Virus record (IMG/VR): IMGVR_UViG_3300022868_000009
Coordinates: 124,001 to 188,000 of that record
DNA: 64,000 bases
Direction: 5' to 3' (one strand)
In this document: positions 1 to 64,000 of the stretch, piece by piece
Position numbering within the stretch: position 1 is the first letter of the stretch
Layout: every line of letters begins with the position of its first letter
Position numbers and translations under genes: made by a program
Notes under the pieces: model-generated
What the model was told of the DNA's origin: nothing
Databases searched by the model: none
Seen by the model: only the letters and a program-made list of their open reading frames with translations

Positions 1-400
1 CTTCCGTAGTTAATTTATATCTACCACCACATTTAGAACAACCATGTCCACTTAGATGATTTGAAGGTGTTTGCCAAAATTCACCATGTTTAAGACATAT
101 TATTCTCACTTTAGTTTTACTATTTACATAATTAACAAAACTATAATCATATTTATCATCATGAACTATATTTGATTTATTAATAAATGATTCTGTATCA
201 TCTTTCATATTATTAGTTGCACAAACAGGACAACCTTGTCCTTCTAAATGTTTAGAAGGACTTTGCCAAAATTCACCATGTTCAAAACATATTATTCTCA
301 CTTTAGTTTTACTATTTACATAATTAACAAAACTATAATCATATTTATCATCATGAACTATATTTGATTTATTAATAAATTCAATTAATTTAATTTTCAT
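1..400 (-). CDS. Partial homing-endonuclease-like protein with tandem zinc-binding repeats (runs off window start)
   Basis: ATG at 400; repeats of FINKSNIVHDDKYDYSFVNYVNSKTKVRIICxxHGEFWQTPSxHLxGxGCxxC, the same repeat type as 36758..37681; about 189-bp DNA repeat period. Confidence 0.75.
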   Translation of the reverse strand, partial: MKIKLIEFINKSNIVHDDKYDYSFVNYVNSKTKVRIICFEHGEFWQSPSKHLEGQGCPVCATNNMKDDTESFINKSNIVHDDKYDYSFVNYVNSKTKVRIICLKHGEFWQTPSNHLSGHGCSKCGGRYKLTTE

Positions 401-506
401 AATCTTATATATCTATTGTATAGTGTCCTCCTAAACCAGTGAAGTATTGTATAATCAACACTTTTTCAATTTTTATTATTAATATATAAAAAGAAAACAT
501 AAAATT

Positions 507-1739
507 ATGAAACAACAAAAAAATGTAAAAGGTATAATGTCATCAAACAGCTTGACTAATTATCCATACTATAGAATAGATGGTGGGTCAATGAGTGGTG
601 AAACATATCTTTTAACATATACACACGCAACAGGTTCTACAATAGGTAGTACTGCTATTGTATCTTATCCAACAGGGGTAACTTCAAGTGCAACTGTAGT
701 AAATGATGGTGATACTGCAACAGTTACTACTGATACTTACTTATTAGTGAAATTAGTGCCTGGTCAAACAGCTACGATCAACGGATATGTAGTTGCAAAT
801 ATTGGTGGTGACTTCTATTTTAATGGAACAAAATATGATATCGGAGACACATTTGATTATGATGGATTAACATTCACATTCATTGGATTTGGTAGCTTCT
901 TATTAGGAGTTGTTGATACAGATTCTTCAGCAGTAACTAGCTTTACAATGGTACCTTCATCAGCTGCAACACATACAGTAGGTGACTCTATAACATTAGT
1001 AATGTATGACCAAAATAGTGTTGATATAACAGGATTAATTGCACTTTCAGGTGATACAACAACATCAACTTATACTGATTCTTGGACACCAACAACAGGT
1101 GAACTAGTATTATCCAATGTAACTGGTAATACTGTATCTATTTATTTCTATTATATAACAGATGCTACTATCAATGATAAATACGTGATCAATTTTATTG
1201 ATCCTGTAGTATCAAGTATGACACTTGTACCAACAAGTGGATCTTATGAATCAGGTACAACTGAAACACTAGTATTTACAAATCAATCTGGTATTGATAT
1301 AACTACAAATGTTTCTCTATCAAGTGATACATATTCTTCTGCATATGTAACTGACTTCTCAGCTTCAACAGGAGCTATTTATTTCGGAGACAAGTTCGGT
1401 ATTGATGTACCATTAACATTCTATTACAATGGTGATGATTCATTAACTAGCACATTCACAGCAGGTATATCTGGATTAACAAGTATTACAGTTACTCCGA
1501 CTGGTGGAACTTCACATGTAACTGGAACAACGACAGTATTAGCATTCACCGACCAAAACGGTAACGCAGTAGATTCATTAGATATTACTTTATCTGGTGA
1601 TACATCAGCATATGGTGTTTACGTACCTTCAACTAGTACAATTAGATACGATAAAGAAGGTGTGATGATAGACTTTGTATTCTACCACAACTCTGATGAT
1701 ACAATAACTAGTACATACACAGTAGATATCTTTTTTTAA
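507..1739 (+). CDS. Thr/Ser-rich beta-sandwich (Ig-like repeat) virion structural or decoration protein
   Basis: Three roughly 90-aa repeats (vTSxTxxP..G...T.xLxFxDQxGxD...LSGDT); composition like the sheath insertion domain. Confidence 0.55.
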   Translation: MKQQKNVKGIMSSNSLTNYPYYRIDGGSMSGETYLLTYTHATGSTIGSTAIVSYPTGVTSSATVVNDGDTATVTTDTYLLVKLVPGQTATINGYVVANIGGDFYFNGTKYDIGDTFDYDGLTFTFIGFGSFLLGVVDTDSSAVTSFTMVPSSAATHTVGDSITLVMYDQNSVDITGLIALSGDTTTSTYTDSWTPTTGELVLSNVTGNTVSIYFYYITDATINDKYVINFIDPVVSSMTLVPTSGSYESGTTETLVFTNQSGIDITTNVSLSSDTYSSAYVTDFSASTGAIYFGDKFGIDVPLTFYYNGDDSLTSTFTAGISGLTSITVTPTGGTSHVTGTTTVLAFTDQNGNAVDSLDITLSGDTSAYGVYVPSTSTIRYDKEGVMIDFVFYHNSDDTITSTYTVDIFF

Positions 1740-1797
1740 TACGGCTTCGCCTCCCTCAGTTATAACTAACAGTTAATCACATTCTTTAATATTTTAG

Positions 1798-1826
1798 AAA
1801 ATCCCATCAATTTGATGGGATTTTTT
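1798..1826 (+). terminator. Intrinsic terminator
   Basis: aaaatcccatcaa-t-ttgatgggatttttt hairpin plus U tract. Confidence 0.8.
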
Positions 1827-1839
1827 AATATATACAATT

Positions 1840-2253
1840 ATGATAACAAAATTTAAAATATACGAAAAAGTGAATTTAAAAGATATTGAAGTCAAAATCA
1901 CGAATATTAATCAAAAACTAATAGATATTCTCATATCAGATTTATCATTAGTTGTGAAGAAAAAAAAGAAAAAATCAATTAGACCAGAATCTATTACAGG
2001 GTACTTTAAAAAAGAAGAAGGTACTGGAAAAGATTTAAAAATAAAAACAAAATTAATAATATTAATGTCAAATACTGATCTTATTGAAGCAACACATTCA
2101 ATAGAAGGAAACGAAAATAATATTAATATTGAAGTAAATGAAGTTTCACATTATAATTTAAACAACCAAATATACACCGATGATATTCTTATAGAAAAAA
2201 TATCAGAATATTATAAAGAACATTTAAAATTAAAGAATTGGAAATTAAAATGA
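1840..2253 (+). CDS. Hypothetical protein, capsid-targeting-like N-terminus
   Basis: MITKFKIYE start; preceded by TAATATATA. Confidence 0.6.
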   Translation: MITKFKIYEKVNLKDIEVKITNINQKLIDILISDLSLVVKKKKKKSIRPESITGYFKKEEGTGKDLKIKTKLIILMSNTDLIEATHSIEGNENNINIEVNEVSHYNLNNQIYTDDILIEKISEYYKEHLKLKNWKLK

Positions 2254-2657
2254 AATACTTAAAACAATACGAAAAAAACACAATTAAAAAAGTTTATACC
2301 AGTAAACTAGAAGATAAAGATATTTATATTTTTAATTATAATTCAGATTTAATAAATGGTATAACATGTGAACAGTGTTTTATAAAATGGTCTTCAGATA
2401 TCATAGAAAATGATGAAGGAATAGAAAAAATTAATGTGAAAATAGAAAATGTTGAATTAAAATTAGATGTTGATAAATTTACACATTTAGATGTTGAAAA
2501 CTTTGAAACCAAAAATGAAATAGAAAATCACATTATCACCAAAAAGAAAGAAATAAAATTTGAATTCGAATATGAAAATATGATTTCATTTCCTTTAAAA
2601 CCAAAAGGATTAGAAATAGATTATAGAAATATGACTGTTTTAGTAGAATTTGATTAA
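2238..2657 (+). CDS. Hypothetical protein, capsid-targeting-like N-terminus (probable start 2250, MKYLKQYE)
   Basis: ATGA overlap with the previous stop codon; motif match. Confidence 0.6.
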   Translation: MEIKMKYLKQYEKNTIKKVYTSKLEDKDIYIFNYNSDLINGITCEQCFIKWSSDIIENDEGIEKINVKIENVELKLDVDKFTHLDVENFETKNEIENHIITKKKEIKFEFEYENMISFPLKPKGLEIDYRNMTVLVEFD

Positions 2658-3088
2658 CTAACCCAATCAGCAATCGAATGACTCATAGCACCCATTTCTA
2701 AACCAATCAAAGAAGTTATAATATAAAACTTAAATTGTATTATCAAAAATAATACAGGAATTTTAAAGAAAAATACTATTAATATTGGTATAATCAATAT
2801 CCATATTAATCTTATTAATGTACCAATTAAAAATCCATGTGTATATTTAGATCTATGTTTAAATATTCGTTGATATGGTATCCAAATAAATCTTAAAAAG
2901 CCCCATCTTGTATAAGGTTTGCTATGTATATCTAAATCACCATTAAACATATAACCAGCAAAAAGATAAAATAATAACCATATTATTGAATATATTATTG
3001 GTACAAACATTAAACTTGTACAAAAAATAATGATAGAGGTCATAAAAGTAATACTATCATGAGATTTTGAATTTGGCATCTTCTTCAT
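2654..3088 (-). CDS. DUF2227-like metal-binding membrane protein
   Basis: MPxxxxHD, GDLD, RWG, HRSxxTHG and HxxAD motifs; hydrophobic helices. Confidence 0.7.
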   Translation of the reverse strand: MKKMPNSKSHDSITFMTSIIIFCTSLMFVPIIYSIIWLLFYLFAGYMFNGDLDIHSKPYTRWGFLRFIWIPYQRIFKHRSKYTHGFLIGTLIRLIWILIIPILIVFFFKIPVLFLIIQFKFYIITSLIGLEMGAMSHSIADWVS

Positions 3089-3311
3089 TATTTAATTTTA
3101 TATCAAATAAATCTCTAATAACAGGTTCTGTAATTAAAAGATATATTTTATTATAATTTAATGTACTTGGAAATCTTTCTTCAACTTTAAGAAGATTTTC
3201 TTCAGTTGCATTTGTAAAAAATTCACTTAAATCAAGTGTTGATAATGGAACATTATTCATTTCATTCATAAAATCTAATGTATCGAAATACTTTTCTCTT
3301 TCTATTTTCAT
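3057..3311 (-). CDS. Hypothetical protein
   Basis: ORF in tightly packed operon. Confidence 0.6.
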   Translation of the reverse strand: MKIEREKYFDTLDFMNEMNNVPLSTLDLSEFFTNATEENLLKVEERFPSTLNYNKIYLLITEPVIRDLFDIKLNNEEDAKFKIS

Positions 3312-3562
3312 TTTGTATAATTTAATTTTTCAATTTTAATGACGTATATTTCTTCACCCAATTCTCTTTTTTCTCTTTCTTCAGCATTATTAATAGCAAA
3401 TTTTAAAGTTTTTCCATCTTCAGATGATATTATTTGTGTAGGTTTTAACTTTTCATCTTTAAATATTTTTTGAAGTTTTTCTGTTATCTCATAATGAAAA
3501 TCTTCAAATTCCTGCTCTATCACAGAAAAATCTTTTTCTCTAACATAATTAATTTTTTTCAT
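3308..3562 (-). CDS. Hypothetical protein
   Basis: ORF in tightly packed operon. Confidence 0.6.
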   Translation of the reverse strand: MKKINYVREKDFSVIEQEFEDFHYEITEKLQKIFKDEKLKPTQIISSEDGKTLKFAINNAEEREKRELGEEIYVIKIEKLNYTK

Positions 3563-3580
3563 TCGTTTTTTCTTATTTTT

Positions 3581-4636
3581 TTAAAATCCCCAATCATCAA
3601 AGTTTTCAAACTCATCTTTATTTTTTTGAATTGTCTGTTGTATTGAACCACTAAATAAACTATTTAATACCGATAATCTTTTATTAATATCTGGTAAACC
3701 TACTGGTTCTAAAAACCTATTAGCAATTGCCAAAAATGTTTTTTCAAATTGAGTATCATAATCTATCAATACTCTTTCTTTTTCAGTTATTTCATACGGA
3801 TGAAAACTTCTCATATAAGCAAACCTCTCTCCAAGAGTATGGTTACAAAAATACCATTTAACTCGACCACCTTTTAACAAATCATATTTAGTTTTAAACT
3901 CGCTATTTTTATTTAAAAGAAAATTATGTAAAGCGGCGGCTTTAACTGAAAAATGAGCACCTTTAACACAATTAACACCAATTTGATCATCAACTACTTT
4001 ATCTCTATAATTTGATAAAGAAGTCGTCATACTAATATCTTCAATATCAGAGGCTTTAAATTGATTTTTAAGATCTTTCATAATTTTTAAAACCTCACGT
4101 ATATTTAACGTATCAGGATTTTTAAATAAATAATTAATAAATTCCCAAACACCACCTTTCTGCTTTTGACCTCTAACAAATATTGGTGTTGAAGACCTTA
4201 CAATATCTACACCTTTTGGAAAAAAATGTTCCATATCTTCATAAAAAATACCATCTTCCCAAACCACATTATTAATATAATGTTTCTTTTCAAGATGCAT
4301 GGCAGATTTATTAACAGTTTCTAATTCAAAATCATGAATATTTTTAACACCATACTTTTTAGCATATTGGTCTAAATATTTAACAAATGTGTCTTTTACA
4401 TACAATCTATCAAGGGTTAATATAAATTCAAGAGGATCACCTTCATAATCACAAGAGTCCATTATTGGTTGAAACGACAAATATAAACTATTATGAACTA
4501 ATAAATTATTAGCAATAAAGGTGTGAGTTTCATCATCAACTTCTATATCATAAACATATTCTTCTTCTCCAAAATTACCTACACATTCAATTTCTGAAAT
4601 TTCAACCAATTCATAATTATAACATATATTTTCCAT
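3581..4636 (-). CDS. Family B DNA polymerase C-terminal fragment fused to C-intein (49 aa, 4490..4636)
   Basis: YVYDIEV...FIANNLLVHN/SLY intein C-terminus, then KKHY and KGVDIVRSSTP PolB motifs. Confidence 0.9.
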   Translation of the reverse strand: MENICYNYELVEISEIECVGNFGEEEYVYDIEVDDETHTFIANNLLVHNSLYLSFQPIMDSCDYEGDPLEFILTLDRLYVKDTFVKYLDQYAKKYGVKNIHDFELETVNKSAMHLEKKHYINNVVWEDGIFYEDMEHFFPKGVDIVRSSTPIFVRGQKQKGGVWEFINYLFKNPDTLNIREVLKIMKDLKNQFKASDIEDISMTTSLSNYRDKVVDDQIGVNCVKGAHFSVKAAALHNFLLNKNSEFKTKYDLLKGGRVKWYFCNHTLGERFAYMRSFHPYEITEKERVLIDYDTQFEKTFLAIANRFLEPVGLPDINKRLSVLNSLFSGSIQQTIQKNKDEFENFDDWGF

Positions 4637-5789
4637 ATATTTCTTTTATTAATTTTTTAATACTCGGCAAATCACTTTCCCAAATAACAATGATATCTAT
4701 ATCATGATCCTTTTTTAGAAGTGATAATTTTTCTTCATCTTTTTTCCATATATCAGATGATAATTCATTACTAAACGGATTAGGTTTATCATCATGTTTA
4801 AATTTTTTAGGATTAGCATGAAAAACATCACCATTATATTCTATACCTAAATTTAATTCTTTTATATAATAATCTATAAAAACATATCGACCAGTAGATA
4901 ACATCTTACCATATTCTTTATTATTACATTTTTCATAAAAATATGTTTTAAAATCTTTTGATATTTCTTTATCTAATTTCCACAAATAATCCTGTGAAGA
5001 TTTTGATGCTGGATAATTCCTTATCTTAGAATAAAATTGTTGTAATTTAATTAAAGCGTCATTTTTACCGTATATTCTTATATAATTAGATAAATTGTGT
5101 GCTTTTTGTTTACACAATTCATCCCATTTTAATTTACCATGTTTTAACACATAATATTCTTTACTTTTTGTTTCAATTTGTTTTTTAACATAATTTTCAT
5201 ATTTTATTTTACCGAATTTTTTGCCATGTTTTTTTATCAAATTTTCTAATGTAACAGATCTTGATTTATTATAATTATCAAAATCATCTTTATTCCAACC
5301 ATGTTTTTCTTTTTTATATTCAAATAAATTTGATTTTCGTTGTTTATCACAATAGATTTCCCATCTTTCAACTCCTTCATTTACACCATATTTTAAAATA
5401 TAATTTTCCTTTGTTCTAACGTAGTTTAAATTCTTCCATATTTCAGATTCTTTTTCTGGTATATTAAATGCATATGTTGTTATCTTATTTACCATGTTAA
5501 ATATTCTAGCCCTATTCTTATTTTTATACTCAGGATATTTTTCTATCAAACAATCTTCACAAACACTTAAATTATAAATTTTACCATTCACCGATTTAAA
5601 TGTTTTATAAGATTTGCCTTTGTATCCAAATTTTCTTACAGTAAATACAGAATTATAATAAAATATTGGACCATTACAAATTAAACACTTAACAGAATTT
5701 TTATCATAAAAATCTTGAATTTCCTCATAATCATCTTTATTGATATTAAATTTAAATTTTTGTAATTTATTTTTCATATGGTGACACAT
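4617..5789 (-). CDS. Free-standing endonuclease (Vsr/PD-(D/E)XK-like C-terminal domain) between split-intein halves
   Basis: CxxC, KYG/KHG repeats, FIDYY..IEYNGDVFHANP..IVIWES. Confidence 0.8.
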   Translation of the reverse strand: MCHHMKNKLQKFKFNINKDDYEEIQDFYDKNSVKCLICNGPIFYYNSVFTVRKFGYKGKSYKTFKSVNGKIYNLSVCEDCLIEKYPEYKNKNRARIFNMVNKITTYAFNIPEKESEIWKNLNYVRTKENYILKYGVNEGVERWEIYCDKQRKSNLFEYKKEKHGWNKDDFDNYNKSRSVTLENLIKKHGKKFGKIKYENYVKKQIETKSKEYYVLKHGKLKWDELCKQKAHNLSNYIRIYGKNDALIKLQQFYSKIRNYPASKSSQDYLWKLDKEISKDFKTYFYEKCNNKEYGKMLSTGRYVFIDYYIKELNLGIEYNGDVFHANPKKFKHDDKPNPFSNELSSDIWKKDEEKLSLLKKDHDIDIIVIWESDLPSIKKLIKEIYGKYML

Positions 5790-6780
5790 CTTTATCTCTA
5801 TATATCCTTAAAATTTTATCAGTTATTTTCATTTCAGAAGGTTTTACTTCAAATTGTTCACCGTCTCTAAAAACTATCATAGAATGATCATTTGTTACGA
5901 AAATTTCCTCACCTGTTTTTATTTTAATTTTCCATTTTTGTTTAATAACCTTATGTCTTATAACTCTTTTTACTGGTGCATAATATAGCTTTTTTTCAGA
6001 ACACCAATTTAAGATTTTTTCACCAGTTTTAACACTCTCATGTCCCTTCAACGTACTCTCACCCACATTTAATGTATTTTCGTTGTAAAATTCTTCTATT
6101 GTCTTTTCACCATTATTTGTGATAATTACACTATCCTTGTCAACCGAATCCGTATCACCATAAACACACAATTCATCTTTATGAAATTTCGTACTATAAG
6201 TTTCTTTATCATCTTTTGTCATTTCTGTAAAACCTGGCATTTCTTCTCTTTCAGAAATCACAGAACCATCAATTTGTTCAACATTATCTACAAAATTATG
6301 AAGATGTCTCTTATATTTAATATTATAAATTTTATCTTCAATTTTAATAGAATCTTTGTGTTCTTCTAATTTATCAATATCAACATTCCATTCTATTAGT
6401 AAATCATGTAAAGTATTATTACCCCTTCCAATTATTCTATTTCTATTATTCATCATATACCAAACATCACTATCATCAGTTACAATATACGTAAATTCTA
6501 ATAACTTATGAACTTCAATATCATGATACCATTCTTCATAAAAATATTTTTCTATTTTATTTAACATAAATAAAATTACATCTCTACCATGTGCTGTAAT
6601 AGCATTTGCAATATCTTTATTAGATACTACAAATTTAGGGTGAGCAAAAGCACCATAAGTTCCGTTAATCACTAATTTTAGTGCCAATTGCATTGCTTTA
6701 TTGTAGTTATATTCTGATTCTACTTTTGCGATTTTCTTTTTAAGATTCTCGATTTTTTTCTTTTTCTCGGCGAACGTCAT
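5767..6780 (-). CDS. Family B DNA polymerase middle fragment (motif B to YGDTD) fused to N-intein (126 aa, 5770..6147)
   Basis: KLVINGTYGAF (motif B), YGDTD/SVDKDS intein start, VTNDH block B. Confidence 0.9.
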   Translation of the reverse strand: MTFAEKKKKIENLKKKIAKVESEYNYNKAMQLALKLVINGTYGAFAHPKFVVSNKDIANAITAHGRDVILFMLNKIEKYFYEEWYHDIEVHKLLEFTYIVTDDSDVWYMMNNRNRIIGRGNNTLHDLLIEWNVDIDKLEEHKDSIKIEDKIYNIKYKRHLHNFVDNVEQIDGSVISEREEMPGFTEMTKDDKETYSTKFHKDELCVYGDTDSVDKDSVIITNNGEKTIEEFYNENTLNVGESTLKGHESVKTGEKILNWCSEKKLYYAPVKRVIRHKVIKQKWKIKIKTGEEIFVTNDHSMIVFRDGEQFEVKPSEMKITDKILRIYRDKDVSPYEK

Positions 6781-6816
6781 ATTATTAGATAATTTTTAAT
6801 TTTAAAAATAAATACA

Positions 6817-8418
6817 TTAAAAGTTTAATGAATATTTTATATTACCACTGTTATATATTCTATAAATACCTCTTTCTAACATTATTTCGTGTTCACTTTT
6901 ATTAGGATCATAACCTTCTCTAACTAAAACATCTTTTCTAAAATTATACCTATATAATCGTTTTAAATTTTTACCATCAAAATAATGATAATTCGGTTTT
7001 GTGTTATGAACGAATTTAAATTCCAATTTTTCATATAGATTTCCTTTACTCCAGCTTCTATCAGCATAAGTAATTATTTCACCCGGATTATAATTTCTGA
7101 TAAAATATTTAAATAATTTTGATGCACCACCAACAACATTAATATTTAATTTGTTACAAAACCTTAACAATTCATACTCTCCTTCTATACTTTTAGACCC
7201 CATTAATTTTCTTTTTTTACCAAAGGTCATTAGAGATACTAATTCATCTTCATAATAAAGACCTATTTTAACAAAAGAACCAACAAAACCTTGAAGATGA
7301 TTATCATTTAAAAAATTTCTAATCAATTTATTATCTATTATCTCTTTAATTATAGTTTTTCTAGCATATATTTTATCAGACTTTCCAATCATATTTAATA
7401 TTCTAGACTTGACAATTTCTTTTTGGTTAAACCATTCATCTTCCCAAATATGTATTAATTGAACACCTTTTTTTAAACAATTGTTTGTTTTATTTAAATG
7501 ATAATCCTTATCCTTATAAAGTTCTGAATGCCAATACAAACCATTAAATTCAAAAGCTAGATTTAAATCTGGTAAATAAATATCTAATTCTTTTCCATCC
7601 AAGATCTCTTTATCACTTGTTATTATTTCATAATTATAGTTTTCTTTAATAAAATTCACGATTTCTAATTCTTTACCTGAAATCTTATAATCTAATGTAT
7701 TACAAACTGTGCATAATATTGTTTTTTGTATTTTATATCTTTGATATAAATTTTTGCTATTAATATTAAAATAATGATCTTTACCACAATCACATTTAAC
7801 ATCTATCGTTCGATCAGTATTTAAAATATAATCTGTTATATTATATTCCGATAATTTAAATAATATATCTTTTTCCCACCTTTTATATGTTAACAAATAA
7901 TATGATTCTGTTTGTGTATACCATTCTTTTCCATATTTTTCAAGATTAGTTTTCTTTATTTTCTCTCTAATTTCATATGAAGAAAGTATCTCTTCCACGC
8001 CATATTTTTCAAGATTTGTTTTTTTAATTTTTTCTTTGACATCTTTATCTAATAATGTACAAGTAACGCCATATTTCTTGAGGTTTGTTTGTTTTGTTTT
8101 ATCTTTTATTTCTTTTATGTGTTGTGGATTTTCAACGCCATATTTTTCTAACATTGTATTTTTTCTTTTAATAGAAGAACATTTTTTACAACTATAAAAA
8201 CCTTGTCTTTTTTTATTTTCTAAATATTTATGATATCTTAGTTGTTTTTCATCTGAACATATCTCACAAACAGCAATTACTTTAACATGTGAATTTTGTG
8301 GCAAATCATTAACATCAATGTCCAATGTTTCACCATTATTACAAACATAATTTTTAGATCTATAATATGTTACATTACGATATGTTATATTAACATCAAT
8401 TCTACTATTTTTAATCAT
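6817..8418 (-). CDS. Putative homing endonuclease (KYG repeats plus Vsr-like domain)
   Basis: TNLEKYG repeats, ELDIYLPDLNLAFEFNGLYWHSE, IHIWEDEW; paralog of 57954..59675. Confidence 0.75.
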   Translation of the reverse strand: MIKNSRIDVNITYRNVTYYRSKNYVCNNGETLDIDVNDLPQNSHVKVIAVCEICSDEKQLRYHKYLENKKRQGFYSCKKCSSIKRKNTMLEKYGVENPQHIKEIKDKTKQTNLKKYGVTCTLLDKDVKEKIKKTNLEKYGVEEILSSYEIREKIKKTNLEKYGKEWYTQTESYYLLTYKRWEKDILFKLSEYNITDYILNTDRTIDVKCDCGKDHYFNINSKNLYQRYKIQKTILCTVCNTLDYKISGKELEIVNFIKENYNYEIITSDKEILDGKELDIYLPDLNLAFEFNGLYWHSELYKDKDYHLNKTNNCLKKGVQLIHIWEDEWFNQKEIVKSRILNMIGKSDKIYARKTIIKEIIDNKLIRNFLNDNHLQGFVGSFVKIGLYYEDELVSLMTFGKKRKLMGSKSIEGEYELLRFCNKLNINVVGGASKLFKYFIRNYNPGEIITYADRSWSKGNLYEKLEFKFVHNTKPNYHYFDGKNLKRLYRYNFRKDVLVREGYDPNKSEHEIMLERGIYRIYNSGNIKYSLNF

Positions 8419-8522
8419 TTTACAAAAGTCCCATTTTTACCATTGCTTATTATATATTAAAAAACACAAGTGAAAAATAAATTTATATATATAATAATGA
8501 ATAAAAATCATTTAGTTTAAAA

Positions 8523-9356
8523 ATGCCTTATAGAGACGAATTATCAGTTAAAAGAGAAATAGTTATGTCAATCAATAATATGATTGATAAATATGTTAAT
8601 CAAGGGATTAGTTTCACTGATCTTAGCAAACATTTAAGGAAAGATTCTGCTCTAACAAATTTAATGAATGATTTAAAAGGTAAAAACTCAAATTTAAGAA
8701 ATCCTGGTATTGAATTCTTTAATTCTAATCTAGAATACAAAAATAAAGTTAGACAGTATCTGAACGAAGTTATTAAAGATAGAATAGCTTTTGAAAAAGA
8801 TAAAAGCATTCAAAATTTTGAGTCTTTCACTAAAAATGAACCAAATGATATTATGAAACCTAAAAATTTTAAAGATTATTTACATATAAATGAAATTAAA
8901 CTTCCTGTAATGAGATTAGATGAAATACTTGATGATATTGGTAACGCAGGAAATACACATAAAAAAGTTATAGCAACATTTTTCAAAACCTACGTTGACT
9001 ATATAGATCTTGTTGATAACAAGAAACATCATTTTAAAATCAATGATATGTCAGGTGATATAATGGGTAATAATAGAGTGACATTTGATGCTATTATTTT
9101 TAAAAATAATGAAATACAATCAATAGAAAATAATATTATAAAATACGCTTTAGGTGAATTCTACTCACAAATTCCAGACACATTAAATATATTTGATATT
9201 CAATTAAAACCTATGTCTTTTATTAATAAAACTGATTTGATGGAAGTATTTAAAAATATGTTAACATTCGAACAAACTATTAATATTATTACTAATATTA
9301 CTGGTTTTAATTATGATGGTGAAATGGGTGATTTTTTTATTTGGAGTAAAAAATAA
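8523..9356 (+). CDS. Hypothetical protein
   Basis: Long ORF with internal KNFKDYLHINE motif. Confidence 0.6.
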   Translation: MPYRDELSVKREIVMSINNMIDKYVNQGISFTDLSKHLRKDSALTNLMNDLKGKNSNLRNPGIEFFNSNLEYKNKVRQYLNEVIKDRIAFEKDKSIQNFESFTKNEPNDIMKPKNFKDYLHINEIKLPVMRLDEILDDIGNAGNTHKKVIATFFKTYVDYIDLVDNKKHHFKINDMSGDIMGNNRVTFDAIIFKNNEIQSIENNIIKYALGEFYSQIPDTLNIFDIQLKPMSFINKTDLMEVFKNMLTFEQTINIITNITGFNYDGEMGDFFIWSKK

Positions 9357-9357
9357 A

Positions 9358-9696
9358 TTATAAAACAAACTCTTTCCAAATCTCTTCTCTTGGTGGTAAC
9401 ACAATTTTATCAATATGTGCAATTATATCTGGAAAATATTTATATTTATAAATATCAGTAATTTTATATTTTTCTAAAAAATCATCTTGAATAACAAATC
9501 TATAATCACCTTTTTTATTAAACCAATATATAATTTCATATAATTCGTTTCGTAAATTCAAAGATAATATAACTCCGACGCCATTTTCCATTGGGCCTAT
9601 CCAATCTGTAACACTAAAAGAAATATTATTCATTATAGAATATCTTTTTTTAATATATATAGTTACATTATAAATCAAAATGAAGAAAAATGGCAT
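9358..9696 (-). CDS. Hypothetical protein (probable start near 9633)
   Basis: ORF; the upstream extension overlaps a promoter motif. Confidence 0.55.
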   Translation of the reverse strand: MPFFFILIYNVTIYIKKRYSIMNNISFSVTDWIGPMENGVGVILSLNLRNELYEIIYWFNKKGDYRFVIQDDFLEKYKITDIYKYKYFPDIIAHIDKIVLPPREEIWKEFVL

Positions 9697-10067
9697 ATAA
9701 ACCTGTACAAGATTTTAAAGATATCTATATTAGATATAAAGGACACCCAAGTTATAATTCAAAAAAAATTATACAAGATGACTTAGTTGAAGTTATAGTC
9801 CAAAAATTAGAAATGATTTTATTCACAAACAAAGGTGAAGTTATGGGAGATCCAGACATGGGTTGTGATCTTGAATATTATTTATGGGAAACAAATCTAT
9901 CAAACACAAATTTAGAACAAAAAGTTAATGAACAAATTGCAGAATATGTACCAGAATTAGAAGTTATAGGATATGAATTTAATTTAGAATTAGAAGAAGG
10001 TGCAGTGCAAGATATATTGTATCTAAATTTTAAAATAAGAGGTTATAATGTAACATATATAATATAA
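9690..10067 (+). CDS. Baseplate wedge gp25-like protein
   Basis: LFTNKGEVMGDPDMGCDLEYYLWE...EQIAEYVP, matching the gp25/GPW pattern. Confidence 0.75.
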   Translation: MAYKPVQDFKDIYIRYKGHPSYNSKKIIQDDLVEVIVQKLEMILFTNKGEVMGDPDMGCDLEYYLWETNLSNTNLEQKVNEQIAEYVPELEVIGYEFNLELEEGAVQDILYLNFKIRGYNVTYII

Positions 10068-10076
10068 TAAAATTTT

Positions 10077-10601
10077 ATGGCTGGAAAAAAAACTACACTA
10101 GGTGATCGAGTATTCACTACTGAAAGAGTTAAAGAAATTGAAGAAAAAGAAAATTTAGGACAACTTTTAAAACAACACGAAAAAATATGGTTTAAGAATA
10201 ATCCAGGAGTTAGAAAATCAAATGTAACATTTGCTATGACTAATGAAGAAATTAGTGAATATGCAAAATGTAAACTCTCTGTACATTACTTCGCAGAAAA
10301 ATATTGTAAAATTAAATTAGAAGACAGTACAATAGGTTCAATGAAACTTAGAGACTATCAAAAAAAGATAATTGATTTATACACTAGAAACAGATTCTCT
10401 ATTTTAATGGCCAGTAGACAAACTGGTAAGTGCAATTCTTTTAATACTAAAATATTAATTTTAAATGAAGAAACAAAAGATATATATTCTATCCCTTTTT
10501 ACGAACTTTATTATGATATTATTAGTCAACAAAGAAAATTGTCATTCTTAGAGAAAACAAAAATATATTTATATAGATTATATAATAAAATTGATAATTA
10601 A
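10077..10601 (+). CDS. Terminase large subunit N-terminal fragment plus short N-intein (56 aa from Cys at 10431)
   Basis: YFAEKYCKI, LRDYQ, ASRQTGK/CNSFNTKI; Walker A interrupted. Confidence 0.9.
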   Translation: MAGKKTTLGDRVFTTERVKEIEEKENLGQLLKQHEKIWFKNNPGVRKSNVTFAMTNEEISEYAKCKLSVHYFAEKYCKIKLEDSTIGSMKLRDYQKKIIDLYTRNRFSILMASRQTGKCNSFNTKILILNEETKDIYSIPFYELYYDIISQQRKLSFLEKTKIYLYRLYNKIDN

Positions 10602-10668
10602 TCACATTACCGATTTGTCTAAAAGCCATTAAAATTTATCTATATATAAATGAAAACAATATATAACA

Positions 10669-11655
10669 ATGAAAAAAGAAATATCTGATTATATTATATG
10701 TAAAGTATGTGGTGAAAAAGTAAGAAGAATTTATGGTGCACATTTAAAGAAACATGGATTAACAAGCAAAGAATATAAAGAAATGTTTCCAGATGAACCA
10801 TTAACAACAAAAAATGATAATTTAAAAACAAGTAAAAATTCAGGATTGCATATGAAACAAGAAAAATATAAGAAAATGTTTTCTGAAAAAATAAAAGGAG
10901 AAAAAAATCCAAATCATAAAACAAAAACTACTGAAAAAGACAGGAAATCAAGAAGTCCATTTTCAAAAGATTTTAAAAAATATAAAAATGAACAAGAATT
11001 AATAGAATTTAGAGAAGAAGCATTAAAAGATAGAAAACACACAACTAGATTAGATTATTATTTAAAACAAGGGCTTGATATGGAAACATCCAAAAAAATG
11101 TTGAAAAAAAGACAAACAACATTTACTTTAGATATTTGTGTAGAAAAATATGGCAAAGAAAAAGGTATAGTAATTTGGAAAAATAGACAAGTAAAATGGC
11201 AAGAAAATTTATTATCTAATGGTAATTTAAAATGTGGATATTCTAAAATAAGTCAAGAACTGTTCTATGGTATATTAGAATATTATGATTATGAAAATAA
11301 AAAAGATATTTATTTTGCTACAAAAAATCAAGAATTTTTCATATCCAAAAAAGGAACAGACACAGATCCACGAATTTTTTTACAATACGATTTTTGTGAC
11401 ATGAAATCAAAAAAGATAATAGAATATAACGGTGATAGATATCATGCAAATCCGAAGATATATGAATCAAAAGACAATCCACATCCATTTAGAAAAAATA
11501 TAACATCACAAGAAATTTGGAATAAAGATAAAGAGAAAACAAGGATAGCGCAACAGGAAGGTTTTGATGTTTTAACTATATGGGATAGTGATTATAAAAA
11601 AGAAAAAGAAAAAATTATTCAGAAATGTCTGAATTTTTTAAATTTAAAAATATGA
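10669..11655 (+). CDS. Free-standing endonuclease between split-intein halves
   Basis: CKVC..HLKKHG zinc finger; YDFCD..IIEYNGDRYHANP..LTIWDS; paralog of 4617..5789. Confidence 0.8.
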   Translation: MKKEISDYIICKVCGEKVRRIYGAHLKKHGLTSKEYKEMFPDEPLTTKNDNLKTSKNSGLHMKQEKYKKMFSEKIKGEKNPNHKTKTTEKDRKSRSPFSKDFKKYKNEQELIEFREEALKDRKHTTRLDYYLKQGLDMETSKKMLKKRQTTFTLDICVEKYGKEKGIVIWKNRQVKWQENLLSNGNLKCGYSKISQELFYGILEYYDYENKKDIYFATKNQEFFISKKGTDTDPRIFLQYDFCDMKSKKIIEYNGDRYHANPKIYESKDNPHPFRKNITSQEIWNKDKEKTRIAQQEGFDVLTIWDSDYKKEKEKIIQKCLNFLNLKI

Positions 11656-13952
11656 AAGTAACAATTAAACATATTATTATATTTCTCATTCAATTAATTG
11701 AATATTATGAATTTAGAAATATTGATAAAGATGAAAATAAACCAAATAAAAAGATAGTAGATATTATACCAATAAATAAATATGTAAAAACTGACTATGG
11801 TAATACACCTGTTTCTGAAATAGTTAGAACAATACCATTACAGAGATATGAATTATTATTAGAAAATGATGATAAAATTGAATGCGCAGACACACATATA
11901 ATATATTGTAAAAATCATACTCCAAAATTAGTTTTAGATTTAACCGAAAATGATGAAGTTATTACAATATCTGGACTATCAAAAATCAAACATTTTAAAA
12001 AACTAAGAGGAAAATTATCAATGTTTGATTTAACTATTGATGGACCAGAACCAAGTTATTACACAAATAATATATTATCACATAATACAGTATCAGCTGC
12101 AATTGTTATTCTTCATTTTGTATTATTTAATAATGATAAAGGTTGTATGGTTGTTGCAAATAAAGGAACTACAGTTATAGAAATTATTGATAAAATAAAA
12201 TCTATTTATAAACATTTACCATTCTTCTTAAAAAGAGGTGTAATTAACTGGAATCAAAAATCTATAACATTTGATAATGGTTGTAGAATAAAATCAGAAA
12301 ATAGAACTAAAGAACCTGCTATTGGTTTTACAATCGACCTTTTGTATTTTGATGAGTTTGCAAAAGTACCATCTAACATAATTAGACCCTATTATGGATC
12401 CGCTGTTCCAACAGTATCATCAATCAAAAATTCAAAAATTATAATAACATCTACCCCAGATGGTTATAATTTATTCTACGAATTATTAACTGGTGCAGAA
12501 AAAGCCGAAGGAGATAAAGATAAGAACACATATGAATCCATGAGAGTATATTGGTGGCAAGTTAAAGGTAGAAGAGATACTAAACTTTATTTTAATAAAA
12601 AAATGTTATCTAAATATGGTGTTAAGGAAAGAGAAATTCTTCAAGAACTAGAATTATATGGATACACAATAACAAAAAGAAAAGAGGGTGAAAAATTAGT
12701 TCATATCATAGCATTTGATGAAGATAACGAAAAAACACACTTAGAAAAAATAAGATCAATAAGATTATTTGATAAATTACCTTTGGTTGAAATATGTAAT
12801 GTTACTAATTGGCAAGAAGAAGAAACTAAATTAGTTGGTGGTGAATCAATCTTCAAACAAGAATATGATATTCAATTTATAACAGGTGATAAGTTATTAT
12901 TTGATAGTATAACATTAGAAAGAATACAGAATGCTACAGAAAAATTTGAACATATTCCAATTCCTAATTTTGATAAAAGATTAGCCTTACCTTATGATAA
13001 ATTAGAATTTATTAAAGATAGACCAGATTTATTTGAGATAGAAGAAGTTAAAAAATATCATATGATGTTTTCTATTGATTTAGCTGAAGGTTTAGGTAGT
13101 GATTACACAGTTTTAAATATATTTAGATTATTACCAAAAGACAAAGTTATAATAGAAAAGAACAAACAGAAATTTACAAACATTTATGACTATTTCAAAC
13201 TAGAACAAGTTGGATTTTTTCATTGTAATTACTATTCAGTTAAAGAATTTGCACATTTATTGTATATGATTGCATATGAAATGTTTGATCCTGAAAAATG
13301 TAAAATATCTTTAGAATATAATACTTATGGTGGAGAATTATTAGCACATTTACCAAATGTATTTGAAGGTGATAATGATTATTTTGATGCCACATTTATT
13401 AGAACAAAACACAACCAAAATGATAAATATAGAAAAAAAGGTTTAAAAATAACAAAAGGCAATAAAGTTAAACTTGTTATAAAAGATTATCAAGATGCTA
13501 TTAAAAAACATAGTATAATAGTACATAATGCATTAAATATACTTGAAATGAAAGTTTTTAGTAAAAGAGAAACACCTTCTGGTGATTTTACATACCAATC
13601 AGAAACAGGAAATGATGATACCGTAATGTCATTAGTTAATTTAAGTGCTAGTTTAACATCAGTCCAATTCAAAGATATTGTTGATGATTATATTGCAACA
13701 GTACTAAATGATGAAGATAGAAGAATGATTGAAACAAATGTATCAGAATTTAGTGATGAAACTGTAGATTATAGTTCAGCTATATCAAGTTACAAAAAAG
13801 TATATCTAGATAAATCTAAAAAACCTGGAGTTGGAAATAGTTTTAAATCAAGTCCGTTCGAACAACCAAATCCTTACCAAAAAAAAGGAAATCCATTTGA
13901 AAATAATCCATTTGGTAAAGGTACAACTGGTGTTAGTCCTTTCGGAAAATAA
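11625..13952 (+). CDS. Terminase large subunit C-terminal fragment fused to long C-intein (probable start 11652; intein ends 12086)
   Basis: CADTH block B, YYTNNILSHN/TVSAA; Walker B LLYFDEFA, ITSTPDG, nuclease DLAEGLGSD and NDD. Confidence 0.9.
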   Translation: MSEFFKFKNMKVTIKHIIIFLIQLIEYYEFRNIDKDENKPNKKIVDIIPINKYVKTDYGNTPVSEIVRTIPLQRYELLLENDDKIECADTHIIYCKNHTPKLVLDLTENDEVITISGLSKIKHFKKLRGKLSMFDLTIDGPEPSYYTNNILSHNTVSAAIVILHFVLFNNDKGCMVVANKGTTVIEIIDKIKSIYKHLPFFLKRGVINWNQKSITFDNGCRIKSENRTKEPAIGFTIDLLYFDEFAKVPSNIIRPYYGSAVPTVSSIKNSKIIITSTPDGYNLFYELLTGAEKAEGDKDKNTYESMRVYWWQVKGRRDTKLYFNKKMLSKYGVKEREILQELELYGYTITKRKEGEKLVHIIAFDEDNEKTHLEKIRSIRLFDKLPLVEICNVTNWQEEETKLVGGESIFKQEYDIQFITGDKLLFDSITLERIQNATEKFEHIPIPNFDKRLALPYDKLEFIKDRPDLFEIEEVKKYHMMFSIDLAEGLGSDYTVLNIFRLLPKDKVIIEKNKQKFTNIYDYFKLEQVGFFHCNYYSVKEFAHLLYMIAYEMFDPEKCKISLEYNTYGGELLAHLPNVFEGDNDYFDATFIRTKHNQNDKYRKKGLKITKGNKVKLVIKDYQDAIKKHSIIVHNALNILEMKVFSKRETPSGDFTYQSETGNDDTVMSLVNLSASLTSVQFKDIVDDYIATVLNDEDRRMIETNVSEFSDETVDYSSAISSYKKVYLDKSKKPGVGNSFKSSPFEQPNPYQKKGNPFENNPFGKGTTGVSPFGK

Positions 13953-14000
13953 ACTTTTCAATTTTTCGGAAATATATGTTTAAAATATAGAATTTTATAA

Positions 14001-14789
14001 ATGGCTAAAAGGATTGTAACAAAAAACAATGTTTTTAAAATGAATGTTAATGAACAATTACCACTCTTTTTAAAAATGATTCAAGATTTAACTCAAATAG
14101 ATGATAGAATCTTATTTAAATTTAATAATGATAAATTATTAATATATAGCATGGTTGGTCAAGATACTAATATACATGCATTTAAATCACATATTATAGA
14201 TATGTGTGAAATATTTTCACTTGTTAAAAATGAATTTGAAACAGATATTAAATATACTGTAAAAAATGCCAAGAAATTTTTCAAAAGTATCCAAGGGTTA
14301 ATAAATTACAAAGAAGATATTGATTTAAAATTAGTTTATAATGAAGATAATTTTGGAGAAAAATTAATGATTAAAAATAGTATTTATAAAAGAGAATTTG
14401 CTGGAGATGATCCAACAGTTTTCAAAAAAGATATTAATATTGAAGCCATTAATGATGCCATGGATACAGATTTATCATCATTTTCTTTTAAATTAACAAA
14501 AGATAAATATGACCATATTAAAAAGGAATCTGGAATTGATACAGAAAATGAAATTTATTTCTTAAATGTTCGTGACGGTGCCGTTTCATTAGGAGAAAAT
14601 TCATGGGAATTAAAGGTGGATGAAGGAGTAGAAACAATAGATAGTACAATAAGTTTTCCTAAAAAATACTTTAATAGTATTAATTTTGATAAAGATATAG
14701 ATGAATTAACTATATGGGTTTTTGATATGTTTATATTAGTAATAGGAGAAAACACAAATTTAATGATATCAATAGAATTAACAATTTAA
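14001..14789 (+). CDS. Probable sliding clamp (gp45/PCNA-like)
   Basis: 262 aa, acidic, alternating beta/alpha pattern, T4-like context; no diagnostic motif recognised. Confidence 0.45.
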   Translation: MAKRIVTKNNVFKMNVNEQLPLFLKMIQDLTQIDDRILFKFNNDKLLIYSMVGQDTNIHAFKSHIIDMCEIFSLVKNEFETDIKYTVKNAKKFFKSIQGLINYKEDIDLKLVYNEDNFGEKLMIKNSIYKREFAGDDPTVFKKDINIEAINDAMDTDLSSFSFKLTKDKYDHIKKESGIDTENEIYFLNVRDGAVSLGENSWELKVDEGVETIDSTISFPKKYFNSINFDKDIDELTIWVFDMFILVIGENTNLMISIELTI

Positions 14790-14885
14790 AGTAAAAATTA
14801 ATAATAAATTTTAATCTTTTAGAAAAATTCCATATATTTGTATTAGTTAAAATTAATATATAAATAAAAATAAAAAATAGAAATT

Positions 14886-15233
14886 ATGACGTAGAACAAA
14901 AAACTTTATGTAATTACAAGAAATGACTTACCATCCGGTACAAAAGCCGTTCAGGCAGGTCACAGTTTAGCTCAGTTCATCCTCGAACACTTAGAAATAT
15001 CACAACTGTGGCACAAAGAATCCCAGTATTTAATTTATTTATCAATAATTGATGAAAATGCTTTATTGCGTTTAATTGAAAAATGCAATAAATGTAATCT
15101 TAATATATCCGTATTTAAAGAACCAGATATAAATAATGAGATAACATCTATTACAATTGAGCCAGGAAAAAAATCTAAGCGATTAGTTGGTCATTTACCA
15201 TTATTATTTAAAAAAGAAAGGATAACAGTATGA
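14886..15233 (+). CDS. Pth2-family peptidyl-tRNA hydrolase-like protein with in-frame TAG at codon 3 (absent from ORF track)
   Basis: MT*NKKLYVITRNDLPSGTKAVQAGHSLAQF...FKEPDINNEITSITIEP...HLPLL; TGA overlaps the next ATG. Confidence 0.75.
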
Positions 15234-15646
15234 AAACATTAGAAAAAGAAGAATACACAGCAATATTTAATGGATATGAAACATTATTATTTAAATTAGG
15301 AAAGTTAACAAGTATCTTACATGAAACAGATCCTGAAAATTATGTAGAAATGACAAATATATCAGATATTGATTATTATACTAGAAAAAATGATATTAGA
15401 TACATAGAATTGACTGGAGAAGAATATCATGTTGGTTGTGGTGATTATGAAAATGATTATTGTGAGTTTCCTGAAGAATGGATCTGGACAGACCAAGATG
15501 ATGTGGTGAAAATTGTAATAGAAAAAAGAATTGAAAGAGAAGAATTGAAAAAAAGGGAAAAAGAATCACACGAAGAAAAGAAACAAATAGAATTAGAAAA
15601 CAAAGAACTAGAATTATTAAAAAAATTAAAAACAAAATATGAATAA
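15230..15646 (+). CDS. Hypothetical protein
   Basis: ATGA-coupled to the Pth2-like ORF. Confidence 0.65.
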   Translation: MKTLEKEEYTAIFNGYETLLFKLGKLTSILHETDPENYVEMTNISDIDYYTRKNDIRYIELTGEEYHVGCGDYENDYCEFPEEWIWTDQDDVVKIVIEKRIEREELKKREKESHEEKKQIELENKELELLKKLKTKYE

Positions 15647-16010
15647 CTTTAAAAATAAATATGAACGATTACAATTCAACCTTGAAAACCAAGGCTGGGG
15701 TAAAATGAAATGTTTTGGGAACTCAATGTTACCAAAATTAGATAACCCAACAATGAATACATATATTCCACAAGATGATTATGAAGTTGGTGATATAGTA
15801 TTCTGTAAAGTAAAAGGGAAATTTATAGATTCTCATTTAATTACACAGATAAATGATAAAAAAGGCTATATGATTAGTAATAACAAAGGACATCAAAATG
15901 GATGGAGTAAACGAATTTTTGGTCGTGTAGTTAGAGCCGTTAATGAAAGTAAAGATGAGAAATGGTTTAATTTCACAGAAGAAAAATTAAATAACATAAC
16001 TAAAAAATAA
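15639..16010 (+). CDS. S24/S26 peptidase-like protein
   Basis: GNSMLPKL, GDIVFCKV, SHLI (Ser/His arrangement of S26-type peptidases). Confidence 0.6.
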   Translation: MNNFKNKYERLQFNLENQGWGKMKCFGNSMLPKLDNPTMNTYIPQDDYEVGDIVFCKVKGKFIDSHLITQINDKKGYMISNNKGHQNGWSKRIFGRVVRAVNESKDEKWFNFTEEKLNNITKK

Positions 16011-16051
16011 AAGGAGATAATATGAAATAGATTATTAGAGGACCCACGTAA
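16011..16051 (+). other. SD-led minigene MK*IIRGPT* with TAG at codon 3
   Basis: AAGGAG (16011-16016) ataat ATG AAA TAG ATT ATT AGA GGA CCC ACG TAA. Confidence 0.55.
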
Positions 16052-16103
16052 GTTGTTGTCAACACAAAAATTTAGTAAAACTAACAAAAATTAATTAATA
16101 ACA

Positions 16104-16598
16104 ATGTTTAAAAAAATAAAAAATATTATGAAAACAGAAACAATGACAACAACAGAAATTAACAAAGATTCACATCATGCAACAGATTTACAAACTAGAT
16201 TTGAAGTATTATTAGAAGAAATTAAAGATTTTCTTAATAAAACACATATTGAAAAAAATGATAAACCAATAATTAACACAGTTTATCAATTTACAGGTGA
16301 TCTTTCAAAATTAAAACCAAAAGTACAACACTTAAATAATGCAGGTATTTGTAGAAGAAGAGTTTTGAAAAGAATGTTAAGAAAAGTTGAACATAAAATG
16401 TCTTTAATAAACATTAATAGATTATTTCACTTTATTGAAGTTTATATTATAGAAAAGAAATCTACTGTAAAAGTAACTTGTGAAAAAGATAGAAAAATTC
16501 AAATGTTAAGAAAAGAATGGAAAAAATTACAATCTAAATCAGATTTAGCTTTAAAAGAGTATAAAGAAGAAAAAGGTGATTTCTACAAACAAATATAA
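16104..16598 (+). CDS. Hypothetical basic protein
   Basis: ORF ending KEEKGDFYK. Confidence 0.65.
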   Translation: MFKKIKNIMKTETMTTTEINKDSHHATDLQTRFEVLLEEIKDFLNKTHIEKNDKPIINTVYQFTGDLSKLKPKVQHLNNAGICRRRVLKRMLRKVEHKMSLININRLFHFIEVYIIEKKSTVKVTCEKDRKIQMLRKEWKKLQSKSDLALKEYKEEKGDFYKQI

Positions 16599-16628
16599 AC
16601 AAAAATAGTGCTGTTTTCAGCACTAATT

Positions 16629-16700
16629 GGTCCCGTAGCTCAGTGGAAGAGCAGAAGCTTCTAACCCTTTGTGTCGCTGGTTCAAATCCAGCCGGGACCG
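16629..16700 (+). tRNA. tRNA with CUA anticodon in canonical register (putative amber suppressor; Arg-TCT only if read out of register)
   Basis: GGTCCCG/CGGGACC, GCTC/GAGC, A26, GAAGC-TTCTAAC-CCTTT, GTGTC, GCTGG-TTCAAAT-CCAGC, G73. Confidence 0.75.
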
Positions 16701-17003
16701 CTATAACCTCATTATATTGGTTGTTCTATTATACTTAATAGTTTCTTTTTGTCTATTTACCCAATTAATTAATTCAGACTTAATTTCTTTATATCTTTCT
16801 TCTGTCATTTTATCATCATAAAACTCACCTTGTTCAATTTGATGATCATCAGATAACCAAAAATCGGAAACTAACTCATTTAATGTCTCCTCTAATTGTC
16901 TAAAATTAGTTTCAACACCATTCAAATAATATTTCTTTTGATTTACAGCCCATTCTTCATCTTCTTGAGTTACATTTTCATTATATTTCTTTAAATGTCT
17001 CAT
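16701..17003 (-). CDS. Putative capsid-internal protein
   Basis: MRHLKKYNE N-terminus. Confidence 0.6.
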   Translation of the reverse strand: MRHLKKYNENVTQEDEEWAVNQKKYYLNGVETNFRQLEETLNELVSDFWLSDDHQIEQGEFYDDKMTEERYKEIKSELINWVNRQKETIKYNRTTNIMRL

Positions 17004-17305
17004 TAAAAAGTATTTTTTATTACTCTACCAAATGGTTCTTTTTTATCAGTTGAATTGTACCAATTAAATAGATCACTCATATATTGAATAGTAAATTGAT
17101 TGATCAAATCAGCCCACTTTATACCTATATCAAATCCTTTTAAAAAACCATATTTCTTTTTAAGTTCTTGTAATTCAAAAAAAATATCATCAAAATCCAT
17201 ATTATCAGATAACATTTTAGAGATTATATCTAATTTTTCTTCTACTTTTTTCTCACTCTTTTCATCAAGATCAAAATTTTCTTTAAATGTTTTTAAATGT
17301 TTCAT
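17003..17305 (-). CDS. Putative capsid-internal protein
   Basis: MKHLKTFKE N-terminus. Confidence 0.6.
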   Translation of the reverse strand: MKHLKTFKENFDLDEKSEKKVEEKLDIISKMLSDNMDFDDIFFELQELKKKYGFLKGFDIGIKWADLINQFTIQYMSDLFNWYNSTDKKEPFGRVIKNTF

Positions 17306-17320
17306 TATTTTTCATTATTT

Positions 17321-17560
17321 TTATAGAGTTGTACCTATTAACAATCCGCTTAGAAATATTAATATATTAGTAAGACCTAGATTATTATTATTTGTATCAA
17401 ATATAGATCGACTTTTACTATAAATAGTTATTCTACCGTCATGTCCTTGAGTCGCACCAATCGTTAAATCATAACCTCTATCATTTAACACTTTAAGTAT
17501 TAATGATATCTTTGGTTTGTCACCGTTACCATTCTCATTATATTTCTTAAGATGATTCAT
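17321..17560 (-). CDS. Putative capsid-internal protein
   Basis: MNHLKKYNE N-terminus. Confidence 0.55.
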   Translation of the reverse strand: MNHLKKYNENGNGDKPKISLILKVLNDRGYDLTIGATQGHDGRITIYSKSRSIFDTNNNNLGLTNILIFLSGLLIGTTL

Positions 17561-17561
17561 A

Positions 17562-18002
17562 TTAAATAACTTTTAACCAGTAATGTCCATTTTTAGTTGT
17601 AAGTTCACTATCAGGATATCTTTTTTGGATATTTTTAATATCAATATCTGAAACTTCTTCAAGCTCACCTAAGTCTAGTAAATCTTTGGTAGATTTAACT
17701 TTAAGTTTAGAATACTCGTTATCGATCTTTAAAACGTATTCAGTATCCTCTTCGTTTTTCTCATTCACTTTTTTTTTAAAAAGATCTTTGCCATATTGAG
17801 TTGTACCATTTCCCTTAGACCAACCCTTTTCGATGTCTTTGTAAAACTTCTTAGCTTTGGCTTTGTCCTTACCAAAAGATCTAGGACTTTTTACGCCATA
17901 AAGGTCAAGTAAATTAGAGAAAAATTCTCTATATTCTTTTTGAAGAGGAGATTCTTTTCTCTTTTCGTTTAAGAATGATTCATATTGTTTTAAATGTTTC
18001 AT
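17562..18002 (-). CDS. Putative capsid-internal protein
   Basis: MKHLKQYESFLNE N-terminus. Confidence 0.6.
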   Translation of the reverse strand: MKHLKQYESFLNEKRKESPLQKEYREFFSNLLDLYGVKSPRSFGKDKAKAKKFYKDIEKGWSKGNGTTQYGKDLFKKKVNEKNEEDTEYVLKIDNEYSKLKVKSTKDLLDLGELEEVSDIDIKNIQKRYPDSELTTKNGHYWLKVI

Positions 18003-18021
18003 TTCAATATATTAGTTTTTA

Positions 18022-18354
18022 TTATTCTACTGTTAAATAATCAATTAATTCATCAAATAATTCTGCTTTATCTGGAAATAGTCCTTTATATAGATCACTA
18101 TCGGGAACATCAAATGAATATTCTCCACCCTCATCATTTATAATGATTGGGTCATAATCATCATCTTCTAAAGTATACTTAATTACACCATCACTTTTAT
18201 TAATATCACCAACTGTAAAATGAGTTAATTCTTCTAATTCATTAGAGAATTGTAATTCTTGTGGTGTTAAAGAATCACCCCTGTCTTGTAACATATCATT
18301 AGAATAGTCAGATAATCCAGGATGAAAATCTTCAAAAGTTTTTAAAAACCTCAT
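18022..18354 (-). CDS. Putative capsid-internal acidic protein
   Basis: MRFLKTFEDF N-terminus. Confidence 0.6.
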   Translation of the reverse strand: MRFLKTFEDFHPGLSDYSNDMLQDRGDSLTPQELQFSNELEELTHFTVGDINKSDGVIKYTLEDDDYDPIIINDEGGEYSFDVPDSDLYKGLFPDKAELFDELIDYLTVE

Positions 18355-18359
18355 AATTA

Positions 18360-18896
18360 TTAATCTTTTTTATATTTCAAAATATAAGTACATTCACCAT
18401 CACTACAACTCATAAATGCTAGTAAGTTTGGATATTCTTTACTTATTTTTGTCATAACTGCTCTATCAGAATCACATTCTTTACTATAAGGAACTGTTAT
18501 TGTATAAGCAATAACCTTATCAGTCATAATTTGTTGTCTATTAGGTATTATTCTTTTACCATTTTCATCAGTTTGATTTAAACCTTTTAATTGGTCTTGA
18601 TTTTTCTTAATAATTTCTTTTAACACAGGAATACCAAATGTTTTTCTTCTTGAAAGAACTTTCGGTTTATTTGCTCTTTCCTCTTTGGCTCTAATCTTAT
18701 CAGCAGCTCTATCTTTTACTTCTTGAAAATATGCATTTTGAGCATCACCTGGTTCTTCTTTACCAAAAAGTTCTTCTTGTTGTGAACCGTATTTATAAAC
18801 CTTACCGTCTTCACCAACCCATTTAGCTTTCTTATTCCAACCTCTTGGACCAGTTGCCATTTCATTAAATTGTTCCCAGTTTTTTAATGTTTTCAT
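18360..18896 (-). CDS. Putative capsid-internal protein
   Basis: MKTLKNWEQFNE N-terminus. Confidence 0.6.
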   Translation of the reverse strand: MKTLKNWEQFNEMATGPRGWNKKAKWVGEDGKVYKYGSQQEELFGKEEPGDAQNAYFQEVKDRAADKIRAKEERANKPKVLSRRKTFGIPVLKEIIKKNQDQLKGLNQTDENGKRIIPNRQQIMTDKVIAYTITVPYSKECDSDRAVMTKISKEYPNLLAFMSCSDGECTYILKYKKD

Positions 18897-18915
18897 TGTT
18901 TAATTTTTTAATTTT

Positions 18916-19506
18916 TTAATAGCCATATTCTAACTTCATTTTCGTTAATACATATTCAGTAATCAAATCCCAAGTCTTAATTTCATCTAAATCTCCAATA
19001 CTAACTTTAATAGTTCTTGACAATTTTTCAGCCTTTGAACCATCAGTTGGTGGTTTAGTTGTTTTATAATCACCCGTATTTAATTCCAATATACAAATAT
19101 GATATCTTGATAAATTTCCTTTATCTACATGTAAAGATTTATCAATATCTAACTGTTTAACATTCGATAAAACTACACCAGCTTCTTCATATAATTCTCT
19201 TCTTATACAATTACCCACATTTTCATTAGATTCCATTGTACCTGAAATACAAGTTAAAAAATTAGTAACATTACTAAATCCCTTAACATCTTTATATTTT
19301 AATTGATAAGTTGGTATATATTCACTTCTTAATAATATAAAACCTTCATCTTTAAGTATAGGTAAAACTATGACTTTATCTGGTTCATCTTTTATATCCC
19401 AACCATCATGTTGAATAATACTTAACATTTTACCTTCATAAGGCTTAATCTGCTCCTCTTTTTCTTCTTTCTGTACTTGTTTACTATAACTGGTAAATTT
19501 TTGCAT
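18916..19506 (-). CDS. Nudix hydrolase (ADP-ribose pyrophosphatase-like)
   Basis: SGTMESNENVGNCIRRELYEEAG Nudix box. Confidence 0.85.
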   Translation of the reverse strand: MQKFTSYSKQVQKEEKEEQIKPYEGKMLSIIQHDGWDIKDEPDKVIVLPILKDEGFILLRSEYIPTYQLKYKDVKGFSNVTNFLTCISGTMESNENVGNCIRRELYEEAGVVLSNVKQLDIDKSLHVDKGNLSRYHICILELNTGDYKTTKPPTDGSKAEKLSRTIKVSIGDLDEIKTWDLITEYVLTKMKLEYGY

Positions 19507-19524
19507 TAATTTTAGACTTTCAGT

Positions 19525-20517
19525 TTGAAACTATATATTAATATAAAATATCATAAATTTAAATTTAACAAAATGAAAAGTATTACAAAACAAGAACTAT
19601 TAGTAATTCTAAAAGAAATTATTACAAAACTCGAAAAAGAAGAAATACCTTACGAAATACCACTTTGTCATATTGATAAAAATACTTTCAATTATATAGA
19701 CTTTATAGTACCAGACAATATAGATGCTGTTACATTTGCAAATATATTAGATTTAACAATATATAAAAATGAAAAAGATAGAATTCAATTTGAATATAAA
19801 GATTTAAGAGTTAATTTTATTAAAAGTAATTTAACTGAATTAAAACCAACATATCATTATTATTCATGGAACATCTTATATCCAATATTAAATATTATGT
19901 TAGAAAAATTAAATCTAAGTTATACTACTCACGGTTTGAAATACATATTTGAAACTAAATCAATATTCATAAATAAAAATCTCCAGAAAATATTTGATTT
20001 CATGGAGATTAGCTTTAAAAATATTTATGGTATTAATATACCAACATTAAATCAAATATTTAATGAAATTATAAAATCCTCATATTTCAATTATAATTTA
20101 TTTACAAAAAAATCTTTTGAAAAACATGATCCAATGTATAAATATAATAAAGATTATTACGACAAGTTTTTAAAATATATCAAAGTTATGAAGAATAGTG
20201 AATTAAACTTTGATTTTGATTCATTTGATGATTCTACTAAATTTGAAAATATACATTCATTCTTTCCTGAAAGTAAATTTCTAACTAGAATGTATAAAAT
20301 ATATGCAGAAAAACAAATACCAACGAAAATTTTAGAAAAAATAATGTCTAACAAACAAACACTAGAAGAAAAATTTGCAACAACTCCAAATATAGGGCAA
20401 TTAATTAAAAGTAAAGAAAAAGAAATTCAAGATAATAAAATTAAAATGAAAAAACCTTCCTTACGTGATATCAAAGATATCAAAGAGGAAGGTGATAACA
20501 TTTTTTGGGAAGATTAA
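19525..20517 (+). CDS. Hypothetical protein, possibly degenerate nucleotidyltransferase fold
   Basis: FNYIDFIV resembles an eroded FGDxD motif; weak. Confidence 0.45.
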   Translation: MKLYINIKYHKFKFNKMKSITKQELLVILKEIITKLEKEEIPYEIPLCHIDKNTFNYIDFIVPDNIDAVTFANILDLTIYKNEKDRIQFEYKDLRVNFIKSNLTELKPTYHYYSWNILYPILNIMLEKLNLSYTTHGLKYIFETKSIFINKNLQKIFDFMEISFKNIYGINIPTLNQIFNEIIKSSYFNYNLFTKKSFEKHDPMYKYNKDYYDKFLKYIKVMKNSELNFDFDSFDDSTKFENIHSFFPESKFLTRMYKIYAEKQIPTKILEKIMSNKQTLEEKFATTPNIGQLIKSKEKEIQDNKIKMKKPSLRDIKDIKEEGDNIFWED

Positions 20518-20553
20518 AGTTCATAATCTAATTCAGAACCATTAGGAGAAATA

Positions 20554-20802
20554 TTAACCATTCTCATCTTTATCTATTTTAATTTTTCCTTCACTCACAT
20601 CTTTAAAAACTTTTGGGTGATAATCTTTAAACAATTGTAATCTGGTCGTTTCCCATCCAATTGGTGGTAATGTAAAATCTTCAAAATATGTGTAGCGAAT
20701 CATACCACATAAATTAGATCCTGCTTTTTTAATAGAGTTATCTTTCAGAGTAACTTCAAATTCTCCATCACCTATATGTTTTATTTTGTAATCGTAATCC
20801 AT
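20554..20802 (-). CDS. Hypothetical protein
   Basis: ORF. Confidence 0.55.
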   Translation of the reverse strand: MDYDYKIKHIGDGEFEVTLKDNSIKKAGSNLCGMIRYTYFEDFTLPPIGWETTRLQLFKDYHPKVFKDVSEGKIKIDKDENG

Positions 20803-20872
20803 TATTTTATTTTTGACATTTTATAAAATGAATCATTTTTCAATGCCTTTTGTATATCTTTTTATTATTTTT

Positions 20873-21904
20873 TTAAAAATCCCAGAAATCGTCTTTTTCT
20901 TCTTCAGATTTGAATTCTGGAAGTCTCATTTTCATTTTTTCAAGTAATATTTCTGGTAAAACCCATTCATCTAAATATACAAGTTGAATATTCATTGTAA
21001 TATTTTCTGTTACTTTATTAGAAACTTCTTGATTTGTGATCTTTTTATAATATATAGCAACATCTTTACATCTTTCAACAAATTGTTTTGATTTAAAATC
21101 TATATTATCAGGATACATTTCTTTATAAATATCATAACATTTTTCAGCACCTATATCTCCAATTCCTCTACCATTCTCATCATCCCAAACACCATTTTTA
21201 ACTTTCATCACTCCTTTAACATTATCTCCAGAATCTCCAGAAACTATTTTACAAAATAATGATTTCTCATCATTCACTTCTTTAAGTTTAGTATTCATTA
21301 TCAATTGTTCTAGATAGTTAACAAATTCATCTTCATTTGACAAACTAAATATATCATTTGAATCACCATTAAGACCATCTAAGAATATTTTATAATTTTC
21401 TGGAACATAAACACGTTGATCATTAAATTTATAATTCCACATAACATTAATATAATTTTTTTCAATATCATAATGAATTAATTGTTGAATATCAGCATCA
21501 CTAGATACTATCATATTTGTATAGCCTTGTTTGTTTGATTGTTTAACAATATATGCTAATATATCATCACCTTCAAGTCCATCTACTTCTATTAAGTTAC
21601 ATCTAGGATTATTTGAAATTGATTGTTTGAAATCGTCATATTCTTTAAACACGAAATCCCAATCAATTGTCTCGTCTTTTTTTCTTGTGCCTTTATATTC
21701 TATATCTAAAAATTCTTTTCTCCAAGACTTTCCTCTATCAGAAACAAAATATATTTTATCAAAAGGGTAGGATTTTGTTATTTTGTCATAATCTCTTGAC
21801 ATCAATGCTATTAAATCTTCATTAATAGACCTTGATTTTTTTAGTATGAAAACATCTTTATATAAAAGATAGTTTCCATCTATAATACAACAAGTTTTTA
21901 TCAT
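20873..21904 (-). CDS. rnh: T4 RNase H-like 5'-3' exonuclease (flap endonuclease family)
   Basis: IIDGN, SWRK..YKGTRK, EGDD, SSDADIQQL, GDSGDNV. Confidence 0.9.
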   Translation of the reverse strand: MIKTCCIIDGNYLLYKDVFILKKSRSINEDLIALMSRDYDKITKSYPFDKIYFVSDRGKSWRKEFLDIEYKGTRKKDETIDWDFVFKEYDDFKQSISNNPRCNLIEVDGLEGDDILAYIVKQSNKQGYTNMIVSSDADIQQLIHYDIEKNYINVMWNYKFNDQRVYVPENYKIFLDGLNGDSNDIFSLSNEDEFVNYLEQLIMNTKLKEVNDEKSLFCKIVSGDSGDNVKGVMKVKNGVWDDENGRGIGDIGAEKCYDIYKEMYPDNIDFKSKQFVERCKDVAIYYKKITNQEVSNKVTENITMNIQLVYLDEWVLPEILLEKMKMRLPEFKSEEEKDDFWDF

Positions 21905-21920
21905 TCATAGTTTTTAATTT

Positions 21921-22544
21921 TTAATAGTGAAAACACACTCTAGTTTCAAATTTAACATTATGACCACCAAACGGACGGTTCATACTATTTGGATTTTGTA
22001 TTTCTATAATATGGCCCAATTGCATTATAAAAAATATACTTGCATTGAGTAACTTTTTATTTAATATTTGTGCCATTTCTTTTATTAAAATATCTTTATA
22101 AATTTTATTATTATGTATTTCAATTATAGATCCATGATCAATTTTTTTAATATGTTGATATGGGTCATAACAACAACTTGTTGAATAAGTTTCAATAGTA
22201 AATGTTTTACAGTAGTTTGAATAATCAGGAACATTTAATAAAAAATCATTTTCAAAAGACTGATTAATTTTTTCTTCAATAGGAAACTTATAATGAAAAT
22301 AAGGTGCATCTATATTAACAACTTTCATATCTTCTATGTTAATTAAAGAGGCTAACTGTATCATAGATTTAACAGTTTCAATTTTAGTCTCATTTCTATC
22401 AGTTATACTATAATATGATGACGGACTCATATTATGAAAATCCATATTTATATATTTATTAATTGATTCAATTAACCAAGGTATTTTATGGTCTTCAATT
22501 TTCAATTTCTTTATATAATCTTTAATTGATTGTAAATCATTCAT
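21921..22544 (-). CDS. Hypothetical protein
   Basis: ORF; loose resemblance to 23588..24124. Confidence 0.55.
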   Translation of the reverse strand: MNDLQSIKDYIKKLKIEDHKIPWLIESINKYINMDFHNMSPSSYYSITDRNETKIETVKSMIQLASLINIEDMKVVNIDAPYFHYKFPIEEKINQSFENDFLLNVPDYSNYCKTFTIETYSTSCCYDPYQHIKKIDHGSIIEIHNNKIYKDILIKEMAQILNKKLLNASIFFIMQLGHIIEIQNPNSMNRPFGGHNVKFETRVCFHY

Positions 22545-22554
22545 ATTATTTTGT

Positions 22555-22860
22555 TTATCCTAATACATACTTTTCAGTAATTGGAACAGGAATTTCAATT
22601 GTACCACCTTGATTATCAGAAACTGTTTTAATAATTGTGAAAATTATATCTATACTTTCTAATTTCTCTAATTTTTTTGAAGTTTGACCATCTTCGACGA
22701 GCATTTCTTCAACAACGTAATTAAGTTTTATGCCAGGTTCTTCACCAAGACTTTGGTGTAAATCTTTCTTAATTTGTTCTACATCAATATCACTATTTAA
22801 ATCTAATGAATTAATATAATTGTTAATTTGTTTCTTTTTGTGTAATTGCATATTATCCAT
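22555..22860 (-). CDS. Hypothetical protein
   Basis: ORF. Confidence 0.6.
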   Translation of the reverse strand: MDNMQLHKKKQINNYINSLDLNSDIDVEQIKKDLHQSLGEEPGIKLNYVVEEMLVEDGQTSKKLEKLESIDIIFTIIKTVSDNQGGTIEIPVPITEKYVLG

Positions 22861-22868
22861 AACACTTT

Positions 22869-23414
22869 TTATTTTTTAGGTTTAAAAATCATTGTCATTC
22901 TTCTTCCTACTAATTTAGGCATCATTTCCACGATTGAATCATTTTCTAATTCACTAGCTAATCTTAATAATAAAATTTCGCCTTTTTCTTTAAAAGTAAT
23001 TTCTCTGCCTTTAAAAAACACATATGCCTTAACTTTATTGTTTTTTTGAAGAAAATTTCTAATATGATTCAATTTAAATTGAAAATCATGATTATCAGTA
23101 TTTGGGCCAAATCTCACTTCTTTCAAACCCATTTGATTTTCTTTTTGTTTTTGTTCAATATCTTTTTGTTTCTTTTTTATTTCATAAAGAAACTTGTTAT
23201 AATCAACCAATTTACATACAGGAGGTTTTGCATTTGGACTTATCTCTACTAAATCTACACCATACTCATCAGCTAAACTTATAGCTTCTTCTAATGTGTA
23301 TATTCCTTTTTCTATCTCCTCTATATCACCTATTATTCTTACTTCAGTAATTTTACCCCATTGAGATATTTTAATATTAATTCTGTGTTGTTCTTTTTTA
23401 TTTTGTCTCACCAT
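22869..23414 (-). CDS. infC: Translation initiation factor IF-3
   Basis: DLVEISPNAKPPVCKLVDYNKFLYE, KEVRFGPNTDNHDFQFK, KVKAYVFFKGRE. Confidence 0.95.
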   Translation of the reverse strand: MVRQNKKEQHRINIKISQWGKITEVRIIGDIEEIEKGIYTLEEAISLADEYGVDLVEISPNAKPPVCKLVDYNKFLYEIKKKQKDIEQKQKENQMGLKEVRFGPNTDNHDFQFKLNHIRNFLQKNNKVKAYVFFKGREITFKEKGEILLLRLASELENDSIVEMMPKLVGRRMTMIFKPKK

Positions 23415-23598
23415 ATATTTTTCTAATTCTATTAATTATATTTTTTTCTATTTTTTGTATATCATAATCTAGTGGTATACCTAAGTTACCATAAAGACTG
23501 TTTTTAATTATTTTAAGAGGTGCACCTAAATTACCAATCATTCTTCCTTTATATATTATCAAAGGCGCGCCCAAATTACCCAAAACTTTATTCTGCAT
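23398..23598 (-). CDS. Small protein with three GNLG(A/I)PL repeats
   Basis: Repeats visible in the translation. Confidence 0.6.
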   Translation of the reverse strand: MQNKVLGNLGAPLIIYKGRMIGNLGAPLKIIKNSLYGNLGIPLDYDIQKIEKNIINRIRKIYGETK

Positions 23599-24124
23599 AA
23601 AATCTACTCCTCAAAATCATTTTAGAATTATTAATATCTACTAAATCTAACGCTATACTTGACACTATTGCATAAGGTTTAAATAATTTCATATTAATAA
23701 GTTTCTCATTAATTTTTTCTACAGTTTCCTCAATTAATAAATTTTCTAAATCTGCAATAATATCTATTCCAACGTGTCTTAAATCTTCTACCTCATTCAT
23801 TGGTATTATAATAGAAAATTGATATGTCTCTGTCATATGTTTCATATCAACTGCTCTCTGCATAGGTTCTACTTTAATACCATCTAAATTTAATTTAGAA
23901 AGTATCTTTATGGATATTGGTAATGTGTTATCTATTTCAGTCACATATTTATTATAAATAGGATTTTCAATATCTCTTGATATATAGGAATTTTTATTCA
24001 TATCTCTCATTGCATGATATTCAGCATATATAGACATCCATTCCAAATCTTTCTCTTTTATATCTAAATTTTCAAGTACTGGTTTCCATTTATTAATTGA
24101 TCTTACTTTATCAATATGTTCCAT
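23588..24124 (-). CDS. Hypothetical protein with major-capsid-like N-terminal segment
   Basis: KWKPVLE...WMSIYAEYH resembles the gp23 N-terminal KWxPxLE. Confidence 0.45.
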   Translation of the reverse strand: MEHIDKVRSINKWKPVLENLDIKEKDLEWMSIYAEYHAMRDMNKNSYISRDIENPIYNKYVTEIDNTLPISIKILSKLNLDGIKVEPMQRAVDMKHMTETYQFSIIIPMNEVEDLRHVGIDIIADLENLLIEETVEKINEKLINMKLFKPYAIVSSIALDLVDINNSKMILRSRFYAE

Positions 24125-25101
24125 TAATTATTCATTATATTTTTAAGTTCAGTAATAAAAGATACTAAATGTATTTCAGGATCTAAAGTTTGATCATATT
24201 CAGCATTATACTCTTTACACAATTTAATAAATTCCTGTCCTTTTTTAATAGCCAATGTACTATCTTTCTCTAAAAGATATTTAAAAAATGGTCTACCTAA
24301 CAATTTAAGTAAAACATCCGTTTTATCTCTATAATTATCTAATACAAGATAATAATTCTGACCTACATTATTATCATTATCCAATATATAGTCATAAAGT
24401 TCTAAATTAGTTGAATTTTTTTGTTCTTTTAATATTTCATAATCTCCAATTATTGATACTTCCTGTAAGTCTTGAATTGAGGATCTAAAATCTGGAAAAT
24501 TACTATTGATAATATTCTCTAATATCTGATCATTAATCTCTATTTTTTCAGATTTAGCAACAGTCTTCAAAAAACTTAATTGTGATTTTCTAATAAACTG
24601 TGATTCATCACTATTTAAAGGTTCAAAATTAATAACATTAAATCTTGATAAAATCGCCATACCTGTTTCATCTCTTTGAAATTTAGACATACTATTCGCA
24701 GTCGCAACAAATCTAACATTATCAGAATGTTCTTCAATAAAACCTCTTAACCCTTCTCTAAATTGTCTAGTTGTACCATCAAATTCTTCTAACCACACAG
24801 TTTTCATACCTTTATTACCCAGTAAACCATATGTTGTACAGTGATCATCTATCTTTTTTCTAACTGTATCAATACCATTTTCAAGTGAACAGTTAATTTT
24901 TAAACAATTTGTTCCTTCTGTTAATATTTTTGCGAGTGTAGTTTTACCTATACCAGCACTTCCATAAAATATCATATTTGTTTTAATACCATCTTTAATA
25001 AATTTTTCAATTCGTGGTAATAAAAACATTTTTATTTTACCAGATTCTTTAATTAGTGTATTGGGTCTATATTTTTCCCAAAATAATTTGTCTTTAATCA
25101 T
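24124..25101 (-). CDS. Clamp loader ATPase subunit (gp44/RFC-like)
   Basis: WEKYRP, GSAGIGKTT, EEFD, LRGFIE, SRF, FPDFR. Confidence 0.9.
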   Translation of the reverse strand: MIKDKLFWEKYRPNTLIKESGKIKMFLLPRIEKFIKDGIKTNMIFYGSAGIGKTTLAKILTEGTNCLKINCSLENGIDTVRKKIDDHCTTYGLLGNKGMKTVWLEEFDGTTRQFREGLRGFIEEHSDNVRFVATANSMSKFQRDETGMAILSRFNVINFEPLNSDESQFIRKSQLSFLKTVAKSEKIEINDQILENIINSNFPDFRSSIQDLQEVSIIGDYEILKEQKNSTNLELYDYILDNDNNVGQNYYLVLDNYRDKTDVLLKLLGRPFFKYLLEKDSTLAIKKGQEFIKLCKEYNAEYDQTLDPEIHLVSFITELKNIMNN

Positions 25102-25159
25102 AATTCATAAATTTAAAATTCTGGATATTATACTTAATAATAAAAAGTTAGTTTAAATT

Positions 25160-25188
25160 AAAAAAGCACCATATTTCATGGTGCTTTT
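25160..25188 (-). terminator. Intrinsic terminator
   Basis: aaaagcaccat-atttc-atggtgctttt hairpin with U tract. Confidence 0.7.
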
Positions 25189-25210
25189 AAGATTATTTAA
25201 TATTTAATTT

Positions 25211-25840
25211 CTATGAAATAGGTCCATTTTGATTTTGTGATTGATCTGTAGGGAAATTATATTGATTTTTTTCAGGTATAAAAGTATCATTTGGAGTTAC
25301 ATCATCTATTTTTTCTTCTGTTTTTATTTCCCAATCTTTTTCTAAATGAAATTCTGATTCATCAACATAAATTAAATCATCTAATAATTCATCTGATTTA
25401 ATACTCATATCTTCTTCTAAGTTAACAACTTTTTCAATTTTATCAAAATTATCAAAATTTTCAAAACCACATTTAAATGCAATATATTCACAGTAATTTA
25501 TATTTCTATTTAATTGATCGGCTATATATTCACTATAATCAACTGTTTTATTTAATTGTTCATCTATTTTATCTTTTTCAAGAATATTAGAAACATCATT
25601 TTTATATCCATGATCTTCTAACTCGACCCATTTTTCTAACGGAGAATCTTCTATAGAATTTAGTATTTCAATTCTTGATTCAAATTCTGTAGGTAAATAA
25701 TAATTATAAATCGTAGTAGTACCTTTTTGTTGTGTTTTTGGCACAAAATTGATATAATTATTTATTATAATATCAATTTCAGATTTACTTCTTCCTTGTC
25801 CAACTTGTATATAATGTACTAGAATTAATTCTTTCTTCAT
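25211..25840 (-). CDS. Hypothetical acidic protein
   Basis: Contains YSEYIAD/YCEYIA repeat. Confidence 0.6.
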   Translation of the reverse strand: MKKELILVHYIQVGQGRSKSEIDIIINNYINFVPKTQQKGTTTIYNYYLPTEFESRIEILNSIEDSPLEKWVELEDHGYKNDVSNILEKDKIDEQLNKTVDYSEYIADQLNRNINYCEYIAFKCGFENFDNFDKIEKVVNLEEDMSIKSDELLDDLIYVDESEFHLEKDWEIKTEEKIDDVTPNDTFIPEKNQYNFPTDQSQNQNGPIS

Positions 25841-25894
25841 AATAATTTTTTTATTTTAATTATATATTATGAAAAATTGGTCCATATCGAAAAT

Positions 25895-26281
25895 TTATTC
25901 AGGCAAAGAATTTAAAGTGTTAGGAATATTATCAGATTTTAATATAATATCTGTTACTTTATTAATATATTCTTCTTGTTTTACAGATTCTAATTTTCTA
26001 AGGTATTCCTTCTCTTTTTCTTTATCTTTTAGATGTTCTTTATATTTATCCCAATTACTTTTTGTAATTTTGGAAAGCACATCTTCAGCTCTTAATATTA
26101 TATTTTGTAGTCTTATTTGAGCTTTTTCAGGATTTTTAGCTAGTTTAGATAAACTATCCATTTCAAGTAGTAAATCATCACACTCTTTTACAGTATCTTC
26201 AGAACCACCAAAAATCATGAATAGACGCTTAGCGGCGTCTATTCTATTATACATTATATTAACTCTTTTTCTAACTGACAT
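25895..26281 (-). CDS. Hypothetical protein
   Basis: ORF in operon. Confidence 0.6.
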   Translation of the reverse strand: MSVRKRVNIMYNRIDAAKRLFMIFGGSEDTVKECDDLLLEMDSLSKLAKNPEKAQIRLQNIILRAEDVLSKITKSNWDKYKEHLKDKEKEKEYLRKLESVKQEEYINKVTDIILKSDNIPNTLNSLPE

Positions 26282-26943
26282 TAAATCATCTTATCTATAT
26301 TTTCTATTCTAATTTTACCTTTACCAACTAAACTTTCACAACTTCTACTAAAATCTGCTAAAAAATCATTATTTTCTTTAACAAATAATTTATAATCTAT
26401 TTGTTTATCTTCATTAATATACTCAGTTGAAGGTAAATAATTAACATTCCAACCTTCATCTAATTTAGTAATAAGTATTTTACTTTCTGATACAAAAAAG
26501 TTTTTAATATCTTTTTCAGACAAATATTCTAAAAAATAATCTTCTGGAATATTTTTCAAATCATTAAGTTGAATAGTTGATTCTTTAATAACATAGTCTT
26601 CATAACTAAATACCTCTTTAGGTTCAGGAATCATATTAAGAGAATCTAATTCATCATATAAAGTATTAACCATATTATTTAAAACAGGTAAACTATACAT
26701 ATGAATAGATGAATGTATAGTTGATTCTAATAAAAGATCACTAGTATTTTTAGTATGTTCTTTAATATAATTTTCAATTTTATCAATCAATTCTTCTTTA
26801 CCTTTTAAAGTTAAATTTGAAGGTTCATTATCATATTGAATAACAATTTTTTCTTCTATTAATCTACCAATAGTTTTTCTTAATTGAGAAGGATATTTCT
26901 TAGTATATTCTTCTTTTTTATCGTAATTACTAAATTTTTTCAT
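26281..26943 (-). CDS. Hypothetical protein, capsid-targeting-like N-terminus
   Basis: MKKFSNYD start. Confidence 0.6.
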   Translation of the reverse strand: MKKFSNYDKKEEYTKKYPSQLRKTIGRLIEEKIVIQYDNEPSNLTLKGKEELIDKIENYIKEHTKNTSDLLLESTIHSSIHMYSLPVLNNMVNTLYDELDSLNMIPEPKEVFSYEDYVIKESTIQLNDLKNIPEDYFLEYLSEKDIKNFFVSESKILITKLDEGWNVNYLPSTEYINEDKQIDYKLFVKENNDFLADFSRSCESLVGKGKIRIENIDKMI

Positions 26944-26945
26944 AA

Positions 26946-27266
26946 TTATTTCTTAATTTTTTTACTTTCTACGATTAATTCACCATCTTTCCCAACTATT
27001 GTTTCATATATTTCAACATCTTTTTCAACTTTTCTTTGAAGTCTTGTTGGATTAGATTTAATTGATTCTAATGTGAGTATCTTATTTTGAATTTCTTCTC
27101 TTTTAATTAAAACAGATAAAGAATTAACTAAATCTTCTTTTCCCTTAATTTCTCCTTCATCTATTTTCAAAGATTGTTCTATTATATCATAAACATCATA
27201 CCTAACTTTATCATTTCCTGTATATGGATTATTATTTTCATTTAAAGAATTACTAAAAGTTTTCAT
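26946..27266 (-). CDS. Hypothetical protein, capsid-targeting-like N-terminus
   Basis: MKTFSNSLNE start. Confidence 0.6.
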   Translation of the reverse strand: MKTFSNSLNENNNPYTGNDKVRYDVYDIIEQSLKIDEGEIKGKEDLVNSLSVLIKREEIQNKILTLESIKSNPTRLQRKVEKDVEIYETIVGKDGELIVESKKIKK

Positions 27267-27410
27267 AGTTCTATTTTAATTTATTTGTATATATAAATTT
27301 TTAAAACTCATTCAAGAATCAAAATTTTTCATTTTTTTATTCTGAAAATTTTGATATATTTATATCAAATTACAAAACAAAAAATATTACATATATAAAC
27401 TAAATAAACA

Positions 27411-29567
27411 ATGGAAGAAAATACAGAAAATACAAATCAACCAAAATACCCTTGGTTAGCAAAATTTGCAATAAATTTAAATGATTATGCATCTAAAGGT
27501 AAATTAAAACCAGTAATAGGTAGAGACGAAGAAATTCGTAGAATATTACAAATACTTTCCAGAAAAACTAAAAATAATCCAATAGTTATAGGTGAATCAG
27601 GTGTTGGAAAAACATCTGTTGTTGAAGCATTAGCCCAAAGAATAGTTGATGGTGATGTACCTGAAAATCTTAAAGATAAAGTAATAGCATCTTTAGATTT
27701 AGCTACATTAGTTGCTGGTGCAAAATATAAAGGTGAATTCGAAGAAAGAATACAAACCATTGTAAAAGAAATAATTGAATCTAATGGTCAAATTATACTT
27801 TTTATTGATGAAATTCACACATTAGTTGGTACAGGTGGTGGAAATGGTGCAATGGATGCTGCAGGTATTTTAAAACCTATATTATCAAGAGGTGAAATTA
27901 GAGCAATTGGTGCAACAACTATTGATGAATATAAAAAATCAATTGAGCAAGATAGAGCATTAGATAGAAGATTTCAAACAGTTATGATTGATGAGCCTGA
28001 TAAATTTCAATCAATTTCAATTTTAAGAGGTATTAAAGATAGTTTTGAAAAACATCATGATGTTAGAATAGTAGATAGTGCTATTATAAGTGCTGTAGAA
28101 TTATCAATAAGATATGTATCTGATAGATTTTTACCAGATAAGGCTATTGATTTATTAGATGAAGCTTGTTCTAAATTAAGATTAGAAATAAATTCTGTAC
28201 CAGGTGAAATTGATGAAATATCTAGAAGAATTCAACAATTAGAAATTGAAAGAGAAGGTTTAAGAATGGAAGGAAACAATAAAAAAGTTTCAAAAATTAC
28301 ATCTGAAATAGATTCATTAACTGAAAGCTTAAAAACTTTTAATTTACAATGGAACAAAGAAATAGAACTTGTTGATAATATTAAAATATTAAAAAAAGAT
28401 TTAGCTGGATATAATAATGATATCGAAAAATTTAGAAATGAAGCATATTACGAACATGTAGCAAAATTACAATATGGTATAATACCAAAAGTAGAACTAG
28501 AAATAAAAGAACTAGAAGATAAACTTAAAGAAATACAAAAAGGTGTCCAACTTGTTGATGAAGAAGTTGATGGTGAAGATATAGCAGAAATTGTAGCAAA
28601 ATGGACTGGTATACCAGTTTCAAAAATGTTAAAATCTGAAAAAATAAAATTAGTAAATCTTGAAGATGAATTACATAAAAGAATTATTGGCCAAAATGAA
28701 GCTGTAACAGAATTATCAAACGCAGTAAGAAGAAGTAGATCCGGATTACAAGATACAAAAAAACCAATTGGTTCTTTTATTTTCTTAGGAACCACCGGAG
28801 TTGGTAAAACAGAAACAGCAAAAGCACTAGCTGAATATTTGTTTGATGATGAAAATGCAATGGTAAGAATTGATATGAGTGAATATATGGAAAGACATGC
28901 CGTAGCTAAATTAATCGGTCCCCCTCCAGGTTATATTGGTTATGAAGAAGGTGGTCAATTAACAGACCAGGTAAGAAGAAAACCTTATTCAGTAATTTTA
29001 TTTGATGAAATTGAAAAAGCTCACCCTGATACATTTAATACCTTATTACAAGTATTAGATGATGGTAGATTAACTGATAATAAAGGTAGAACTGTTGATT
29101 TTAAGAACACTATTATTATTATGACTTCTAATATTGGTTCTCATATTATTAGAGAAAATTTTGAAAAATTAACTGATGAAAATAGAGAAGAAGTTATTAA
29201 AAAAACCAATGATGAAGTAATGGAAGTTTTAAAAAATACTGTAAGACCAGAATTTTTAAATAGAATTGATGAAATTGTGACATTTCAACCATTAACAAGA
29301 GAAGAAATTAAAAAAATTGTAGTATTACAATTTAACTCAATCAAGAAAAGATTACCAGACGTTGAATTAGAATTAACAGAAAAAGCTCTTGATTATTTAA
29401 CATTAAAATCATATGATCCTCAATTTGGAGCTAGACCAGTTAAGAGAACATTACAAGATACAATTTTAGATGATTTATCAATGTCAATTTTAAAAGATGA
29501 AGTTAAAAAAGATGATGCTATTTTAATTGACTATGATGGTGAGAAAATAACATTTGACAATAAATAG
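27411..29567 (+). CDS. clpB: ClpB disaggregase lacking the N-terminal domain
   Basis: Two AAA+ modules (GESGVGKT, IDEIH; GTTGVGKT, FDEIEKAH), coiled-coil M domain, PPGYIGYEEGG. Confidence 0.92.
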   Translation: MEENTENTNQPKYPWLAKFAINLNDYASKGKLKPVIGRDEEIRRILQILSRKTKNNPIVIGESGVGKTSVVEALAQRIVDGDVPENLKDKVIASLDLATLVAGAKYKGEFEERIQTIVKEIIESNGQIILFIDEIHTLVGTGGGNGAMDAAGILKPILSRGEIRAIGATTIDEYKKSIEQDRALDRRFQTVMIDEPDKFQSISILRGIKDSFEKHHDVRIVDSAIISAVELSIRYVSDRFLPDKAIDLLDEACSKLRLEINSVPGEIDEISRRIQQLEIEREGLRMEGNNKKVSKITSEIDSLTESLKTFNLQWNKEIELVDNIKILKKDLAGYNNDIEKFRNEAYYEHVAKLQYGIIPKVELEIKELEDKLKEIQKGVQLVDEEVDGEDIAEIVAKWTGIPVSKMLKSEKIKLVNLEDELHKRIIGQNEAVTELSNAVRRSRSGLQDTKKPIGSFIFLGTTGVGKTETAKALAEYLFDDENAMVRIDMSEYMERHAVAKLIGPPPGYIGYEEGGQLTDQVRRKPYSVILFDEIEKAHPDTFNTLLQVLDDGRLTDNKGRTVDFKNTIIIMTSNIGSHIIRENFEKLTDENREEVIKKTNDEVMEVLKNTVRPEFLNRIDEIVTFQPLTREEIKKIVVLQFNSIKKRLPDVELELTEKALDYLTLKSYDPQFGARPVKRTLQDTILDDLSMSILKDEVKKDDAILIDYDGEKITFDNK

Positions 29568-29602
29568 TAGTTTATATATTTGTAGAGAAATTAATTTTTT
29601 GG

Positions 29603-30653
29603 ATGGCTTTTTTAATATATACAGATATGAAATATTTAAAAAAATATGAATCTTGGCAGAGTATGGTTGGCACTAAGTTAAATGTCGGTCTTAAAAAGCA
29701 TGTAGGTTTATATGATAAAGATCCAGAAACAGTAAAAGAATATTTTACAGAATTAAAAAATGATGAAAATTATAAAATACTAGACAAGAAGAGTAAAAAT
29801 GAATATTTAGAACAATATATGAAATACTTTTTGAGACATTTTAAAGAAAATTCTGAATATTCTGAATTAATAAAAGATGAAGTGTTTAAAGATATCTATC
29901 CTTCAATAATACGTAATGAAGTTGGTTACAATTACAAAAATCTAGATGAAGAAACATTGAAATACTTTATAGGATTTTCTGGTAAGAAAAATAAAGGTAT
30001 GTACTATTCACTAGAAAAATTAGCAAAAATTTTAAATACAAATCAATATAATGATGAAAGACAAAATTTTTTCATAGAACTGTATATAGATCAGTTAGTC
30101 TTATTTAAAAATGCAAATAAAAGTAAAGATTTATCTAGAATTATATACTCAAAAATATTTCAATTATTTACAGCAGGTAAAACAGGAAAAAACATGATTA
30201 AAATCACAGAAATGTTAGAAAAAAAAAGGAATTCTTACGAAAGAAATATCAAATTATGTTTTTAATTTAAATGGTAATTTGCGTTCAGATCCATTAGGAA
30301 TAACAGATTTTATCACGAGACCTGAATTTCTATCAAAGTTATCTGAATATTATGATGGTGATATAAATAATATCATAACTAAAAATATCTTACAAAGAAT
30401 CGGTTTTTATAATGCTAGTTTAAACTTCTCAAAAGGCACTTCATATGCTACTACAGGTCCTAATTACTATGATGTAGAAAAACTCGTTTCTGGTTTTTTG
30501 AAACAACCAGATTTTTCTCTAGAAGATTATATTGAAAAATTCATTGATGCTGACGAAGATAGATGGCGAAGTATAAGGAAAACGTATAAAACAGATAAAT
30601 TAAAAGAAAAATATAAATACTTTAGCGAAGCTGGTAAACTCGGATTATTTTAA
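29603..30653 (+). CDS. Probable single protein split by a frameshift in an A9 run (ORFs 29603..30265 and 30279..30653; probable start 29627)
   Basis: Skipping one A at 30219-30227 gives an open frame ...MLEKKGILTKEISNYVFNLNGNLRSDP... Confidence 0.65.
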
Positions 30654-31384
30654 GTATTTATATTATCAAGAAGTTCCTTTAAATATTTTTTCTTATTCGA
30701 TTTATATTCTTCTTCAATTATTCTAATTAATTTAATATTATTATCTAGACAATATTCATCTAACAATTTATCTAGATGAACAACCTTTTCATATTTTTCT
30801 GGTGTGCCTAATTTTTCATATAATTCTTTTGATCTATGCCAAATACCATCATATTCAATAAATAATTTCCTGTCAGAAAAAGTTATATCAACAGATTTAC
30901 TATCAATTTTATTAAATGTTATTATCCTATGTGATTTAACATTATGTTCACCATATATTTTTTTGAGATACTTTCTTATTTCACGTTCACCCTTCGAAGA
31001 ACATCTACTATTATTTGGTCCTCTTAAATTTTGAATACATTTTTCTCTATATTCTAAATCATTATTTAATTTATAAATAATTGATTTACTTATTTTATCT
31101 TTAGTTTCTTTACTATGTTCTCTCGTATTTGCACATGATCGACTACAAAAATATTTTTCTTTAATTGGAAATTTTTTAGATGGTTCTTTTACATTAAATT
31201 TAACACCACAATTATTACATATTACTTCATAATCAGTTACAACTCCTTGCTCATTTATCATTCTTTTGTGTCTGGCTTTAATAAGATTATCCTTTGAAGG
31301 TTTTTTATGTTTCCATCTTATGTGATTGGCTTTAATTTTAGCATTATCAAATTCTTCATCACAATATTCACAAGTATATTTCAT
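30650..31384 (-). CDS. Putative homing endonuclease (zinc finger plus Vsr-like domain)
   Basis: CEYC..H..H, FCSRSCAN, VDI..FIEYDGIWH. Confidence 0.75.
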   Translation of the reverse strand: MKYTCEYCDEEFDNAKIKANHIRWKHKKPSKDNLIKARHKRMINEQGVVTDYEVICNNCGVKFNVKEPSKKFPIKEKYFCSRSCANTREHSKETKDKISKSIIYKLNNDLEYREKCIQNLRGPNNSRCSSKGEREIRKYLKKIYGEHNVKSHRIITFNKIDSKSVDITFSDRKLFIEYDGIWHRSKELYEKLGTPEKYEKVVHLDKLLDEYCLDNNIKLIRIIEEEYKSNKKKYLKELLDNINT

Positions 31385-31455
31385 TTTTCATATTATTTTT
31401 AACTATATATTAAAACTACGAGGTTCAATTCAATACTATTCCAAATACATAAAAC

Positions 31456-31483
31456 AAAAAAGCCACATAATGTGGCTTTTTTT
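31456..31483 (-). terminator. Terminator downstream of tmRNA
   Basis: aaaaaagccaca-taa-tgtggctttttt. Confidence 0.8.
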
Positions 31484-31485
31484 AG

Positions 31486-32062
31486 TGGAGCATTCGGGAT
31501 TCGCTTTTTTATCCAAAAATTTCTTAATGGCGTGGACTATATCATCAACCTAATTAGGTTGCCGGGCGCTCTAGGATGTATGTCATCTAGTCTCTGAACC
31601 TTCCATTTCTAAATTAATAGCTTGGCTGCTGATTGCCGTATCTTTTTTTAAAAGACTTAGGGTTCCAGCAATTCACCCAGTTTTTTCATTATATGTTACC
31701 ATATAAGGGGTCCGAATTTAAACCCGAGTTCACAACAAGTTCCAGTTCGCTTTCTACAGATATATTTTATTTTTTCACAAACAAACAAAATATTCAATCT
31801 TTTTTATTTCAGGAAAATTGAAAAATCCCTATTCTATTTTATTTAAATACGATTAGACGTGTCGTACTTGTTGATTTGTCTAGGCAACCACTTCCAGAGC
31901 AGATTCAACAACTGCTTCTTGTGAAGTTACAATATCAAAGATATCATCGGCTATTTCTATATTGCCATTTAAAATTGTTTATCTCCGTATTTTACTTGAA
32001 CTGAGATTTGACAAGATCTGCTTACTAACCTTCATCGAGAGTGTCTAAAGCCTGTATGCCCC
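31486..32062 (-). ncRNA. ssrA: tmRNA interrupted by a group I intron
   Basis: GGGGCAT/ATGCTCC-A acceptor stem with G3:U; T-arm TCGGG-TT^CGAAT-CCCGA after splicing; tag ORF GNIEIADDIFDIVTSQEAVVESALEVVA*. Confidence 0.9.
31504..31720 (-). mobile_element. ORF-less group I intron (217 nt) in the tmRNA T-loop
   Basis: P (AATTGCTGGAA), Q (AATCAGCAG), R (GTTCAGAGACTA), S (GATATAGTCC); internal guide ATTCG-GACCC; terminal G. Confidence 0.9.
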
Positions 32063-32069
32063 ATATTTT

Positions 32070-32222
32070 TTAAGAACGTTGTCTACCTTGACCTCTACCT
32101 ACACCTCTACCATTTCTTTGTCCATTATTAGAATTATTTTCTTCTGATGGTTTACATTTACCTAAACCTCTTCCTGTTCTAGGTCCGTTTTCATTTGGGC
32201 CTTTTCCATTTTGATTTGCCAT
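32070..32222 (-). CDS. Small Gly/Arg-rich DUF5320-like protein (absent from ORF track)
   Basis: MANQNGKGPNENGPRTGRGLGKCKP...GRGVGRGQGRQRS; preceded by TAATATATA. Confidence 0.65.
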   Translation of the reverse strand: MANQNGKGPNENGPRTGRGLGKCKPSEENNSNNGQRNGRGVGRGQGRQRS

Positions 32223-32278
32223 ATTTACTTTTTTATTTTATATATTATTCTATTTATACTGAATTTTTCTAAAAAAGT

Positions 32279-32671
32279 TTATTCTTTATCTAAAAGTGGT
32301 ATAATTTGATCTTGTATTTCTTCTTGTGTAATACCAGGATATTTTTCTAAAATATTATTATATAATGTAGTACTCTCTTCTTTTAAAGATTCAATTTTTT
32401 CAAAATTAGGTTGTAATTCTTTTTGTGTCTGTAACATAACTCTTTCAATATCATTCAACTTAGAATTTAACTCTTTTTGAAATGGTTCATCAGTTTCAAC
32501 TATACCATTATAATCTTTAACCATCCCCTCTAACAGAGAATAAATATTATTTATTTCTCCTTTATATTGATTTAGAATTTTTTCTTTTTCTTTTATTTTT
32601 TCTAATTCAATAAAATACTCTTTTCGTATCCTAATAGCAGAATAAATATATTGTTTATTAATTTTCGACAT
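32279..32671 (-). CDS. Hypothetical coiled-coil protein
   Basis: ORF. Confidence 0.6.
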   Translation of the reverse strand: MSKINKQYIYSAIRIRKEYFIELEKIKEKEKILNQYKGEINNIYSLLEGMVKDYNGIVETDEPFQKELNSKLNDIERVMLQTQKELQPNFEKIESLKEESTTLYNNILEKYPGITQEEIQDQIIPLLDKE

Positions 32672-34046
32672 GCGCTTTATAACCTTTTTTCTTTGCTGTT
32701 TCTGGTAAACAATCTATAACTTTACCTTTTTCATTTACAAATTTATATTGTTGTTTACCTGTTTTAGTTATTTTACCTGGTATCAACTTTTTTTCTTGTG
32801 TAACAATAATAGATTCTGTTTTAACAAGATTATTATTTTCTTTAACTGATTCAATAACTTCTTCAATTTCTTCATCTTTTTTAGAATTATCAATCATTTC
32901 ATCAAACAATTCTTTATGTTCACCATAAACCTCTGACTTAATTTTATTATAGATTTTCTTTTTCAATCCTGGTATATCTCCTAACAAATCTTTTAACATT
33001 TGTTGAGCATAATAATCAATAACATCACCTTTTAGATTCTTTGCAAACATTCTAATAAATGCTGGTTCGGCTATTTTTTCTTTTATACTTATATCAATAG
33101 AAATATTATATACTTTTTCCAACATATCAAACATACTATTAGCCATATTATTTACAGCATTATTTTGTATAGGTTGTTCTATTGTTTGTTCAACTGGTTG
33201 TTTCATAACATCTGTATTAATTTTATTAAGAACTTCATCAGTATTAACAATAGGAGCTTCAATTGCTTTTTGAGCCTGCCATTCCATCACTCTTTGTGAG
33301 TATGGATCACCTTGACCTGCATCAATTTGTTGTTTTCTTATAAGTTCTTCTCTTGGTGTTAACCCAGTTTCAGGATTAACTTTAGATTTAGGTTTTTGTG
33401 GAACATTTTGTTTAATTTGTAAAACTACATTTGGATCATCTTCATCCACTTGTTTAAATTTAGACAAATCTTCTTCATTCAATCTAGTTGTCATTTTTAG
33501 TTCGCCTCTTTGTTCTGCTGTAGTATTCCACTCTCTCCTTACTAAATCAGCCCTTTGTTCAAGTGATAATCCATCTTCTTGTTTAACATTATTCTCATTC
33601 ATTTTAACCTCTGTTTTCATACTTTCAGGAACATCAGCAACTTTTGTTGTATCTACATTTTTAAGTTGATTTGAAACTTCCATTATAGAATTATTATTAC
33701 CATATAAAAAATCTATAGCATCTACTACTTCTATATTTTGAGGTGGTAATTGCCCAGTATTTTGTAAAAATTTTGTACTTTCTTGTATTTTCTTTTTGTT
33801 ATTAGCAATATCAGCTTGCATTTTTTGTTCTGGTGTCATAGGTTTTTCAACTTTTATTTGTGTCTTTTGATTCATAAAAGATTCAGGGTCGACAGTTTCT
33901 AAATAATCATAATACGGAGTAAACATATTAACAAACAAATCTCTTTTTATTTGTACTCCATTACTCAATTCAATAAACATATCATTAGTATTATCAACTA
34001 TATGTACTATTTCTTTAGTCTTATTATTTTTAAACTTCTCTGTCAT
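32658..34046 (-). CDS. Hypothetical protein
   Basis: Long ORF with low-complexity Q/N/P region. Confidence 0.65.
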   Translation of the reverse strand: MTEKFKNNKTKEIVHIVDNTNDMFIELSNGVQIKRDLFVNMFTPYYDYLETVDPESFMNQKTQIKVEKPMTPEQKMQADIANNKKKIQESTKFLQNTGQLPPQNIEVVDAIDFLYGNNNSIMEVSNQLKNVDTTKVADVPESMKTEVKMNENNVKQEDGLSLEQRADLVRREWNTTAEQRGELKMTTRLNEEDLSKFKQVDEDDPNVVLQIKQNVPQKPKSKVNPETGLTPREELIRKQQIDAGQGDPYSQRVMEWQAQKAIEAPIVNTDEVLNKINTDVMKQPVEQTIEQPIQNNAVNNMANSMFDMLEKVYNISIDISIKEKIAEPAFIRMFAKNLKGDVIDYYAQQMLKDLLGDIPGLKKKIYNKIKSEVYGEHKELFDEMIDNSKKDEEIEEVIESVKENNNLVKTESIIVTQEKKLIPGKITKTGKQQYKFVNEKGKVIDCLPETAKKKGYKAHVEN

Positions 34047-34183
34047 TTTATATTTTATATTTTTTTGTTATACTTTATATTTGATTTTTAGTTTTTAAAA
34101 TTCTTTAATTTTATATATAGATGATAATGAAACTCAAATTAAATTAAATTTTAAACCGATTTTAAATTAAAATATATATCATT

Positions 34184-34663
34184 ATGAGATACAAATCATT
34201 AACATATAAAGGTGAAACCTATACAGAACAATACAAAATAGACGATATATTAATATCAGAAAATTTTAGTTGGATTTTAGATGCTGAAATTGAAAATGCA
34301 GACATTGAAATATCTAAAGAAACATTAATTTGGAACAATGGATTATGGTATAATGGTGCTTGGACTTATGGTGTTTTTAGAAATGGTGAATGGAGATATG
34401 GTGTTTGGAAAGGTGGTGTTTGGTATAACGGCACATGGAAAAATGGAAGATTTGAATCTGGTATAATTTTTGGTGGTAAATTTATAAATGGTATTATATT
34501 AGGACAAGAAATAAGGGGTGGTGAATTTATAAATGTTGATATTTCTGACCAAGTAAAACGAAGTGATATTGGTGATTCCAATAATGATAATATACCTGCT
34601 CAAGGTGAGTCAATTTTAGAAAATGTCCTAAGTTTTAAACTATTTATTAATCTTAAAAATTAG
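34184..34663 (+). CDS. GxWxx pentapeptide-repeat protein
   Basis: WNNGLWYNGAWTYGVFRNGEWRYGVWKGGVWYNGTWKNGRF. Confidence 0.7.
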   Translation: MRYKSLTYKGETYTEQYKIDDILISENFSWILDAEIENADIEISKETLIWNNGLWYNGAWTYGVFRNGEWRYGVWKGGVWYNGTWKNGRFESGIIFGGKFINGIILGQEIRGGEFINVDISDQVKRSDIGDSNNDNIPAQGESILENVLSFKLFINLKN

Positions 34664-34681
34664 TCATTTAATATCCTTCTA

Positions 34682-34775
34682 GGGACATCCTTCGCTTAGT
34701 TCCCGTTCAAGACCTTAAATAGGTAGATGATTGGAGGAAGGTGGGTTACTGAATGTTCGAGTCATTCGTGTCTAA
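34682..34775 (+). ncRNA. Candidate tRNA-like ncRNA
   Basis: Perfect T-arm GAATG-TTCGAGT-CATTC, acceptor-like GGACAT/GTGTCT, CCTTC/GAAGG stem; locally GC-rich. Confidence 0.4.
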
Positions 34776-35043
34776 TCTTTTCATTAAATCCTTAATTAAT
34801 TTTTCAATTATTTTAATAGAATTTTGTAAATAAATACATTCAACACATCTTTTCGACATACCATGACTGGTCATGAGATCTGTTCTAATACTTTCTAAAA
34901 GTTTTTTACTATTATTTAATTTACTAATTATTTCAGTTTTTTCCATAATTGAATATAACCATTAATATCTAAAATAAAAAATAAACAAAATTTTTATTTA
35001 AACATATAAAATGATGTAAAACTAAAAAACAATAAACAAAAAA

Positions 35044-36111
35044 TTGATTAGTTACTTCGGAGGAAAAGCAAAAATGGGTGAGTGGATATATCCATTTATT
35101 CCAAAAAACATTAAAACATACGTAGAACCTTTTTCAGGTGCTTTTTGGATTTATTTTAATACAAAAAATGATTTCACACATTGTGATAAAGTTGTATATA
35201 ACGATATTAACAAATATATGTTAAATCTTATGTATTGTGCTAAAGATCATCAAAAATTACTTGCAAAAATTGAAAGTGAGTTAAAACCAGGTGGATTTTT
35301 ATACAATCCACACAAATTTAAAACACCAGAATATAAACAAGTTTATAAAGATTTGTATTATGAATATAAACATTGTAGAGATAAAAATAAATTCTTAGAA
35401 GATCCTATTTTTGAAATAGGTGACTATGATGCAGCAGTTAAATATGCATTTTTAATAACTTCAGCGTTTAATGGTTGTTTTCCTAAAGCTGCAGGTTTTT
35501 CAGGTATTGCAACCAATGGAAAATATAAATTACAAACATTTATTAATAAACTAAATAAAAAAGCAATTCAAGAAAAACTTGAAAGTATCACAGACTTTGA
35601 ATTATTTGATTTTGAAGATTTAATTAAAAAATATGATAGTGAAGAAACTTACTTCTATTTAGATCCACCTTATTTCGATCCAAAAGGTAAAAGACTTGAT
35701 TGGTATGGTGTTAAAGATGATAGTATGTTTGGTGTTGGTGGTCATGAAAGATTAGCTAATTTATTACAAAATACTAAAGCAAAATGGTCTCTATCTTACT
35801 ATAATTATCCACAATTAGAAAAATGGTATCCAAATACAAAATACAATTGGGAATCTAAAGATTTCTTTAGAAGTTCTGCTTCTTTTTCAGACAACAAAGA
35901 TGTGAAAGGAACTGAAATATTGATAATGAATTATAACTTTGAAGAGGAAGAGTATAAAAATAAGATGAAAAAATCTATACCTACAATAAAAGAAAAATTT
36001 AAAGATTGTACTGAAGAAGAATTTCCAAATAGAGAAAACGATAAAATATTACTCAACAAATTAAAAGATATTGGTGATAAAATGAACGAAAACGATGACT
36101 TCTGGAACTAA
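35044..36111 (+). CDS. Dam-like (D12 class) N6-adenine DNA methyltransferase
   Basis: YFGGK, YVEPFSGA, VYNDIN, YLDPPY. Confidence 0.9.
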   Translation: MISYFGGKAKMGEWIYPFIPKNIKTYVEPFSGAFWIYFNTKNDFTHCDKVVYNDINKYMLNLMYCAKDHQKLLAKIESELKPGGFLYNPHKFKTPEYKQVYKDLYYEYKHCRDKNKFLEDPIFEIGDYDAAVKYAFLITSAFNGCFPKAAGFSGIATNGKYKLQTFINKLNKKAIQEKLESITDFELFDFEDLIKKYDSEETYFYLDPPYFDPKGKRLDWYGVKDDSMFGVGGHERLANLLQNTKAKWSLSYYNYPQLEKWYPNTKYNWESKDFFRSSASFSDNKDVKGTEILIMNYNFEEEEYKNKMKKSIPTIKEKFKDCTEEEFPNRENDKILLNKLKDIGDKMNENDDFWN

Positions 36112-36535
36112 TATTTATAAATCAGCTGGTTTAGCTTTAATTAAAGATAATAAATTATTATTAGGACATCCCGCTAATAGTAAAAGACAAAATTTTTATA
36201 GCATTCCAAAAGGACAAATACACGAAGGAGAATCTAAAATTGATGCTGCAATTCGTGAAACTAAAGAAGAAATCGGAATAGATATACCAATATCTATGAT
36301 AAATACTGAACCAGAATATAAAATAGAATATAAAAATAAAAAAGGCGAACATTATAAAACAGTATATTATTATATTGTATATTTACCAAATAATTTTATA
36401 AGTGATATTATATCCATAGAACAATTACAACCAGAAGAAATAGATTATGCTGAATTCTTAACACATAAAGAAGCAGAATCTAAAATATTCTGGAGATTTA
36501 AACCAATTTTAAAACATATTGAAAATGAAATTTGA
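36095..36535 (+). CDS. Nudix hydrolase
   Basis: PKGQIHEGESKIDAAIRETKEEIG. Confidence 0.9.
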   Translation: MTSGTNIYKSAGLALIKDNKLLLGHPANSKRQNFYSIPKGQIHEGESKIDAAIRETKEEIGIDIPISMINTEPEYKIEYKNKKGEHYKTVYYYIVYLPNNFISDIISIEQLQPEEIDYAEFLTHKEAESKIFWRFKPILKHIENEI

Positions 36536-36757
36536 TTTCATTCTTCGATAAATGCAATGTCTGCATTATGTGAAAAAACTCTTTTTCTAAATTTTATTAC
36601 GAAAAAAGAGATAAAGTTTATAAAACACAAAAATTACCTATAACATCAAAATTATCAAAATTTACCACATTTGATTTAAATTCAATATTAGAAAGATCTA
36701 AGGAAATTTCTAAATATGGTATTAAAGAATGGTTAATTGGTGATCAACTTGATAACA

Positions 36758-37681
36758 TCATATTATAAAGAATGATTCTAATATTTGTATAACATTTTCA
36801 TCATAACGTATTCTTATCAAATCGATATTGTTTTCTTTACAATATCGATTTTTTATTTCGTCATTGTTTTGTGTTTCTTTTAATTTTTTCCAAATTTTAT
36901 TTTCTCTAAAATGTTGTTCACCATCATATTCAATACACAAATTATGTTTTGGTAAATAAAAATCAAAAGGTAATGGTAACTTATTTCTACAATCTTTAAA
37001 TCTAAATTGAATTTCAAAGTCAATATTTCTATCTGATAGATAATTTCTTATTTGTGTTTCACCATGAGACATTCTACATATTGGACAACCTTTACCAGAT
37101 AGGTGGTTGTTCGGTGTTTGATTAAATGTACCATGTTTATCACATATAATTTCAACTTTTGAAATTGCATTTACATATTTAACATCACAATAATCATACA
37201 TATCACCGTGTTTTAATTTTGATTTTTTAATAAATTCTTTCGTATTAGATCTATATGTACCATCACACTTTGGACATCCAGAAACATAATGAGATCTTGG
37301 TTCTTGTTCAAAAACACCGTGTTCTGGACACACAATTTTAACCTTGGTTTTATTATTTTCATATTCAACTAAATCATAAATATATTTATCACCGTGTTTT
37401 AATTTTGATTTTCTAATAAAATCATCGTTTTTAAGAGAAAACAATTCGTTTTTATGTTCTGATGAACATTTTGTACAACCACCACCTCTCATATGGACAT
37501 CTGGTCTTTGTTTAAAAATTCCATGTTTATTGCAAATGATATTAACACATAAACTATTTTTAATATAATTCACTAAAGAATAATCATATCTAAGTCCATG
37601 TTTTTTGATAGATTTTTCAACAAAAATCATAGTATTATACTTTACAGGCATATTTTTAATAATTTTTAAGTAATGATTCAA
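36758..37681 (-). CDS. Putative homing endonuclease (three zinc repeats plus Vsr-like domain)
   Basis: Three KHGxxYDY..ICxxHGxFxQxP..H..GCxxC repeats; PFDFYLP..IEYDGEQH. Confidence 0.8.
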   Translation of the reverse strand: MNHYLKIIKNMPVKYNTMIFVEKSIKKHGLRYDYSLVNYIKNSLCVNIICNKHGIFKQRPDVHMRGGGCTKCSSEHKNELFSLKNDDFIRKSKLKHGDKYIYDLVEYENNKTKVKIVCPEHGVFEQEPRSHYVSGCPKCDGTYRSNTKEFIKKSKLKHGDMYDYCDVKYVNAISKVEIICDKHGTFNQTPNNHLSGKGCPICRMSHGETQIRNYLSDRNIDFEIQFRFKDCRNKLPLPFDFYLPKHNLCIEYDGEQHFRENKIWKKLKETQNNDEIKNRYCKENNIDLIRIRYDENVIQILESFFII

Positions 37682-37718
37682 ACATTATCTAATATATTTT
37701 ATATATAAAAGTAAAAAT

Positions 37719-38822
37719 ATGAAATTTGATTTTGACGACATTTTAATACAACCATCTACAATAACTGACATAGTAAGTAGAGATAATATTCCCGTATATG
37801 ATGAAAATGGTATGTTACCATTATTCACAGCACCAATGGACACGGTAGTGAATTTAACAAATTATAAAATATTTTTAGAAAATGGTATACGTGTTGTTTT
37901 ACCAAGGACAATAAATGATATTTATGATTTGCCTTATGATGAAAATTCAGAATATTTATGGTTTTCTTATGGTTTAAATGATATTGATAATTTATTTTTA
38001 TCTGATATAACTGGCACGAAAGTTGATTCAAGATCATATCTTATCCAAGATTATTTGAAAAATAATAGATTATTTATTTTAATTGACATAGCTAATGCTC
38101 ATATGACCAAATTACACAACCAAATCAAATCATTAAAAGATAAATATAATGATATGTTAGAAATAATGGTTGGTAATATAGCAAATCCAGAAACTTACAA
38201 AATATTATCTGATTTAGGTGTCTGGGGAGTTAGATGTACTATAGGAAACGGTTCAGGTTGCCTTACAACAGAAAAACTAGGTTTAGGTTACCCATCAGCA
38301 TCTTTAATAAATGAATGTTATGACATATCACTAACATTAAATAAACCGGCTAATATTATAATGGATGGTGGTTTAAAAGAAGATCGAGATTTTATTAAAA
38401 GTTTTGCACTAGGTGCAGATTTCTGTATGAGTGGTGGAGTCTTCAACAAAGCATTAGAAAGTTGTGCTGATACATACACACAAAATGTTAAACATGACTG
38501 GGGAACAGAACCTGGATCTTTAATTGATCAATATCATGAAGATACAGTTAAAATGTTTAAAAATGGTACAAAATTCTTTAAAAAATTTAGAGGAATGAGT
38601 ACTAAAGAAGTTCAAAAATCTTTAGGAAATAAAGTATTGAAAACATCCGAGGGTATAACTAAAATGAACCCTGTAGAATATACATTAGAAGGCTGGGTAG
38701 ATAACTTTAAACATTATTTAAGTTCTGCTATGTCATATACAAATAGTAATAATTTACAAGAATTTAAAGGTGTTAAATATAACATGATTACTCAAAACTC
38801 ATTTAAAAGATATAATAAATAA
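37719..38822 (+). CDS. IMP dehydrogenase / GMP reductase family protein
   Basis: FDDILIQP, APMDTV, IDIANAH, VGNIA, GNGSGCLT (catalytic Cys), DGG, FRGMS. Confidence 0.9.
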   Translation: MKFDFDDILIQPSTITDIVSRDNIPVYDENGMLPLFTAPMDTVVNLTNYKIFLENGIRVVLPRTINDIYDLPYDENSEYLWFSYGLNDIDNLFLSDITGTKVDSRSYLIQDYLKNNRLFILIDIANAHMTKLHNQIKSLKDKYNDMLEIMVGNIANPETYKILSDLGVWGVRCTIGNGSGCLTTEKLGLGYPSASLINECYDISLTLNKPANIIMDGGLKEDRDFIKSFALGADFCMSGGVFNKALESCADTYTQNVKHDWGTEPGSLIDQYHEDTVKMFKNGTKFFKKFRGMSTKEVQKSLGNKVLKTSEGITKMNPVEYTLEGWVDNFKHYLSSAMSYTNSNNLQEFKGVKYNMITQNSFKRYNK

Positions 38823-38936
38823 TATGATTAAACCAGGTGATATAGTAACGAAGTAAAAAATGGAAATTTTAAAGAATTTTTTATTTAATAGTATTTTATT
38901 AAATTTATAAGAATTTTTATCGAAAAACAGAGAAAC

Positions 38937-39446
38937 ATGAAAAACAGAGAAATCGAAAGAAAATGGTTAATAAATAAAAAAGATTTACCAGAACTAACAA
39001 AAATGCCTTATATTAATATAACACAAGGTTATATGAAAAGTGATGGTGAGCTTACAATAAGATTGAGACAATCTCTTTATATGAGATATTCAAATGATTT
39101 AATTGGTGAAGAATATACAATGACAATAAAAGGCGCTGGACTAAAAGATAGAGAAGAAAGAGAATCTGTTATTTGGAAGCCTCAATTTTCTACATTTTGG
39201 CCACTATGTCGAGAATACACAATACACAAACATAGATATGAATATACTGGCGTAAATAATAATATAATACAAATAGACATATTTAAAAATGAATTTAAAG
39301 ATCTTTATATGTTAGAAATAGAATTCAACACATTAAAAGAATGTGATGAATATGTATCAGAAGATTGGTTTGGTAAAGAAGTAACAGAAGACTTCAAATA
39401 TTCAAACTTTTATATGGCAGTAAACAAAAAACCTATTTTAATATAA
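38937..39446 (+). CDS. CYTH-domain triphosphatase
   Basis: EIERKW, QGY, KHRY, EIEF, WFGKEVTED..YSN. Confidence 0.88.
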   Translation: MKNREIERKWLINKKDLPELTKMPYINITQGYMKSDGELTIRLRQSLYMRYSNDLIGEEYTMTIKGAGLKDREERESVIWKPQFSTFWPLCREYTIHKHRYEYTGVNNNIIQIDIFKNEFKDLYMLEIEFNTLKECDEYVSEDWFGKEVTEDFKYSNFYMAVNKKPILI

Positions 39447-39460
39447 TTAATATACTTTTT

Positions 39461-39805
39461 ATGATTAAAAATTTTAAAATGTTTGATAATATTGATAAAT
39501 TCACAGAAATTATCAAATCAGAAATTAAATTAAGTGAAGAAAAATTCAAACTTAAAATTGAACCAGAAGATCAAGAAAAAGAAATAGATATTATAATTAA
39601 AACTTTTGGTGAATATGATTTCAGTAATGGTATTTCAAGTGAAATATATCAAAAATTGTTTAATGAAATAGTTACAAAAGTAAATAAATTATTAGATAAA
39701 CAATTAAATTATTATTTTTGCAATACTCCTGAAGGAGAAACAAAAACTAGGTATAATTGTCATTTACACAGTGTAATATTTAGATTATTTATCTTGCTTC
39801 AATAA
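39461..39805 (+). CDS. Hypothetical protein, capsid-targeting-like N-terminus
   Basis: MIKNFKMFD start. Confidence 0.55.
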   Translation: MIKNFKMFDNIDKFTEIIKSEIKLSEEKFKLKIEPEDQEKEIDIIIKTFGEYDFSNGISSEIYQKLFNEIVTKVNKLLDKQLNYYFCNTPEGETKTRYNCHLHSVIFRLFILLQ

Positions 39806-39814
39806 AATTAAAAA

Positions 39815-40081
39815 TTAAAAATCTCGTTCATATCTCCTAATTTTTTCTTTCCCAATTCTAATATCAAACTCTTTAAGAAATGAATTTGGTATTTTAATGT
39901 CATACTCTTCAAAATTTTTAAGTATCTCTAATCTCGTAAAATCACACTCTGAAATTCCTATACTCCACTCTTTTACCCAAAGTCCCCAACTCTTTTTACT
40001 TTTAATAACTCCATTTAATATGTTTGGATGTTTAGTATAAATTGGTTTATCTTTATATAAACCATTATCAAATTCTTTCAT
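39815..40081 (-). CDS. Hypothetical protein (frame stays open upstream to an ATA at 40291)
   Basis: 70 extra sense codons upstream without ATG/GTG/TTG. Confidence 0.5.
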   Translation of the reverse strand: MKEFDNGLYKDKPIYTKHPNILNGVIKSKKSWGLWVKEWSIGISECDFTRLEILKNFEEYDIKIPNSFLKEFDIRIGKEKIRRYERDF

Positions 40082-40297
40082 ACAGATTTTACAATTTTTA
40101 CCATTAATATCAAATATAATTTCAGGATTATACGTTCCAGAAAAGGAAAGTATATTGCATCGGTAAGATTTAAGAAAGAAACAAAATATTTCATTAAAAC
40201 TATTTGAATGTTTTTGTTTCTTCTTATTTTTTCTTGTTAGGCCTTTCTTATAAAGACCATCATTGCTTCCAGCATTTTCATAATCTTTTATTTATTT

Positions 40298-40528
40298 TTA
40301 GGTTGATATTTCAAACGTAGACCATGAAATTTTTCCAACATTTGAATATAAATTGTCTAATTTTTCAGCAAAATATTCAAACCATTGTTTATCTTCTTTT
40401 GTTAAAGTATATCCATTTTCTAATTTACTTTTATAATCTTTAATAACATTTAAGTCATTAAGAAATAAATAAAATGTTTCAGAATCAAGATTTTCTACTA
40501 TTTTATTAATATTATCTAAATCTTTCAT
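40298..40528 (-). CDS. Hypothetical protein
   Basis: ORF immediately after the tRNA array. Confidence 0.55.
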   Translation of the reverse strand: MKDLDNINKIVENLDSETFYLFLNDLNVIKDYKSKLENGYTLTKEDKQWFEYFAEKLDNLYSNVGKISWSTFEIST

Positions 40529-40529
40529 G

Positions 40530-40601
40530 TGGAGCCTACGGGAATCGAACCCGTGTCTTCTGAGTGCAAGTCAGAAATAATAGCCTCTATACGAAGGTCC
40601 C
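40530..40601 (-). tRNA. tRNA-Ala(TGC)
   Basis: TCTGA-CTTGCAC-TCAGA; G3:U70; T-arm ACGGG-TTCGATT-CCCGT. Confidence 0.85.
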
Positions 40602-40608
40602 ATTTTTG

Positions 40609-40682
40609 TACTCCCGATTGGACTCGAACCAACAACTTCTGCCATGTAACGGCAGCACTCTACGCAATTGAGCTACAGGAGC
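40609..40682 (-). tRNA. tRNA-Val(TAC)
   Basis: CTGCC-GTTACAT-GGCAG; full cloverleaf. Confidence 0.85.
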
Positions 40683-40687
40683 GTTTG

Positions 40688-40761
40688 TAGTCTCGATGAG
40701 ATTCGAACTCATGACCTCTTGCACGTCAAGCAAACACTCTAACCAACTGAGCTACGAAACT
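40688..40761 (-). tRNA. tRNA-Val(GAC)
   Basis: TTTGC-TTGACGT-GCAAG; full cloverleaf. Confidence 0.85.
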
Positions 40762-40765
40762 ATAG

Positions 40766-40836
40766 TACTCTCGAAGGGACTCGAACCCCCACTAAGGGTT
40801 TAGAAGACCCTTGTGCATCCATTACACCACGAAAGC
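40766..40836 (-). tRNA. tRNA-Arg(TCT)
   Basis: AGGGT-CTTCTAA-ACCCT; full cloverleaf. Confidence 0.85.
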
Positions 40837-40837
40837 A

Positions 40838-41575
40838 TTAACACATTTTCAATTTTTTAATTATATCACTAATAGTGCCTTTTGAAGCACAAAAATATTC
40901 AGCAATTTTAACTTGTTTAATATTTTGATTAAAATACATATCATAAACTTTTTCTCTATCAATTTTTGGTTGTTTATATTTCAAATTATTAGATTTTTCT
41001 ATAATTTCATCAAGATTTTCGTAGAAAAATTTTGAATCTGTATGTTTTATTGTGTGACAATTTCTACATATTATTTTACATTTATCTAATTCATTTTGTA
41101 CTTTTTCACTCAAATCTTTTATACTATCAAATCTACTAGTTATATCACTTAAAATAAAATCCTTATTTCTTTCATGATGAAAATTTAATGACGAATTACA
41201 TTTATTATATCCACATATATAACATTTATCATCACCTAAATATTTTAAATAAATGTGTTTGTTGTGTCTCTTATTAGAAACTTTGCCAATTTTTTCATGT
41301 AATTCTTGATGACAATTTTGACAATATAATTCACACTTTTTTAACTCTTTCTCTATTATATTCCAGCTATAATTTCTTAAAACATTTAATGATTCTTTTT
41401 TATCATCTATATGATGAAAACACAATTTTAATATATTATCTTCACCACACATTTTACAAGAACCACCAAGTAATTTAACTGCTTTGTACTTTTTAGCAAA
41501 AACTAATATTTTTGTTGATAATTTTTTCATGTTCGAGGTTTTAATTTTATATATTAAAATTAAAACCTCGAACAT
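40838..41575 (-). CDS. Tandem-HNH endonuclease with C-terminal HTH, inserted in the tRNA array (probable start 41530)
   Basis: Two CxxCG..LxFHH..CxxxCxNCH units. Confidence 0.8.
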   Translation of the reverse strand: MFEVLILIYKIKTSNMKKLSTKILVFAKKYKAVKLLGGSCKMCGEDNILKLCFHHIDDKKESLNVLRNYSWNIIEKELKKCELYCQNCHQELHEKIGKVSNKRHNKHIYLKYLGDDKCYICGYNKCNSSLNFHHERNKDFILSDITSRFDSIKDLSEKVQNELDKCKIICRNCHTIKHTDSKFFYENLDEIIEKSNNLKYKQPKIDREKVYDMYFNQNIKQVKIAEYFCASKGTISDIIKKLKMC

Positions 41576-41579
41576 GAAA
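41525..41579. repeat. Perfect 25-bp inverted repeat covering the HNH start codon and promoter motif
   Basis: tttcatgttcgaggttttaatttta-tatat-taaaattaaaacctcgaacatgaaa. Confidence 0.9.
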
Positions 41580-41583
41580 TTTG

Positions 41584-41657
41584 AGCGAATGAACGGATTC
41601 GAACCGTCACCTCAACTTTGGAAGAGTTATATGCTAACCATTAAACACCACATTCGC
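41584..41657 (-). tRNA. tRNA-Gly(TCC)
   Basis: GCGAATG/CATTCGC, U73, TAACT-CTTCCAA-AGTTG. Confidence 0.85.
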
Positions 41658-41667
41658 TTATTTCTTG

Positions 41668-41740
41668 ATCCCCCTGTCGGAATCGAGCCGACTTCCCCGA
41701 TTTACAAGACCGGACATAATCCATTAAATGCTTAGGAGGA
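41668..41740 (-). tRNA. tRNA-Thr(TGT)
   Basis: CCGGT-CTTGTAA-ATCGG; TCCTCCT/AGGGGGA acceptor stem. Confidence 0.8.
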
Positions 41741-41748
41741 ATATATAG

Positions 41749-41828
41749 AACCCCAAGTGGGACTCGAACCCACATTTTCAATTCCAATTACCGATAACTG
41801 TTTCGAAGACAGAACGGATTACTGAGGT
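41749..41828 (-). tRNA. Atypical D-armless tRNA-like RNA, TCG (Arg) anticodon loop
   Basis: ACCTCAG/TTGGGGT acceptor, CTGT-CTTCGAA-ACAG, long variable region, GTGGG-TTCGAGT-CCCAC. Confidence 0.65.
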
Positions 41829-41837
41829 ATTTATTTG

Positions 41838-41911
41838 TATAAGCGGTGAGAGTCGAACTCACAATAATCCTCAGTCCAAGTGAGGCAACCACGCCAATGG
41901 ATCGCGCCTAT
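41838..41911 (-). tRNA. tRNA-Pro(TGG), atypical acceptor stem
   Basis: CCTCA-CTTGGAC-TGAGG; ATAGGCG/CGCTTAT; GTGAG-TTCGACT-CTCAC. Confidence 0.75.
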
Positions 41912-41943
41912 ATTATTACAAAAAATCAAAGAACTTACTCCAG

Positions 41944-41988
41944 AAAACAAAAAACCTCAACCAATGGTTTGAAACACTGGTCGAGGTT
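41944..41988 (-). terminator. Attenuator terminator upstream of the tRNA array
   Basis: AACCTCGACCAGTG/CATTGGTTGAGGTT stem followed by TTTTGTTTT. Confidence 0.8.
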
Positions 41989-42013
41989 GTGGTTTGATAT
42001 ATGGAGGATTAAA

Positions 42014-42121
42014 TTACAAATCCTCAAACTCTAACAGTGTAGGTATAACGGTGCCGGCCACGGGTCTCGTCGGAGTCCCTGTGCGTACTACTACTGCCAT
42101 TATGTTAAAGTTTAAATTCAT
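42014..42121 (-). promoter_or_regulatory. Putative attenuator leader peptide MNLNFNIMAVVVRTGTPTRPVAGTVIPTLLEFEDL
   Basis: 35-codon ORF with GC-rich core restricted to A/V/R/T/G/P; 3' end complementary to the terminator 5' arm. Confidence 0.75.
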
Positions 42122-42219
42122 TTTTATATCAATTTTTTCGTATTATTATATATTGACCGTAAAAAGTCAAATTTTTCTATTTTTATATTTATCACAAAAG
42201 TAGTTAAAAGTTTTTAAAA

Positions 42220-43050
42220 TTAAAAATTTTTTGTCATTTTATTTTCAAAAAAGGAAAACAACTTTGATATATATCGAGAATAATTTTTTATTTGATTGTT
42301 GTAGATTTTTAAAAAGTTATCTATAAATAATTTTTGTTCTTTTTTAGAAGAATTATTTATAAATAATTCTTCTTCTTCACCATGTTTTAATTTTTTTAAT
42401 AATTCAAACGCTGATAAAAATTTGTTCAATTTAAGTTCTGATAAATCATTAAAAAGTTGCAATAAATTTATATCCTTTAAATAATAAAAATTTTGATAAA
42501 AATCGCTTTTTTTAACTAAATTATCAATTGTTTCATTTTCATTTAATTCATAATTTTTTATTTCGTAAACAATTTTACTAAAATCCGCTTTTACTTCAGC
42601 TGACGATAAAGAATAAAACACATCTATGATTGTAGATATTTGTTTATCATTTTTAAAAAAATCATACATTGAAATTATTGACATTTCATCAACACTTGTT
42701 AATTCTTTGCCTTTATTTTTCACCCAATCATAAGCATGAAACAATTCGTGATTTAATAATCCATGAGTTGTCTTATATGAATCTAAAACCAAATATATAA
42801 TCGAACCATTTGGAATATATTCTGATTTATGTTGATCAAATGATGAAAATCTATTATTCAATTTTGCATAATCTTCTTTGAATTCTATAATTATTTTGGA
42901 TATACCTATATTAAGTATTTTAACATCTATTTCTTCAATATTTTTTAAATCCTCTTTATTTTCAACATAATTTATTATATAAGTAGTTAATTCTTCAACT
43001 TCTGTTGAATATCCTGATCTTTCTATAATAAAATTACCAAAATTTAACAT
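42220..43050 (-). CDS. Zincin-like protein with capsid-targeting-like N-terminus
   Basis: MLNFGNFIIE; HELFHAY (HExxH) plus downstream Glu. Confidence 0.6.
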   Translation of the reverse strand: MLNFGNFIIERSGYSTEVEELTTYIINYVENKEDLKNIEEIDVKILNIGISKIIIEFKEDYAKLNNRFSSFDQHKSEYIPNGSIIYLVLDSYKTTHGLLNHELFHAYDWVKNKGKELTSVDEMSIISMYDFFKNDKQISTIIDVFYSLSSAEVKADFSKIVYEIKNYELNENETIDNLVKKSDFYQNFYYLKDINLLQLFNDLSELKLNKFLSAFELLKKLKHGEEEELFINNSSKKEQKLFIDNFLKIYNNQIKNYSRYISKLFSFFENKMTKNF

Positions 43051-43080
43051 ATGTTTATATATTAAAAATTTTTTGTCATT

Positions 43081-43416
43081 TTATTTTCTTTCTTCTGGGT
43101 CACCACAAAAAACACAACATTCATCACTATAATATCCATTCACATAAACATATACACATTTATCAATAGGATTATCTATATGATTACAATCCCATCCCCA
43201 ATAAGCGCCATAATATGGATCTCCTATATCTTCTAATTTAATAGATTCATCATCTCTTTCTTTTAAAACATATTCTTTAATCCATTCTGATTTCTCTTTA
43301 AGGATTTTTTCTCTTTCTACTTTTTTCTTAGTTTCAGTGTCATGTTTAATTGCTTCTTTTTCTTCAAGAAATAATTGACCATCTTCTGTTTGCCATGCAT
43401 CTACTTTATTTATCAT
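43081..43416 (-). CDS. Hypothetical protein with Cys-rich C-terminus
   Basis: WDC..C..CCVFCGDPEERK. Confidence 0.6.
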   Translation of the reverse strand: MINKVDAWQTEDGQLFLEEKEAIKHDTETKKKVEREKILKEKSEWIKEYVLKERDDESIKLEDIGDPYYGAYWGWDCNHIDNPIDKCVYVYVNGYYSDECCVFCGDPEERK

Positions 43417-44192
43417 TTTATTAATTCTTTAATATTAACATTTTCATCTTGTAAATTAAACCAATTTCTTAATTTCTTTCTTAAAAATAATTCATCCTTA
43501 GATCTTTCAATATCTTCTTCGGCTTTCTGTATCTCAACTTTATGTTTATCTACATCTGTATTATACAAACCAAGTAATTGATTACTAATAGAAATTATTT
43601 TTTTCTCATTACCAACTTGATCTTCAGAATCAACTAAACATTTACTTATAATTTCATTATCTTTCCACCAATCCTTACTCTTAATCTTTTCAATCTCATC
43701 ATCGTTGAAGGATATATCATTAACATACAAATTATCAAGTTTTAACATAACTTCCAATTCACCAGAATTTCTCTTCAACCATTTTGAATAATCTTTCATA
43801 AGTTTAGGATTCCTAATTATATTCAAATCAGAAGGACTAATAAACTTTTCTAAGTTCTCTCTATCATCATCAATATCATGTTTTTCTAAAATACCCAAAT
43901 ATAATCTTACAAAATGTAAATATATTCCTTTATGTTTGTGATATTCACCATCAGTACCTTCATCTTCCCAGACATTATATCCTTTTGTTGGCATGTAAAA
44001 GCAATTTGATTCTGGATGCCCTATAGAACCACCAGTATGACATCTTTTAACAAGTCCTTCCTCGATCAATTCATCTATGTATAAAGCATATTCACTAGAT
44101 TTTACTTTTACAATTCCTGACAATCCTTGACCACTTTGAACTTGTACGTCAATAATAGTTTTATAGACATCTGATTTAGTTATTTTACCCAT
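43413..44192 (-). CDS. Hypothetical protein
   Basis: ORF in operon. Confidence 0.6.
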   Translation of the reverse strand: MGKITKSDVYKTIIDVQVQSGQGLSGIVKVKSSEYALYIDELIEEGLVKRCHTGGSIGHPESNCFYMPTKGYNVWEDEGTDGEYHKHKGIYLHFVRLYLGILEKHDIDDDRENLEKFISPSDLNIIRNPKLMKDYSKWLKRNSGELEVMLKLDNLYVNDISFNDDEIEKIKSKDWWKDNEIISKCLVDSEDQVGNEKKIISISNQLLGLYNTDVDKHKVEIQKAEEDIERSKDELFLRKKLRNWFNLQDENVNIKELIK

Positions 44193-44193
44193 A

Positions 44194-45258
44194 TTATACC
44201 TCCAAATAATTAAAAGGTCCTTTAATACCTTTATTTAACAATACTTTATACAATAATTTTATTGCATCTTTTACGTCTTTTTTATGAACAGTTTCTACTG
44301 TTGTGTGCATATATCTCATACCCATTTTCAATAATCCTGTTGGAATACCATGAGGATAAGAATAAGAATCTGCATTTGTTCCTGAACTTCGTCCCATCGC
44401 AATTAATTGATAGGGTAATTTCTCATCATTGCAAACATCTTTCAAAAGTTTTAAAACATTCTTGTGAATAGATGGAGCATTAGCCAAAACAATACCTTCA
44501 CCAGCAGTTATAGATCCTAATTTAGCAGCATCATATGCTGGACTTGTAGTGTCATGTGTCACATCAATTGCAATCGCAACATTAGGTTCTATTTTATTTG
44601 AAGCCATTTTAGCGCCATATAAACCTACTTCTTCTTGAACTGCATTAACAATAACTAATTTATAGTCAAGTTTTATTTTCTTTTTACTCAATTTCTTTAG
44701 AACTTGTGATGTAATATAACCACCGATTTTATCATCTAATGATCTACCACAATGATATTCTCCTAAATCCATATAACCATCTGTCATTGTAATAGGAGTT
44801 CCAACCTCAATTCCTTTATCTAAAACTTCTTTTTTACTTGAAACACCAATATCAATAAAACACTTACTTATTTCTACTTTAAATGTCTTATCTTGAACGT
44901 GAATGGCTGGATGACCAAAAACACCATTAACTTTACCTTTTTCACTCCAAATATCAACCCTAGATGAAGGAGTAATATGCACATCAGAACCTCCAAGTCT
45001 ACCAACTTTGATAAAGCCTTTATCAGTTATATCATGTACAAAAAATCCAATTTCGTCAGCATGAGCATCAATTAAAACAGTATAATCGCTGTTTAAGTCA
45101 CCAAAATATGCATATGCGTTACCATAATCATCAACATCTACTTTTTTAGCATATTGTTTAATATAGTTAACCCACACCATTTGACCACCAAGTAAAACTT
45201 CATACCCACTAGGTGATGGTGTATTAACGTATTTTTTCAAAAATTCTTTTTTATTCAT
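44194..45258 (-). CDS. M42 family aminopeptidase
   Basis: PSGYE, AHADEIG, LDDKIG, QEEVGLYGA, IDVTH, GTNAD, YMHT. Confidence 0.92.
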   Translation of the reverse strand: MNKKEFLKKYVNTPSPSGYEVLLGGQMVWVNYIKQYAKKVDVDDYGNAYAYFGDLNSDYTVLIDAHADEIGFFVHDITDKGFIKVGRLGGSDVHITPSSRVDIWSEKGKVNGVFGHPAIHVQDKTFKVEISKCFIDIGVSSKKEVLDKGIEVGTPITMTDGYMDLGEYHCGRSLDDKIGGYITSQVLKKLSKKKIKLDYKLVIVNAVQEEVGLYGAKMASNKIEPNVAIAIDVTHDTTSPAYDAAKLGSITAGEGIVLANAPSIHKNVLKLLKDVCNDEKLPYQLIAMGRSSGTNADSYSYPHGIPTGLLKMGMRYMHTTVETVHKKDVKDAIKLLYKVLLNKGIKGPFNYLEV

Positions 45259-45319
45259 ATTTATGATTTTAATTATTAATTGAGAAATTTAAGGAAATTT
45301 TTAGAATAAAAAAATATTA

Positions 45320-46009
45320 TTAATAATTCATTATTAATAGTTCTTCGTGATAAGAATATTTTTTCTTAACGATGTTACAGAATTTAGAGTATTCTGGTAC
45401 TAGATAAAAATCATAACAAGATAACATGAACTTACCTTTAATGTTTTTTAATAAGAAAAATAAATCTTCATGTGATTCCTTTGTAAAATCATGATTATCG
45501 TATCTATGTTCAAAACCATAATACGGTGGGTCAATATAGAAAAATGTATTTCTATAATCGAATTTATTTATCACATATTTATAATCTTCGTTTAATACGT
45601 AATTTACATATTGATATTTATCTTTAAAATCTGATATATTACCCCAAGACATTTTATCACTATAACCAGATCCAATATCTCCAACCGCATTACAATGACA
45701 TAATAAATATAAATATTTCAAAGATTTTTCTTGTTGAGTTCCTTCATTAATAGTGTCTTTAAATTCAAGATATTTTTCTTCACTTGATTCTATATTCTCA
45801 ATTAGATTTGTAAAATGTGGGTTTTTTAAGTGTCGAAATAAATAATAATTATCTTTATTAATATCATTATATACACTAATAAGAGGATTGTTAATTGACA
45901 ATCCTATTCCATACATACCACCAAAAGGTTCAACATAACATGTAAAGTTAGGTGTGTAAGGCAAAATGAATTTTTTAAATTTGGATTTTTCTCCAAGATA
46001 GGGTATCAT
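45320..46009 (-). CDS. Second Dam-like DNA adenine methyltransferase
   Basis: YLGEKS, YVEPFGG, YNDIN, YIDPPY. Confidence 0.85.
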   Translation of the reverse strand: MIPYLGEKSKFKKFILPYTPNFTCYVEPFGGMYGIGLSINNPLISVYNDINKDNYYLFRHLKNPHFTNLIENIESSEEKYLEFKDTINEGTQQEKSLKYLYLLCHCNAVGDIGSGYSDKMSWGNISDFKDKYQYVNYVLNEDYKYVINKFDYRNTFFYIDPPYYGFEHRYDNHDFTKESHEDLFFLLKNIKGKFMLSCYDFYLVPEYSKFCNIVKKKYSYHEELLIMNY

Positions 46010-46701
46010 AATATTCCAAGTTTAGCTGCTTGTATTTCTGCTTTATATTTTTCTTTTTGTTTCTTTGTTAATAAAGTTTTAATATTATTAATAGCAAAAG
46101 GATAATTCTTTAGTATTACATTTATTATATTAGATTTTTCAAGATGAACATTTAGATCTCTGAAAATCCAACTATTTTCTGGTAATTTCGATATTCTAAT
46201 AGCAATCGCTTTTTCTAATTCTTCTGTTGTTTTATAACTCTGTTCTACCCACATCCTACCATATTTTGAATCTAAATAACCATAGCCATATTTTATAATA
46301 ACATCTTCGATAGGAAGATTATCAAATCTATAATCATCGCCACCCAAATTAGTTTGACCATCTGTGAGTTTATATAAAAACATATCCATAGATCCATCAC
46401 TTTGAAGAAAACCTTTTATATGTGTAGTAGATTGCAGATCTTGTAATAATACTTTTTTTCTAAATATATCTTCAAATTCAATTGGTGTTATTCCTAAACC
46501 CTCAGCAACAAAACTCACAACATTATCATAAAGTTCATCAGCATCTGGTAATCTATCATATGTAACAAAAGAAGAGGCAGAATAATAATAATTATTATCT
46601 TCGTTAAATTTATCGACTTGTTCTTTTATAAGATGAAGAAATTCATCTACATCCATGTTTTTGTGTGTTCGTAATATAGTATGTTTATCGTAATTTTTCA
46701 T
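46006..46701 (-). CDS. Hypothetical protein, paralog of 46701..47432
   Basis: Shared DxFxYK..LGG..IIxYGYGY..xYGxxW; C-terminus AAKLGIL. Confidence 0.65.
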   Translation of the reverse strand: MKNYDKHTILRTHKNMDVDEFLHLIKEQVDKFNEDNNYYYSASSFVTYDRLPDADELYDNVVSFVAEGLGITPIEFEDIFRKKVLLQDLQSTTHIKGFLQSDGSMDMFLYKLTDGQTNLGGDDYRFDNLPIEDVIIKYGYGYLDSKYGRMWVEQSYKTTEELEKAIAIRISKLPENSWIFRDLNVHLEKSNIINVILKNYPFAINNIKTLLTKKQKEKYKAEIQAAKLGIL

Positions 46702-47432
46702 TATAGTATTCCCATGTTTCTTGCTTCTATAAAACCATGTTGATCTTTTAGTAAAGGTTTTATTTCATCTGACTCACTTGATCTTCCATCAATAATATCT
46801 ATTACATTTTTAGGTATAATAGTTGTTGATGTTGTGTTTTTTAGAATCTTAATCAAATTCTTTAAACTACACATTTTAAGTGAATTATTTAAATGTTCAT
46901 CAACCTCAGGATAATCTTCATTATTTAAACATCTTATAATTTTATTAGTTGCATCATCTTCAAAACTTTTAAAAGTATAATTGGAGTTAGTTATCCATAA
47001 TTTACCGTATTCTGTTTTTGTGTAACCATATCCATATCTAATTATATTATCATATTCGCCGCCTGTATCTTTTAAGTTAAAACCACCTAATTCTACATCT
47101 TTATTATCGCCAAGTATTTTATAAAAGAAATAATCGACTTCTCCGTCCATCGCATAAAAACTATAAGTATTATCGTGGAATTGTTCAATAGTCATATGTT
47201 TTTTAATATGTTCAATGAGTTCGAATTTACTACCACTCCATTGACCATGTTCGTGAAAATATTCATATATATGTTCTACAACGCCATCATATATATATTT
47301 TAAAGTATCACCTCTAGAAGCTAAATTTGTACCACTAAAACCACCATTAATACTCAAACATTCTTTTAAATCCCATATAAACTTTTCCCATACAGATTTT
47401 TTTTCTAAAAAATTATCATAATTAGTTAACAT
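46701..47432 (-). CDS. Hypothetical protein, capsid-targeting-like N-terminus
   Basis: MLTNYDNFLE; C-terminus ARNMGIL. Confidence 0.65.
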   Translation of the reverse strand: MLTNYDNFLEKKSVWEKFIWDLKECLSINGGFSGTNLASRGDTLKYIYDGVVEHIYEYFHEHGQWSGSKFELIEHIKKHMTIEQFHDNTYSFYAMDGEVDYFFYKILGDNKDVELGGFNLKDTGGEYDNIIRYGYGYTKTEYGKLWITNSNYTFKSFEDDATNKIIRCLNNEDYPEVDEHLNNSLKMCSLKNLIKILKNTTSTTIIPKNVIDIIDGRSSESDEIKPLLKDQHGFIEARNMGIL

Positions 47433-47449
47433 AATACTATATATTAAAA

Positions 47450-48427
47450 TTAAAATTTTCTATTTTTAATATAGTTGGTGAAATTGAAAGATTGATCTTC
47501 TTTATCATCTATCATCTCTTTGGTGATATCAATTTCATTTACTTTATCAAATTCTAATTTCTCTTGAAAAAAATGTTCTGACGCATCTTTACATTCACTA
47601 GAAATGTAAGTCATTGATGGTATAGACCTCATCAAGAAGAATTTTTGTAACATTCTACCAGTTTTTAAACCAACTTTATCATCATCACAAAAAATATTTA
47701 TTTTAGAAGGTTCCAATAATAATAATTTATATAATTGTAAACCTGACCACATAGCAGAAGACACTGACACTGATTTTAAATCCTGTTCAGATAATGCATA
47801 CATATCAAATATTCCTTCAGTTATCCATATCTCGTCACCTTTATTAATTTTATCAGAATTATAAACATCTAATTCAGGACAAGATTGAGTATATTTCAAT
47901 TTACCAATATCTGATATTTTTCTAGTTGTTATATTTTTAAGAATACCATTTTCATATAAGGGAATAACAATACCTCCACCTTCTAAACCATCATCTAAGA
48001 TTGGTTTTAATAATGGATGACATGTTGCACCAATTTTAATAAGCGCATCTTCGTCTTTTATGTGTGATAGGGAGGATAATTTATATTTTTTGATAAGATT
48101 TTCATTGATACCACGGTCAATTAACCATTGATATTCAAAATTCTTTGATAATAAGTGTTGGTGAGATTCTTCTACAAGTTCTGTGTATTTTTGTAGGTCT
48201 TGGATGGAATAATTTATGTCTTCTGCTTGTAAATTCAATTCATCTGAATTCACTTCAATTGTTTTATGTTCGTCGAATTGACTTTTAATAAAACTAAATT
48301 GTTTTTCTATTTCTATTAATTCAGGACTATATTCTGTCCAATCAACAAAGTTGAGTAGAACACCTTCTAGTGACCTATTATTGAATAGTATAAAGTGTAA
48401 TTCTTCTACACTATATTTATTTTTCAA
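47450..48427 (-). CDS. DnaG-type primase (Toprim)
   Basis: WLIDRGI, IVIP, ITEGIFD, CDDDKVG, KDASE. Confidence 0.8.
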   Translation of the reverse strand: MKNKYSVEELHFILFNNRSLEGVLLNFVDWTEYSPELIEIEKQFSFIKSQFDEHKTIEVNSDELNLQAEDINYSIQDLQKYTELVEESHQHLLSKNFEYQWLIDRGINENLIKKYKLSSLSHIKDEDALIKIGATCHPLLKPILDDGLEGGGIVIPLYENGILKNITTRKISDIGKLKYTQSCPELDVYNSDKINKGDEIWITEGIFDMYALSEQDLKSVSVSSAMWSGLQLYKLLLLEPSKINIFCDDDKVGLKTGRMLQKFFLMRSIPSMTYISSECKDASEHFFQEKLEFDKVNEIDITKEMIDDKEDQSFNFTNYIKNRKF

Positions 48428-48560
48428 CGCCTTTTCTTATTTTTATTATCATATTCTTTTAAATACAATTCTTCCTCTTCTGTTGCTCTTTTTGAACTAT
48501 ATTTAATCGTTAATATGAATGATAATGTAGAAATAACAATAAACCCTATAATTACGTACA

Positions 48561-48845
48561 TCATTTGCTTTCTTCGTTAATTTTAGATAATAATATTTCT
48601 AGTTTAGTTAATACATTATTAACTTCTTTGAGTTTTTCTTTTGATGATTCGTCATCATTCATGTAATATTCTTCTACGAAAACTTGCAATTTTGTAGATA
48701 TATCGTACATTTCTTGAACGTTTTCAATCAATATTGCTTCATCTTTTTCTAGGTTAGTTGCAATATCTCTACCAGTTTCTTTTTCAATAATTGAATAAAC
48801 TGCTTCATATCCTTCCGGGCTCTCATTTACTTTAATCCATTTCAT
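48561..48845 (-). CDS. Hypothetical protein
   Basis: ORF. Confidence 0.55.
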   Translation of the reverse strand: MKWIKVNESPEGYEAVYSIIEKETGRDIATNLEKDEAILIENVQEMYDISTKLQVFVEEYYMNDDESSKEKLKEVNNVLTKLEILLSKINEESK

Positions 48846-49008
48846 TTTTCAATTCCTTTTCTTCTTTTTAATAAAACTGTTATTTTATATTCAGCGCCTT
48901 GATATTTCTCAGTATATGTGACAATTTCCCAATTTTCTTTACCGAGTTTATTTATTTTATCAGTGTTTGGATACCTCAACCAGTAACATACACGTTTATA
49001 TTCCCACA

Positions 49009-49368
49009 TTAATCTTTGGTTTTAGGTGTTAATCCTTTTTTATCTCCTGTTTCTGCTAACAAAGTTACTTCTTTACCATCTTCAGTAATAAAAATATATC
49101 TTTTATTTCCTTTTTTGGTTGGTTCTCCTTCGATCCAACCTTTTGTATCAATTACTTTTTTCTTTTTTCTTTTTGTGTATGGTTTTGAAATTGTTCCTTC
49201 CGGTTCTTTTTCTAGACATTTTTCACATCTTAATCCCCAATGGGGTATAATACCATCAATAAAGATCCAGAACACGTCAACATCTATAAAAAGACCATAA
49301 CAACCTGAACAGACTTTCCTATTATCTTTCTTTTTCTCTTTCTTCTTCCAATATTGATTATTAGCCAT
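49009..49368 (-). CDS. Hypothetical basic zinc-binding protein
   Basis: CSGC...CEKC. Confidence 0.55.
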   Translation of the reverse strand: MANNQYWKKKEKKKDNRKVCSGCYGLFIDVDVFWIFIDGIIPHWGLRCEKCLEKEPEGTISKPYTKRKKKKVIDTKGWIEGEPTKKGNKRYIFITEDGKEVTLLAETGDKKGLTPKTKD

Positions 49369-49451
49369 AATTATTTATTTTTAAGTTTCAATTAGCAATA
49401 TAATAAAAATTTTCTTGATAAAAAAAGCCGTTCACAGAACGACTTTACTAT

Positions 49452-49892
49452 TTATTCATAAACTGTTATAGTTTTTTCCTTAGGGAATACCTGCAATACT
49501 TTTTCATATGATGTTGTTTCATCATCAAAATCGCCTTGTCCATATTTATGATAGTTCCAAGAATAATAATTTTCACCTACTTTTATAATGTACTCATTTG
49601 TCCAAGCACCATGATCCATATCTGTATCTACAAATGTGTTATGTTGAATTATACTAATATTATATTTTTTACACAAATCTATAACATCTTCGTATCTACT
49701 CCAATTCACCTTGTGTATGAATTCATAAGCATCACTTACATCTTTAAAATATTTATCTATTAGTCCCATTTTATGAGCCTCTTCCAATTCTGTTTTTGAC
49801 ATACCATCAGAAAATATATTATTTAAAAATTCAGTTAAATCAGTATATTCTTGTTTCTCATTTTCGTTTAAAAAGCTATCAAATTTCTTCAT
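49452..49892 (-). CDS. Putative capsid-internal protein
   Basis: MKKFDSFLNE N-terminus. Confidence 0.6.
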   Translation of the reverse strand: MKKFDSFLNENEKQEYTDLTEFLNNIFSDGMSKTELEEAHKMGLIDKYFKDVSDAYEFIHKVNWSRYEDVIDLCKKYNISIIQHNTFVDTDMDHGAWTNEYIIKVGENYYSWNYHKYGQGDFDDETTSYEKVLQVFPKEKTITVYE

Positions 49893-49893
49893 A

Positions 49894-50226
49894 TTATTGG
49901 GGATTAATTCCTTTGCCTTGTTTCCAATTAAGTATACTTTGTATATCTTCTAGTGAATAATTATCATATAAATCTTTTACCAACTCATATTTATCCATAT
50001 CACTTAAAGTATTTACTTCTAGTATTTCACCTTCAATTTCGTCATGTTCACTAAGATAATCTCTTAATTCTTCCAATTCTTCATCGTCACAATCATTAAT
50101 ATATTCTTTGATGTCACCAGAATCTATTTCTACATCAACATACTCATCGAATTCAACACTTATTCTTTTATTTATCCACATTTTCTTCTTCTTCTTTTTT
50201 AAGGTTATTAAATTTATTATATGCAC
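49894..50226 (-). CDS. Hypothetical acidic protein (probable start 50181)
   Basis: D/E-rich ORF. Confidence 0.55.
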   Translation of the reverse strand: MHIINLITLKKKKKKMWINKRISVEFDEYVDVEIDSGDIKEYINDCDDEELEELRDYLSEHDEIEGEILEVNTLSDMDKYELVKDLYDNYSLEDIQSILNWKQGKGINPQ

Positions 50227-50506
50227 GACTTAACGCGTCTTCTGTATCTGTACCACAAAATGTAGAATAGCACCAAGCATACTTACCAAAATCTTCATTT
50301 GACGGAAAAACTTCACCACCTTCAATAAAATTACCTTTTATTTTTCGGTCTTTTCTTGATCTAATTATGAAAACTTCATATGCAATCGTCATTTCACATT
50401 CTTCTTTATAAGAGTCTATTTGTCTATAGATAGCAAATTTTTCATCTCTTTCAATTAATTCGTAATCATACCCATTCTTTCTTTGGTGTTGTTGTAATTT
50501 TCTCAT
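50168..50506 (-). CDS. Hypothetical protein
   Basis: YEVF..EVFPSNEDFGKYAW. Confidence 0.6.
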   Translation of the reverse strand: MRKLQQHQRKNGYDYELIERDEKFAIYRQIDSYKEECEMTIAYEVFIIRSRKDRKIKGNFIEGGEVFPSNEDFGKYAWCYSTFCGTDTEDALSRAYNKFNNLKKEEEENVDK

Positions 50507-50587
50507 TTAATAAAAATTATTTTTTCTTATATATAAGAACATTCATGGGTCAAAAAACTTATTACAGAAATATAAGATAAATTAAAA

Positions 50588-51922
50588 TTAAAATCCAATT
50601 TTATTTGAATTTGATGAAATAGCATGTTCTAGAATTTCATTATCCTTCTTTAAAGCATAAATATCAGCCAATGACAATTTCTTATCTTTACTCTTATTTA
50701 TCATACTAATGATGTCTTTCTCTTCAATTTCAATATTCTTAGCCAATATCAAAGATTCTTCTAAATCCAATTTAGCAAACTCTTTACGAGCAAGAAGTCT
50801 TTCTGGTCTCATTAAAGCACCATCAATATTCTTTACATCTGTATTAAATGTTGCTATAATTTGAACACCCAAAATATCATTTAATAAACCATCTGTTAAA
50901 TTTAATAAATTAGTTATACCTATATTCCTTCCTGTTTGTCTAGATTCTAATAGTGGTTCAGCATCTTCTATTAAAATAATACCTTTCTTATTATCAAATG
51001 AATTAGCCCAATCAGCTATAAAATTAATAAAACTTGGATCTGTTATAGAATCAACCATAGCTGGCGAAAAATATAGTATATTTGCATCTGATTTTGTTAA
51101 TTCTTTTAAAAGTTGTCTTATATAAAAGGTTTTTCCTGTACCAGGCAAACCATGTAATAAAACTAATCCTTTAGTATCTTTTTTCAGTTTACTAACTAAT
51201 TTTTCATGAAATATGTCAAATCCAACACCATAATGTAAATCTGGAAAAGTCATATCTTGTATTTTATCATCTAAATAAAAATCTTTAATAAAAAGTTCAT
51301 TATTCTCCATTGAAACCATACTTATTGATATTCTTTCATCTTTATAATCAACTTTAACATTTTTAAAAATATCAATTATCTTTTGATCTATTTCTTTTGA
51401 TCTATTAGTTGAATTAAATGAAGGTTTTAAAATTTCATGATATTCAACTAATTTATCTCTCTTATTTTCAACACCTATATCAATTTTAGGATTATCAAAA
51501 AAATTAGAAGCAAAATCACTTTCTAATAAAAGTAAATACCCTTCATCAAGGTAAAATATTTCTTTTCTATCAATTGTTTTATTATATTTATAATAATGTG
51601 TACTATCTTCAAACAACTTTTCACATTTTGGAAATTTTTTCTCTATTTCAATCATAAGTTTATCATAAAAATAAAAATCAGCATCATGATTAAAATTTCT
51701 TATAAGTGAAGGTTTTTCTTTAAATCTTTCTAGATATTCTTGTAGAATATTAAATTCATCTGGATTCTTATTTCTACCACTAGAAGTAGTAGATATTATT
51801 AAATCTGAATTCATTTTCTCCCAATCAATGAGATTATTTCCCATATATAATTCTTTATTTTTTCCGTAAAATATATTAAATAATACTTCAATTGTTTGTT
51901 TTTTTTTACAAATCCTGTTCAT
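50588..51922 (-). CDS. AAA+ ATPase
   Basis: GLPGTGKT, LIEDAE, LLNLTDGLL, ALMRPER. Confidence 0.88.
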   Translation of the reverse strand: MNRICKKKQTIEVLFNIFYGKNKELYMGNNLIDWEKMNSDLIISTTSSGRNKNPDEFNILQEYLERFKEKPSLIRNFNHDADFYFYDKLMIEIEKKFPKCEKLFEDSTHYYKYNKTIDRKEIFYLDEGYLLLLESDFASNFFDNPKIDIGVENKRDKLVEYHEILKPSFNSTNRSKEIDQKIIDIFKNVKVDYKDERISISMVSMENNELFIKDFYLDDKIQDMTFPDLHYGVGFDIFHEKLVSKLKKDTKGLVLLHGLPGTGKTFYIRQLLKELTKSDANILYFSPAMVDSITDPSFINFIADWANSFDNKKGIILIEDAEPLLESRQTGRNIGITNLLNLTDGLLNDILGVQIIATFNTDVKNIDGALMRPERLLARKEFAKLDLEESLILAKNIEIEEKDIISMINKSKDKKLSLADIYALKKDNEILEHAISSNSNKIGF

Positions 51923-54900
51923 CTTGAACTGTTTGCCCCCTAATTAACCACTCATAATTTTGTGGTGATTTTGGTGAAAAAGAAAATCCTTTACCATTTT
52001 CTCTTGCAGCATTAAATTCTTCTGCTGTAGCATCAATAGACATTTTCAAAGGGCAAATACTTTGTAATCCTGGTATAGGTATAGGAAGTGATGATGTTAT
52101 CAATTCCAACACAAAACAAAATAATTCCATAACTACATTAAGATGCAATTTTGGTAAACCTATCATTGCAATTAATTCCATTCTGTCCATAAGAGCCATT
52201 AAACCAGAACATTGAGATATTTGAAATTTTGACAAACCTTCTAATTTACTCATAGGCAAATTTACATTTGGTAATTTTGCTTGTATCTTACCAAGATCAA
52301 ACTTAGGAAATGAAGGTGTTGGTGGAGTTATATCAGATAATTCGAATATAATACTATTAATTTTGATACTTGGTAATTTTAATTTAGTCAAAACCTGTGC
52401 CAAATCAACAGGTGATATTTGGAAATTAGGTGCATTAATACTTGGCAAGTTTAATGAATCAAGTGCTATATTAAATTCTGGTATTGAAACATCTGGTAAT
52501 TTTAGAGAAGAAAACGCGGCAGATAATTTCCCAATATTTAAAGGAATAGATTGTGGTAAATTTACATTAAGATTAGGTATATCAACATTTTTTAAATTAA
52601 ATTTAGGATTATTTCTTGCTGTATCTAACATCTCATCATTAGTATCATCTATTCTCTTTTTAGTTTTATCCGCAAAAGGTTTCATCAAAGGCGATAAAAT
52701 TTTCATTATCAAATCCCCAAAAAAATCTAAAGAAGGCATCAACATTTTAACAAGTTCTCCTATTTTCTTAATTGCTCCAGGGATATTGAGCATTAATACT
52801 TTTTTTACTATATCTAAAATTGTCATTACAATATTAATCATAAAATTTAAAGGGAACATAATTAAATTTCTAACTAAATCAATTGATGTAAATATAAACG
52901 AGGCTATCGGTGGTATACAAGGCATATCTTTAATAATATCATTTAATTTTGCAAAACTAGATGCTTTAAAATTAGGCATACCTGTATCAGGATCTCTAAA
53001 ACCAGCCAATGGATCAGAATCACTTGATAGAGGTTTCAAACCAACATCAATTCTAAATGCATTATTTTCTAAAATACCAAAAATAGTTTCACCATTTGTT
53101 TCTCTTTCATTTGAAAGTCTTAAAATATCAGTAAAATCTACAGTTAAATTATCAACTGTTTCCATATATTCATTATAATCTAAAACATAATCTAATCTTT
53201 GATGTGAAGTAAAAAATTGAATCTTATCTTTATAATTATAAATCAATTTGAAAAAATCCATTTTAAACTTTTTATAATTATATCTAGTATACCCATCAAT
53301 TGTAATATTCTGATTTTTAGTTGGATTTCCAAGTTCATCAGTATCTTTATGATACTTTTTATCTATTTTATAATTATATCTACCACGATATGTTAAAGGA
53401 AGACCACCAGAACTTTTAATCCATGATAAATCATCTTTTATATATTTACCATTATCATCTATTCTATATTTAACAGTATTCCAAAAATTATATTCAAAGG
53501 TTTTCTTTAAAATATTATAAAATGTTATTCTATCATTTCCTAATAAACCTTCAGCGCCACGCCACGCAGAAAAACTTTTAGGTTCATTTTTTATAATATT
53601 ACCACTACTACCTTTTACTGGATATTTTTTCTTCATTATTCTTTGTGCTTCTTCAGGTAATTTATCCCAATTAGCCCAATCAAAACTTTCCAATAAAAAA
53701 TATACTTTACTTCTAAAACCGTTATCATTATCCAATTGTGCATCAGTTATACTATTCCATAATCCATGTATTTCATAAATATCACCTTCAATATTTTCTT
53801 CCTTTGTATCTAATTCAAAATTTTTAAAAAAATCCCAAGAATAATACCATTTAAAACCATTGACATCTAAACCATTTTCTCTATAAAAATATGGTAAATA
53901 TGGTTTACCATTTGGATCAGTATAATTTGCAATTTTCATAATATATTCAAATTGAGCAATAGGATCCTTAGTTATATTTTCAATCCAGTCAAATTCACTT
54001 ATATCAATTTCTGGTAAATCACCTAAAACATTATTATCATCATTTGCAAAATATTCAGCAAGTTTATCTAATAATTCTTGTGGCACAGGTAAATCACCTC
54101 TACCTAGAAATTTTTGAATCACTTCGAATGGTTTTGTTATTAAATCACCAATGTTTAAATCTATAAAATTAATATCAAAATTAACATCAAGATCAGATGT
54201 TGGTAATTGAATTTCAGGTATTTTTAAACCAGGTAACTTAATTCCAAATTTTTCTAAAGACAAAGCATTAACACCTTTAAATAATTCAAACTTATCAAAA
54301 CTTGGAAATTCAATTCCTGCAAACCCTAAAGGAAAAGAAGGTATAGGTAAAGATAAATAATTAAGAGGTTTTGCTAATAAATCTATAATAAATCCTTTAA
54401 TGTCTGTTACTATTTTAATAAGAGGTTTTAAAACATCTATGATAATATTTTTAATTTTAATTATAATTTCTTGAGCAAATTTTATACCGTTTTTAATTCC
54501 TAATGATATTGTTGATGGTTTACTTAATTGTAATGCAATCCACGCAATATTTGGTATTTGTAGAGGATTTCCATAGAGATTCGCATCACCAAATTCCATA
54601 TTAGCAAATAATCCAGATGATAAAAATGCAAAAGGTTCTAATAACTTAAGAAAATTTTCAATTGGAATACCAATTAACTTGTACAAAAATCTAATATAAA
54701 TATCAAGTAAATTTCTAATACCGCCGCTTTGTTTAGGTAATTTATTTTTATCATCTCTAGTTAAATAACCATCAATATCAGGAATCACATCATCAAGATT
54801 TTCAATAGGCATTGAAGTAATTTTAGTAATATTACATTCACTATCTTTCTCAATACTTGCAAAAACCAACGAAAGAAATTCATCTTTAATTCTTTCTAAT

Positions 54901-54965
54901 TTAATAGGGAGTATTGTACTAGCACCAAATTCTACATTTACTGGCACATATGGAGGTCCTGACAT
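51906..54965 (-). CDS. Large hypothetical protein in the tail/baseplate module with Pro-rich amphipathic repeats
   Basis: 1019 aa; LPxIxLP repeats and hydrophobic helices. Confidence 0.55.
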   Translation of the reverse strand: MSGPPYVPVNVEFGASTILPIKLERIKDEFLSLVFASIEKDSECNITKITSMPIENLDDVIPDIDGYLTRDDKNKLPKQSGGIRNLLDIYIRFLYKLIGIPIENFLKLLEPFAFLSSGLFANMEFGDANLYGNPLQIPNIAWIALQLSKPSTISLGIKNGIKFAQEIIIKIKNIIIDVLKPLIKIVTDIKGFIIDLLAKPLNYLSLPIPSFPLGFAGIEFPSFDKFELFKGVNALSLEKFGIKLPGLKIPEIQLPTSDLDVNFDINFIDLNIGDLITKPFEVIQKFLGRGDLPVPQELLDKLAEYFANDDNNVLGDLPEIDISEFDWIENITKDPIAQFEYIMKIANYTDPNGKPYLPYFYRENGLDVNGFKWYYSWDFFKNFELDTKEENIEGDIYEIHGLWNSITDAQLDNDNGFRSKVYFLLESFDWANWDKLPEEAQRIMKKKYPVKGSSGNIIKNEPKSFSAWRGAEGLLGNDRITFYNILKKTFEYNFWNTVKYRIDDNGKYIKDDLSWIKSSGGLPLTYRGRYNYKIDKKYHKDTDELGNPTKNQNITIDGYTRYNYKKFKMDFFKLIYNYKDKIQFFTSHQRLDYVLDYNEYMETVDNLTVDFTDILRLSNERETNGETIFGILENNAFRIDVGLKPLSSDSDPLAGFRDPDTGMPNFKASSFAKLNDIIKDMPCIPPIASFIFTSIDLVRNLIMFPLNFMINIVMTILDIVKKVLMLNIPGAIKKIGELVKMLMPSLDFFGDLIMKILSPLMKPFADKTKKRIDDTNDEMLDTARNNPKFNLKNVDIPNLNVNLPQSIPLNIGKLSAAFSSLKLPDVSIPEFNIALDSLNLPSINAPNFQISPVDLAQVLTKLKLPSIKINSIIFELSDITPPTPSFPKFDLGKIQAKLPNVNLPMSKLEGLSKFQISQCSGLMALMDRMELIAMIGLPKLHLNVVMELFCFVLELITSSLPIPIPGLQSICPLKMSIDATAEEFNAARENGKGFSFSPKSPQNYEWLIRGQTVQDEQDL

Positions 54966-55002
54966 TTATTAAATATATTTTAAATTATATATTATTTAAT
55001 CT

Positions 55003-55884
55003 CTATCCTTTAATGAAATTATTAAAAGTTTTTAAAAATTTACTTTCCAATTTAATTGGGAATTTTACTGGTTCTTGTAAAGTTGTTTGAGTAGTTTTAA
55101 ATCTATTTAAACTATTACTTGTTACTAAATGTGTAAATAAACTCAATGTACTATTATTAATAGATTGAATAGCTAAATCAAATAATTCATCATTAGTATT
55201 TCTAAGAATTCTATCAAAAACCATTTGAATATCATTAGCATAATAAATATTTTCTTGTTCATCATCATAAAAATGAACTGTATTATATTGATCTTGTTTC
55301 AAAGGAATAAATTTTTCATTATCAATTTTCATACCAATTAAATGTTCTAATAATATTTCAGTTTTCTTTAAACTAGTGAGACTTGAATGTCTTGATTCTA
55401 ATCTATCACCAACAAAATATATTTTAAATATACTAAGATCTATATCTTTTAAATATTTTCTTAAATCATTTAAAAGTTTTTGATAATGTTCTCTGTTATT
55501 TCTACCAGTTAATATTGCTATATCTACATTTTCATTGTCTTGTAAATGTCTAATATTATTAACTAAAAATTTAATAGGAGTTTCATTTAATCTTTCTTCA
55601 TCAAAAGTTTCAACAAATGAAACACCAAGATTTTCAATGGAAATAGTTCTTTTCTTTAGAATTTTATCAAAAAGTTTTCTACTTATATAATAATCATCAT
55701 TATTATAACTTATACACAAATTATCATTTTTATATAGACCATTCTGAATCATAAACATATCATGTTTAGATAATTTAATAATTGGTATATTTGGTTTTCT
55801 TTTATCAATTATCCAAATCTTATTATCTAAATACCATAGAGTATTATCAAGGTCAAAAAAATGTATTTCTCTGTTTTCCATCAA
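55003..55884 (-). CDS. HAD-superfamily protein
   Basis: FFDLDNTL, ILTGR, FYDD. Confidence 0.75.
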   Translation of the reverse strand: MMENREIHFFDLDNTLWYLDNKIWIIDKRKPNIPIIKLSKHDMFMIQNGLYKNDNLCISYNNDDYYISRKLFDKILKKRTISIENLGVSFVETFDEERLNETPIKFLVNNIRHLQDNENVDIAILTGRNNREHYQKLLNDLRKYLKDIDLSIFKIYFVGDRLESRHSSLTSLKKTEILLEHLIGMKIDNEKFIPLKQDQYNTVHFYDDEQENIYYANDIQMVFDRILRNTNDELFDLAIQSINNSTLSLFTHLVTSNSLNRFKTTQTTLQEPVKFPIKLESKFLKTFNNFIKG

Positions 55885-55914
55885 TTATTTTGAGAATATT
55901 TTCTTTTATATATT

Positions 55915-55946
55915 AAAAAACCCATTTCATTTTGAAATGGGTTTTT
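55915..55946 (-). terminator. Intrinsic terminator
   Basis: aaaaacccatttca-ttt-tgaaatgggttttt. Confidence 0.75.
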
Positions 55947-55948
55947 AT

Positions 55949-56191
55949 TTAAAATTTAGGAACATTGAAATTTGGAGTTTTAAAATTACCAGGATTAAAA
56001 TTATTCATATTCGGAACTCTACTGGTTTGTTCTTTCTCAGATTTTCTTTGTCTCTCATTTTCTTCTTTATTTCTCTCATTCATGAGTTTGATAATTTCTT
56101 CAAACTCCCAATATGGCATATCATCCCATTTACTAAATGGTATATTTTTTTGCCACAAGAATTCAAATTTATTCTGAATCAAAGTTCTCAA
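55949..56191 (-). CDS. Small baseplate hub assembly-like protein
   Basis: WDDMPYWEFE..L..RNKEENE pattern; follows the gp26-like gene. Confidence 0.5.
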   Translation of the reverse strand: MRTLIQNKFEFLWQKNIPFSKWDDMPYWEFEEIIKLMNERNKEENERQRKSEKEQTSRVPNMNNFNPGNFKTPNFNVPKF

Positions 56192-57140
56192 AGAAATCTG
56201 GAATAACGAAAAGACTTGATGCGCCGTCGGGAAACGTCATTTCCGTGTGGACCTCCTCTCCACACGATGGACATTTCATTTTCAATCCTTTAAGACCAAA
56301 CTCCATTAAATTTACTGCTTGATTTAAGATTTGAAATGTTTTCATATTCATTCGCTTAAACTCTTGTTCTTTTTCTTTAATACCATCATCTGAAATAGAA
56401 GATCTATCCCACAACATATATGGTATAATTTTCATAAAAGATACATTTGGATTTTGTTCACGTTGAACTTTACCTTTAATATTATCAAAAAATATTTCTT
56501 GTATTCCAATAGTTGGTGGAGCTAATCTATATTTTGCATCTTCAACATCAAATTCAAAGGCTCTAATATTTTGATTATAATATTTTCCAAGTTTTTCAGA
56601 CATTTCATGTTTCTCAAATGTACCATCTATTGTTTGTGATGATGTTGCTCGAAAAGGTATTTTAAAATCATGCGTACAATATTTACATGTTACTTCTTTA
56701 GCAATTGAATTACCTTGTTGGAATGTTAATTCTCTGATCATAAAAATTAAAAACATTCTATCACCATCTTTAATATCTTTATAAGAACCCATTGACCCAT
56801 TTGGAAATAAAACTTTAATACAACCAGATAATAATTGGTTCATTTTTTCAGTAACATCCATTATATTTCTATCATCCACAACTGAATATGCCTGTACTTC
56901 AGACACTGAAGCTGCTCTAATTTTAATTAGTGTTCCCGGTTTATAAAATATACCTAACGGTAAACTTGATATATCAACATTTAAATAACCTAATTCAGCG
57001 TTATCATTTTGTTTATTCATATTGGTAATTTCTTTTTTAATATCACCAATATCACTTTGTAATGAATCTTTTTCATCACTATCAAGATAATTATTTAAAT
57101 AATCCATTTCGTTTTTTTCTTTATCTTTATCATTTATCAT
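56169..57140 (-). CDS. Baseplate hub subunit (gp26-like)
   Basis: LPLGIFY, GDRMFLIFMIR, CxxC pairs; position after tail tube. Confidence 0.65.
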   Translation of the reverse strand: MINDKDKEKNEMDYLNNYLDSDEKDSLQSDIGDIKKEITNMNKQNDNAELGYLNVDISSLPLGIFYKPGTLIKIRAASVSEVQAYSVVDDRNIMDVTEKMNQLLSGCIKVLFPNGSMGSYKDIKDGDRMFLIFMIRELTFQQGNSIAKEVTCKYCTHDFKIPFRATSSQTIDGTFEKHEMSEKLGKYYNQNIRAFEFDVEDAKYRLAPPTIGIQEIFFDNIKGKVQREQNPNVSFMKIIPYMLWDRSSISDDGIKEKEQEFKRMNMKTFQILNQAVNLMEFGLKGLKMKCPSCGEEVHTEMTFPDGASSLFVIPDFFENFDSE

Positions 57141-57209
57141 TAAAAAATATTTATTTTTAATTATATATCCACCATATTCAATCCATCCATTAAAAAAAAA
57201 TTTTAAATA

Positions 57210-57238
57210 TAAAAAATCCTCAATTTATTGAGGATTTT
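57210..57238 (-). terminator. Terminator after tail tube gene
   Basis: aaaatcctcaat-tt-attgaggatttt. Confidence 0.75.
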
Positions 57239-57260
57239 AAAAATATTATTTAAGTATTTA

Positions 57261-57887
57261 TTAATAGTAATAATCTTGCCAATAATCTACGACAAACTTA
57301 GCAGCAAAGTCATCAACAATTTCAGCTGAAGCCCAATCTAAAGCACCACCTTTAAAACCTTCAAAGCCTGTTAATTGAGCATTATAATAAACAACTCTTC
57401 TTATAATATGACCTTCTCTGTCATGTACGTGAACTACAATTTGGCCAACCATGTTTCTCTTATAATGTAAAGAACCATCTTCATTATTCCATGCTAAATC
57501 ATACCAATCTTTTACAATTCTCCATGTAGGTATTTGAAATGGACCAGCACTTTGAGGTGAAGATGCCCATGATGGCATGTTCGTTGAATCACCCATTGAT
57601 TGTTGATTCAAATTAAATTTAATACTAATATCTTTCAAAGACGTTTCGTTTGGCATACCCATATACTCACGAGTACTATATTTATAACGTTGTTGTTTAG
57701 TTTCAATATCTGGATAACTAGGTAATGTCGCCGTAACAGCTTGTTGTGTTAAAAAGGCTACAGTTTCGCCTCCCCACAAGTTCTGTAATGGTACAGGTAA
57801 TACAAAAGTCACTTCAAATAGATTTTTATATACTGGTTCCCATAGCTCTCTTGCTGTTGTAATGTTATTAAAATGTGGTAATGGCAT
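57261..57887 (-). CDS. Tail tube protein (gp19-like)
   Basis: MPLPHF..EPVYKNLFEV, W..L..N..G, LDW..F..DYW; follows sheath. Confidence 0.8.
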   Translation of the reverse strand: MPLPHFNNITTARELWEPVYKNLFEVTFVLPVPLQNLWGGETVAFLTQQAVTATLPSYPDIETKQQRYKYSTREYMGMPNETSLKDISIKFNLNQQSMGDSTNMPSWASSPQSAGPFQIPTWRIVKDWYDLAWNNEDGSLHYKRNMVGQIVVHVHDREGHIIRRVVYYNAQLTGFEGFKGGALDWASAEIVDDFAAKFVVDYWQDYYY

Positions 57888-57953
57888 AATTTCATATTTA
57901 TTTTTTATAAGTTCTTATTCCTATATATTAAATTTTCTTTCACAATTATATAT

Positions 57954-59675
57954 TTAATTCAAAAAACCATTTTTTAAAATACCCCACTCAAAACATATAT
58001 GACCAGAATTATTTATTCTGTAAATACCCCTTTCTAACATTATATCATGCTCTGTTCTATTTGCATCATAACCATCTTTAACCAATGTTTGTTTTCTATA
58101 ATTATATCTATGCCTTCTAACACCATCAACTATGTAATGATAACCTGGTTTTGTTGTGTGACTCCTATTAAAATTTAAATTATCATAAAGATTGCCTTTA
58201 CTCCAACTTCTATCAGCATAAGAAACTATTTTTTTCGGATCATAATTTTTAATAAAATATTTAAACAATTTACTAGCACCACCAACAATATTTGTGTTTA
58301 ATTTGTTGCAAAACCTTAATAACTCAAAATCATATTTTTTAATAACACCTATACCCAATCTATTCTTACCAAACGTCATTAAAGAAACTAATTCATTTTC
58401 ATAATATAATCCTAATTTAACACTAGATCCAACAAAACCTTGTATATGATTATTATCTAAAAATTCTCTTATTAGTTTATTATCGTTAATTTCCTTTATT
58501 TGTGTTTTTCTAGCATAAATTTTATTTGGTGTTTTACCTAATTTATTTAATATCATTGATTTAACTATATTTTGTTTATATTTCCAATCATCTTCATAAA
58601 TATGGATTAATTGAATATCCTTTTCTTCACATTTTTCTGTTTTATTTAAATGATATCTATCAGATTTATATAATTCATTATGCCAATATAAACCATTAAA
58701 TTCAAAAGCTAATTTTAAATCTGGTAAATAAATGTCTAATTCTAATGGCTTTATTATATTTCTTTTATTATTTAAAATTGTTTTGTCATAATTCGATTTA
58801 ATATAATTTAAGAAATCAATTTCAAGTCCAGAAACTGATTTTAAAATAGGATTGCATTTAGTACATAACAAAGTATTAGATCTTCGTCTACTATTCAAAA
58901 GAACATAACTTATTTCAAATTCGTGTCCTTTTTCACACATCATTAAATATTTTTTTTCTTCTAAATTTAAACTTATTACATCATAATCTTCATAATATTT
59001 TAAATATTTATTCATGATTGTTTTTCTTAAACTTTTAATCATTCTGTCTTTTAAATCAATATTATGTAATGGTACAATCACACCATATTTTTCTTTCATT
59101 GTTCTTTGTCTTTTAATTTTAACTAAATCCAATTTTGAAACATTATCAACTCCATATTTACTCAAACACGTTTCTTTATATCTATTATAAATTTCAACTG
59201 ATTTTAATGGACTACTGACATTATAATTATCCTTTAGTGTTTTTAAAGATTTTTTATGAATTTCTTCATTTTGAATAGGTGAATTATAACCATATTTTTT
59301 AATATTAGTTTTGATAATCTTTTCTTTTACTAAAATATTTTCTGATGGTGTTTTTGTACCAAATTTATCTAAACATGTTTGCATTCTTTTATTTTTAACA
59401 TGATTACTTTTATTCATGCATTTCTTAGAACAAAAAGTATAATATCCAATATTAGAATTCTTAAATTTGACAAAATTACCACATTCACATATTACAATAT
59501 TTTTAATATCATTATACCAATGATAAACTTGTTGCTTAAATGGTAAATCATCTAAACCATTTTCAATTACATATTTTTGTATTTCTTCTAGTATACTAGT
59601 AAAATACTTTTCGAGATAATTCTTTCTGAACATTTTACCAGATGAATCTAGATTTTCACTAAAAATACTTTTCAT
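57954..59675 (-). CDS. Putative homing endonuclease between sheath and tube
   Basis: KYG repeats, ELDIYLPDLKLAFEFNGLYWH; paralog of 6817..8418. Confidence 0.75.
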   Translation of the reverse strand: MKSIFSENLDSSGKMFRKNYLEKYFTSILEEIQKYVIENGLDDLPFKQQVYHWYNDIKNIVICECGNFVKFKNSNIGYYTFCSKKCMNKSNHVKNKRMQTCLDKFGTKTPSENILVKEKIIKTNIKKYGYNSPIQNEEIHKKSLKTLKDNYNVSSPLKSVEIYNRYKETCLSKYGVDNVSKLDLVKIKRQRTMKEKYGVIVPLHNIDLKDRMIKSLRKTIMNKYLKYYEDYDVISLNLEEKKYLMMCEKGHEFEISYVLLNSRRRSNTLLCTKCNPILKSVSGLEIDFLNYIKSNYDKTILNNKRNIIKPLELDIYLPDLKLAFEFNGLYWHNELYKSDRYHLNKTEKCEEKDIQLIHIYEDDWKYKQNIVKSMILNKLGKTPNKIYARKTQIKEINDNKLIREFLDNNHIQGFVGSSVKLGLYYENELVSLMTFGKNRLGIGVIKKYDFELLRFCNKLNTNIVGGASKLFKYFIKNYDPKKIVSYADRSWSKGNLYDNLNFNRSHTTKPGYHYIVDGVRRHRYNYRKQTLVKDGYDANRTEHDIMLERGIYRINNSGHICFEWGILKNGFLN

Positions 59676-59704
59676 AATAGGTTTCTTTTATTCCTATATA
59701 TAAA

Positions 59705-59741
59705 AAATTAAGAGTTAAATGTATAATTTAACTCTTAATTT
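59705..59741 (-). terminator. Hairpin or terminator after sheath gene
   Basis: aaattaagagttaaat-gtata-atttaactcttaattt. Confidence 0.6.
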
Positions 59742-59759
59742 ATTTTTATTTATTTGATT

Positions 59760-62700
59760 TTATAAAAATCCACCGGATTCTATATCACCTTTTTTCAGAA
59801 TTGTAATGTTATTAACAATTATACCCATTCCTTTAATGATTTCAATATATGTATCTAATACACCCATTTGAAGATCAATTATGTAATTTGTATTATTTGT
59901 TATATCCATTACATTTTTGTAATCGTATAATGCATCTGAATCTTGTAATGATTTGCAAATCTCATCAGCTCTGAACTTAATTTCAGCTCTAATTTCAGGA
60001 GTATTAAATCTCCATTGGTATCTTAGTAACATATCATATAACTGATTCTCTAGTTCAATTAACACTTCTCTTGAGTGAATAACACTTAGTGAACTGTAAG
60101 GGAATACTTGAGCAGTATTTTCAGAATTAATGCAGTAACCTGCATTTCTCTTATATGTTATTGGATTTGCACCCATTTGGAACATGTTTTCTAAATCAGT
60201 ATTACTGAAGTCCATTTCTGTTCCACCGATACCGTTAACTCTACCATTAGTTACACCAGCCATAATTGTCCAAGGTTGTAATCCTGGACCACCAGTAAAC
60301 TTCTGCATATAAGTTGTAGCAGCGTATGATGAAGGTGGTACATATTTAGGTACACCATTATCACTTACTCTAACATATGGGAAGAAATATCCAACACATG
60401 TTGCACCAACTCCACCAGCGAAGTCATATAAGTAAGGAGGACTAAGGTCTTCATTACCACCTTTCATTATGAAATATGTACTAACTGCACCTGTTTGTTC
60501 ACCAGCAGCATCAACTTCCATGAAGTTAGGATTTACAGACTTTTTGAAGTCTCTAAGACTTGGCATATTTATGAAGCCTAAGCAGTTTAATTTTTCACCA
60601 CATAAGTCAACTAATTGTTGTTTTGGAATGACATTAGATGAAACACCACCTACACTAACACTATAAGGAGCTAAACCTAAACCAAATGAATCAACTAAAT
60701 ATCTCCATGTGATTTTATTTTTATTTACTAAAGCTTTAGATAAATTTGTTGTACTATCTAATACTGTTAAAATTGTATTTTGTCTAGCGTCAGTGCCATC
60801 AGGCATTGATAAACTACTAATCTTAAATGGTCTTATATCAATTCCTTTATATGTTGAAACGTAACTATCAATACTTGAATATTGAGTTGTCATCCAATCT
60901 GCTGTTGTTGCTGTAGCACTTGGTATGGCATCATTATCAGTTATCTTTATTGAAGCATCTGTTTCAATTATTTTCAATGTACTATCACTAGGATCTACTG
61001 TTGTATTTAAAATTCTAGTTAACCTTTTAGGTACTCTACCATTTGAATATAAACCAGTACTTGAATTATAAGTAGCATCTGGATCTGTAGGATCAGTTGT
61101 TGGAATATAAGCTTCTAACATATCACCACGTTTTAGTTCAGCATATCTTGTTCTATCTACTTTAATAGTTAAAACATTTGCTGGATAATTACTAGTAACA
61201 AAACTTTCAATTTCTACTGTTTGTCTATAACTTCCAATATCTGATACAACTGATAAAGCATAAGCATATATTGTACTCCAATTATAAACTGGATCTGGAT
61301 CACTTGAACCAGCAGAACTTGCATTTTCTACGAAATCAACTGTTAAGTTATCAGATGAATCAATCCACATCTTAAGATAAATCTTATTAGTCGAAGCATT
61401 TGCATCTACAAAGTAATCATCGTTAGCTATTTCACCGCTATAGAAATCTAAATACATTGTTGAGTATTTAGCTACGACACCTGCTGCATTCTCACCTGTT
61501 ATACCAGAAGTACTTAAAGTTTCAAGTGGTGCGTCTATTGTAATCATTCTATCTGTGGAATTTGTAGCGTGCATTACGAACTCGTCATCTGTATAGAATA
61601 TTAATATCTCACTACCATTATAAAATTCGGCAGGATTTGTAATATTTGTTAATGTTATTGTATAAGGATCATCAGTTATCACGTAATTTGTACTAATTTG
61701 ATGTTTGTATCCTGTTCCACTATTAATAATAACTGCTTTATTATTTGCTAGAGTAGTTGATAATTCATCATGATATTGTAATTCTCTTACTGAATTATAA
61801 CTTGTTCCTGTCGCATTAGGGAATGTTAATGTTAATGTGCTATTTGGAGTACTATGTTCGATAGTTAATCCCATTGTTTGATAAACATTACTTAAAACTA
61901 TTGGATTATAAGTTGATGTTGTGGTACCACTAACATATAGAAGTTCTACATATCCTAAAACAATAGCAGAAGTGTTACTAAATGTTGGTTGTGCAAGAGC
62001 ACCTGGTGTGCTTTCTGTACCTTCATATGTTAATATATCTTCTGAACCTTTCAACATATAAACTACATCAACTCTACCTACTGTAGAACCTGTAGTAACC
62101 AATGTTAATGGCTCGAATTGAACTGTTGTTGTACCCGTGTCTAATGTTTGTTTTGTGTCTGCAACAAAATATGGATCAGCACCAAATGAAAAGGCTTGAT
62201 TATTTATTGTTGCTAAAACATCTGTTGTTATAGTTATTCCAGAAACTGCAGTTCCATTAGGATCTAATAATGTGAAATTATTAATACCAGGAGCAGAAAC
62301 TGAAGGATATACTACTGTATATTCTAAAGTAGAATCAACACCAGTGAATGATTTATTGAATGTTATGGTTGCACCATTTATACTTGTGATAGCACTTACT
62401 ACTGTAGAAGATGCCAATGTATCACCACTTACAATACTCGTAATGTAAAGATTTTCAAATGATGTATCACCTGTGACAACATCATTAACATACCAGTTTG
62501 TGAATCCACCTGTTGTTCTACCGTAACTAGCATTCCATGCAGCTGTTAAATCTGCATCATAATTAGCAAAAACGTTTGATTCTGCATCTAAGAACTTATT
62601 AGCCAATGATACAGTTTCTGTAACTGATTGGTTATATGACATAAAATTAATACTATCTAATTGAGTACCAACTAATCCGTCACCAATTATATCAATTTTA

Positions 62701-63638
62701 CCGTTTGGATAATCTGCACTCATTAATAAATCTTCATTATATGAGCAGAAAATACCTGTTTTATCTGTGTCTGCATTAATATTACTCTTAATGTAAAGAT
62801 CTCTATTATTTAAATCTCTAAAGTAAGGTAATAGTGATGTATCATAATATCCTAATATTGTTATGTTAGTTTCAGATATGAAATCACTAACTGTTCCTTT
62901 AATTAAACCTGTAGTATCAAAATAAGAACTCCATGTTGTATCAACTGATAATGAATTATAATCTGTCCAATCACCTTCAACTATAATAACTGTAACTAAA
63001 TAATCTGAAATCCAGTCAGTTGGATTAATATAAGTAGGAACTTTAGTTCTACCACCATACCACCATTCGGCAGTAACATCAAATCCTGTTAAACTTGATT
63101 TAAACATAAATACTGTAACAGCCTTGTTGTTAAGGTTTGTAAAATTAAGTAATCTATCATCTGACCATGTTGTTAGACTCTTAAGATAATCTTGGAATGC
63201 AATATCATCTCTTTCCCAGAAATCTTGTCTATTGAATATCTTACTATATGGTATAGTAACTTTTGTACCTTGTGAAGTTGGATAGTTTGCATATTGAGAT
63301 GCAACTGACATTGAATCATATTCAATTAGATCTCTCGTATCATTAGTTGACAGTAAATTAAGTGCCCAAATCGGACCACTCTGTAACATTTTTAAACATG
63401 TTCTGTGGAAATAAGAACCTTTGTTTTCTAATTGTCTATCTAAATCACCGAACACAGTTGCAAACGTAGTTGGATTGTCTATATAAACTGGCTTATTGAT
63501 AGGCCCTTTCTTTGAAAAACCTGGTACTAGATTTATAAGAATATCTTGTACTGGTAACTCAATAGGTGACTGATTTATTTCTTCTATGAAAATGTCAGGT
63601 CTTTTATATTTTCCTAAATCTTTTTGTTGAATTGGCAT
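59760..63638 (-). CDS. Contractile tail sheath protein (gp18-like) with large insertion
   Basis: RPDIFIEE..GFSKKGP N-terminus; VPPS, GANPI, SSLS, FNTPEIR C-terminus. Confidence 0.9.
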   Translation of the reverse strand: MPIQQKDLGKYKRPDIFIEEINQSPIELPVQDILINLVPGFSKKGPINKPVYIDNPTTFATVFGDLDRQLENKGSYFHRTCLKMLQSGPIWALNLLSTNDTRDLIEYDSMSVASQYANYPTSQGTKVTIPYSKIFNRQDFWERDDIAFQDYLKSLTTWSDDRLLNFTNLNNKAVTVFMFKSSLTGFDVTAEWWYGGRTKVPTYINPTDWISDYLVTVIIVEGDWTDYNSLSVDTTWSSYFDTTGLIKGTVSDFISETNITILGYYDTSLLPYFRDLNNRDLYIKSNINADTDKTGIFCSYNEDLLMSADYPNGKIDIIGDGLVGTQLDSINFMSYNQSVTETVSLANKFLDAESNVFANYDADLTAAWNASYGRTTGGFTNWYVNDVVTGDTSFENLYITSIVSGDTLASSTVVSAITSINGATITFNKSFTGVDSTLEYTVVYPSVSAPGINNFTLLDPNGTAVSGITITTDVLATINNQAFSFGADPYFVADTKQTLDTGTTTVQFEPLTLVTTGSTVGRVDVVYMLKGSEDILTYEGTESTPGALAQPTFSNTSAIVLGYVELLYVSGTTTSTYNPIVLSNVYQTMGLTIEHSTPNSTLTLTFPNATGTSYNSVRELQYHDELSTTLANNKAVIINSGTGYKHQISTNYVITDDPYTITLTNITNPAEFYNGSEILIFYTDDEFVMHATNSTDRMITIDAPLETLSTSGITGENAAGVVAKYSTMYLDFYSGEIANDDYFVDANASTNKIYLKMWIDSSDNLTVDFVENASSAGSSDPDPVYNWSTIYAYALSVVSDIGSYRQTVEIESFVTSNYPANVLTIKVDRTRYAELKRGDMLEAYIPTTDPTDPDATYNSSTGLYSNGRVPKRLTRILNTTVDPSDSTLKIIETDASIKITDNDAIPSATATTADWMTTQYSSIDSYVSTYKGIDIRPFKISSLSMPDGTDARQNTILTVLDSTTNLSKALVNKNKITWRYLVDSFGLGLAPYSVSVGGVSSNVIPKQQLVDLCGEKLNCLGFINMPSLRDFKKSVNPNFMEVDAAGEQTGAVSTYFIMKGGNEDLSPPYLYDFAGGVGATCVGYFFPYVRVSDNGVPKYVPPSSYAATTYMQKFTGGPGLQPWTIMAGVTNGRVNGIGGTEMDFSNTDLENMFQMGANPITYKRNAGYCINSENTAQVFPYSSLSVIHSREVLIELENQLYDMLLRYQWRFNTPEIRAEIKFRADEICKSLQDSDALYDYKNVMDITNNTNYIIDLQMGVLDTYIEIIKGMGIIVNNITILKKGDIESGGFL

Positions 63639-63781
63639 AGTTAATACTTTATTTTTTACCTATATATTAAATATATTTTTCGAATTATCTTCAACTATTA
63701 TATATAAAGTTGAAAATGTAACAAATTTCGTAAAATAAAATAGGTAGGATTTTCATTACCATCCGTATTTTTAATTATATA

Positions 63782-64000
63782 TTAAATTAAATTTCTCAAA
63801 TGATAATTGAAAACTAACTTAACCTCTTCTGAATATTTTTTTGGATATACTACAGAATCATGAATAGTAAAGATCTTAATGTGTGGATATTTCTTTGCAA
63901 TATCGCTCACAACCTTACCATAAATAAAATCACTTTCCATTCTCTGCAATTTATGACTCAACGATTTATAAGTATCGTCTAAACTTTTTAATTCTTTTAT
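63782..64000 (-). CDS. 3' end of a gene with family A polymerase-like palm motifs (partial)
   Basis: LQRMESDFI...IFTIHDSV; frame open from the window end. Confidence 0.45.
   Translation of the reverse strand: MKELKSLDDTYKSLSHKLQRMESDFIYGKVVSDIAKKYPHIKIFTIHDSVVYPKKYSEEVKLVFNYHLRNLI

Follow-up and report, generated by a model that had tools for sequence, protein, structure and literature searches.

A CUA-anticodon tRNA gene of a salt-lake megaphage and the 31-39 mismatch frequent among phage CUA and Trp(CCA) tRNAs

Suppressor tRNAs of large phages have been placed in a model by Borges et al., in which a low GC content makes TAG rare, a suppressor tRNA is acquired and in-frame recoding follows; such tRNAs are also present in standard-code relatives of recoded phages, and reassignment of TAG to Gln is the phage pattern (10.1101/2021.08.26.457843). 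Separate work has dealt with the anticodon stem of tRNAs and reported that anticodon stems of 4 bp are functional and widespread in bacteria, and that opening of the top pair raises stop-codon readthrough, CUA constructs included; stems opened at the bottom were set aside in that study and the word 'phage' is absent from its text (PMC13092985). Charging of amber suppressors is known to shift between LysRS and GlnRS with the identity of the bottom pair, 31-39 (PMC1483225).

Here, we analyzed a window of 64,000 nucleotides, which spans bases 124001-188000 in a virus record of 344,634 bp (IMGVR_UViG_3300022868_000009, 25.3% GC) that carries terminase and tail-sheath genes and 35 tRNAs as called by ARAGORN, and found in it a tRNA gene with a CUA anticodon. 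In common with the published suppressor-tRNA phages, this phage has a CUA tRNA, a large, low-GC genome and TAG as a rare stop. The published TAG-recoded phages come from the gut and are reported to encode RF2, whereas this phage comes from a salt lake, encodes an RF1-type factor and yielded no in-frame TAG in 433 kb. The tRNA joins the known class of suppressor tRNAs of large phages, and the phage would not yet have entered the stage of in-frame TAGs, which would place the pre-recoding stage of the published model in a salt-lake megaphage instead of a gut phage.

The tRNA gene and its neighborhood

ARAGORN called a tRNA at 16629-16701(+) with the anticodon CTA at position 33, and the gene matched Rfam RF00005 with 60.9 bits (gathering score 29; E of about 1e-10 for the whole window), model positions 1-71 being fully matched. 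The covariance model (CM) alignment yielded a 7-bp acceptor stem, a 4-bp D stem, a 7-nt D loop, A26, an anticodon stem formed by positions 27-31 and 39-43, the 5-nt variable loop GUGUC, a 5-bp T stem and the discriminator G73, and flagged a single non-standard pair, 31-39, in which C31 (16658) faces C39 (16666). The other four pairs of the anticodon stem, G27.U43, A28-U42, A29-U41 and G30-C40, include a single G-C pair, and the anticodon arm in isolation has a predicted free energy of 0, with no stable fold. The conserved U8, A14, G18G19, A21, U33, R37, G53-T54-T55-C56, A58 and C61 are all present, and so are A20, A59 and G73, while CCA is not encoded by the gene. Its GC content is 57.5% as opposed to 25% for the genome, and an identical copy is carried by a second, overlapping record of this phage (G001).

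In the canonical register, ARAGORN and the Infernal alignment both assign positions 34-36 to CUA, the anticodon of a Sup-CUA tRNA. The initial annotation of this stretch had read the same register by eye, as U33-CUA-A37 with a C31-C39 mismatch, and had pointed to ARAGORN as a check, which returned CTA. It had also held that reading UCU instead would cost nucleotide 26 and introduce two AxC mismatches; this proved correct, and the UCU-register cloverleaf is in addition 5 kcal/mol worse than the canonical one (-20.0 vs -25.0 kcal/mol). A20 and G73, which it had listed as kept, can both be read in the sequence. Positions 16629-16700 are a genuine phage-encoded tRNA with a CUA anticodon, of the amber-suppressor type by that anticodon.

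ARAGORN labels this gene tRNA-Pyl, since it names such tRNAs from the anticodon alone. tRNA-Pyl has a 6-bp anticodon stem, a 3-nt variable loop, a small D loop without G18G19 and an atypical T loop. The CUA anticodon is the single likeness between the two, and we rejected the label given that the phage tRNA has G18G19, a 5-nt variable loop, a T loop beginning with TTCAAAT and a five-position anticodon stem.

A small hairpin had been noted directly before the tRNA, and it is real (Table 1). A terminator scan over 2 kb returned it as the single terminator-like site (one found vs 0.3 expected), and the T-run that follows it lies on the minus strand only (about 16605-16596), the hairpin being terminator-like in that direction only. 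On the plus strand its end lies 3 nt upstream of the 5' end of the tRNA, and we infer that it guards the 3' end of the upstream mRNA after RNase P cleavage. The ORF upstream of the hairpin closes a rightward block that holds the terminase gene (11625-13952), whereas the ORF on the other side of the tRNA runs in the opposite direction, and its TAG stop (16703-16701) adjoins the 3' end of the tRNA. Since the terminator-like hairpin of this convergent ORF sits past the tRNA, leftward transcription would yield RNA antisense to the tRNA. Neither a ribozyme nor another RNA family turned up when the tRNA flanks were searched with Rfam at a permissive threshold, and BLAST of 5.5 kb of flanking sequence against phages in GenBank returned only two weak matches, both to huge uncultured phages. 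Following synteny through terminase relatives gave no tRNA close by in L002-L004.

A contig of a diverged strain (metagenome run X5) spans 16135-16683 and has seven differences within 16533-16600, the 68 nt before the tRNA; tRNA positions 1-55 differ once (G7>A), with the anticodon arm unchanged. Together with the GC content and a CCA-adding-type enzyme encoded by the phage, this strain conservation is thin evidence in favor of a maintained, usable tRNA gene. In runs X5, X6 and X7 we also observed contigs that join ~15630 to ~16973 via CCTTTT, a form that would omit a 1.3-kb segment with two small ORFs and the tRNA. The joint may be spurious, and we rejected it as a deletion variant, the flanking matches being ~20 nt only and AT-rich.

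Table 1. Positions of the features discussed. Plain coordinates are those of the window; G000:C1 denotes the main virus record, and other identifiers denote further records.
Feature	Position	Strand	Basis or description
tRNA gene, 72 nt to discriminator G73	16629-16700	+	ARAGORN; Rfam RF00005 full-length alignment
Anticodon arm	16654-16670	+	CM alignment, pair table, energies
Anticodon loop UUCUAAC (U33, A37, C38)	16659-16665	+	anticodon CUA at 16661-16663
Hairpin, 8 bp, 4-nt loop	16606-16625	-	-10.8 kcal/mol; terminator scan, folding energy
Upstream ORF, 164 aa	16104-16598	+	TAA stop; family match none
Convergent ORF, 100 aa	16701-17003	-	family match none
tRNA-Arg(TCT), comparator	40765-40836	-	anticodon stem fully paired; ARAGORN; Rfam 57.5 bits; alignment
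Second tRNA-Arg(TCT)	genome 316891-316965
Large paralogue 1	6817-8418	-	PHROG 3339/559, homing or HNH endonuclease
Large paralogue 2	57954-59675	-	PHROG 3339/559, homing or HNH endonuclease
ATP-dependent-protease-like gene, 718 aa	27411-29567	+	PHROG 4871, E 1e-247
tRNA-Trp(CCA)	G000:C1:113713-113784	+	A31xC39 non-pair, giving a 4-bp anticodon stem
Second CUA tRNA	G000:C1:112615-112687	+	Rfam 45.4 bits; loop UUCUAAC
Short RF1-type release factor	G000:C1 ~34554-35241 (L277 1438-2125)	-	prfA 159 bits, prfB 92 bits
GluRS-core-like protein, 275 aa	G000:C1:343002-343730 (L278 1495-2322)	+	gltX 215 bits, GluQRS 121 bits
CCA-adding-enzyme-type nucleotidyltransferase	G000:C1:240321-240722	-	PF01743, 106.7 bits, in a 447-aa open frame
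tRNA-like gene, CUA register	L040 8486-8515	-	long insertion in place of the T arm
tRNA-like gene, CUA register	L049 2497-2526	-	long insertion in place of the T arm
tRNA with four-base anticodon (ggaa)	L006 1336-1410 (G002)	+	ARAGORN
S-RIM4 tRNA-Arg(UCU)	MK493321.1 160829-160902		84% identity outside the anticodon arm

The genetic code of the phage

The second record (348 kb) overlaps the main record with an offset of 85,475 bp, and the phage is therefore at least ~433 kb long; CheckV put the completeness of each record at 48-49%, so the unseen parts of the genome could differ. The sequence occurs in salt-lake metagenomes and in one marine metagenome, and none of the RNA runs contains it. To see how TAG is used, we counted the stops of 472 genes of the main record, obtained by a simple gene call (TAA 353, TGA 81, TAG 38), and those in the 89 kb unique to the second record (TAA 124, TGA 28, TAG 11), such that TAG ends 49 of the 635 called genes overall. 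Extensions past TAG have a median length of 5 codons and coding potential in none, and backup stops were not commoner after TAG (13%) than after TAA (12%) or TGA (14%).

No valid in-frame TAG was found in the ~433 kb covered by the two records (each ~48% complete by CheckV), nor was a gene that requires UAG decoding, and so these records lack the mark of TAG-recoded (code 15-like) phages, namely TAG codons in frame within genes, typically those for structure and lysis. Under table 11, the genes for terminase and tail sheath are uninterrupted, and a global recoding test based on long-ORF coverage gave no signal (0.867 under table 11, 0.883 with TAG as sense and 0.898 with TGA as sense). Three pairs of same-frame ORFs split by TAG were considered as recoding candidates and rejected as antisense shadows of genes on the opposite strand; a fourth candidate, a TAG-joined pair of 159 and 179 codons in the second record, is made up of two neighboring genes, there being an ATG two codons past the TAG. 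In all parts that can be read, the phage follows the standard code, and TAG is a rare but real stop.

Among the accessory genes that accompany a code change, neither RF2 nor a dedicated aminoacyl-tRNA synthetase was found; the only RF-domain gene is of the RF1 type, and searches for class Ib (Trp/Tyr) and ArgRS domains found none. The main record does encode, near its end, a GluRS-core-like protein that comprises only the catalytic core of Glu/Gln-tRNA synthetases and scores below the curated cut-offs of both gltX and GluQRS (Table 1). The CCA-adding-type enzyme and the tRNA genes make up a tRNA maturation kit of the phage. Within the window, we further observed two large paralogues (PHROG E values of 1e-127 and 1e-133), one of which adjoins the tail sheath gene, and an ATP-dependent-protease-like gene that ends in two consecutive TAG codons.

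The 31-39 pair in phage tRNAs and the ancestry of the gene

We scanned IMG/VR for tRNAs that combine the CUA register with a GAGC D-stem strand and a standard T arm, and likewise for Trp(CCA) tRNAs, and ran ARAGORN on all fetched loci, on whose register the survey relies. In these sets, which were chosen by pattern and de-replicated by exact sequence only, positions 31 and 39 did not pair in 53 of 103 CUA tRNAs (51.5%; mostly AxC, CxA, CxC and CxU) and in 40 of 113 Trp(CCA) tRNAs (35.4%), as opposed to 46 of 1015 tRNAs with all other anticodons and 0 of 69 Arg tRNAs. The comparison of CUA tRNAs with all others gave a Fisher p of 1e-34, and the same comparison within tRNAs that have U32 (52/89 vs 29/401) a p of 2e-25; both sets are pattern-chosen and these values are inflated, because shared descent remains after exact-sequence de-replication. 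Among the other anticodons, the non-pair was found in 16% of class I tRNAs with A36 and in 3.7% of the remaining class I tRNAs, and mismatches at positions 28-42 to 30-40 were almost never seen. The nearest CUA neighbor of our tRNA (L097) has G73 and A31xC39, and a CUA tRNA with A31xC39 is also present in a distant relative of the phage (G002, terminase 47% identical). ORF coverage did not separate TAG-recoded loci from other CUA-tRNA loci, the loci being too short.

Judging by this survey, phage CUA and Trp(CCA) tRNAs typically combine an open 31-39 pair with U32, and this architecture is not damage left by a slip. With an opening about 10 times commoner in these two groups than in other phage tRNAs, the trait is a hallmark of them, and the survey extends the work on 4-bp anticodon stems to phages and to 31-39, the position set aside there. 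Since opening of the top pair affects readthrough (PMC13092985) and the identity of 31-39 affects charging (PMC1483225), the open pair could alter decoding strength, up or down, or amino-acid identity. The tRNA-Trp of the Blastocrithidia type, with its 4-bp stem, has in common with the phage tRNA one unpaired terminal stem pair and a link to stop-codon reading, but it opens at the top (27-43) and keeps a 7-nt loop, whereas the phage tRNA opens at the bottom and has G.U at 27-43, and so does not belong to that type.

Several further tRNAs were noted as well. The second CUA tRNA of the phage has 29% GC, an acceptor stem made entirely of A/T and a poor anticodon stem, and sits 1 kb upstream of a His/Trp/Phe tRNA cluster. 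Two loci of other records (L040 and L049) harbor a tRNA-like gene that ARAGORN gives as a tRNA of 96 nt with the 4-nt anticodon 'tcta', and which may be interrupted or intron-bearing. The distant relative mentioned above (508 kb, 68 Rfam tRNA matches) carries a tRNA with a four-base anticodon within a dense tRNA array.

As for the body of the CUA tRNA, its closest GenBank phage tRNAs match it at 78-79% identity and carry Arg, Met and Asn annotations, and its best E. coli match is annotated as tRNA-Ile. With the anticodon arm masked, the tRNA-Arg(TCT) of cyanophage S-RIM4 and a CAT (Ile2/Met) tRNA of Ackermannviridae tie at 84% identity, and the 25 nearest bodies among ~1,250 distinct phage tRNAs comprise Arg 8, Trp 7, CUA 4, Phe 3 and others 3. 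A search of IMG/VR for the exact pattern, with the same D arm and T loop, found matches only in the phage's own records. The ordinary tRNA-Arg(TCT) that had been reported at 40766 was recovered by ARAGORN and Rfam at 40765-40836(-), and a second one lies elsewhere in the genome (Table 1). The earlier description of the gene as Arg-like is not established: A20 and G73 are present, but the CAT tRNA ties with the S-RIM4 tRNA, and Trp and Phe bodies are close. Arg ancestry is plausible and not exclusive.

The initial annotation had gone further and derived the gene from tRNA-Arg(UCU) by a one-base slip, with the resulting C31xC39 mismatch possibly keeping amber suppression weak, and this we consider unlikely. 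As for weak suppression, an effect of the open pair could go in either direction, and opening of the top pair raises readthrough (PMC13092985). The claim of a slip has to be set against the dimensions of the arm: the D and T stems are separated by a canonical 23 nt in both the CUA tRNA and tRNA-Arg(TCT), and because these lengths are equal a slip would need a deletion and a compensating insertion, that is, two indels. The mismatch itself needs no slip, because half of phage CUA tRNAs have one, as opposed to none of the 69 phage Arg tRNAs. What does speak for an Arg origin is the S-RIM4 tRNA, which is among the closest full-length GenBank phage matches and has an identical D stem and T stem, A26, A20 and G73 and an acceptor 5' strand identical at 6/7 positions. 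Arg tRNAs moreover provide 8 of the 25 nearest bodies though they are only 69 of the ~1,250 references, and the hexamer TTCTAA is common to the loops of the CUA tRNA and Arg(UCU). Yet the stem of the S-RIM4 tRNA is perfectly paired, its D loop has 9 nt and its anticodon loop reads CUUCUAA and not UUCUAAC; its 84% is equaled by the CAT tRNA, with Trp and Phe close behind. A C35-to-U change in a Trp-type arm would account for the loop at least as economically as the slip, and G73, the variable loop, the D-loop length and the 31-39 non-pair of the CUA tRNA would fit a Trp-derived, su7-like suppressor, its body identity less so. Descent from a phage tRNA-Trp(CCA) by this single substitution, with the open 31-39 pair, U32, the variable loop GUGUC and G73 all inherited, is a possibility to which we give somewhat more weight, though we still think it rather improbable. 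It fits with the 35.4% of phage Trp(CCA) tRNAs that have the non-pair, with CxC examples among them (L246, L257, L170) that have a 7-nt D loop AGUGGNA, the variable loop GUGUC and G73, with the phage's own tRNA-Trp (A31xC39, loop UUCCAAA) and with G73 in 95 of 101 phage Trp tRNAs. It fits less well with the identity of the best Trp bodies (77-78%, below the 84% of the best Arg body), with G1-C72 in place of the A1-U72 common in Trp tRNAs, with C38 instead of A38, and with A20, an Arg feature.

The E. coli amber suppressor supU/su7 is a tRNA-Trp whose anticodon was changed from CCA to CUA, and it is charged largely with Gln. The phage tRNA shares with it the CUA anticodon, a class I body and G73, and its loop is one substitution away from a Trp loop. 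supU/su7 is a laboratory mutant, whereas the phage gene is natural and has G1-C72, A20, C38 and the open 31-39 pair. By this likeness, GlnRS charging of the phage tRNA via U35 and G73 is plausible; CUA derivatives of tRNA-Trp are also discussed in PMC13092985.

Predicted function and an RF1-type release factor with a +1 frameshift site

E. coli tRNA-Arg is identified by A20, C35, U/G36 and A/G73. Two of these four elements, A20 and G73, are found in the CUA tRNA, whose anticodon C34 U35 A36 has neither C35 nor U/G36. The identity set of GlnRS consists of U1-A72, G2-C71, G3-C70, G10, Y34, U35, G36, A37, U38 and G73 (PMC1483225), of which the CUA tRNA has six of ten (G2-C71, G10, C34, U35, A37 and G73) and is missing four, carrying G1-C72, U3-A70, A36 and C38 instead. 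From the set of four Lys elements listed in the same paper it has one.

A suppressor-type tRNA, a standard code, a rare TAG and a typical open pair are best explained by a tRNA with the predicted function of an amber suppressor, a reading that we regard as probable. In this scenario, the gene would be transcribed rightward, at the far end of the block with the terminase gene, RNase P would cleave 3 nt past the upstream hairpin, and CCA would be added, possibly by the CCA-adding-type enzyme that the phage itself encodes. A host synthetase would then charge the tRNA, most likely with Gln, given the precedent of CUA tRNAs and U35, here joined by G73, G2-C71 and G10; charging with Arg (A20, A59, G73) or Trp (G73, C34, A36) would be possible. 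The charged tRNA would compete with RF1 at UAG, and readthrough would be cheap for the phage because the next stop after TAG lies at a median of 5 codons. Three features count against the suppressor explanation: no gene seen in the 433 kb would need, and so visibly benefit from, UAG decoding; the anticodon arm, with its one G-C pair, is very weak; and the phage's RF1-type factor favors termination at UAG.

The weak arm and the RF1-type factor, along with the in-frame TAG that was not found in 433 kb and the backup stops that are no commoner after TAG than after TAA or TGA, would also suit a tRNA that does not work as a suppressor, being either a decaying or neutral gene or a tRNA-like decoy or spare, for instance against host anticodon nucleases. 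We deem this distinctly unlikely in view of the high Rfam score, the conserved tertiary positions that are all intact, the conservation of the gene in a diverged strain despite a variable flank, and the similar architecture of ~50 other phage CUA tRNAs; in addition, a gene of 57.5% GC in a 25% GC genome shows no drift toward the base composition of its surroundings. Still more remote is a reading in which the tRNA decodes AGA as arginine via the shifted UCU register, or the four-base codon UAGA using U33. The shifted register can be drawn on paper with three of five pairs, and the loop would effectively have 9 nt if 31-39 is open; nevertheless, the shifted cloverleaf is less stable by 5 kcal/mol and is without nucleotide 26, ARAGORN and the Infernal alignment both pick CUA, and the phage already has two ordinary Arg(TCT) tRNAs. 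Nor did we see a gene that needs a +1 shift at TAGA, the sole +1 site, in the RF1 gene, having C after TAG and the classic slippery codon CUU. We hold this reading to be very improbable.

That +1 site belongs to the short RF1-type release factor gene of the phage, which lies outside the window (Table 1). The protein is missing domain 1, has the PPT (PxT) and GGQ motifs and scores higher with prfA than with prfB, and its gene is split over two frames: frame 0 stops at CTT TAG C, from where the protein reads on without a break after a +1 shift, while zero-frame readthrough of the UAG reaches a TGA after one codon (CGG). Four homologues (L285-L288, 51-60% identity) keep the site as TGT CTT TAG CGG, and another (L294) has TTT TAG C. 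Across more than 12,000 bacterial genomes, a survey reported programmed frameshifting in prfB and no convincing prfA case, with no TAG among 8,164 prfB motifs (PMC12421855). The phage site has an architecture like that of prfB but uses RF1's own stop codon and, as that survey found no convincing case in prfA, it would be the missing RF1 counterpart.

Genes with RF-1 domains were found in 6 of 50 phage records with CUA tRNAs and in 0 of 48 Trp-selected controls (p = 0.027, with contig size as a confounder). No CUA tRNA was found in the contigs of the RF1 homologues, records that are only 4-64% complete. One could picture a circuit centered on UAG, in which RF1 is made only by the +1 frameshift and the CUA tRNAs, whose 31-39 pair is open, compete for the UAG of the frameshift site, so that tRNA and factor antagonize each other. 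Being made only via the frameshift, RF1 would sense slow UAG termination through its own synthesis, and what UAG means in the course of infection would be set, or switched, by the suppressor tRNA together with RF1. An interaction of the CUA tRNA with RF1 in this phage is speculation, and the circuit as a whole strikes us as decidedly doubtful. To us, the RF1 frameshift site and the 31-39 trait matter more than the CUA tRNA itself.

Other members of this RF1 family in IMG/VR (L289-L291, L293 and L295-L297) have a single frame with one or two in-frame TGA codons, and in three of them (L289-L291) the second TGA aligns with the CTT TAG site. We take one in-frame TGA of the family to lie at the conserved GW position. 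These TGA codons indicate either TGA-recoded phages or a regulatory stop.

What the first reader, a model, noticed from the sequence alone, without database searches (positions are those of the whole stretch)
31486..32062. Phage tmRNA interrupted by a group I intron in the T-loop
Seen: removing 31504-31720 restores TCGGG-TTCGAAT-CCCGA. The internal guide AUUCG-GACCC pairs with 5' exon GGGUU (U-G at the splice site, P1) and 3' exon CGAAU (P10). P, Q, R and S elements, P3 (CUGGGUG/CGCCCGG), P7 (GACUA/UAGUC) and the terminal G are all present. Established: a group I intron in the tmRNA T-loop is known from Clostridium botulinum. A phage-borne example is unusual, and gene finders may miss it.
Basis: partly seen in the sequence, partly recalled or inferred. 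Interest (0 to 1): 0.8.

Follow-up and report, generated by a model that had tools for sequence, protein, structure and literature searches.

The report
Intron-split tmRNA gene in huge phage
A very large phage from a salt lake carries its own ribosome-rescue RNA (tmRNA) gene, split by a 217-base self-splicing-type intron in the T-loop; this is a known gene form in an unreported phage setting that standard gene finders miss.

Summary
On the minus strand, 32062-31486 is a pre-tmRNA. Bases 31720-31504 are a 217-nt group I intron (Rfam RF00028, 100.2 bits, E 1.5e-26). ARAGORN calls a tmRNA only after this stretch is removed. Only this junction has U at -1, a terminal G, and restores TCGGG-UUCGAAU-CCCGA.

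The contig is a real phage: it encodes terminase, tail sheath and 35 tRNAs, is 344.6 kb long and about 48% complete. It also encodes SmpB and a CCA-adding-type enzyme.

The gene form is already known (883 intron-form tmRNAs, PMC11915505). This intron sits after loop base 2, the rare "position 3", not at position 7 as in Clostridium. It belongs to a different intron lineage.

The same architecture occurs in the 735-kb phage LR756501, in a 425-kb phage contig filed as an archaeal MAG, and in at least 21 metagenome contigs. A zinc-finger and endonuclease-like gene lies 39-102 nt beyond the tmRNA 3' end in many of these, in either orientation. It also lies next to intron-less tmRNAs.

Splicing itself is untested, because no RNA run was listed. 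Verdict: a new member of a known kind, of moderate interest.

The parts
31486..32062 (-). Whole pre-tmRNA gene, 577 nt (360 nt after splicing)
   Evidence: ARAGORN calls a tmRNA after intron removal. The acceptor stem GGGGCAU/AUGCUCC has G3-U70 and discriminator A. It aligns with related tmRNAs.
31721..32062 (-). 5' exon: acceptor 5' strand, D-loop analogue, helix 2 5' strand, tag frame, 3' domain, 5' half of the T-stem and first two T-loop bases (…UCGGG-UU)
31880..31966 (-). Tag reading frame, read from the family-conserved UAAAU|GGC to a TAG stop: GNIEIADDIFDIVTSQEAVVESALEVVA. ARAGORN starts 6 codons later, at 31948.
   Evidence: ARAGORN. In the alignment of 10 related tmRNAs the GGC is conserved at this place and the frame is open from it in all of them.
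31504..31720 (-). Group I intron, 217 nt, no ORF. It has P1-P9, a short P7.1 hairpin, the internal guide for P1 and P10, and terminal G at 31504.
   Evidence: RF00028 100.2 bits. The minimum-energy fold recovers P2-P6, P7.1, P8 and P9. 35 of 58 consensus pairs show compensatory changes in 10 relatives.
31486..31503 (-). 3' exon: last five T-loop bases, T-stem 3' strand, acceptor 3' strand and discriminator (CGAAU-CCCGA-AUGCUCC-A). CCA is not encoded; the next bases are CUA.
31456..31482 (-). Intrinsic terminator-like hairpin with a T run, directly after the tmRNA 3' end
30650..31384 (-). 244-aa ORF with two C2H2-like zinc fingers and a DUF559/Vsr-like C-terminal domain. It is a putative free-standing homing-type endonuclease tied to the tmRNA locus.
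   Evidence: phrog_559 at E 1.6e-11. DUF559 in 2 of 7 homologues at E 4.4e-05. AF2 model pLDDT 81, but only weak PDB fold matches. Homologues lie 39-102 nt from the tmRNA 3' end in L002, L212/L213/L242 and 13 of 39 metagenome loci, in either orientation, and also beside intron-less tmRNAs.

Best explanation
This is a functional intron-form tmRNA (ssrA) gene of a huge tailed phage.

The proposed pathway is as follows. The gene is transcribed as a 577-nt precursor. The 217-nt group I intron folds, with its guide pairing the 5' exon GGGUU (P1, U-G at the cleavage site) and the 3' exon CGAAU (P10). It then excises itself by the usual two guanosine-dependent transesterifications. Ligation recreates the T-arm UCGGG-UUCGAAU-CCCGA.

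The 360-nt product is then end-matured. CCA is not encoded, and the phage encodes a CCA-adding-family enzyme. The RNA is charged with alanine through its G3-U70 acceptor stem and is bound by the phage's own SmpB. It then rescues stalled ribosomes, adding a roughly 28-residue tag that ends in ...LEVVA.

Shown here: the intron model match, the splice-site geometry, restoration of the tRNA-like domain, covariation in relatives, the phage identity of the contig, and the presence of SmpB and of the CCA-enzyme gene.

Inferred: actual splicing, charging, tagging, and what happens to tagged proteins.
For: - Intron: RF00028 100.2 bits.
- tmRNA: ARAGORN calls it only after precise removal of 31504-31720.
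- Splice signals: U at -1 paired with G, terminal G, and a P10 complement.
- Covariation: RNAalifold on 10 homologous precursors gives compensatory changes in P2, P3, P4, P5, P6, P7.1, P8 and P9, and in the T-stem that spans the intron. P7 and the joining segments are invariant.
- Terminator directly after the 3' end.
- Phage identity: terminase large subunit, tail sheath, clamp loader and homing endonucleases in the window. The record has 35 tRNAs, 25% GC, and is an IMG/VR virus record.
- Partners: SmpB at 169.7 bits at G000:C1:82646-83065, and a PolyA_pol/CCA-enzyme family ORF.
- Recurrence: the same architecture occurs in LR756501 (735 kb, also with SmpB), in a 425-kb contig and in at least 21 metagenome loci.
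- Persistence: identical intron-containing DNA spans both junctions in contigs of three other salt-lake or marine runs.
Against: - There is no RNA evidence. No RNA run was listed, so splicing and expression are untested.
- The Rfam tmRNA model scores only 8.2 bits on the unspliced gene, and the spliced sequence could not be scored with Infernal here.
- Pseudoknots were not established for this very AT-rich RNA.
- The tag ends in VVA rather than the canonical LAA, and its stop is TAG while the genome carries two CUA-anticodon tRNAs.
- No ClpP or AlaRS was found in the held half of the genome.
- In the related 735-kb phage, the base before the 3' exon is A, not G.
Confidence: 0.85

Rival explanations
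1. The tmRNA gene has been inactivated by the intron. The intron no longer splices, or splices poorly, so the locus is a selfish-element graveyard rather than a working ribosome-rescue gene.
For: No RNA data exist. The tmRNA model score is weak. P9 in the window has two U-U mismatches and P7.1 is reduced to a 4-bp hairpin. The relative L002 lacks a terminal G.
Against: All catalytic-core segments are invariant or covary across 10 relatives. P1, P10, U at -1 and the terminal G are all in place. The tag frame is open, with a family-typical C-terminus. SmpB is kept in the genome. The identical allele persists in several samples taken in 2017-2019.
Confidence: 0.08
2. The locus is bacterial (host) DNA, for example a Bacteroidia ssrA gene, that was mis-assembled or mis-classified as viral. 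On this reading it is not phage-borne.
For: tmRNA genes are common prophage integration sites, so host copies can sit at provirus ends (general knowledge). PMC11915505 lists position-3 introns only under class Bacteroidia.
Against: The gene lies mid-contig, 155 kb into a 344.6-kb record of 25% GC. Terminase, tail sheath, 35 tRNAs and many homing endonucleases flank it on both sides. The same locus occurs in a second 348-kb viral record and in independent runs. A scan of 185,579 species-representative genomes with the intron-exon pattern returned only one true case. That case is a 425,361-bp contig of the same length as an IMG/VR phage contig.
Confidence: 0.03
3. The phage tmRNA does not mainly work as a classical degradation tagger. 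It may instead divert rescue, with its unusual ...EVVA tag sparing proteins from host ClpXP or handing them to the phage's Clp-like ATPase. In that case the intron and the adjacent endonuclease gene form a mobile cassette that spreads or protects the locus during co-infection.
For: Tags of this tmRNA clade end in EVVA, EVSVA or VLA rather than LAA. A ClpA/B-like AAA+ gene lies 1.9 kb away (27411-29567), and another lies near the tmRNA of L201. The endonuclease-like ORF is tightly linked to tmRNA genes in either orientation.
Against: No ClpP was found. The Clp-like gene is 365 kb away from the tmRNA in LR756501. The nuclease assignment is weak. The core homing site GGTTCGAATCC occurs uninterrupted in 9 of the phage's own tRNA genes, so any target would have to extend into tmRNA-specific flanks.
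Confidence: 0.25

Closest known systems
Intron-form tmRNA of Clostridium botulinum and other Bacillota (Williams 2002, cited as ref. 11 in PMC11915505; 883 unique sequences in 21 phyla)
   Same: A group I intron lies inside the T-loop of the tRNA-like domain. U at -1 and a terminal G give boundaries that rebuild the loop. Most such introns lack an endonuclease gene.
   Different: The subsite differs. Bacillota introns lie after loop base 6 (TTCGAT|T, position 7), as I re-derived from two Clostridia genomes. The window's lies after base 2 (TT|CGAAT, position 3). The intron lineage also differs: RF00028 gives 36-38 bits for the Clostridia ones and 100 bits here, and BLAST shares only a 35-nt core segment. 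The genome is a phage, not a bacterium.
Position-3 intron-form tmRNAs reported from class Bacteroidia (9 instances, PMC11915505, Supplementary Table 2)
   Same: The T-loop subsite is the same.
   Different: Those are filed as bacterial genomes or MAGs. In my scan of species-representative genomes, the only true hit was a huge-phage contig binned as an archaeon. Some of the nine may therefore also be phage contigs; this is an inference.
tmRNA and SmpB genes of huge phages (Al-Shayeb et al. 2020, PMC7162821) and other phage tmRNAs (e.g. mycobacteriophage DS6A, cited in PMC11915505)
   Same: These are phage-encoded trans-translation components in genomes with many tRNAs and translation factors.
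   Different: That survey assigned tmRNAs with ARAGORN, and its main text does not mention introns. ARAGORN cannot see this gene. The 735-kb genome from that study carries an intron-split tmRNA.
Phage group I introns in protein genes, and 'collaborative homing' with a free-standing endonuclease (cyanophage psbA intron plus F-CphI; T4 SegB in the tRNA gene region). Recalled from my own knowledge, not checked here.
   Same: The intron core is 71-81% identical to introns in phage psbA, thymidylate synthase and DNA polymerase genes. The intron has no ORF, and an endonuclease-like gene sits right beside the interrupted gene.
   Different: The target is a structural RNA gene. No cleavage activity or target site is known for the ORF. 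The ORF also accompanies intron-less tmRNAs.
[quoted passage not shown]
   Same: A self-splicing intron sits in a loop of a tRNA-shaped RNA, and its exon context gives precise mapping.
   Different: Those lie in anticodon loops. This one lies in the T-loop. One relative (L214) sits in the T-loop of an ordinary tRNA-Ala.

Membership tests
Group I intron (Rfam RF00028) | Covariance-model score above the curated gathering score | tested here: met
   100.2 bits against 50, E 1.5e-26, full model 1-253.
Group I intron (Rfam RF00028) | P1 formed by an internal guide with the 5' exon, a U-G wobble at the 5' splice site, and a terminal G before the 3' splice site | tested here: met
   GGGUU pairs with GACCC, with U31721 opposite G. 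G31504 is the last intron base. P10 is AUUCG/CGAAU.
Group I intron (Rfam RF00028) | Conserved core helices P3-P8 supported by covariation | tested here: met
   35 of 58 consensus pairs have compensatory changes in 10 relatives. P7 is invariant, which is uninformative.
Group I intron (Rfam RF00028) | Guanosine-dependent self-splicing | not testable with these tools
   No RNA run was listed. This needs an in vitro assay.
tmRNA (RF00023) | tRNA-Ala-like domain: 7-bp acceptor stem with G3-U70, and a T-arm with a 7-nt loop | tested here: met
   Present only after removal of 31504-31720.
tmRNA (RF00023) | Internal tag reading frame with a resume codon and a stop | tested here: met
   ARAGORN gives a 22-aa tag. 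The family alignment places the resume codon at the conserved GGC, giving 28 aa and a TAG stop.
tmRNA (RF00023) | Covariance-model score above gathering (47 bits), and pseudoknots PK1-PK4 | tested here: inconclusive
   The unspliced gene scores 8.2 bits. The spliced sequence could not be submitted to Infernal. Relatives L201 and L257 score 67.7 and 81.9 bits. Only helix 2 and the tRNA-like domain were recovered in the alignment fold.
tmRNA (RF00023) | SmpB partner encoded in the same genome | tested here: met
   PF01668 at 169.7 bits, a 152-aa open frame at G000:C1:82646-83065.
Intron-form tmRNA (PMC11915505) | Group I intron inside the T-loop, with boundaries that rebuild the loop, at one of subsites 2, 3, 7 or 8 | tested here: met
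   The subsite is after loop base 2, which is position 3. I calibrated the numbering on two Clostridia genes, which give position 7.
Intron-form tmRNA (PMC11915505) | Score of 150 bits or more with the authors' tmRNA_intron covariance model | not testable with these tools
   The model is in that paper's Supplementary File S1, which is not held here.
Free-standing homing endonuclease (ORF 30650-31384) | Recognisable nuclease domain | tested here: inconclusive
   phrog_559 at E 1.6e-11. DUF559 in 2 of 7 homologues. Foldseek PDB matches to Vsr-like nucleases reach only E 0.03-1.5.
Free-standing homing endonuclease (ORF 30650-31384) | Patchy presence right next to one target gene, in either orientation | tested here: met
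   It lies 39-102 nt from the tmRNA 3' end in 13 of 39 metagenome loci and in 3 huge-phage lineages, in both orientations.
Free-standing homing endonuclease (ORF 30650-31384) | Site-specific cleavage of the allele that lacks it | not testable with these tools
   This needs a biochemical assay.

The most novel reading that the evidence does not exclude
The rare 'position-3' class of intron-split tmRNA may be essentially a huge-phage trait, maintained by a mobile two-part system. One part is an ORF-less group I intron in the T-loop. The other is a separate zinc-finger and Vsr-like endonuclease gene parked at the tmRNA 3' end. On this reading the endonuclease cuts tmRNA loci of competing phages (or of the host) that lack the intron or a diverged T-arm. 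That would drive inheritance of the phage's own trans-translation module, a collaborative-homing system aimed at a structural RNA gene. The same intron has also reached the T-loop of a tRNA-Ala.
Probability: 0.25. Interest if true: 0.7.

Novelty: new member of a known kind. Interest (0 to 1): 0.5.

Why it matters
- Surveys of phage translation genes that rely on ARAGORN or default Rfam filters miss intron-split tmRNAs. This includes the one in the largest published phage genome, so phage-encoded ribosome rescue is under-counted.
- The result links the rare T-loop subsite 3 to huge phages. It also suggests that some 'bacterial' or 'archaeal' tmRNA records are mis-binned phage contigs.
- The tight pairing of tmRNA genes with a mobile endonuclease-like gene gives a concrete, testable case of selfish elements shaping a structural RNA locus.

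Tried and rejected
1. A 14-mer scan of viral contigs for the tmRNA 5' motif returned only chance-level hits and was abandoned.

2. I looked for a natural intron-less allele.
   - Read laying on four DNA runs showed no joint skipping the intron, and identical contigs span both junctions.
   - The exact predicted ligated-exon 30-mer is absent from viral contigs and metagenome contigs.

3. RNA evidence: no RNA run was listed.

4. TAG recoding would make the tag's TAG stop readable, given the two CUA-anticodon tRNAs. I rejected it. 15 of 193 long ORFs end in TAG with no long in-frame continuation, and recoding TAG adds little ORF coverage.

5. ClpP and AlaRS were not found in the held 344 kb.

6. 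Fold search of the endonuclease-like ORF gave no match at E 0.001 or better. A PDB sequence profile found only the zinc fingers.

8. The idea that the intron shields the bare T-loop core from the neighbouring nuclease is weakened. The phage's own tRNA genes carry that core uninterrupted 9 times.

9. Of 70 viral loci sharing the intron core 19-mer, only the near-identical sister contig (L054) reconstitutes a tmRNA T-arm. For the other 33 that gave any T-arm-like pairing, I judged the pairing to be chance.

Full report
**What is there**

The feature lies on the minus strand. Read 5' to 3', the stretch 32062-31486 begins with GGGGCAU and ends with AUGCUCCA. Together these form a 7-bp acceptor stem with a G3-U70 pair and discriminator A.

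ARAGORN finds no tmRNA in the window or in the unspliced region. After 31504-31720 is deleted it calls a 360-nt tmRNA with a tRNA-like domain and a tag frame.

Rfam's group I intron model matches 31731-31513 at 100.2 bits (gathering score 50, E 1.5e-26). It does so only with lax filters or in the own-genome search. The whole-window scan at gathering thresholds missed it. The tmRNA model gives 8.2 bits on the unspliced gene.

**The junction**

The 5' exon ends in UCGGG-UU and the 3' exon begins with CGAAU-CCCGA. Joining them gives a 5-bp T-stem and the loop UUCGAAU.

- The guide sequence GACCC pairs with exon GGGUU, putting a U-G wobble at the cleavage site.
- The adjacent AUUCG is the exact complement of the first five 3'-exon bases (P10).
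- The last intron base is G.

In a 9 x 9 grid of shifted deletions, ARAGORN called a tmRNA only when about 217 nt were removed at this place. One of 200 random 217-nt deletions also gave a call.

**Intron anatomy and comparative support**

P2, P3, P4, P5, P6, a short P7.1, P8 and P9 are recovered by minimum-energy folding of the window sequence alone. That fold is no more stable than shuffled sequences (z -1.55). P7 (GACUA/UAGUC) forms a pseudoknot with P3, so it cannot appear in such folds. It is present and invariant.

I collected nine other precursors with an intron at the same subsite: eight tmRNAs and one tRNA-Ala. In their alignment with the window, RNAalifold finds compensatory changes at 35 of 58 pairs. 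These cover P2, P3, P4, P5, P6, P7.1, P8 and P9, and also the T-stem whose two strands lie on either side of the intron.

The intron has no ORF. Its core is 71-81% identical to introns in phage protein genes (psbA, thymidylate synthase, DNA polymerase) and 83% identical over 99 nt to the intron of LR756501.

**The tmRNA body**

An alignment of ten spliced or intron-less relatives keeps these features:

- the acceptor stem;
- the D-loop analogue;
- helix 2 (GCAGAU paired with AUCUGU, just before the conserved GUAG);
- a conserved UAAAU|GGC ahead of the tag;
- the T-arm.

The frame is open from that GGC in all ten. For the window this gives GNIEIADDIFDIVTSQEAVVESALEVVA, six codons longer than ARAGORN's choice. 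I regard GGC as the more likely resume codon, but this is an inference.

Tags of this clade end in EVVA, EVSVA, VLA or MAA rather than LAA. Pseudoknots were not established.

**The genome is a phage**

- The window is G000:C1:124001-188000 of a 344,634-bp IMG/VR virus record with 25% GC. CheckV rates it about 48% complete, so the full genome may be near 0.7 Mb, a rough estimate.
- The window encodes a terminase large subunit (11625-13952), a tail sheath (59760-63638), a clamp loader, DNA polymerase pieces and several homing endonucleases.
- The record has 35 tRNA genes.
- It encodes SmpB (169.7 bits, full length with the C-terminal tail) and a CCA-adding-family enzyme. The latter is relevant because the gene does not encode CCA.
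- No ClpP or AlaRS was found in the held part.
- Source runs are salt-lake metagenomes. Contigs from three other runs carry identical intron-exon junctions.

**Relation to what is known**

[quoted passage not shown] Position 7 is the original Clostridium botulinum type and by far the commonest. Position 3 has nine instances, all filed under class Bacteroidia.

I checked the numbering on two Clostridia genomes. Their introns lie after loop base 6 (TTCGAT|T), which is position 7. The window's intron, after base 2, is therefore at position 3.

The Clostridia introns score only 36-38 bits with RF00028. They share just a 35-nt core segment with the window intron. The window's intron is therefore a separate invasion from the phage intron pool, not a relative of the Clostridium one.

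Huge phages are known to encode tmRNA and SmpB (PMC7162821). That study used ARAGORN, and its main text does not mention introns. I found no paper in the held library that describes an intron-split phage tmRNA. This is absence from that library, not proof that none exists.

**How common it is**

The same architecture is present in:

- a 348-kb sister record, L054;
- the 735-kb phage LR756501, which also has SmpB;
- a 425,361-bp contig rated 97% complete. GenBank holds a contig of the same length and with the same tmRNA, labelled as a 'Candidatus Pacearchaeota' MAG. This points to a mis-binned phage;
- several 13-49 kb viral fragments rated 12-21% complete;

A scan of 185,579 species-representative genomes with the same intron-exon pattern gave no true case other than the mis-binned phage contig. 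The pattern is stringent, so this does not exclude diverged bacterial copies.

**A linked gene**

The ORF 30650-31384, just past the tmRNA terminator, has two C2H2-like zinc fingers and a C-terminal region with a conserved EYDG.WH motif.

- It matches a PHROG annotated as HNH endonuclease (E 1.6e-11).
- Two of seven homologues match DUF559 (E 4.4e-05).
- The AlphaFold model (pLDDT 81) gives only weak matches to Vsr-like and related nucleases.

Homologues lie 39-102 nt beyond the tmRNA 3' end in LR756501 (47% identity), in the 425-kb phage (36%) and in 13 of 39 metagenome loci. They occur in either orientation. They also lie beside intron-less tmRNAs whose T-loops are often non-canonical.

This pattern fits a free-standing homing-type endonuclease tied to the tmRNA locus. 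It may cooperate with the ORF-less intron. The activity and the target are unknown. The bare T-loop core occurs uninterrupted in nine of the phage's own tRNA genes, so any target would have to extend beyond that core.

**Verdict**

The object is a new, phage-borne member of the known intron-form tmRNA class, at the rare subsite 3.

- Confidence that it is a working, self-splicing intron-form tmRNA gene: about 0.85.
- Main gap: no RNA or biochemical evidence of splicing.
- Interest: moderate. The added value lies in the recurrence in the largest phages, the annotation blind spot, the mis-binning clue and the linked endonuclease-like gene.

Noticed in passing
L214:472-724 (IMGVR_UViG_3300009068_004973): An ordinary tRNA-Ala(UGC) gene is split in its T-loop by the same intron type at the same subsite (TT|CGAAT). 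ARAGORN finds the tRNA only after the 223-nt intron (RF00028, 92 bits) is removed. The preprint I read on tRNA group I introns reports them only in anticodon loops.
   Followed up: partly
L242 (JBBACR010000001.1) and L213 (IMGVR_UViG_3300035208_004923): A 425,361-bp contig labelled as a 'Candidatus Pacearchaeota archaeon' MAG has the same length as an IMG/VR phage contig rated 97% complete. It carries the same intron-split tmRNA as L212 and the same endonuclease-like ORF as L213 (L213 itself holds only the 3' end of the tmRNA). It is probably a huge phage mis-binned into an archaeal MAG. This bears on reports of tmRNA genes in archaeal MAGs.
   Followed up: partly
window 16629-16701 (+) and G000:C1:112614-112688: The phage has two tRNAs with a CUA (amber-reading) anticodon, yet TAG does not look recoded. 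15 of 193 long ORFs end in TAG with no long continuation. The tmRNA tag frame itself stops at TAG, so suppression would lengthen the tag by 9 residues.
   Followed up: partly
window 27411-29567 (+); L201:2647-4698: A ClpA/B-like double AAA+ ATPase (phrog_4871, E 1.6e-247) lies 1.9 kb from the tmRNA. A similar gene lies 2.7 kb from the intron-split tmRNA of L201. In LR756501 it is far from the tmRNA. No ClpP was found in G000.
   Followed up: partly
L002:1737-1745 (LR756501.1): In the 735-kb phage the base before the 3' exon CGAAU is A, not G. P1, P10 and the core are otherwise intact. No alternative G gives a 7-nt T-loop.
   Followed up: partly
window 32070-32222 (-): A 50-aa DUF5320 ORF ends 8 nt before the mature tmRNA 5' end. 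A short motif (GTTCTT, then an A/T-rich run, then TAT) directly precedes the 5' GGGG in the window and in L002, L195, L196 and L252, with a one-base variant in L216. It may be a promoter or processing signal.
   Followed up: no
window 6817-8418 (-), 36758-37681 (-), 57954-59675 (-); 3581-6780 (-): Three strong homing or HNH endonuclease genes lie in the window. One of them (6817-8418) lies next to three consecutive ORFs at 3581-6780, one of which matches DNA polymerase families. That gene region may be invaded or split.
   Followed up: no
window 11625-13952 (+): The terminase large-subunit ORF has 775 aa, but the PHROG matches cover only parts of it (residues 150-284 and 155-511). It may hold an insertion such as an intein or an extra domain.
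   Followed up: no
G000 and G002 (record of L054): Two records of 344.6 and 348.2 kb, each rated about 48-49% complete, share this locus identically. Only G000 has SmpB. They may be overlapping halves of one genome of about 0.7 Mb.
   Followed up: no
L309 (metagenome contig Ga0138256_10008651): An intron-split tmRNA at the same subsite has an 866-nt intron, long enough to hold an endonuclease gene.
   Followed up: no
L002, L267, L290, L333, L359: Long tags of several of these tmRNAs share an internal motif, AEDMMSIPTS or a close variant. This suggests a conserved function beyond the C-terminal degradation signal.
   Followed up: no

Follow-up and report, generated by a model that had tools for sequence, protein, structure and literature searches.

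Leader peptides and terminators preceding tRNA arrays in huge phages suggest attenuation control of tRNA genes

Why should a phage place a very short open reading frame and a strong transcription terminator directly in front of its own tRNA genes? This question is raised by a locus within a 64,000-nucleotide stretch of IMG/VR record IMGVR_UViG_3300022868_000009 (positions 124,001 to 188,000 of that record; hereafter the window), which comes from a 345-kb, 25% GC huge phage with 35 tRNA genes. The initial annotation noted that the core of a 35-codon minus-strand ORF uses only Ala, Val, Arg, Thr, Gly and Pro, the specificities of the tRNA genes downstream of it, and proposed a ribosome-mediated attenuator that senses tRNA depletion. 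Our analyses confirm the observation and support this interpretation. The features of the locus are collected in Table 1.

Table 1. Features of the leader and tRNA array, in window coordinates.
Feature	Position	Strand	Description
Promoter motif	42145..42170	-	TTGACT/TGACTTTTT at 42170-42161 and AATATATAAT at 42154-42145; expected transcript start about 15 nt before the ATG
Leader ORF	42014..42121	-	35 codons, ATG to TAA; A-rich start context, no Shine-Dalgarno
Region 1	42103..42113	-	AAACUUUAACA, codons 3-6; pairs with region 2 in the untranslated RNA
Sensor run	42047..42097	-	AVVVRTGTPTRPVAGTV, codons 9-25
Region 2	42026..42040	-	5' strand of the antiterminator, in the tail of the ORF: ACACUG 42040-42035, GAG 42031-42029
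Inner hairpin	42004..42025	-	GAGGAUU/AAUCCUC, enclosed by the antiterminator; stop codon UAA (42016-42014) in its loop
Intrinsic terminator	41944..41988	-	Region 3 at 41988-41975 (CAGUGU 41979-41974 and CUC pair with region 2), region 4 at 41967-41953, U-run to 41944; 14 bp, -20.3 kcal/mol
tRNA-Pro (TGG)	41837..41911	-	First gene of the array, 42 nt after the terminator stem
tRNA-like element	41749..41828	-	UCG anticodon loop; acceptor, anticodon and T arms but no D arm; 20-nt insert in the variable region
tRNA-Thr (TGT) and tRNA-Gly (TCC)	41583..41740	-	Thr at 41740-41667, Gly at 41657-41583
Hairpin and inserted ORF	40838..41578	-	53-nt near-perfect hairpin (41578-41526) and ORF of about 230-245 aa with CxxC and HH motifs, splitting the array
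Distal block	40529..40836	-	tRNA-Arg (TCT), Val (GAC), Val (TAC) and Ala (TGC)

To establish what the leader precedes, we first examined the array. ARAGORN calls the Pro, Thr, Gly, Arg (TCT), Val, Val and Ala genes on the same strand as the ORF. The Arg-like TCG element scores 26.7 bits against the Rfam tRNA model, below the 29-bit threshold, and ARAGORN does not call it, even with relaxed settings. Rfam's tRNA model finds the Gly gene but misses the Pro and Thr genes; three of the four proximal tRNAs are atypical or below threshold for Rfam. The counterpart array in a related 735-kb phage starts with a regular tRNA-Arg(TCG). The inserted ORF looks like an HNH-type homing endonuclease, although this is inferred from its motifs, as Pfam gives only a weak helix-turn-helix (MarR) match; the hairpin beside it shows up as spurious microRNA hits. 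Only the distal block supplies the Val, Ala and AGA-Arg identities present in the sensor. This block lies beyond the 740-nt inserted ORF, which contains chance-level promoter-like sites, so its co-transcription with the proximal genes is not shown.

We next evaluated the leader itself. A consensus promoter scan gives TTGACT-17-AATAAT upstream of the ORF and no promoter-like site between the terminator and the first tRNA. The promoter stretch recurs in the genome; the strict motif occurs only at the heads of three tRNA arrays in the 345-kb genome, and a looser copy precedes a capsid-like gene. The lack of a Shine-Dalgarno is in keeping with the phage's other genes, as only 5% of its long ORFs have a Shine-Dalgarno-like 4-mer, the same as random windows. 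Of 34 leader residues, 19 are in the array's set, against a proteome background of 0.239 (binomial P = 6e-5). The core is written largely in codons that are rare for this genome, with a geometric-mean synonymous share of 0.109 against 0.40 for the same peptide in genome-typical codons, and none of 20000 draws was as low. The pairings proposed in the initial annotation between ACACUG and CAGUGU and between GAG and CUC, together with the inner hairpin, are present as described. For this unit alone, however, the antiterminator duplex is only modestly better than shuffles (-10.9 against -6.9 ± 1.9 kcal/mol, p 0.035), and it is the family-level statistics that make the case.

A blastn search for the leader against 50,697 phage records gave only chance hits. 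Searches with an exact 18-mer and the neighbouring protein found only a near-identical IMG/VR contig whose leader is 100% identical and hence uninformative, and contigs of four DNA runs aligned to 41500-42300 showed no variants in the leader. In contrast to the single case considered in the initial annotation, the unit belongs to a widespread, often nested family. The same genome has four more such units, whose leaders carry runs such as SKSKK before Lys, Lys, Ser, Ser, or L/N/I/M/E runs before Leu, Leu, Ile, Glu, Asn, Ile, Met, and the cross-matrix of leaders against arrays is diagonal-dominant. One tRNA region of this genome (313-322 kb) has no such units. Four related huge phages (462-735 kb) have about 22 more. 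In a genome-wide scan of 82 terminator-like hairpins, the full geometry occurs at six places, five of which are the tRNA leaders.

The initial annotation had named the absence of composition-matched leaders at homologous arrays as a result that would refute it, and this test was passed strongly. With fixed criteria applied to the five genomes (29 units, with 27 usable), 388 of 783 leader residues are in the set of downstream tRNA identities, against 174.6 ± 19.3 when leaders and arrays are re-paired (z 11.1; 0 of 200000 permutations reach it). The match is specific to the reading frame, with frames +1 and +2 giving only 0.24 and 0.21. Of the downstream identities, 98% are present in the leader, against 62% in permuted pairings, and leaders internal to arrays match downstream identities rather than upstream-only ones. 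To replicate this we used 56 IMG/VR loci fetched after the criteria were fixed, in which 19 new units gave z 5.2 (0 of 200000). The match lies at the level of tRNA identity and not of codons: seven C/U-ending core codons of the window unit are not readable by the array's anticodons under strict wobble, and across the family 87% of sensor codons are readable against 83% expected from codon usage. The exception is the counterpart in the 735-kb phage, where a leader rich in T, P, A, V, R and G precedes an Arg/Thr/Val/Ala/Gly/Pro array and its codons are nearly all directly readable by that array's anticodons.

Given that attenuation requires a mutually exclusive antiterminator, we tested whether the tail of each ORF pairs with the 5' arm of its own terminator. 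This duplex averages -11.2 kcal/mol, against -6.0 for dinucleotide shuffles (sd of round means 0.31) and -6.2 for foreign arms, and the replication set behaves the same. We then scanned the position of a ribosome along each leader. The 5' arm is sequestered (P about 0.7-1.0) while the A site is on or before the sensor, and this falls to about 0.1 just after. In the window, P is 0.69 up to codon 23, 0.56 at codon 24 and 0.11 from codon 25, the end of the core. The fraction of residues matching the array is 0.80-0.83 in the ten codons before the switch and 0.37/0.22 after it, with 0.60-0.65 against 0.24 in the replication set. In the naked window leader, minimum-free-energy folds pair region 1 with region 2 and the 5' arm is sequestered with P = 0.12, indicating that untranslated RNA would also terminate, as in trp; most other family members lack this pairing and read through when untranslated (mean P 0.68). 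At equilibrium the terminator of the window unit dominates (P 0.98), so antitermination would have to be kinetic.

These data allow us to propose a mechanism, in which we place a confidence of about 0.85, whereby the locus is a ribosome-mediated transcription attenuator with a block of phage tRNA genes as its output. In this model transcription starts at the phage promoter (about 42140) and a ribosome begins translating the leader. If aminoacyl-tRNAs for Ala, Val, Arg, Thr, Gly and Pro are plentiful, the ribosome runs through the sensor and covers region 2, the terminator forms, and the transcript ends before tRNA-Pro. If any of these tRNAs is scarce, the ribosome stalls inside codons 9-24, region 2 stays free to pair with the 5' arm of the terminator as soon as it is made, and RNA polymerase reads into the array. 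The new tRNAs would then relieve the stall, closing a negative feedback loop on tRNA supply. In the absence of transcript, 3'-end or ribosome data, translation of the leader is inferred from comparative evidence, and the direction of regulation is also inferred. The trigger is likewise an inference: the initial annotation named anticodon nucleases or starvation, but a simple closed feedback loop on tRNA supply explains the design equally well. Consistent with the feasibility of such a mechanism, an engineered hisL-lux attenuator responds to deletion or overexpression of individual tRNA genes (PMC8129111), although its output is luciferase and it has no feedback.

An alternative, which we consider unlikely, is that the module works as described but reports amino-acid starvation or poor charging rather than tRNA abundance, or acts mainly as a timer that switches the arrays on when host tRNA synthesis stops after infection. 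A stalled ribosome cannot tell a missing tRNA from an uncharged one, as is established for the trp and his attenuators, and because most units read through when untranslated, any general drop in translation would also open them. Against this, making more tRNA does not cure amino-acid starvation, and the exact, directional match between each leader and the genes behind it makes sense only if the product feeds back on the signal.

Two readings that dispense with translation are far less probable. The leader could be a small structured non-coding RNA with its own promoter and terminator, its amino-acid content being a by-product of GC-rich sequence: the core is 65% GC in a 25% GC genome, GC-rich triplets encode A, G, P, R, T and V by default, and the leader folds better than shuffles (z -2.9 to -4.6). 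However, no Rfam 15 family matches the leader at E ≤ 10 or at gathering thresholds, and the other family members are AT-rich and sense N, I, K, L, Q, F, Y and others with the same architecture. Moreover, the match is frame-specific, and frame, start and stop position relative to the terminator are conserved. Alternatively, the in-frame triplets could bind tRNA anticodons directly, as a T-box-like or sponge-like RNA, and the leader does contain triplets complementary to the array's anticodons. Yet no T-box (RF00230) match was found at E ≤ 10 over 39500-43000, and codon-level complementarity is no better than expected from synonymous usage. The triplets are contiguous and in one frame, from an ATG to a stop placed 18-33 nt before the terminator in most units, and the structural switch point is defined by a ribosome footprint.

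The architecture resembles the leader-peptide attenuators of amino-acid operons (trpL, hisL, pheL, leuL, and the multi-amino-acid thrL and ilvL/ivbL of enterobacteria) in its short ORF with a run of regulatory codons, its intrinsic terminator, its antiterminator using the terminator's 5' arm, and a stop codon that parks the ribosome on region 2. It differs in that the output is tRNA genes rather than biosynthetic enzymes, the sensors mix up to about 20 amino acids and mirror the gene list downstream, and units are nested inside arrays right after a tRNA, without a promoter; in many units the gap between terminator and first tRNA is only 7-35 nt. The pheM leader of E. coli pheST also has a component of the translation apparatus as output, but it regulates a synthetase for one amino acid and is neither an RNA product nor a closed loop on tRNA amount. 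T-box riboswitches likewise read tRNA status and choose between a terminator and an antiterminator upstream of translation-related genes, but a T-box binds one uncharged tRNA directly through one specifier codon and needs no ribosome. The tRNA clusters of phages T4 and T5 are similarly tandem and interrupted by homing-endonuclease genes and small stable RNAs, but the same detection procedure finds no matching leader-terminator unit in front of their tRNAs. In our literature searches we found no published description of leader-peptide control of tRNA genes, and the huge-phage paper (PMC7162821) has no occurrence of 'attenuat', 'leader' or 'terminator'.

A broader possibility, which we hold more likely than not but with less confidence than the mechanism itself, is that huge phages of this lineage run their near-complete tRNA sets as a hierarchy of closed-loop supply controllers. 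Every array and sub-array would be gated by a leader peptide listing exactly the tRNAs behind it, so that the phage senses, identity by identity, which tRNAs the infected cell lacks, whether through host shut-off, tRNA-cleaving defences or codon mismatch, and makes only those. This would be the first natural attenuator with tRNA genes as output, and a compact, programmable sensor of individual tRNA pools.

The findings provide a simple annotation rule for huge-phage genomes, in that a short ORF before a terminator before tRNAs predicts the operon's content. The proposed mechanism extends classical attenuation, until now a device for amino-acid metabolism and a few synthetases, to RNA products and to sensors of many amino acids at once, arranged in nested series. 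Why phages carry tRNAs has been argued for decades, with codon compensation, host tRNA decay and escape from tRNA-cleaving defences all proposed. A regulator that turns phage tRNA genes on when ribosomes stall for those tRNAs would show that the phage treats tRNA supply as a measured, limiting quantity, and would also tell us, for each array, which tRNAs the phage expects to lack.

The window (bases 124001-188000) belongs to a 344,634-bp IMG/VR virus record that has 25% GC and carries 35 tRNA genes in several arrays, plus two tRNAs with a CUA anticodon. An M42 aminopeptidase gene lying 2 kb upstream of the leader-tRNA unit has its closest relatives in the 462-735 kb 'uncultured phage' genomes LR756500, LR745206, LR756504 and LR756501. 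The 634-735 kb genomes are those of the huge-phage study, which places genomes of that size in the Mahaphage clade with predicted Bacteroidetes hosts (PMC7162821). The phage's DNA occurs in salt-lake and marine metagenomes. TAG ends only 19 of 244 long ORFs in the genome, so partial TAG recoding is possible, and the CUA tRNA within the window is a candidate amber suppressor.

The initial annotation had proposed that a short leader ORF, a terminator and an alternative antiterminator control the tRNA array, and every element that it described is present in the sequence. The core of the ORF, AVVVRTGTPTRPVAGTV, corresponds to codons 9-25 and uses codons that are rare for this genome, more so than any of 20000 synonymous re-drawings. 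Downstream, ARAGORN calls Pro, Thr and Gly, then, after an inserted ORF, Arg, Val, Val and Ala. The terminator is a 14-bp, -20.3 kcal/mol hairpin with a U-run, and the proposed antiterminator pairs lie where they had been placed. The element that had been described as Arg-like TCG is a sub-threshold tRNA-like sequence. Co-transcription of the distal Arg-Val-Val-Ala block across the inserted ORF is not shown; however, V, A and AGA-Arg in the sensor are supplied only by that block. No terminator-like site follows the array, and small protein genes may therefore be co-transcribed with the tRNAs and share the attenuator's control.

Features of the window and of the remainder of the genome; positions are those of the window unless marked as genome
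Feature	Position	Strand	Description
Leader ORF	42121-42014	-	Core at codons 9-25
Region 1:2 pairing	42113-42103 with 42036-26		Pairing within the leader of the window unit
tRNA-Thr and tRNA-Pro	41667-41740 and 41837-41911	-	Called by ARAGORN but not reported by Rfam's tRNA model even at E ≤ 10; A/U-rich acceptor stems with G-U pairs; tRNA-Thr also has an odd T loop (CUCGAUU)
tRNA-like element	41749-41828	-	UCG anticodon loop, no D arm, 20-nt insert in the variable region; could be a decayed tRNA-Arg(TCG), which the 735-kb relative has intact at the head of its array, or an unusual functional or decoy tRNA
Palindromic hairpin	41526-41578		53 nt, near-perfect, right after tRNA-Gly and overlapping the start of the inserted ORF; spurious microRNA hits in Rfam; may be a processing site or part of the mobile insert
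Inserted ORF	40838-41575	-	Paired CxxC and HH motifs; looks like an HNH homing endonuclease inside the tRNA array, much as segB in T4; Pfam gives only a weak helix-turn-helix match
76-codon ORF	40298-40528	-	Starts at the base immediately after the 3' end of tRNA-Ala
Auxiliary genes around the array	37719-39446 and 44194-46009		IMPDH/GMP-reductase-like protein, CYTH-domain protein, M42 aminopeptidase and D12-class adenine methyltransferase (Pfam)
CUA-anticodon tRNA	16629-16701	+	Labelled 'Pyl' by ARAGORN; 60.9 bits against Rfam tRNA; second copy outside the window
Match to GOLLD RNA (RF02032)	genome 112548-113016 (L091 749-1217)	+	93.9 bits, E 9e-25, below the gathering score of 150; second CUA tRNA embedded in it; behind the same promoter motif (genome 111968) that heads the window's array, and just upstream of the His/Trp/Phe attenuator
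Short ORF, antiterminator and terminator	genome 235030-235073	-	17-codon ORF, duplex -11.6 kcal/mol; far from any tRNA
Further set of nine tRNA genes	genome 313-323 kb	+	Lys, Glu, Tyr, Pro, Phe, Arg, Gln, Met, Leu, largely duplicating identities found elsewhere; no leader-terminator units; may belong to a different expression class

Searches for the leader sequence itself found only a near-identical contig. The promoter stretch of the leader, however, recurs in the genome, with one copy in front of another tRNA array, and behind that copy lie a short ORF and a terminator. We then scanned the upstream region of every tRNA in the genome and found five promoter/ORF/terminator units, in each of which the leader spells the tRNAs that follow. 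An F/K/H/S/W run precedes His, Trp, Phe (then Lys, Lys, Ser, Ser), and SKSKK precedes Lys, Lys, Ser, Ser. A D/Q/C/L/I/E/N leader precedes Asp, Gln, Cys, Leu, Leu, Ile, Glu, Asn, Ile, Met, whereas an L/N/I/M/E leader inside that array precedes only Leu, Leu, Ile, Glu, Asn, Ile, Met. In the tRNA regions of the four related huge phages the same design recurs about 22 times: QQIQQQQ precedes three tRNA-Gln genes, SYESYYEE precedes Glu/Tyr, KKKK precedes Lys genes, LSLCLSLSLSL precedes Leu, Leu, Ser, Cys, Ser, and IAMIIRMRIIR precedes Arg, Ile, Met. The 735-kb phage has a counterpart of the window unit, with a leader rich in T, P, A, V, R and G that precedes an Arg/Thr/Val/Ala/Gly/Pro array. Nearly every sensor codon there is directly readable by that array's larger anticodon set. 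In contrast, the C/U-ending rare codons of the window's core are not strictly readable by the array's U-starting anticodons; we infer that they may make the sensor more sensitive, or depend on host tRNAs, or be a legacy of the richer isoacceptor set still present in the 735-kb relative.

To evaluate this correspondence we fixed the criteria as an ATG ORF of 10-61 codons, ending 5-45 nt before a hairpin plus T-run, within 450 nt upstream of a tRNA, which gave 29 units in five genomes. Of 783 leader residues, 388 belong to the identities of the downstream same-strand tRNAs. Re-pairing leaders and arrays gives 174.6 ± 19.3 (z 11.1), and none of 200000 permutations reaches the observed value. The other two reading frames give 0.24 and 0.21, against 0.50 in frame. 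Of the downstream identities, 98% are represented in the leader, against 62% when permuted, and leaders inside arrays match what lies downstream, not what lies upstream. For the window unit alone, 19 of 34 residues match against a proteome background of 0.239 (P = 6e-5). After fixing the criteria we fetched 56 further IMG/VR loci through the M42 gene, and these yielded 19 new units with the same property (z 5.2, 0 of 200000). Examples are FSFPFP before Pro, Phe, and long leaders that sample about 20 amino acids before arrays of about 20 identities.

We next examined the mechanism by folding each unit with the terminator's 3' arm left out. Under these conditions the 5' arm pairs with the tail of the leader ORF in nearly every unit. 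The tail/arm duplex averages -11.2 kcal/mol, whereas dinucleotide shuffles give -6.0 and arms of other units give -6.2; the replication set gives -10.6 against -6.4. We then moved a ribosome footprint codon by codon along each leader, and found that the 5' arm stays sequestered while the A site is on or before the sensor and is released just after it. In the window the probability is 0.69 up to codon 23, 0.56 at codon 24 and 0.11 from codon 25, which is exactly the end of the core. Across units, 80-83% of the ten codons before this structural switch are sensor codons, against 37% and 22% after it, and the replication set gives 60-65% against 24%. The two quantities are computed independently, one from folding and one from tRNA identity, and their coincidence is the strongest mechanistic evidence. 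At equilibrium the terminator wins, so the choice must be kinetic, as is established for trp. In most units the untranslated RNA also forms the antiterminator (mean 0.68), and the logic there is simply that fast translation terminates. The window unit is one of the few with a region 1:2 pairing, which lowers this value to 0.12 and gives the full trp-type four-region design.

Several further points support this model. The phage does not use Shine-Dalgarno sequences (5% of ORFs, equal to random), and the leader's bare A-rich start is therefore normal for it. Units at the heads of arrays carry lineage-specific promoter motifs, including Bacteroidota-type TAnnTTTG in two relatives, whereas internal units follow a tRNA directly, with no promoter. 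In this genome the strict promoter motif occurs only at three array heads. The terminator-to-tRNA gap is often 7-35 nt, leaving no room for a promoter, and none is predicted in the window's 42-nt gap. Of 82 terminator-like hairpins in the genome, the full geometry is found at six places, five of them the tRNA leaders. The T4 and T5 tRNA regions have no such units.

Given that a 65% GC stretch in a 25% GC genome encodes A, G, P, R, T and V almost by default, we initially treated the ORF as a chance reading of a structured RNA. No Rfam family matches, however, and the other leaders of this genome are AT-rich, so GC content is not the explanation. Translation of the leader, the 3' ends and the response to tRNA levels are nonetheless inferred, without RNA data. 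The initial annotation had suggested defence nucleases or starvation as the trigger, but on the present evidence this cannot be told apart from a plain supply feedback or an infection timer.

An engineered hisL reporter shows that attenuators do respond to tRNA gene dosage (PMC8129111). We found no description of the present device in full-text literature searches. The device works like, and meets the sequence-level criteria of, leader-peptide attenuators (trp, his, thr, ilv, pheST). It differs from them in that its output is tRNA genes, in that it senses many amino acids at once, mirroring the downstream gene list, in that it is nested inside arrays, and in that most members use a two-state design.
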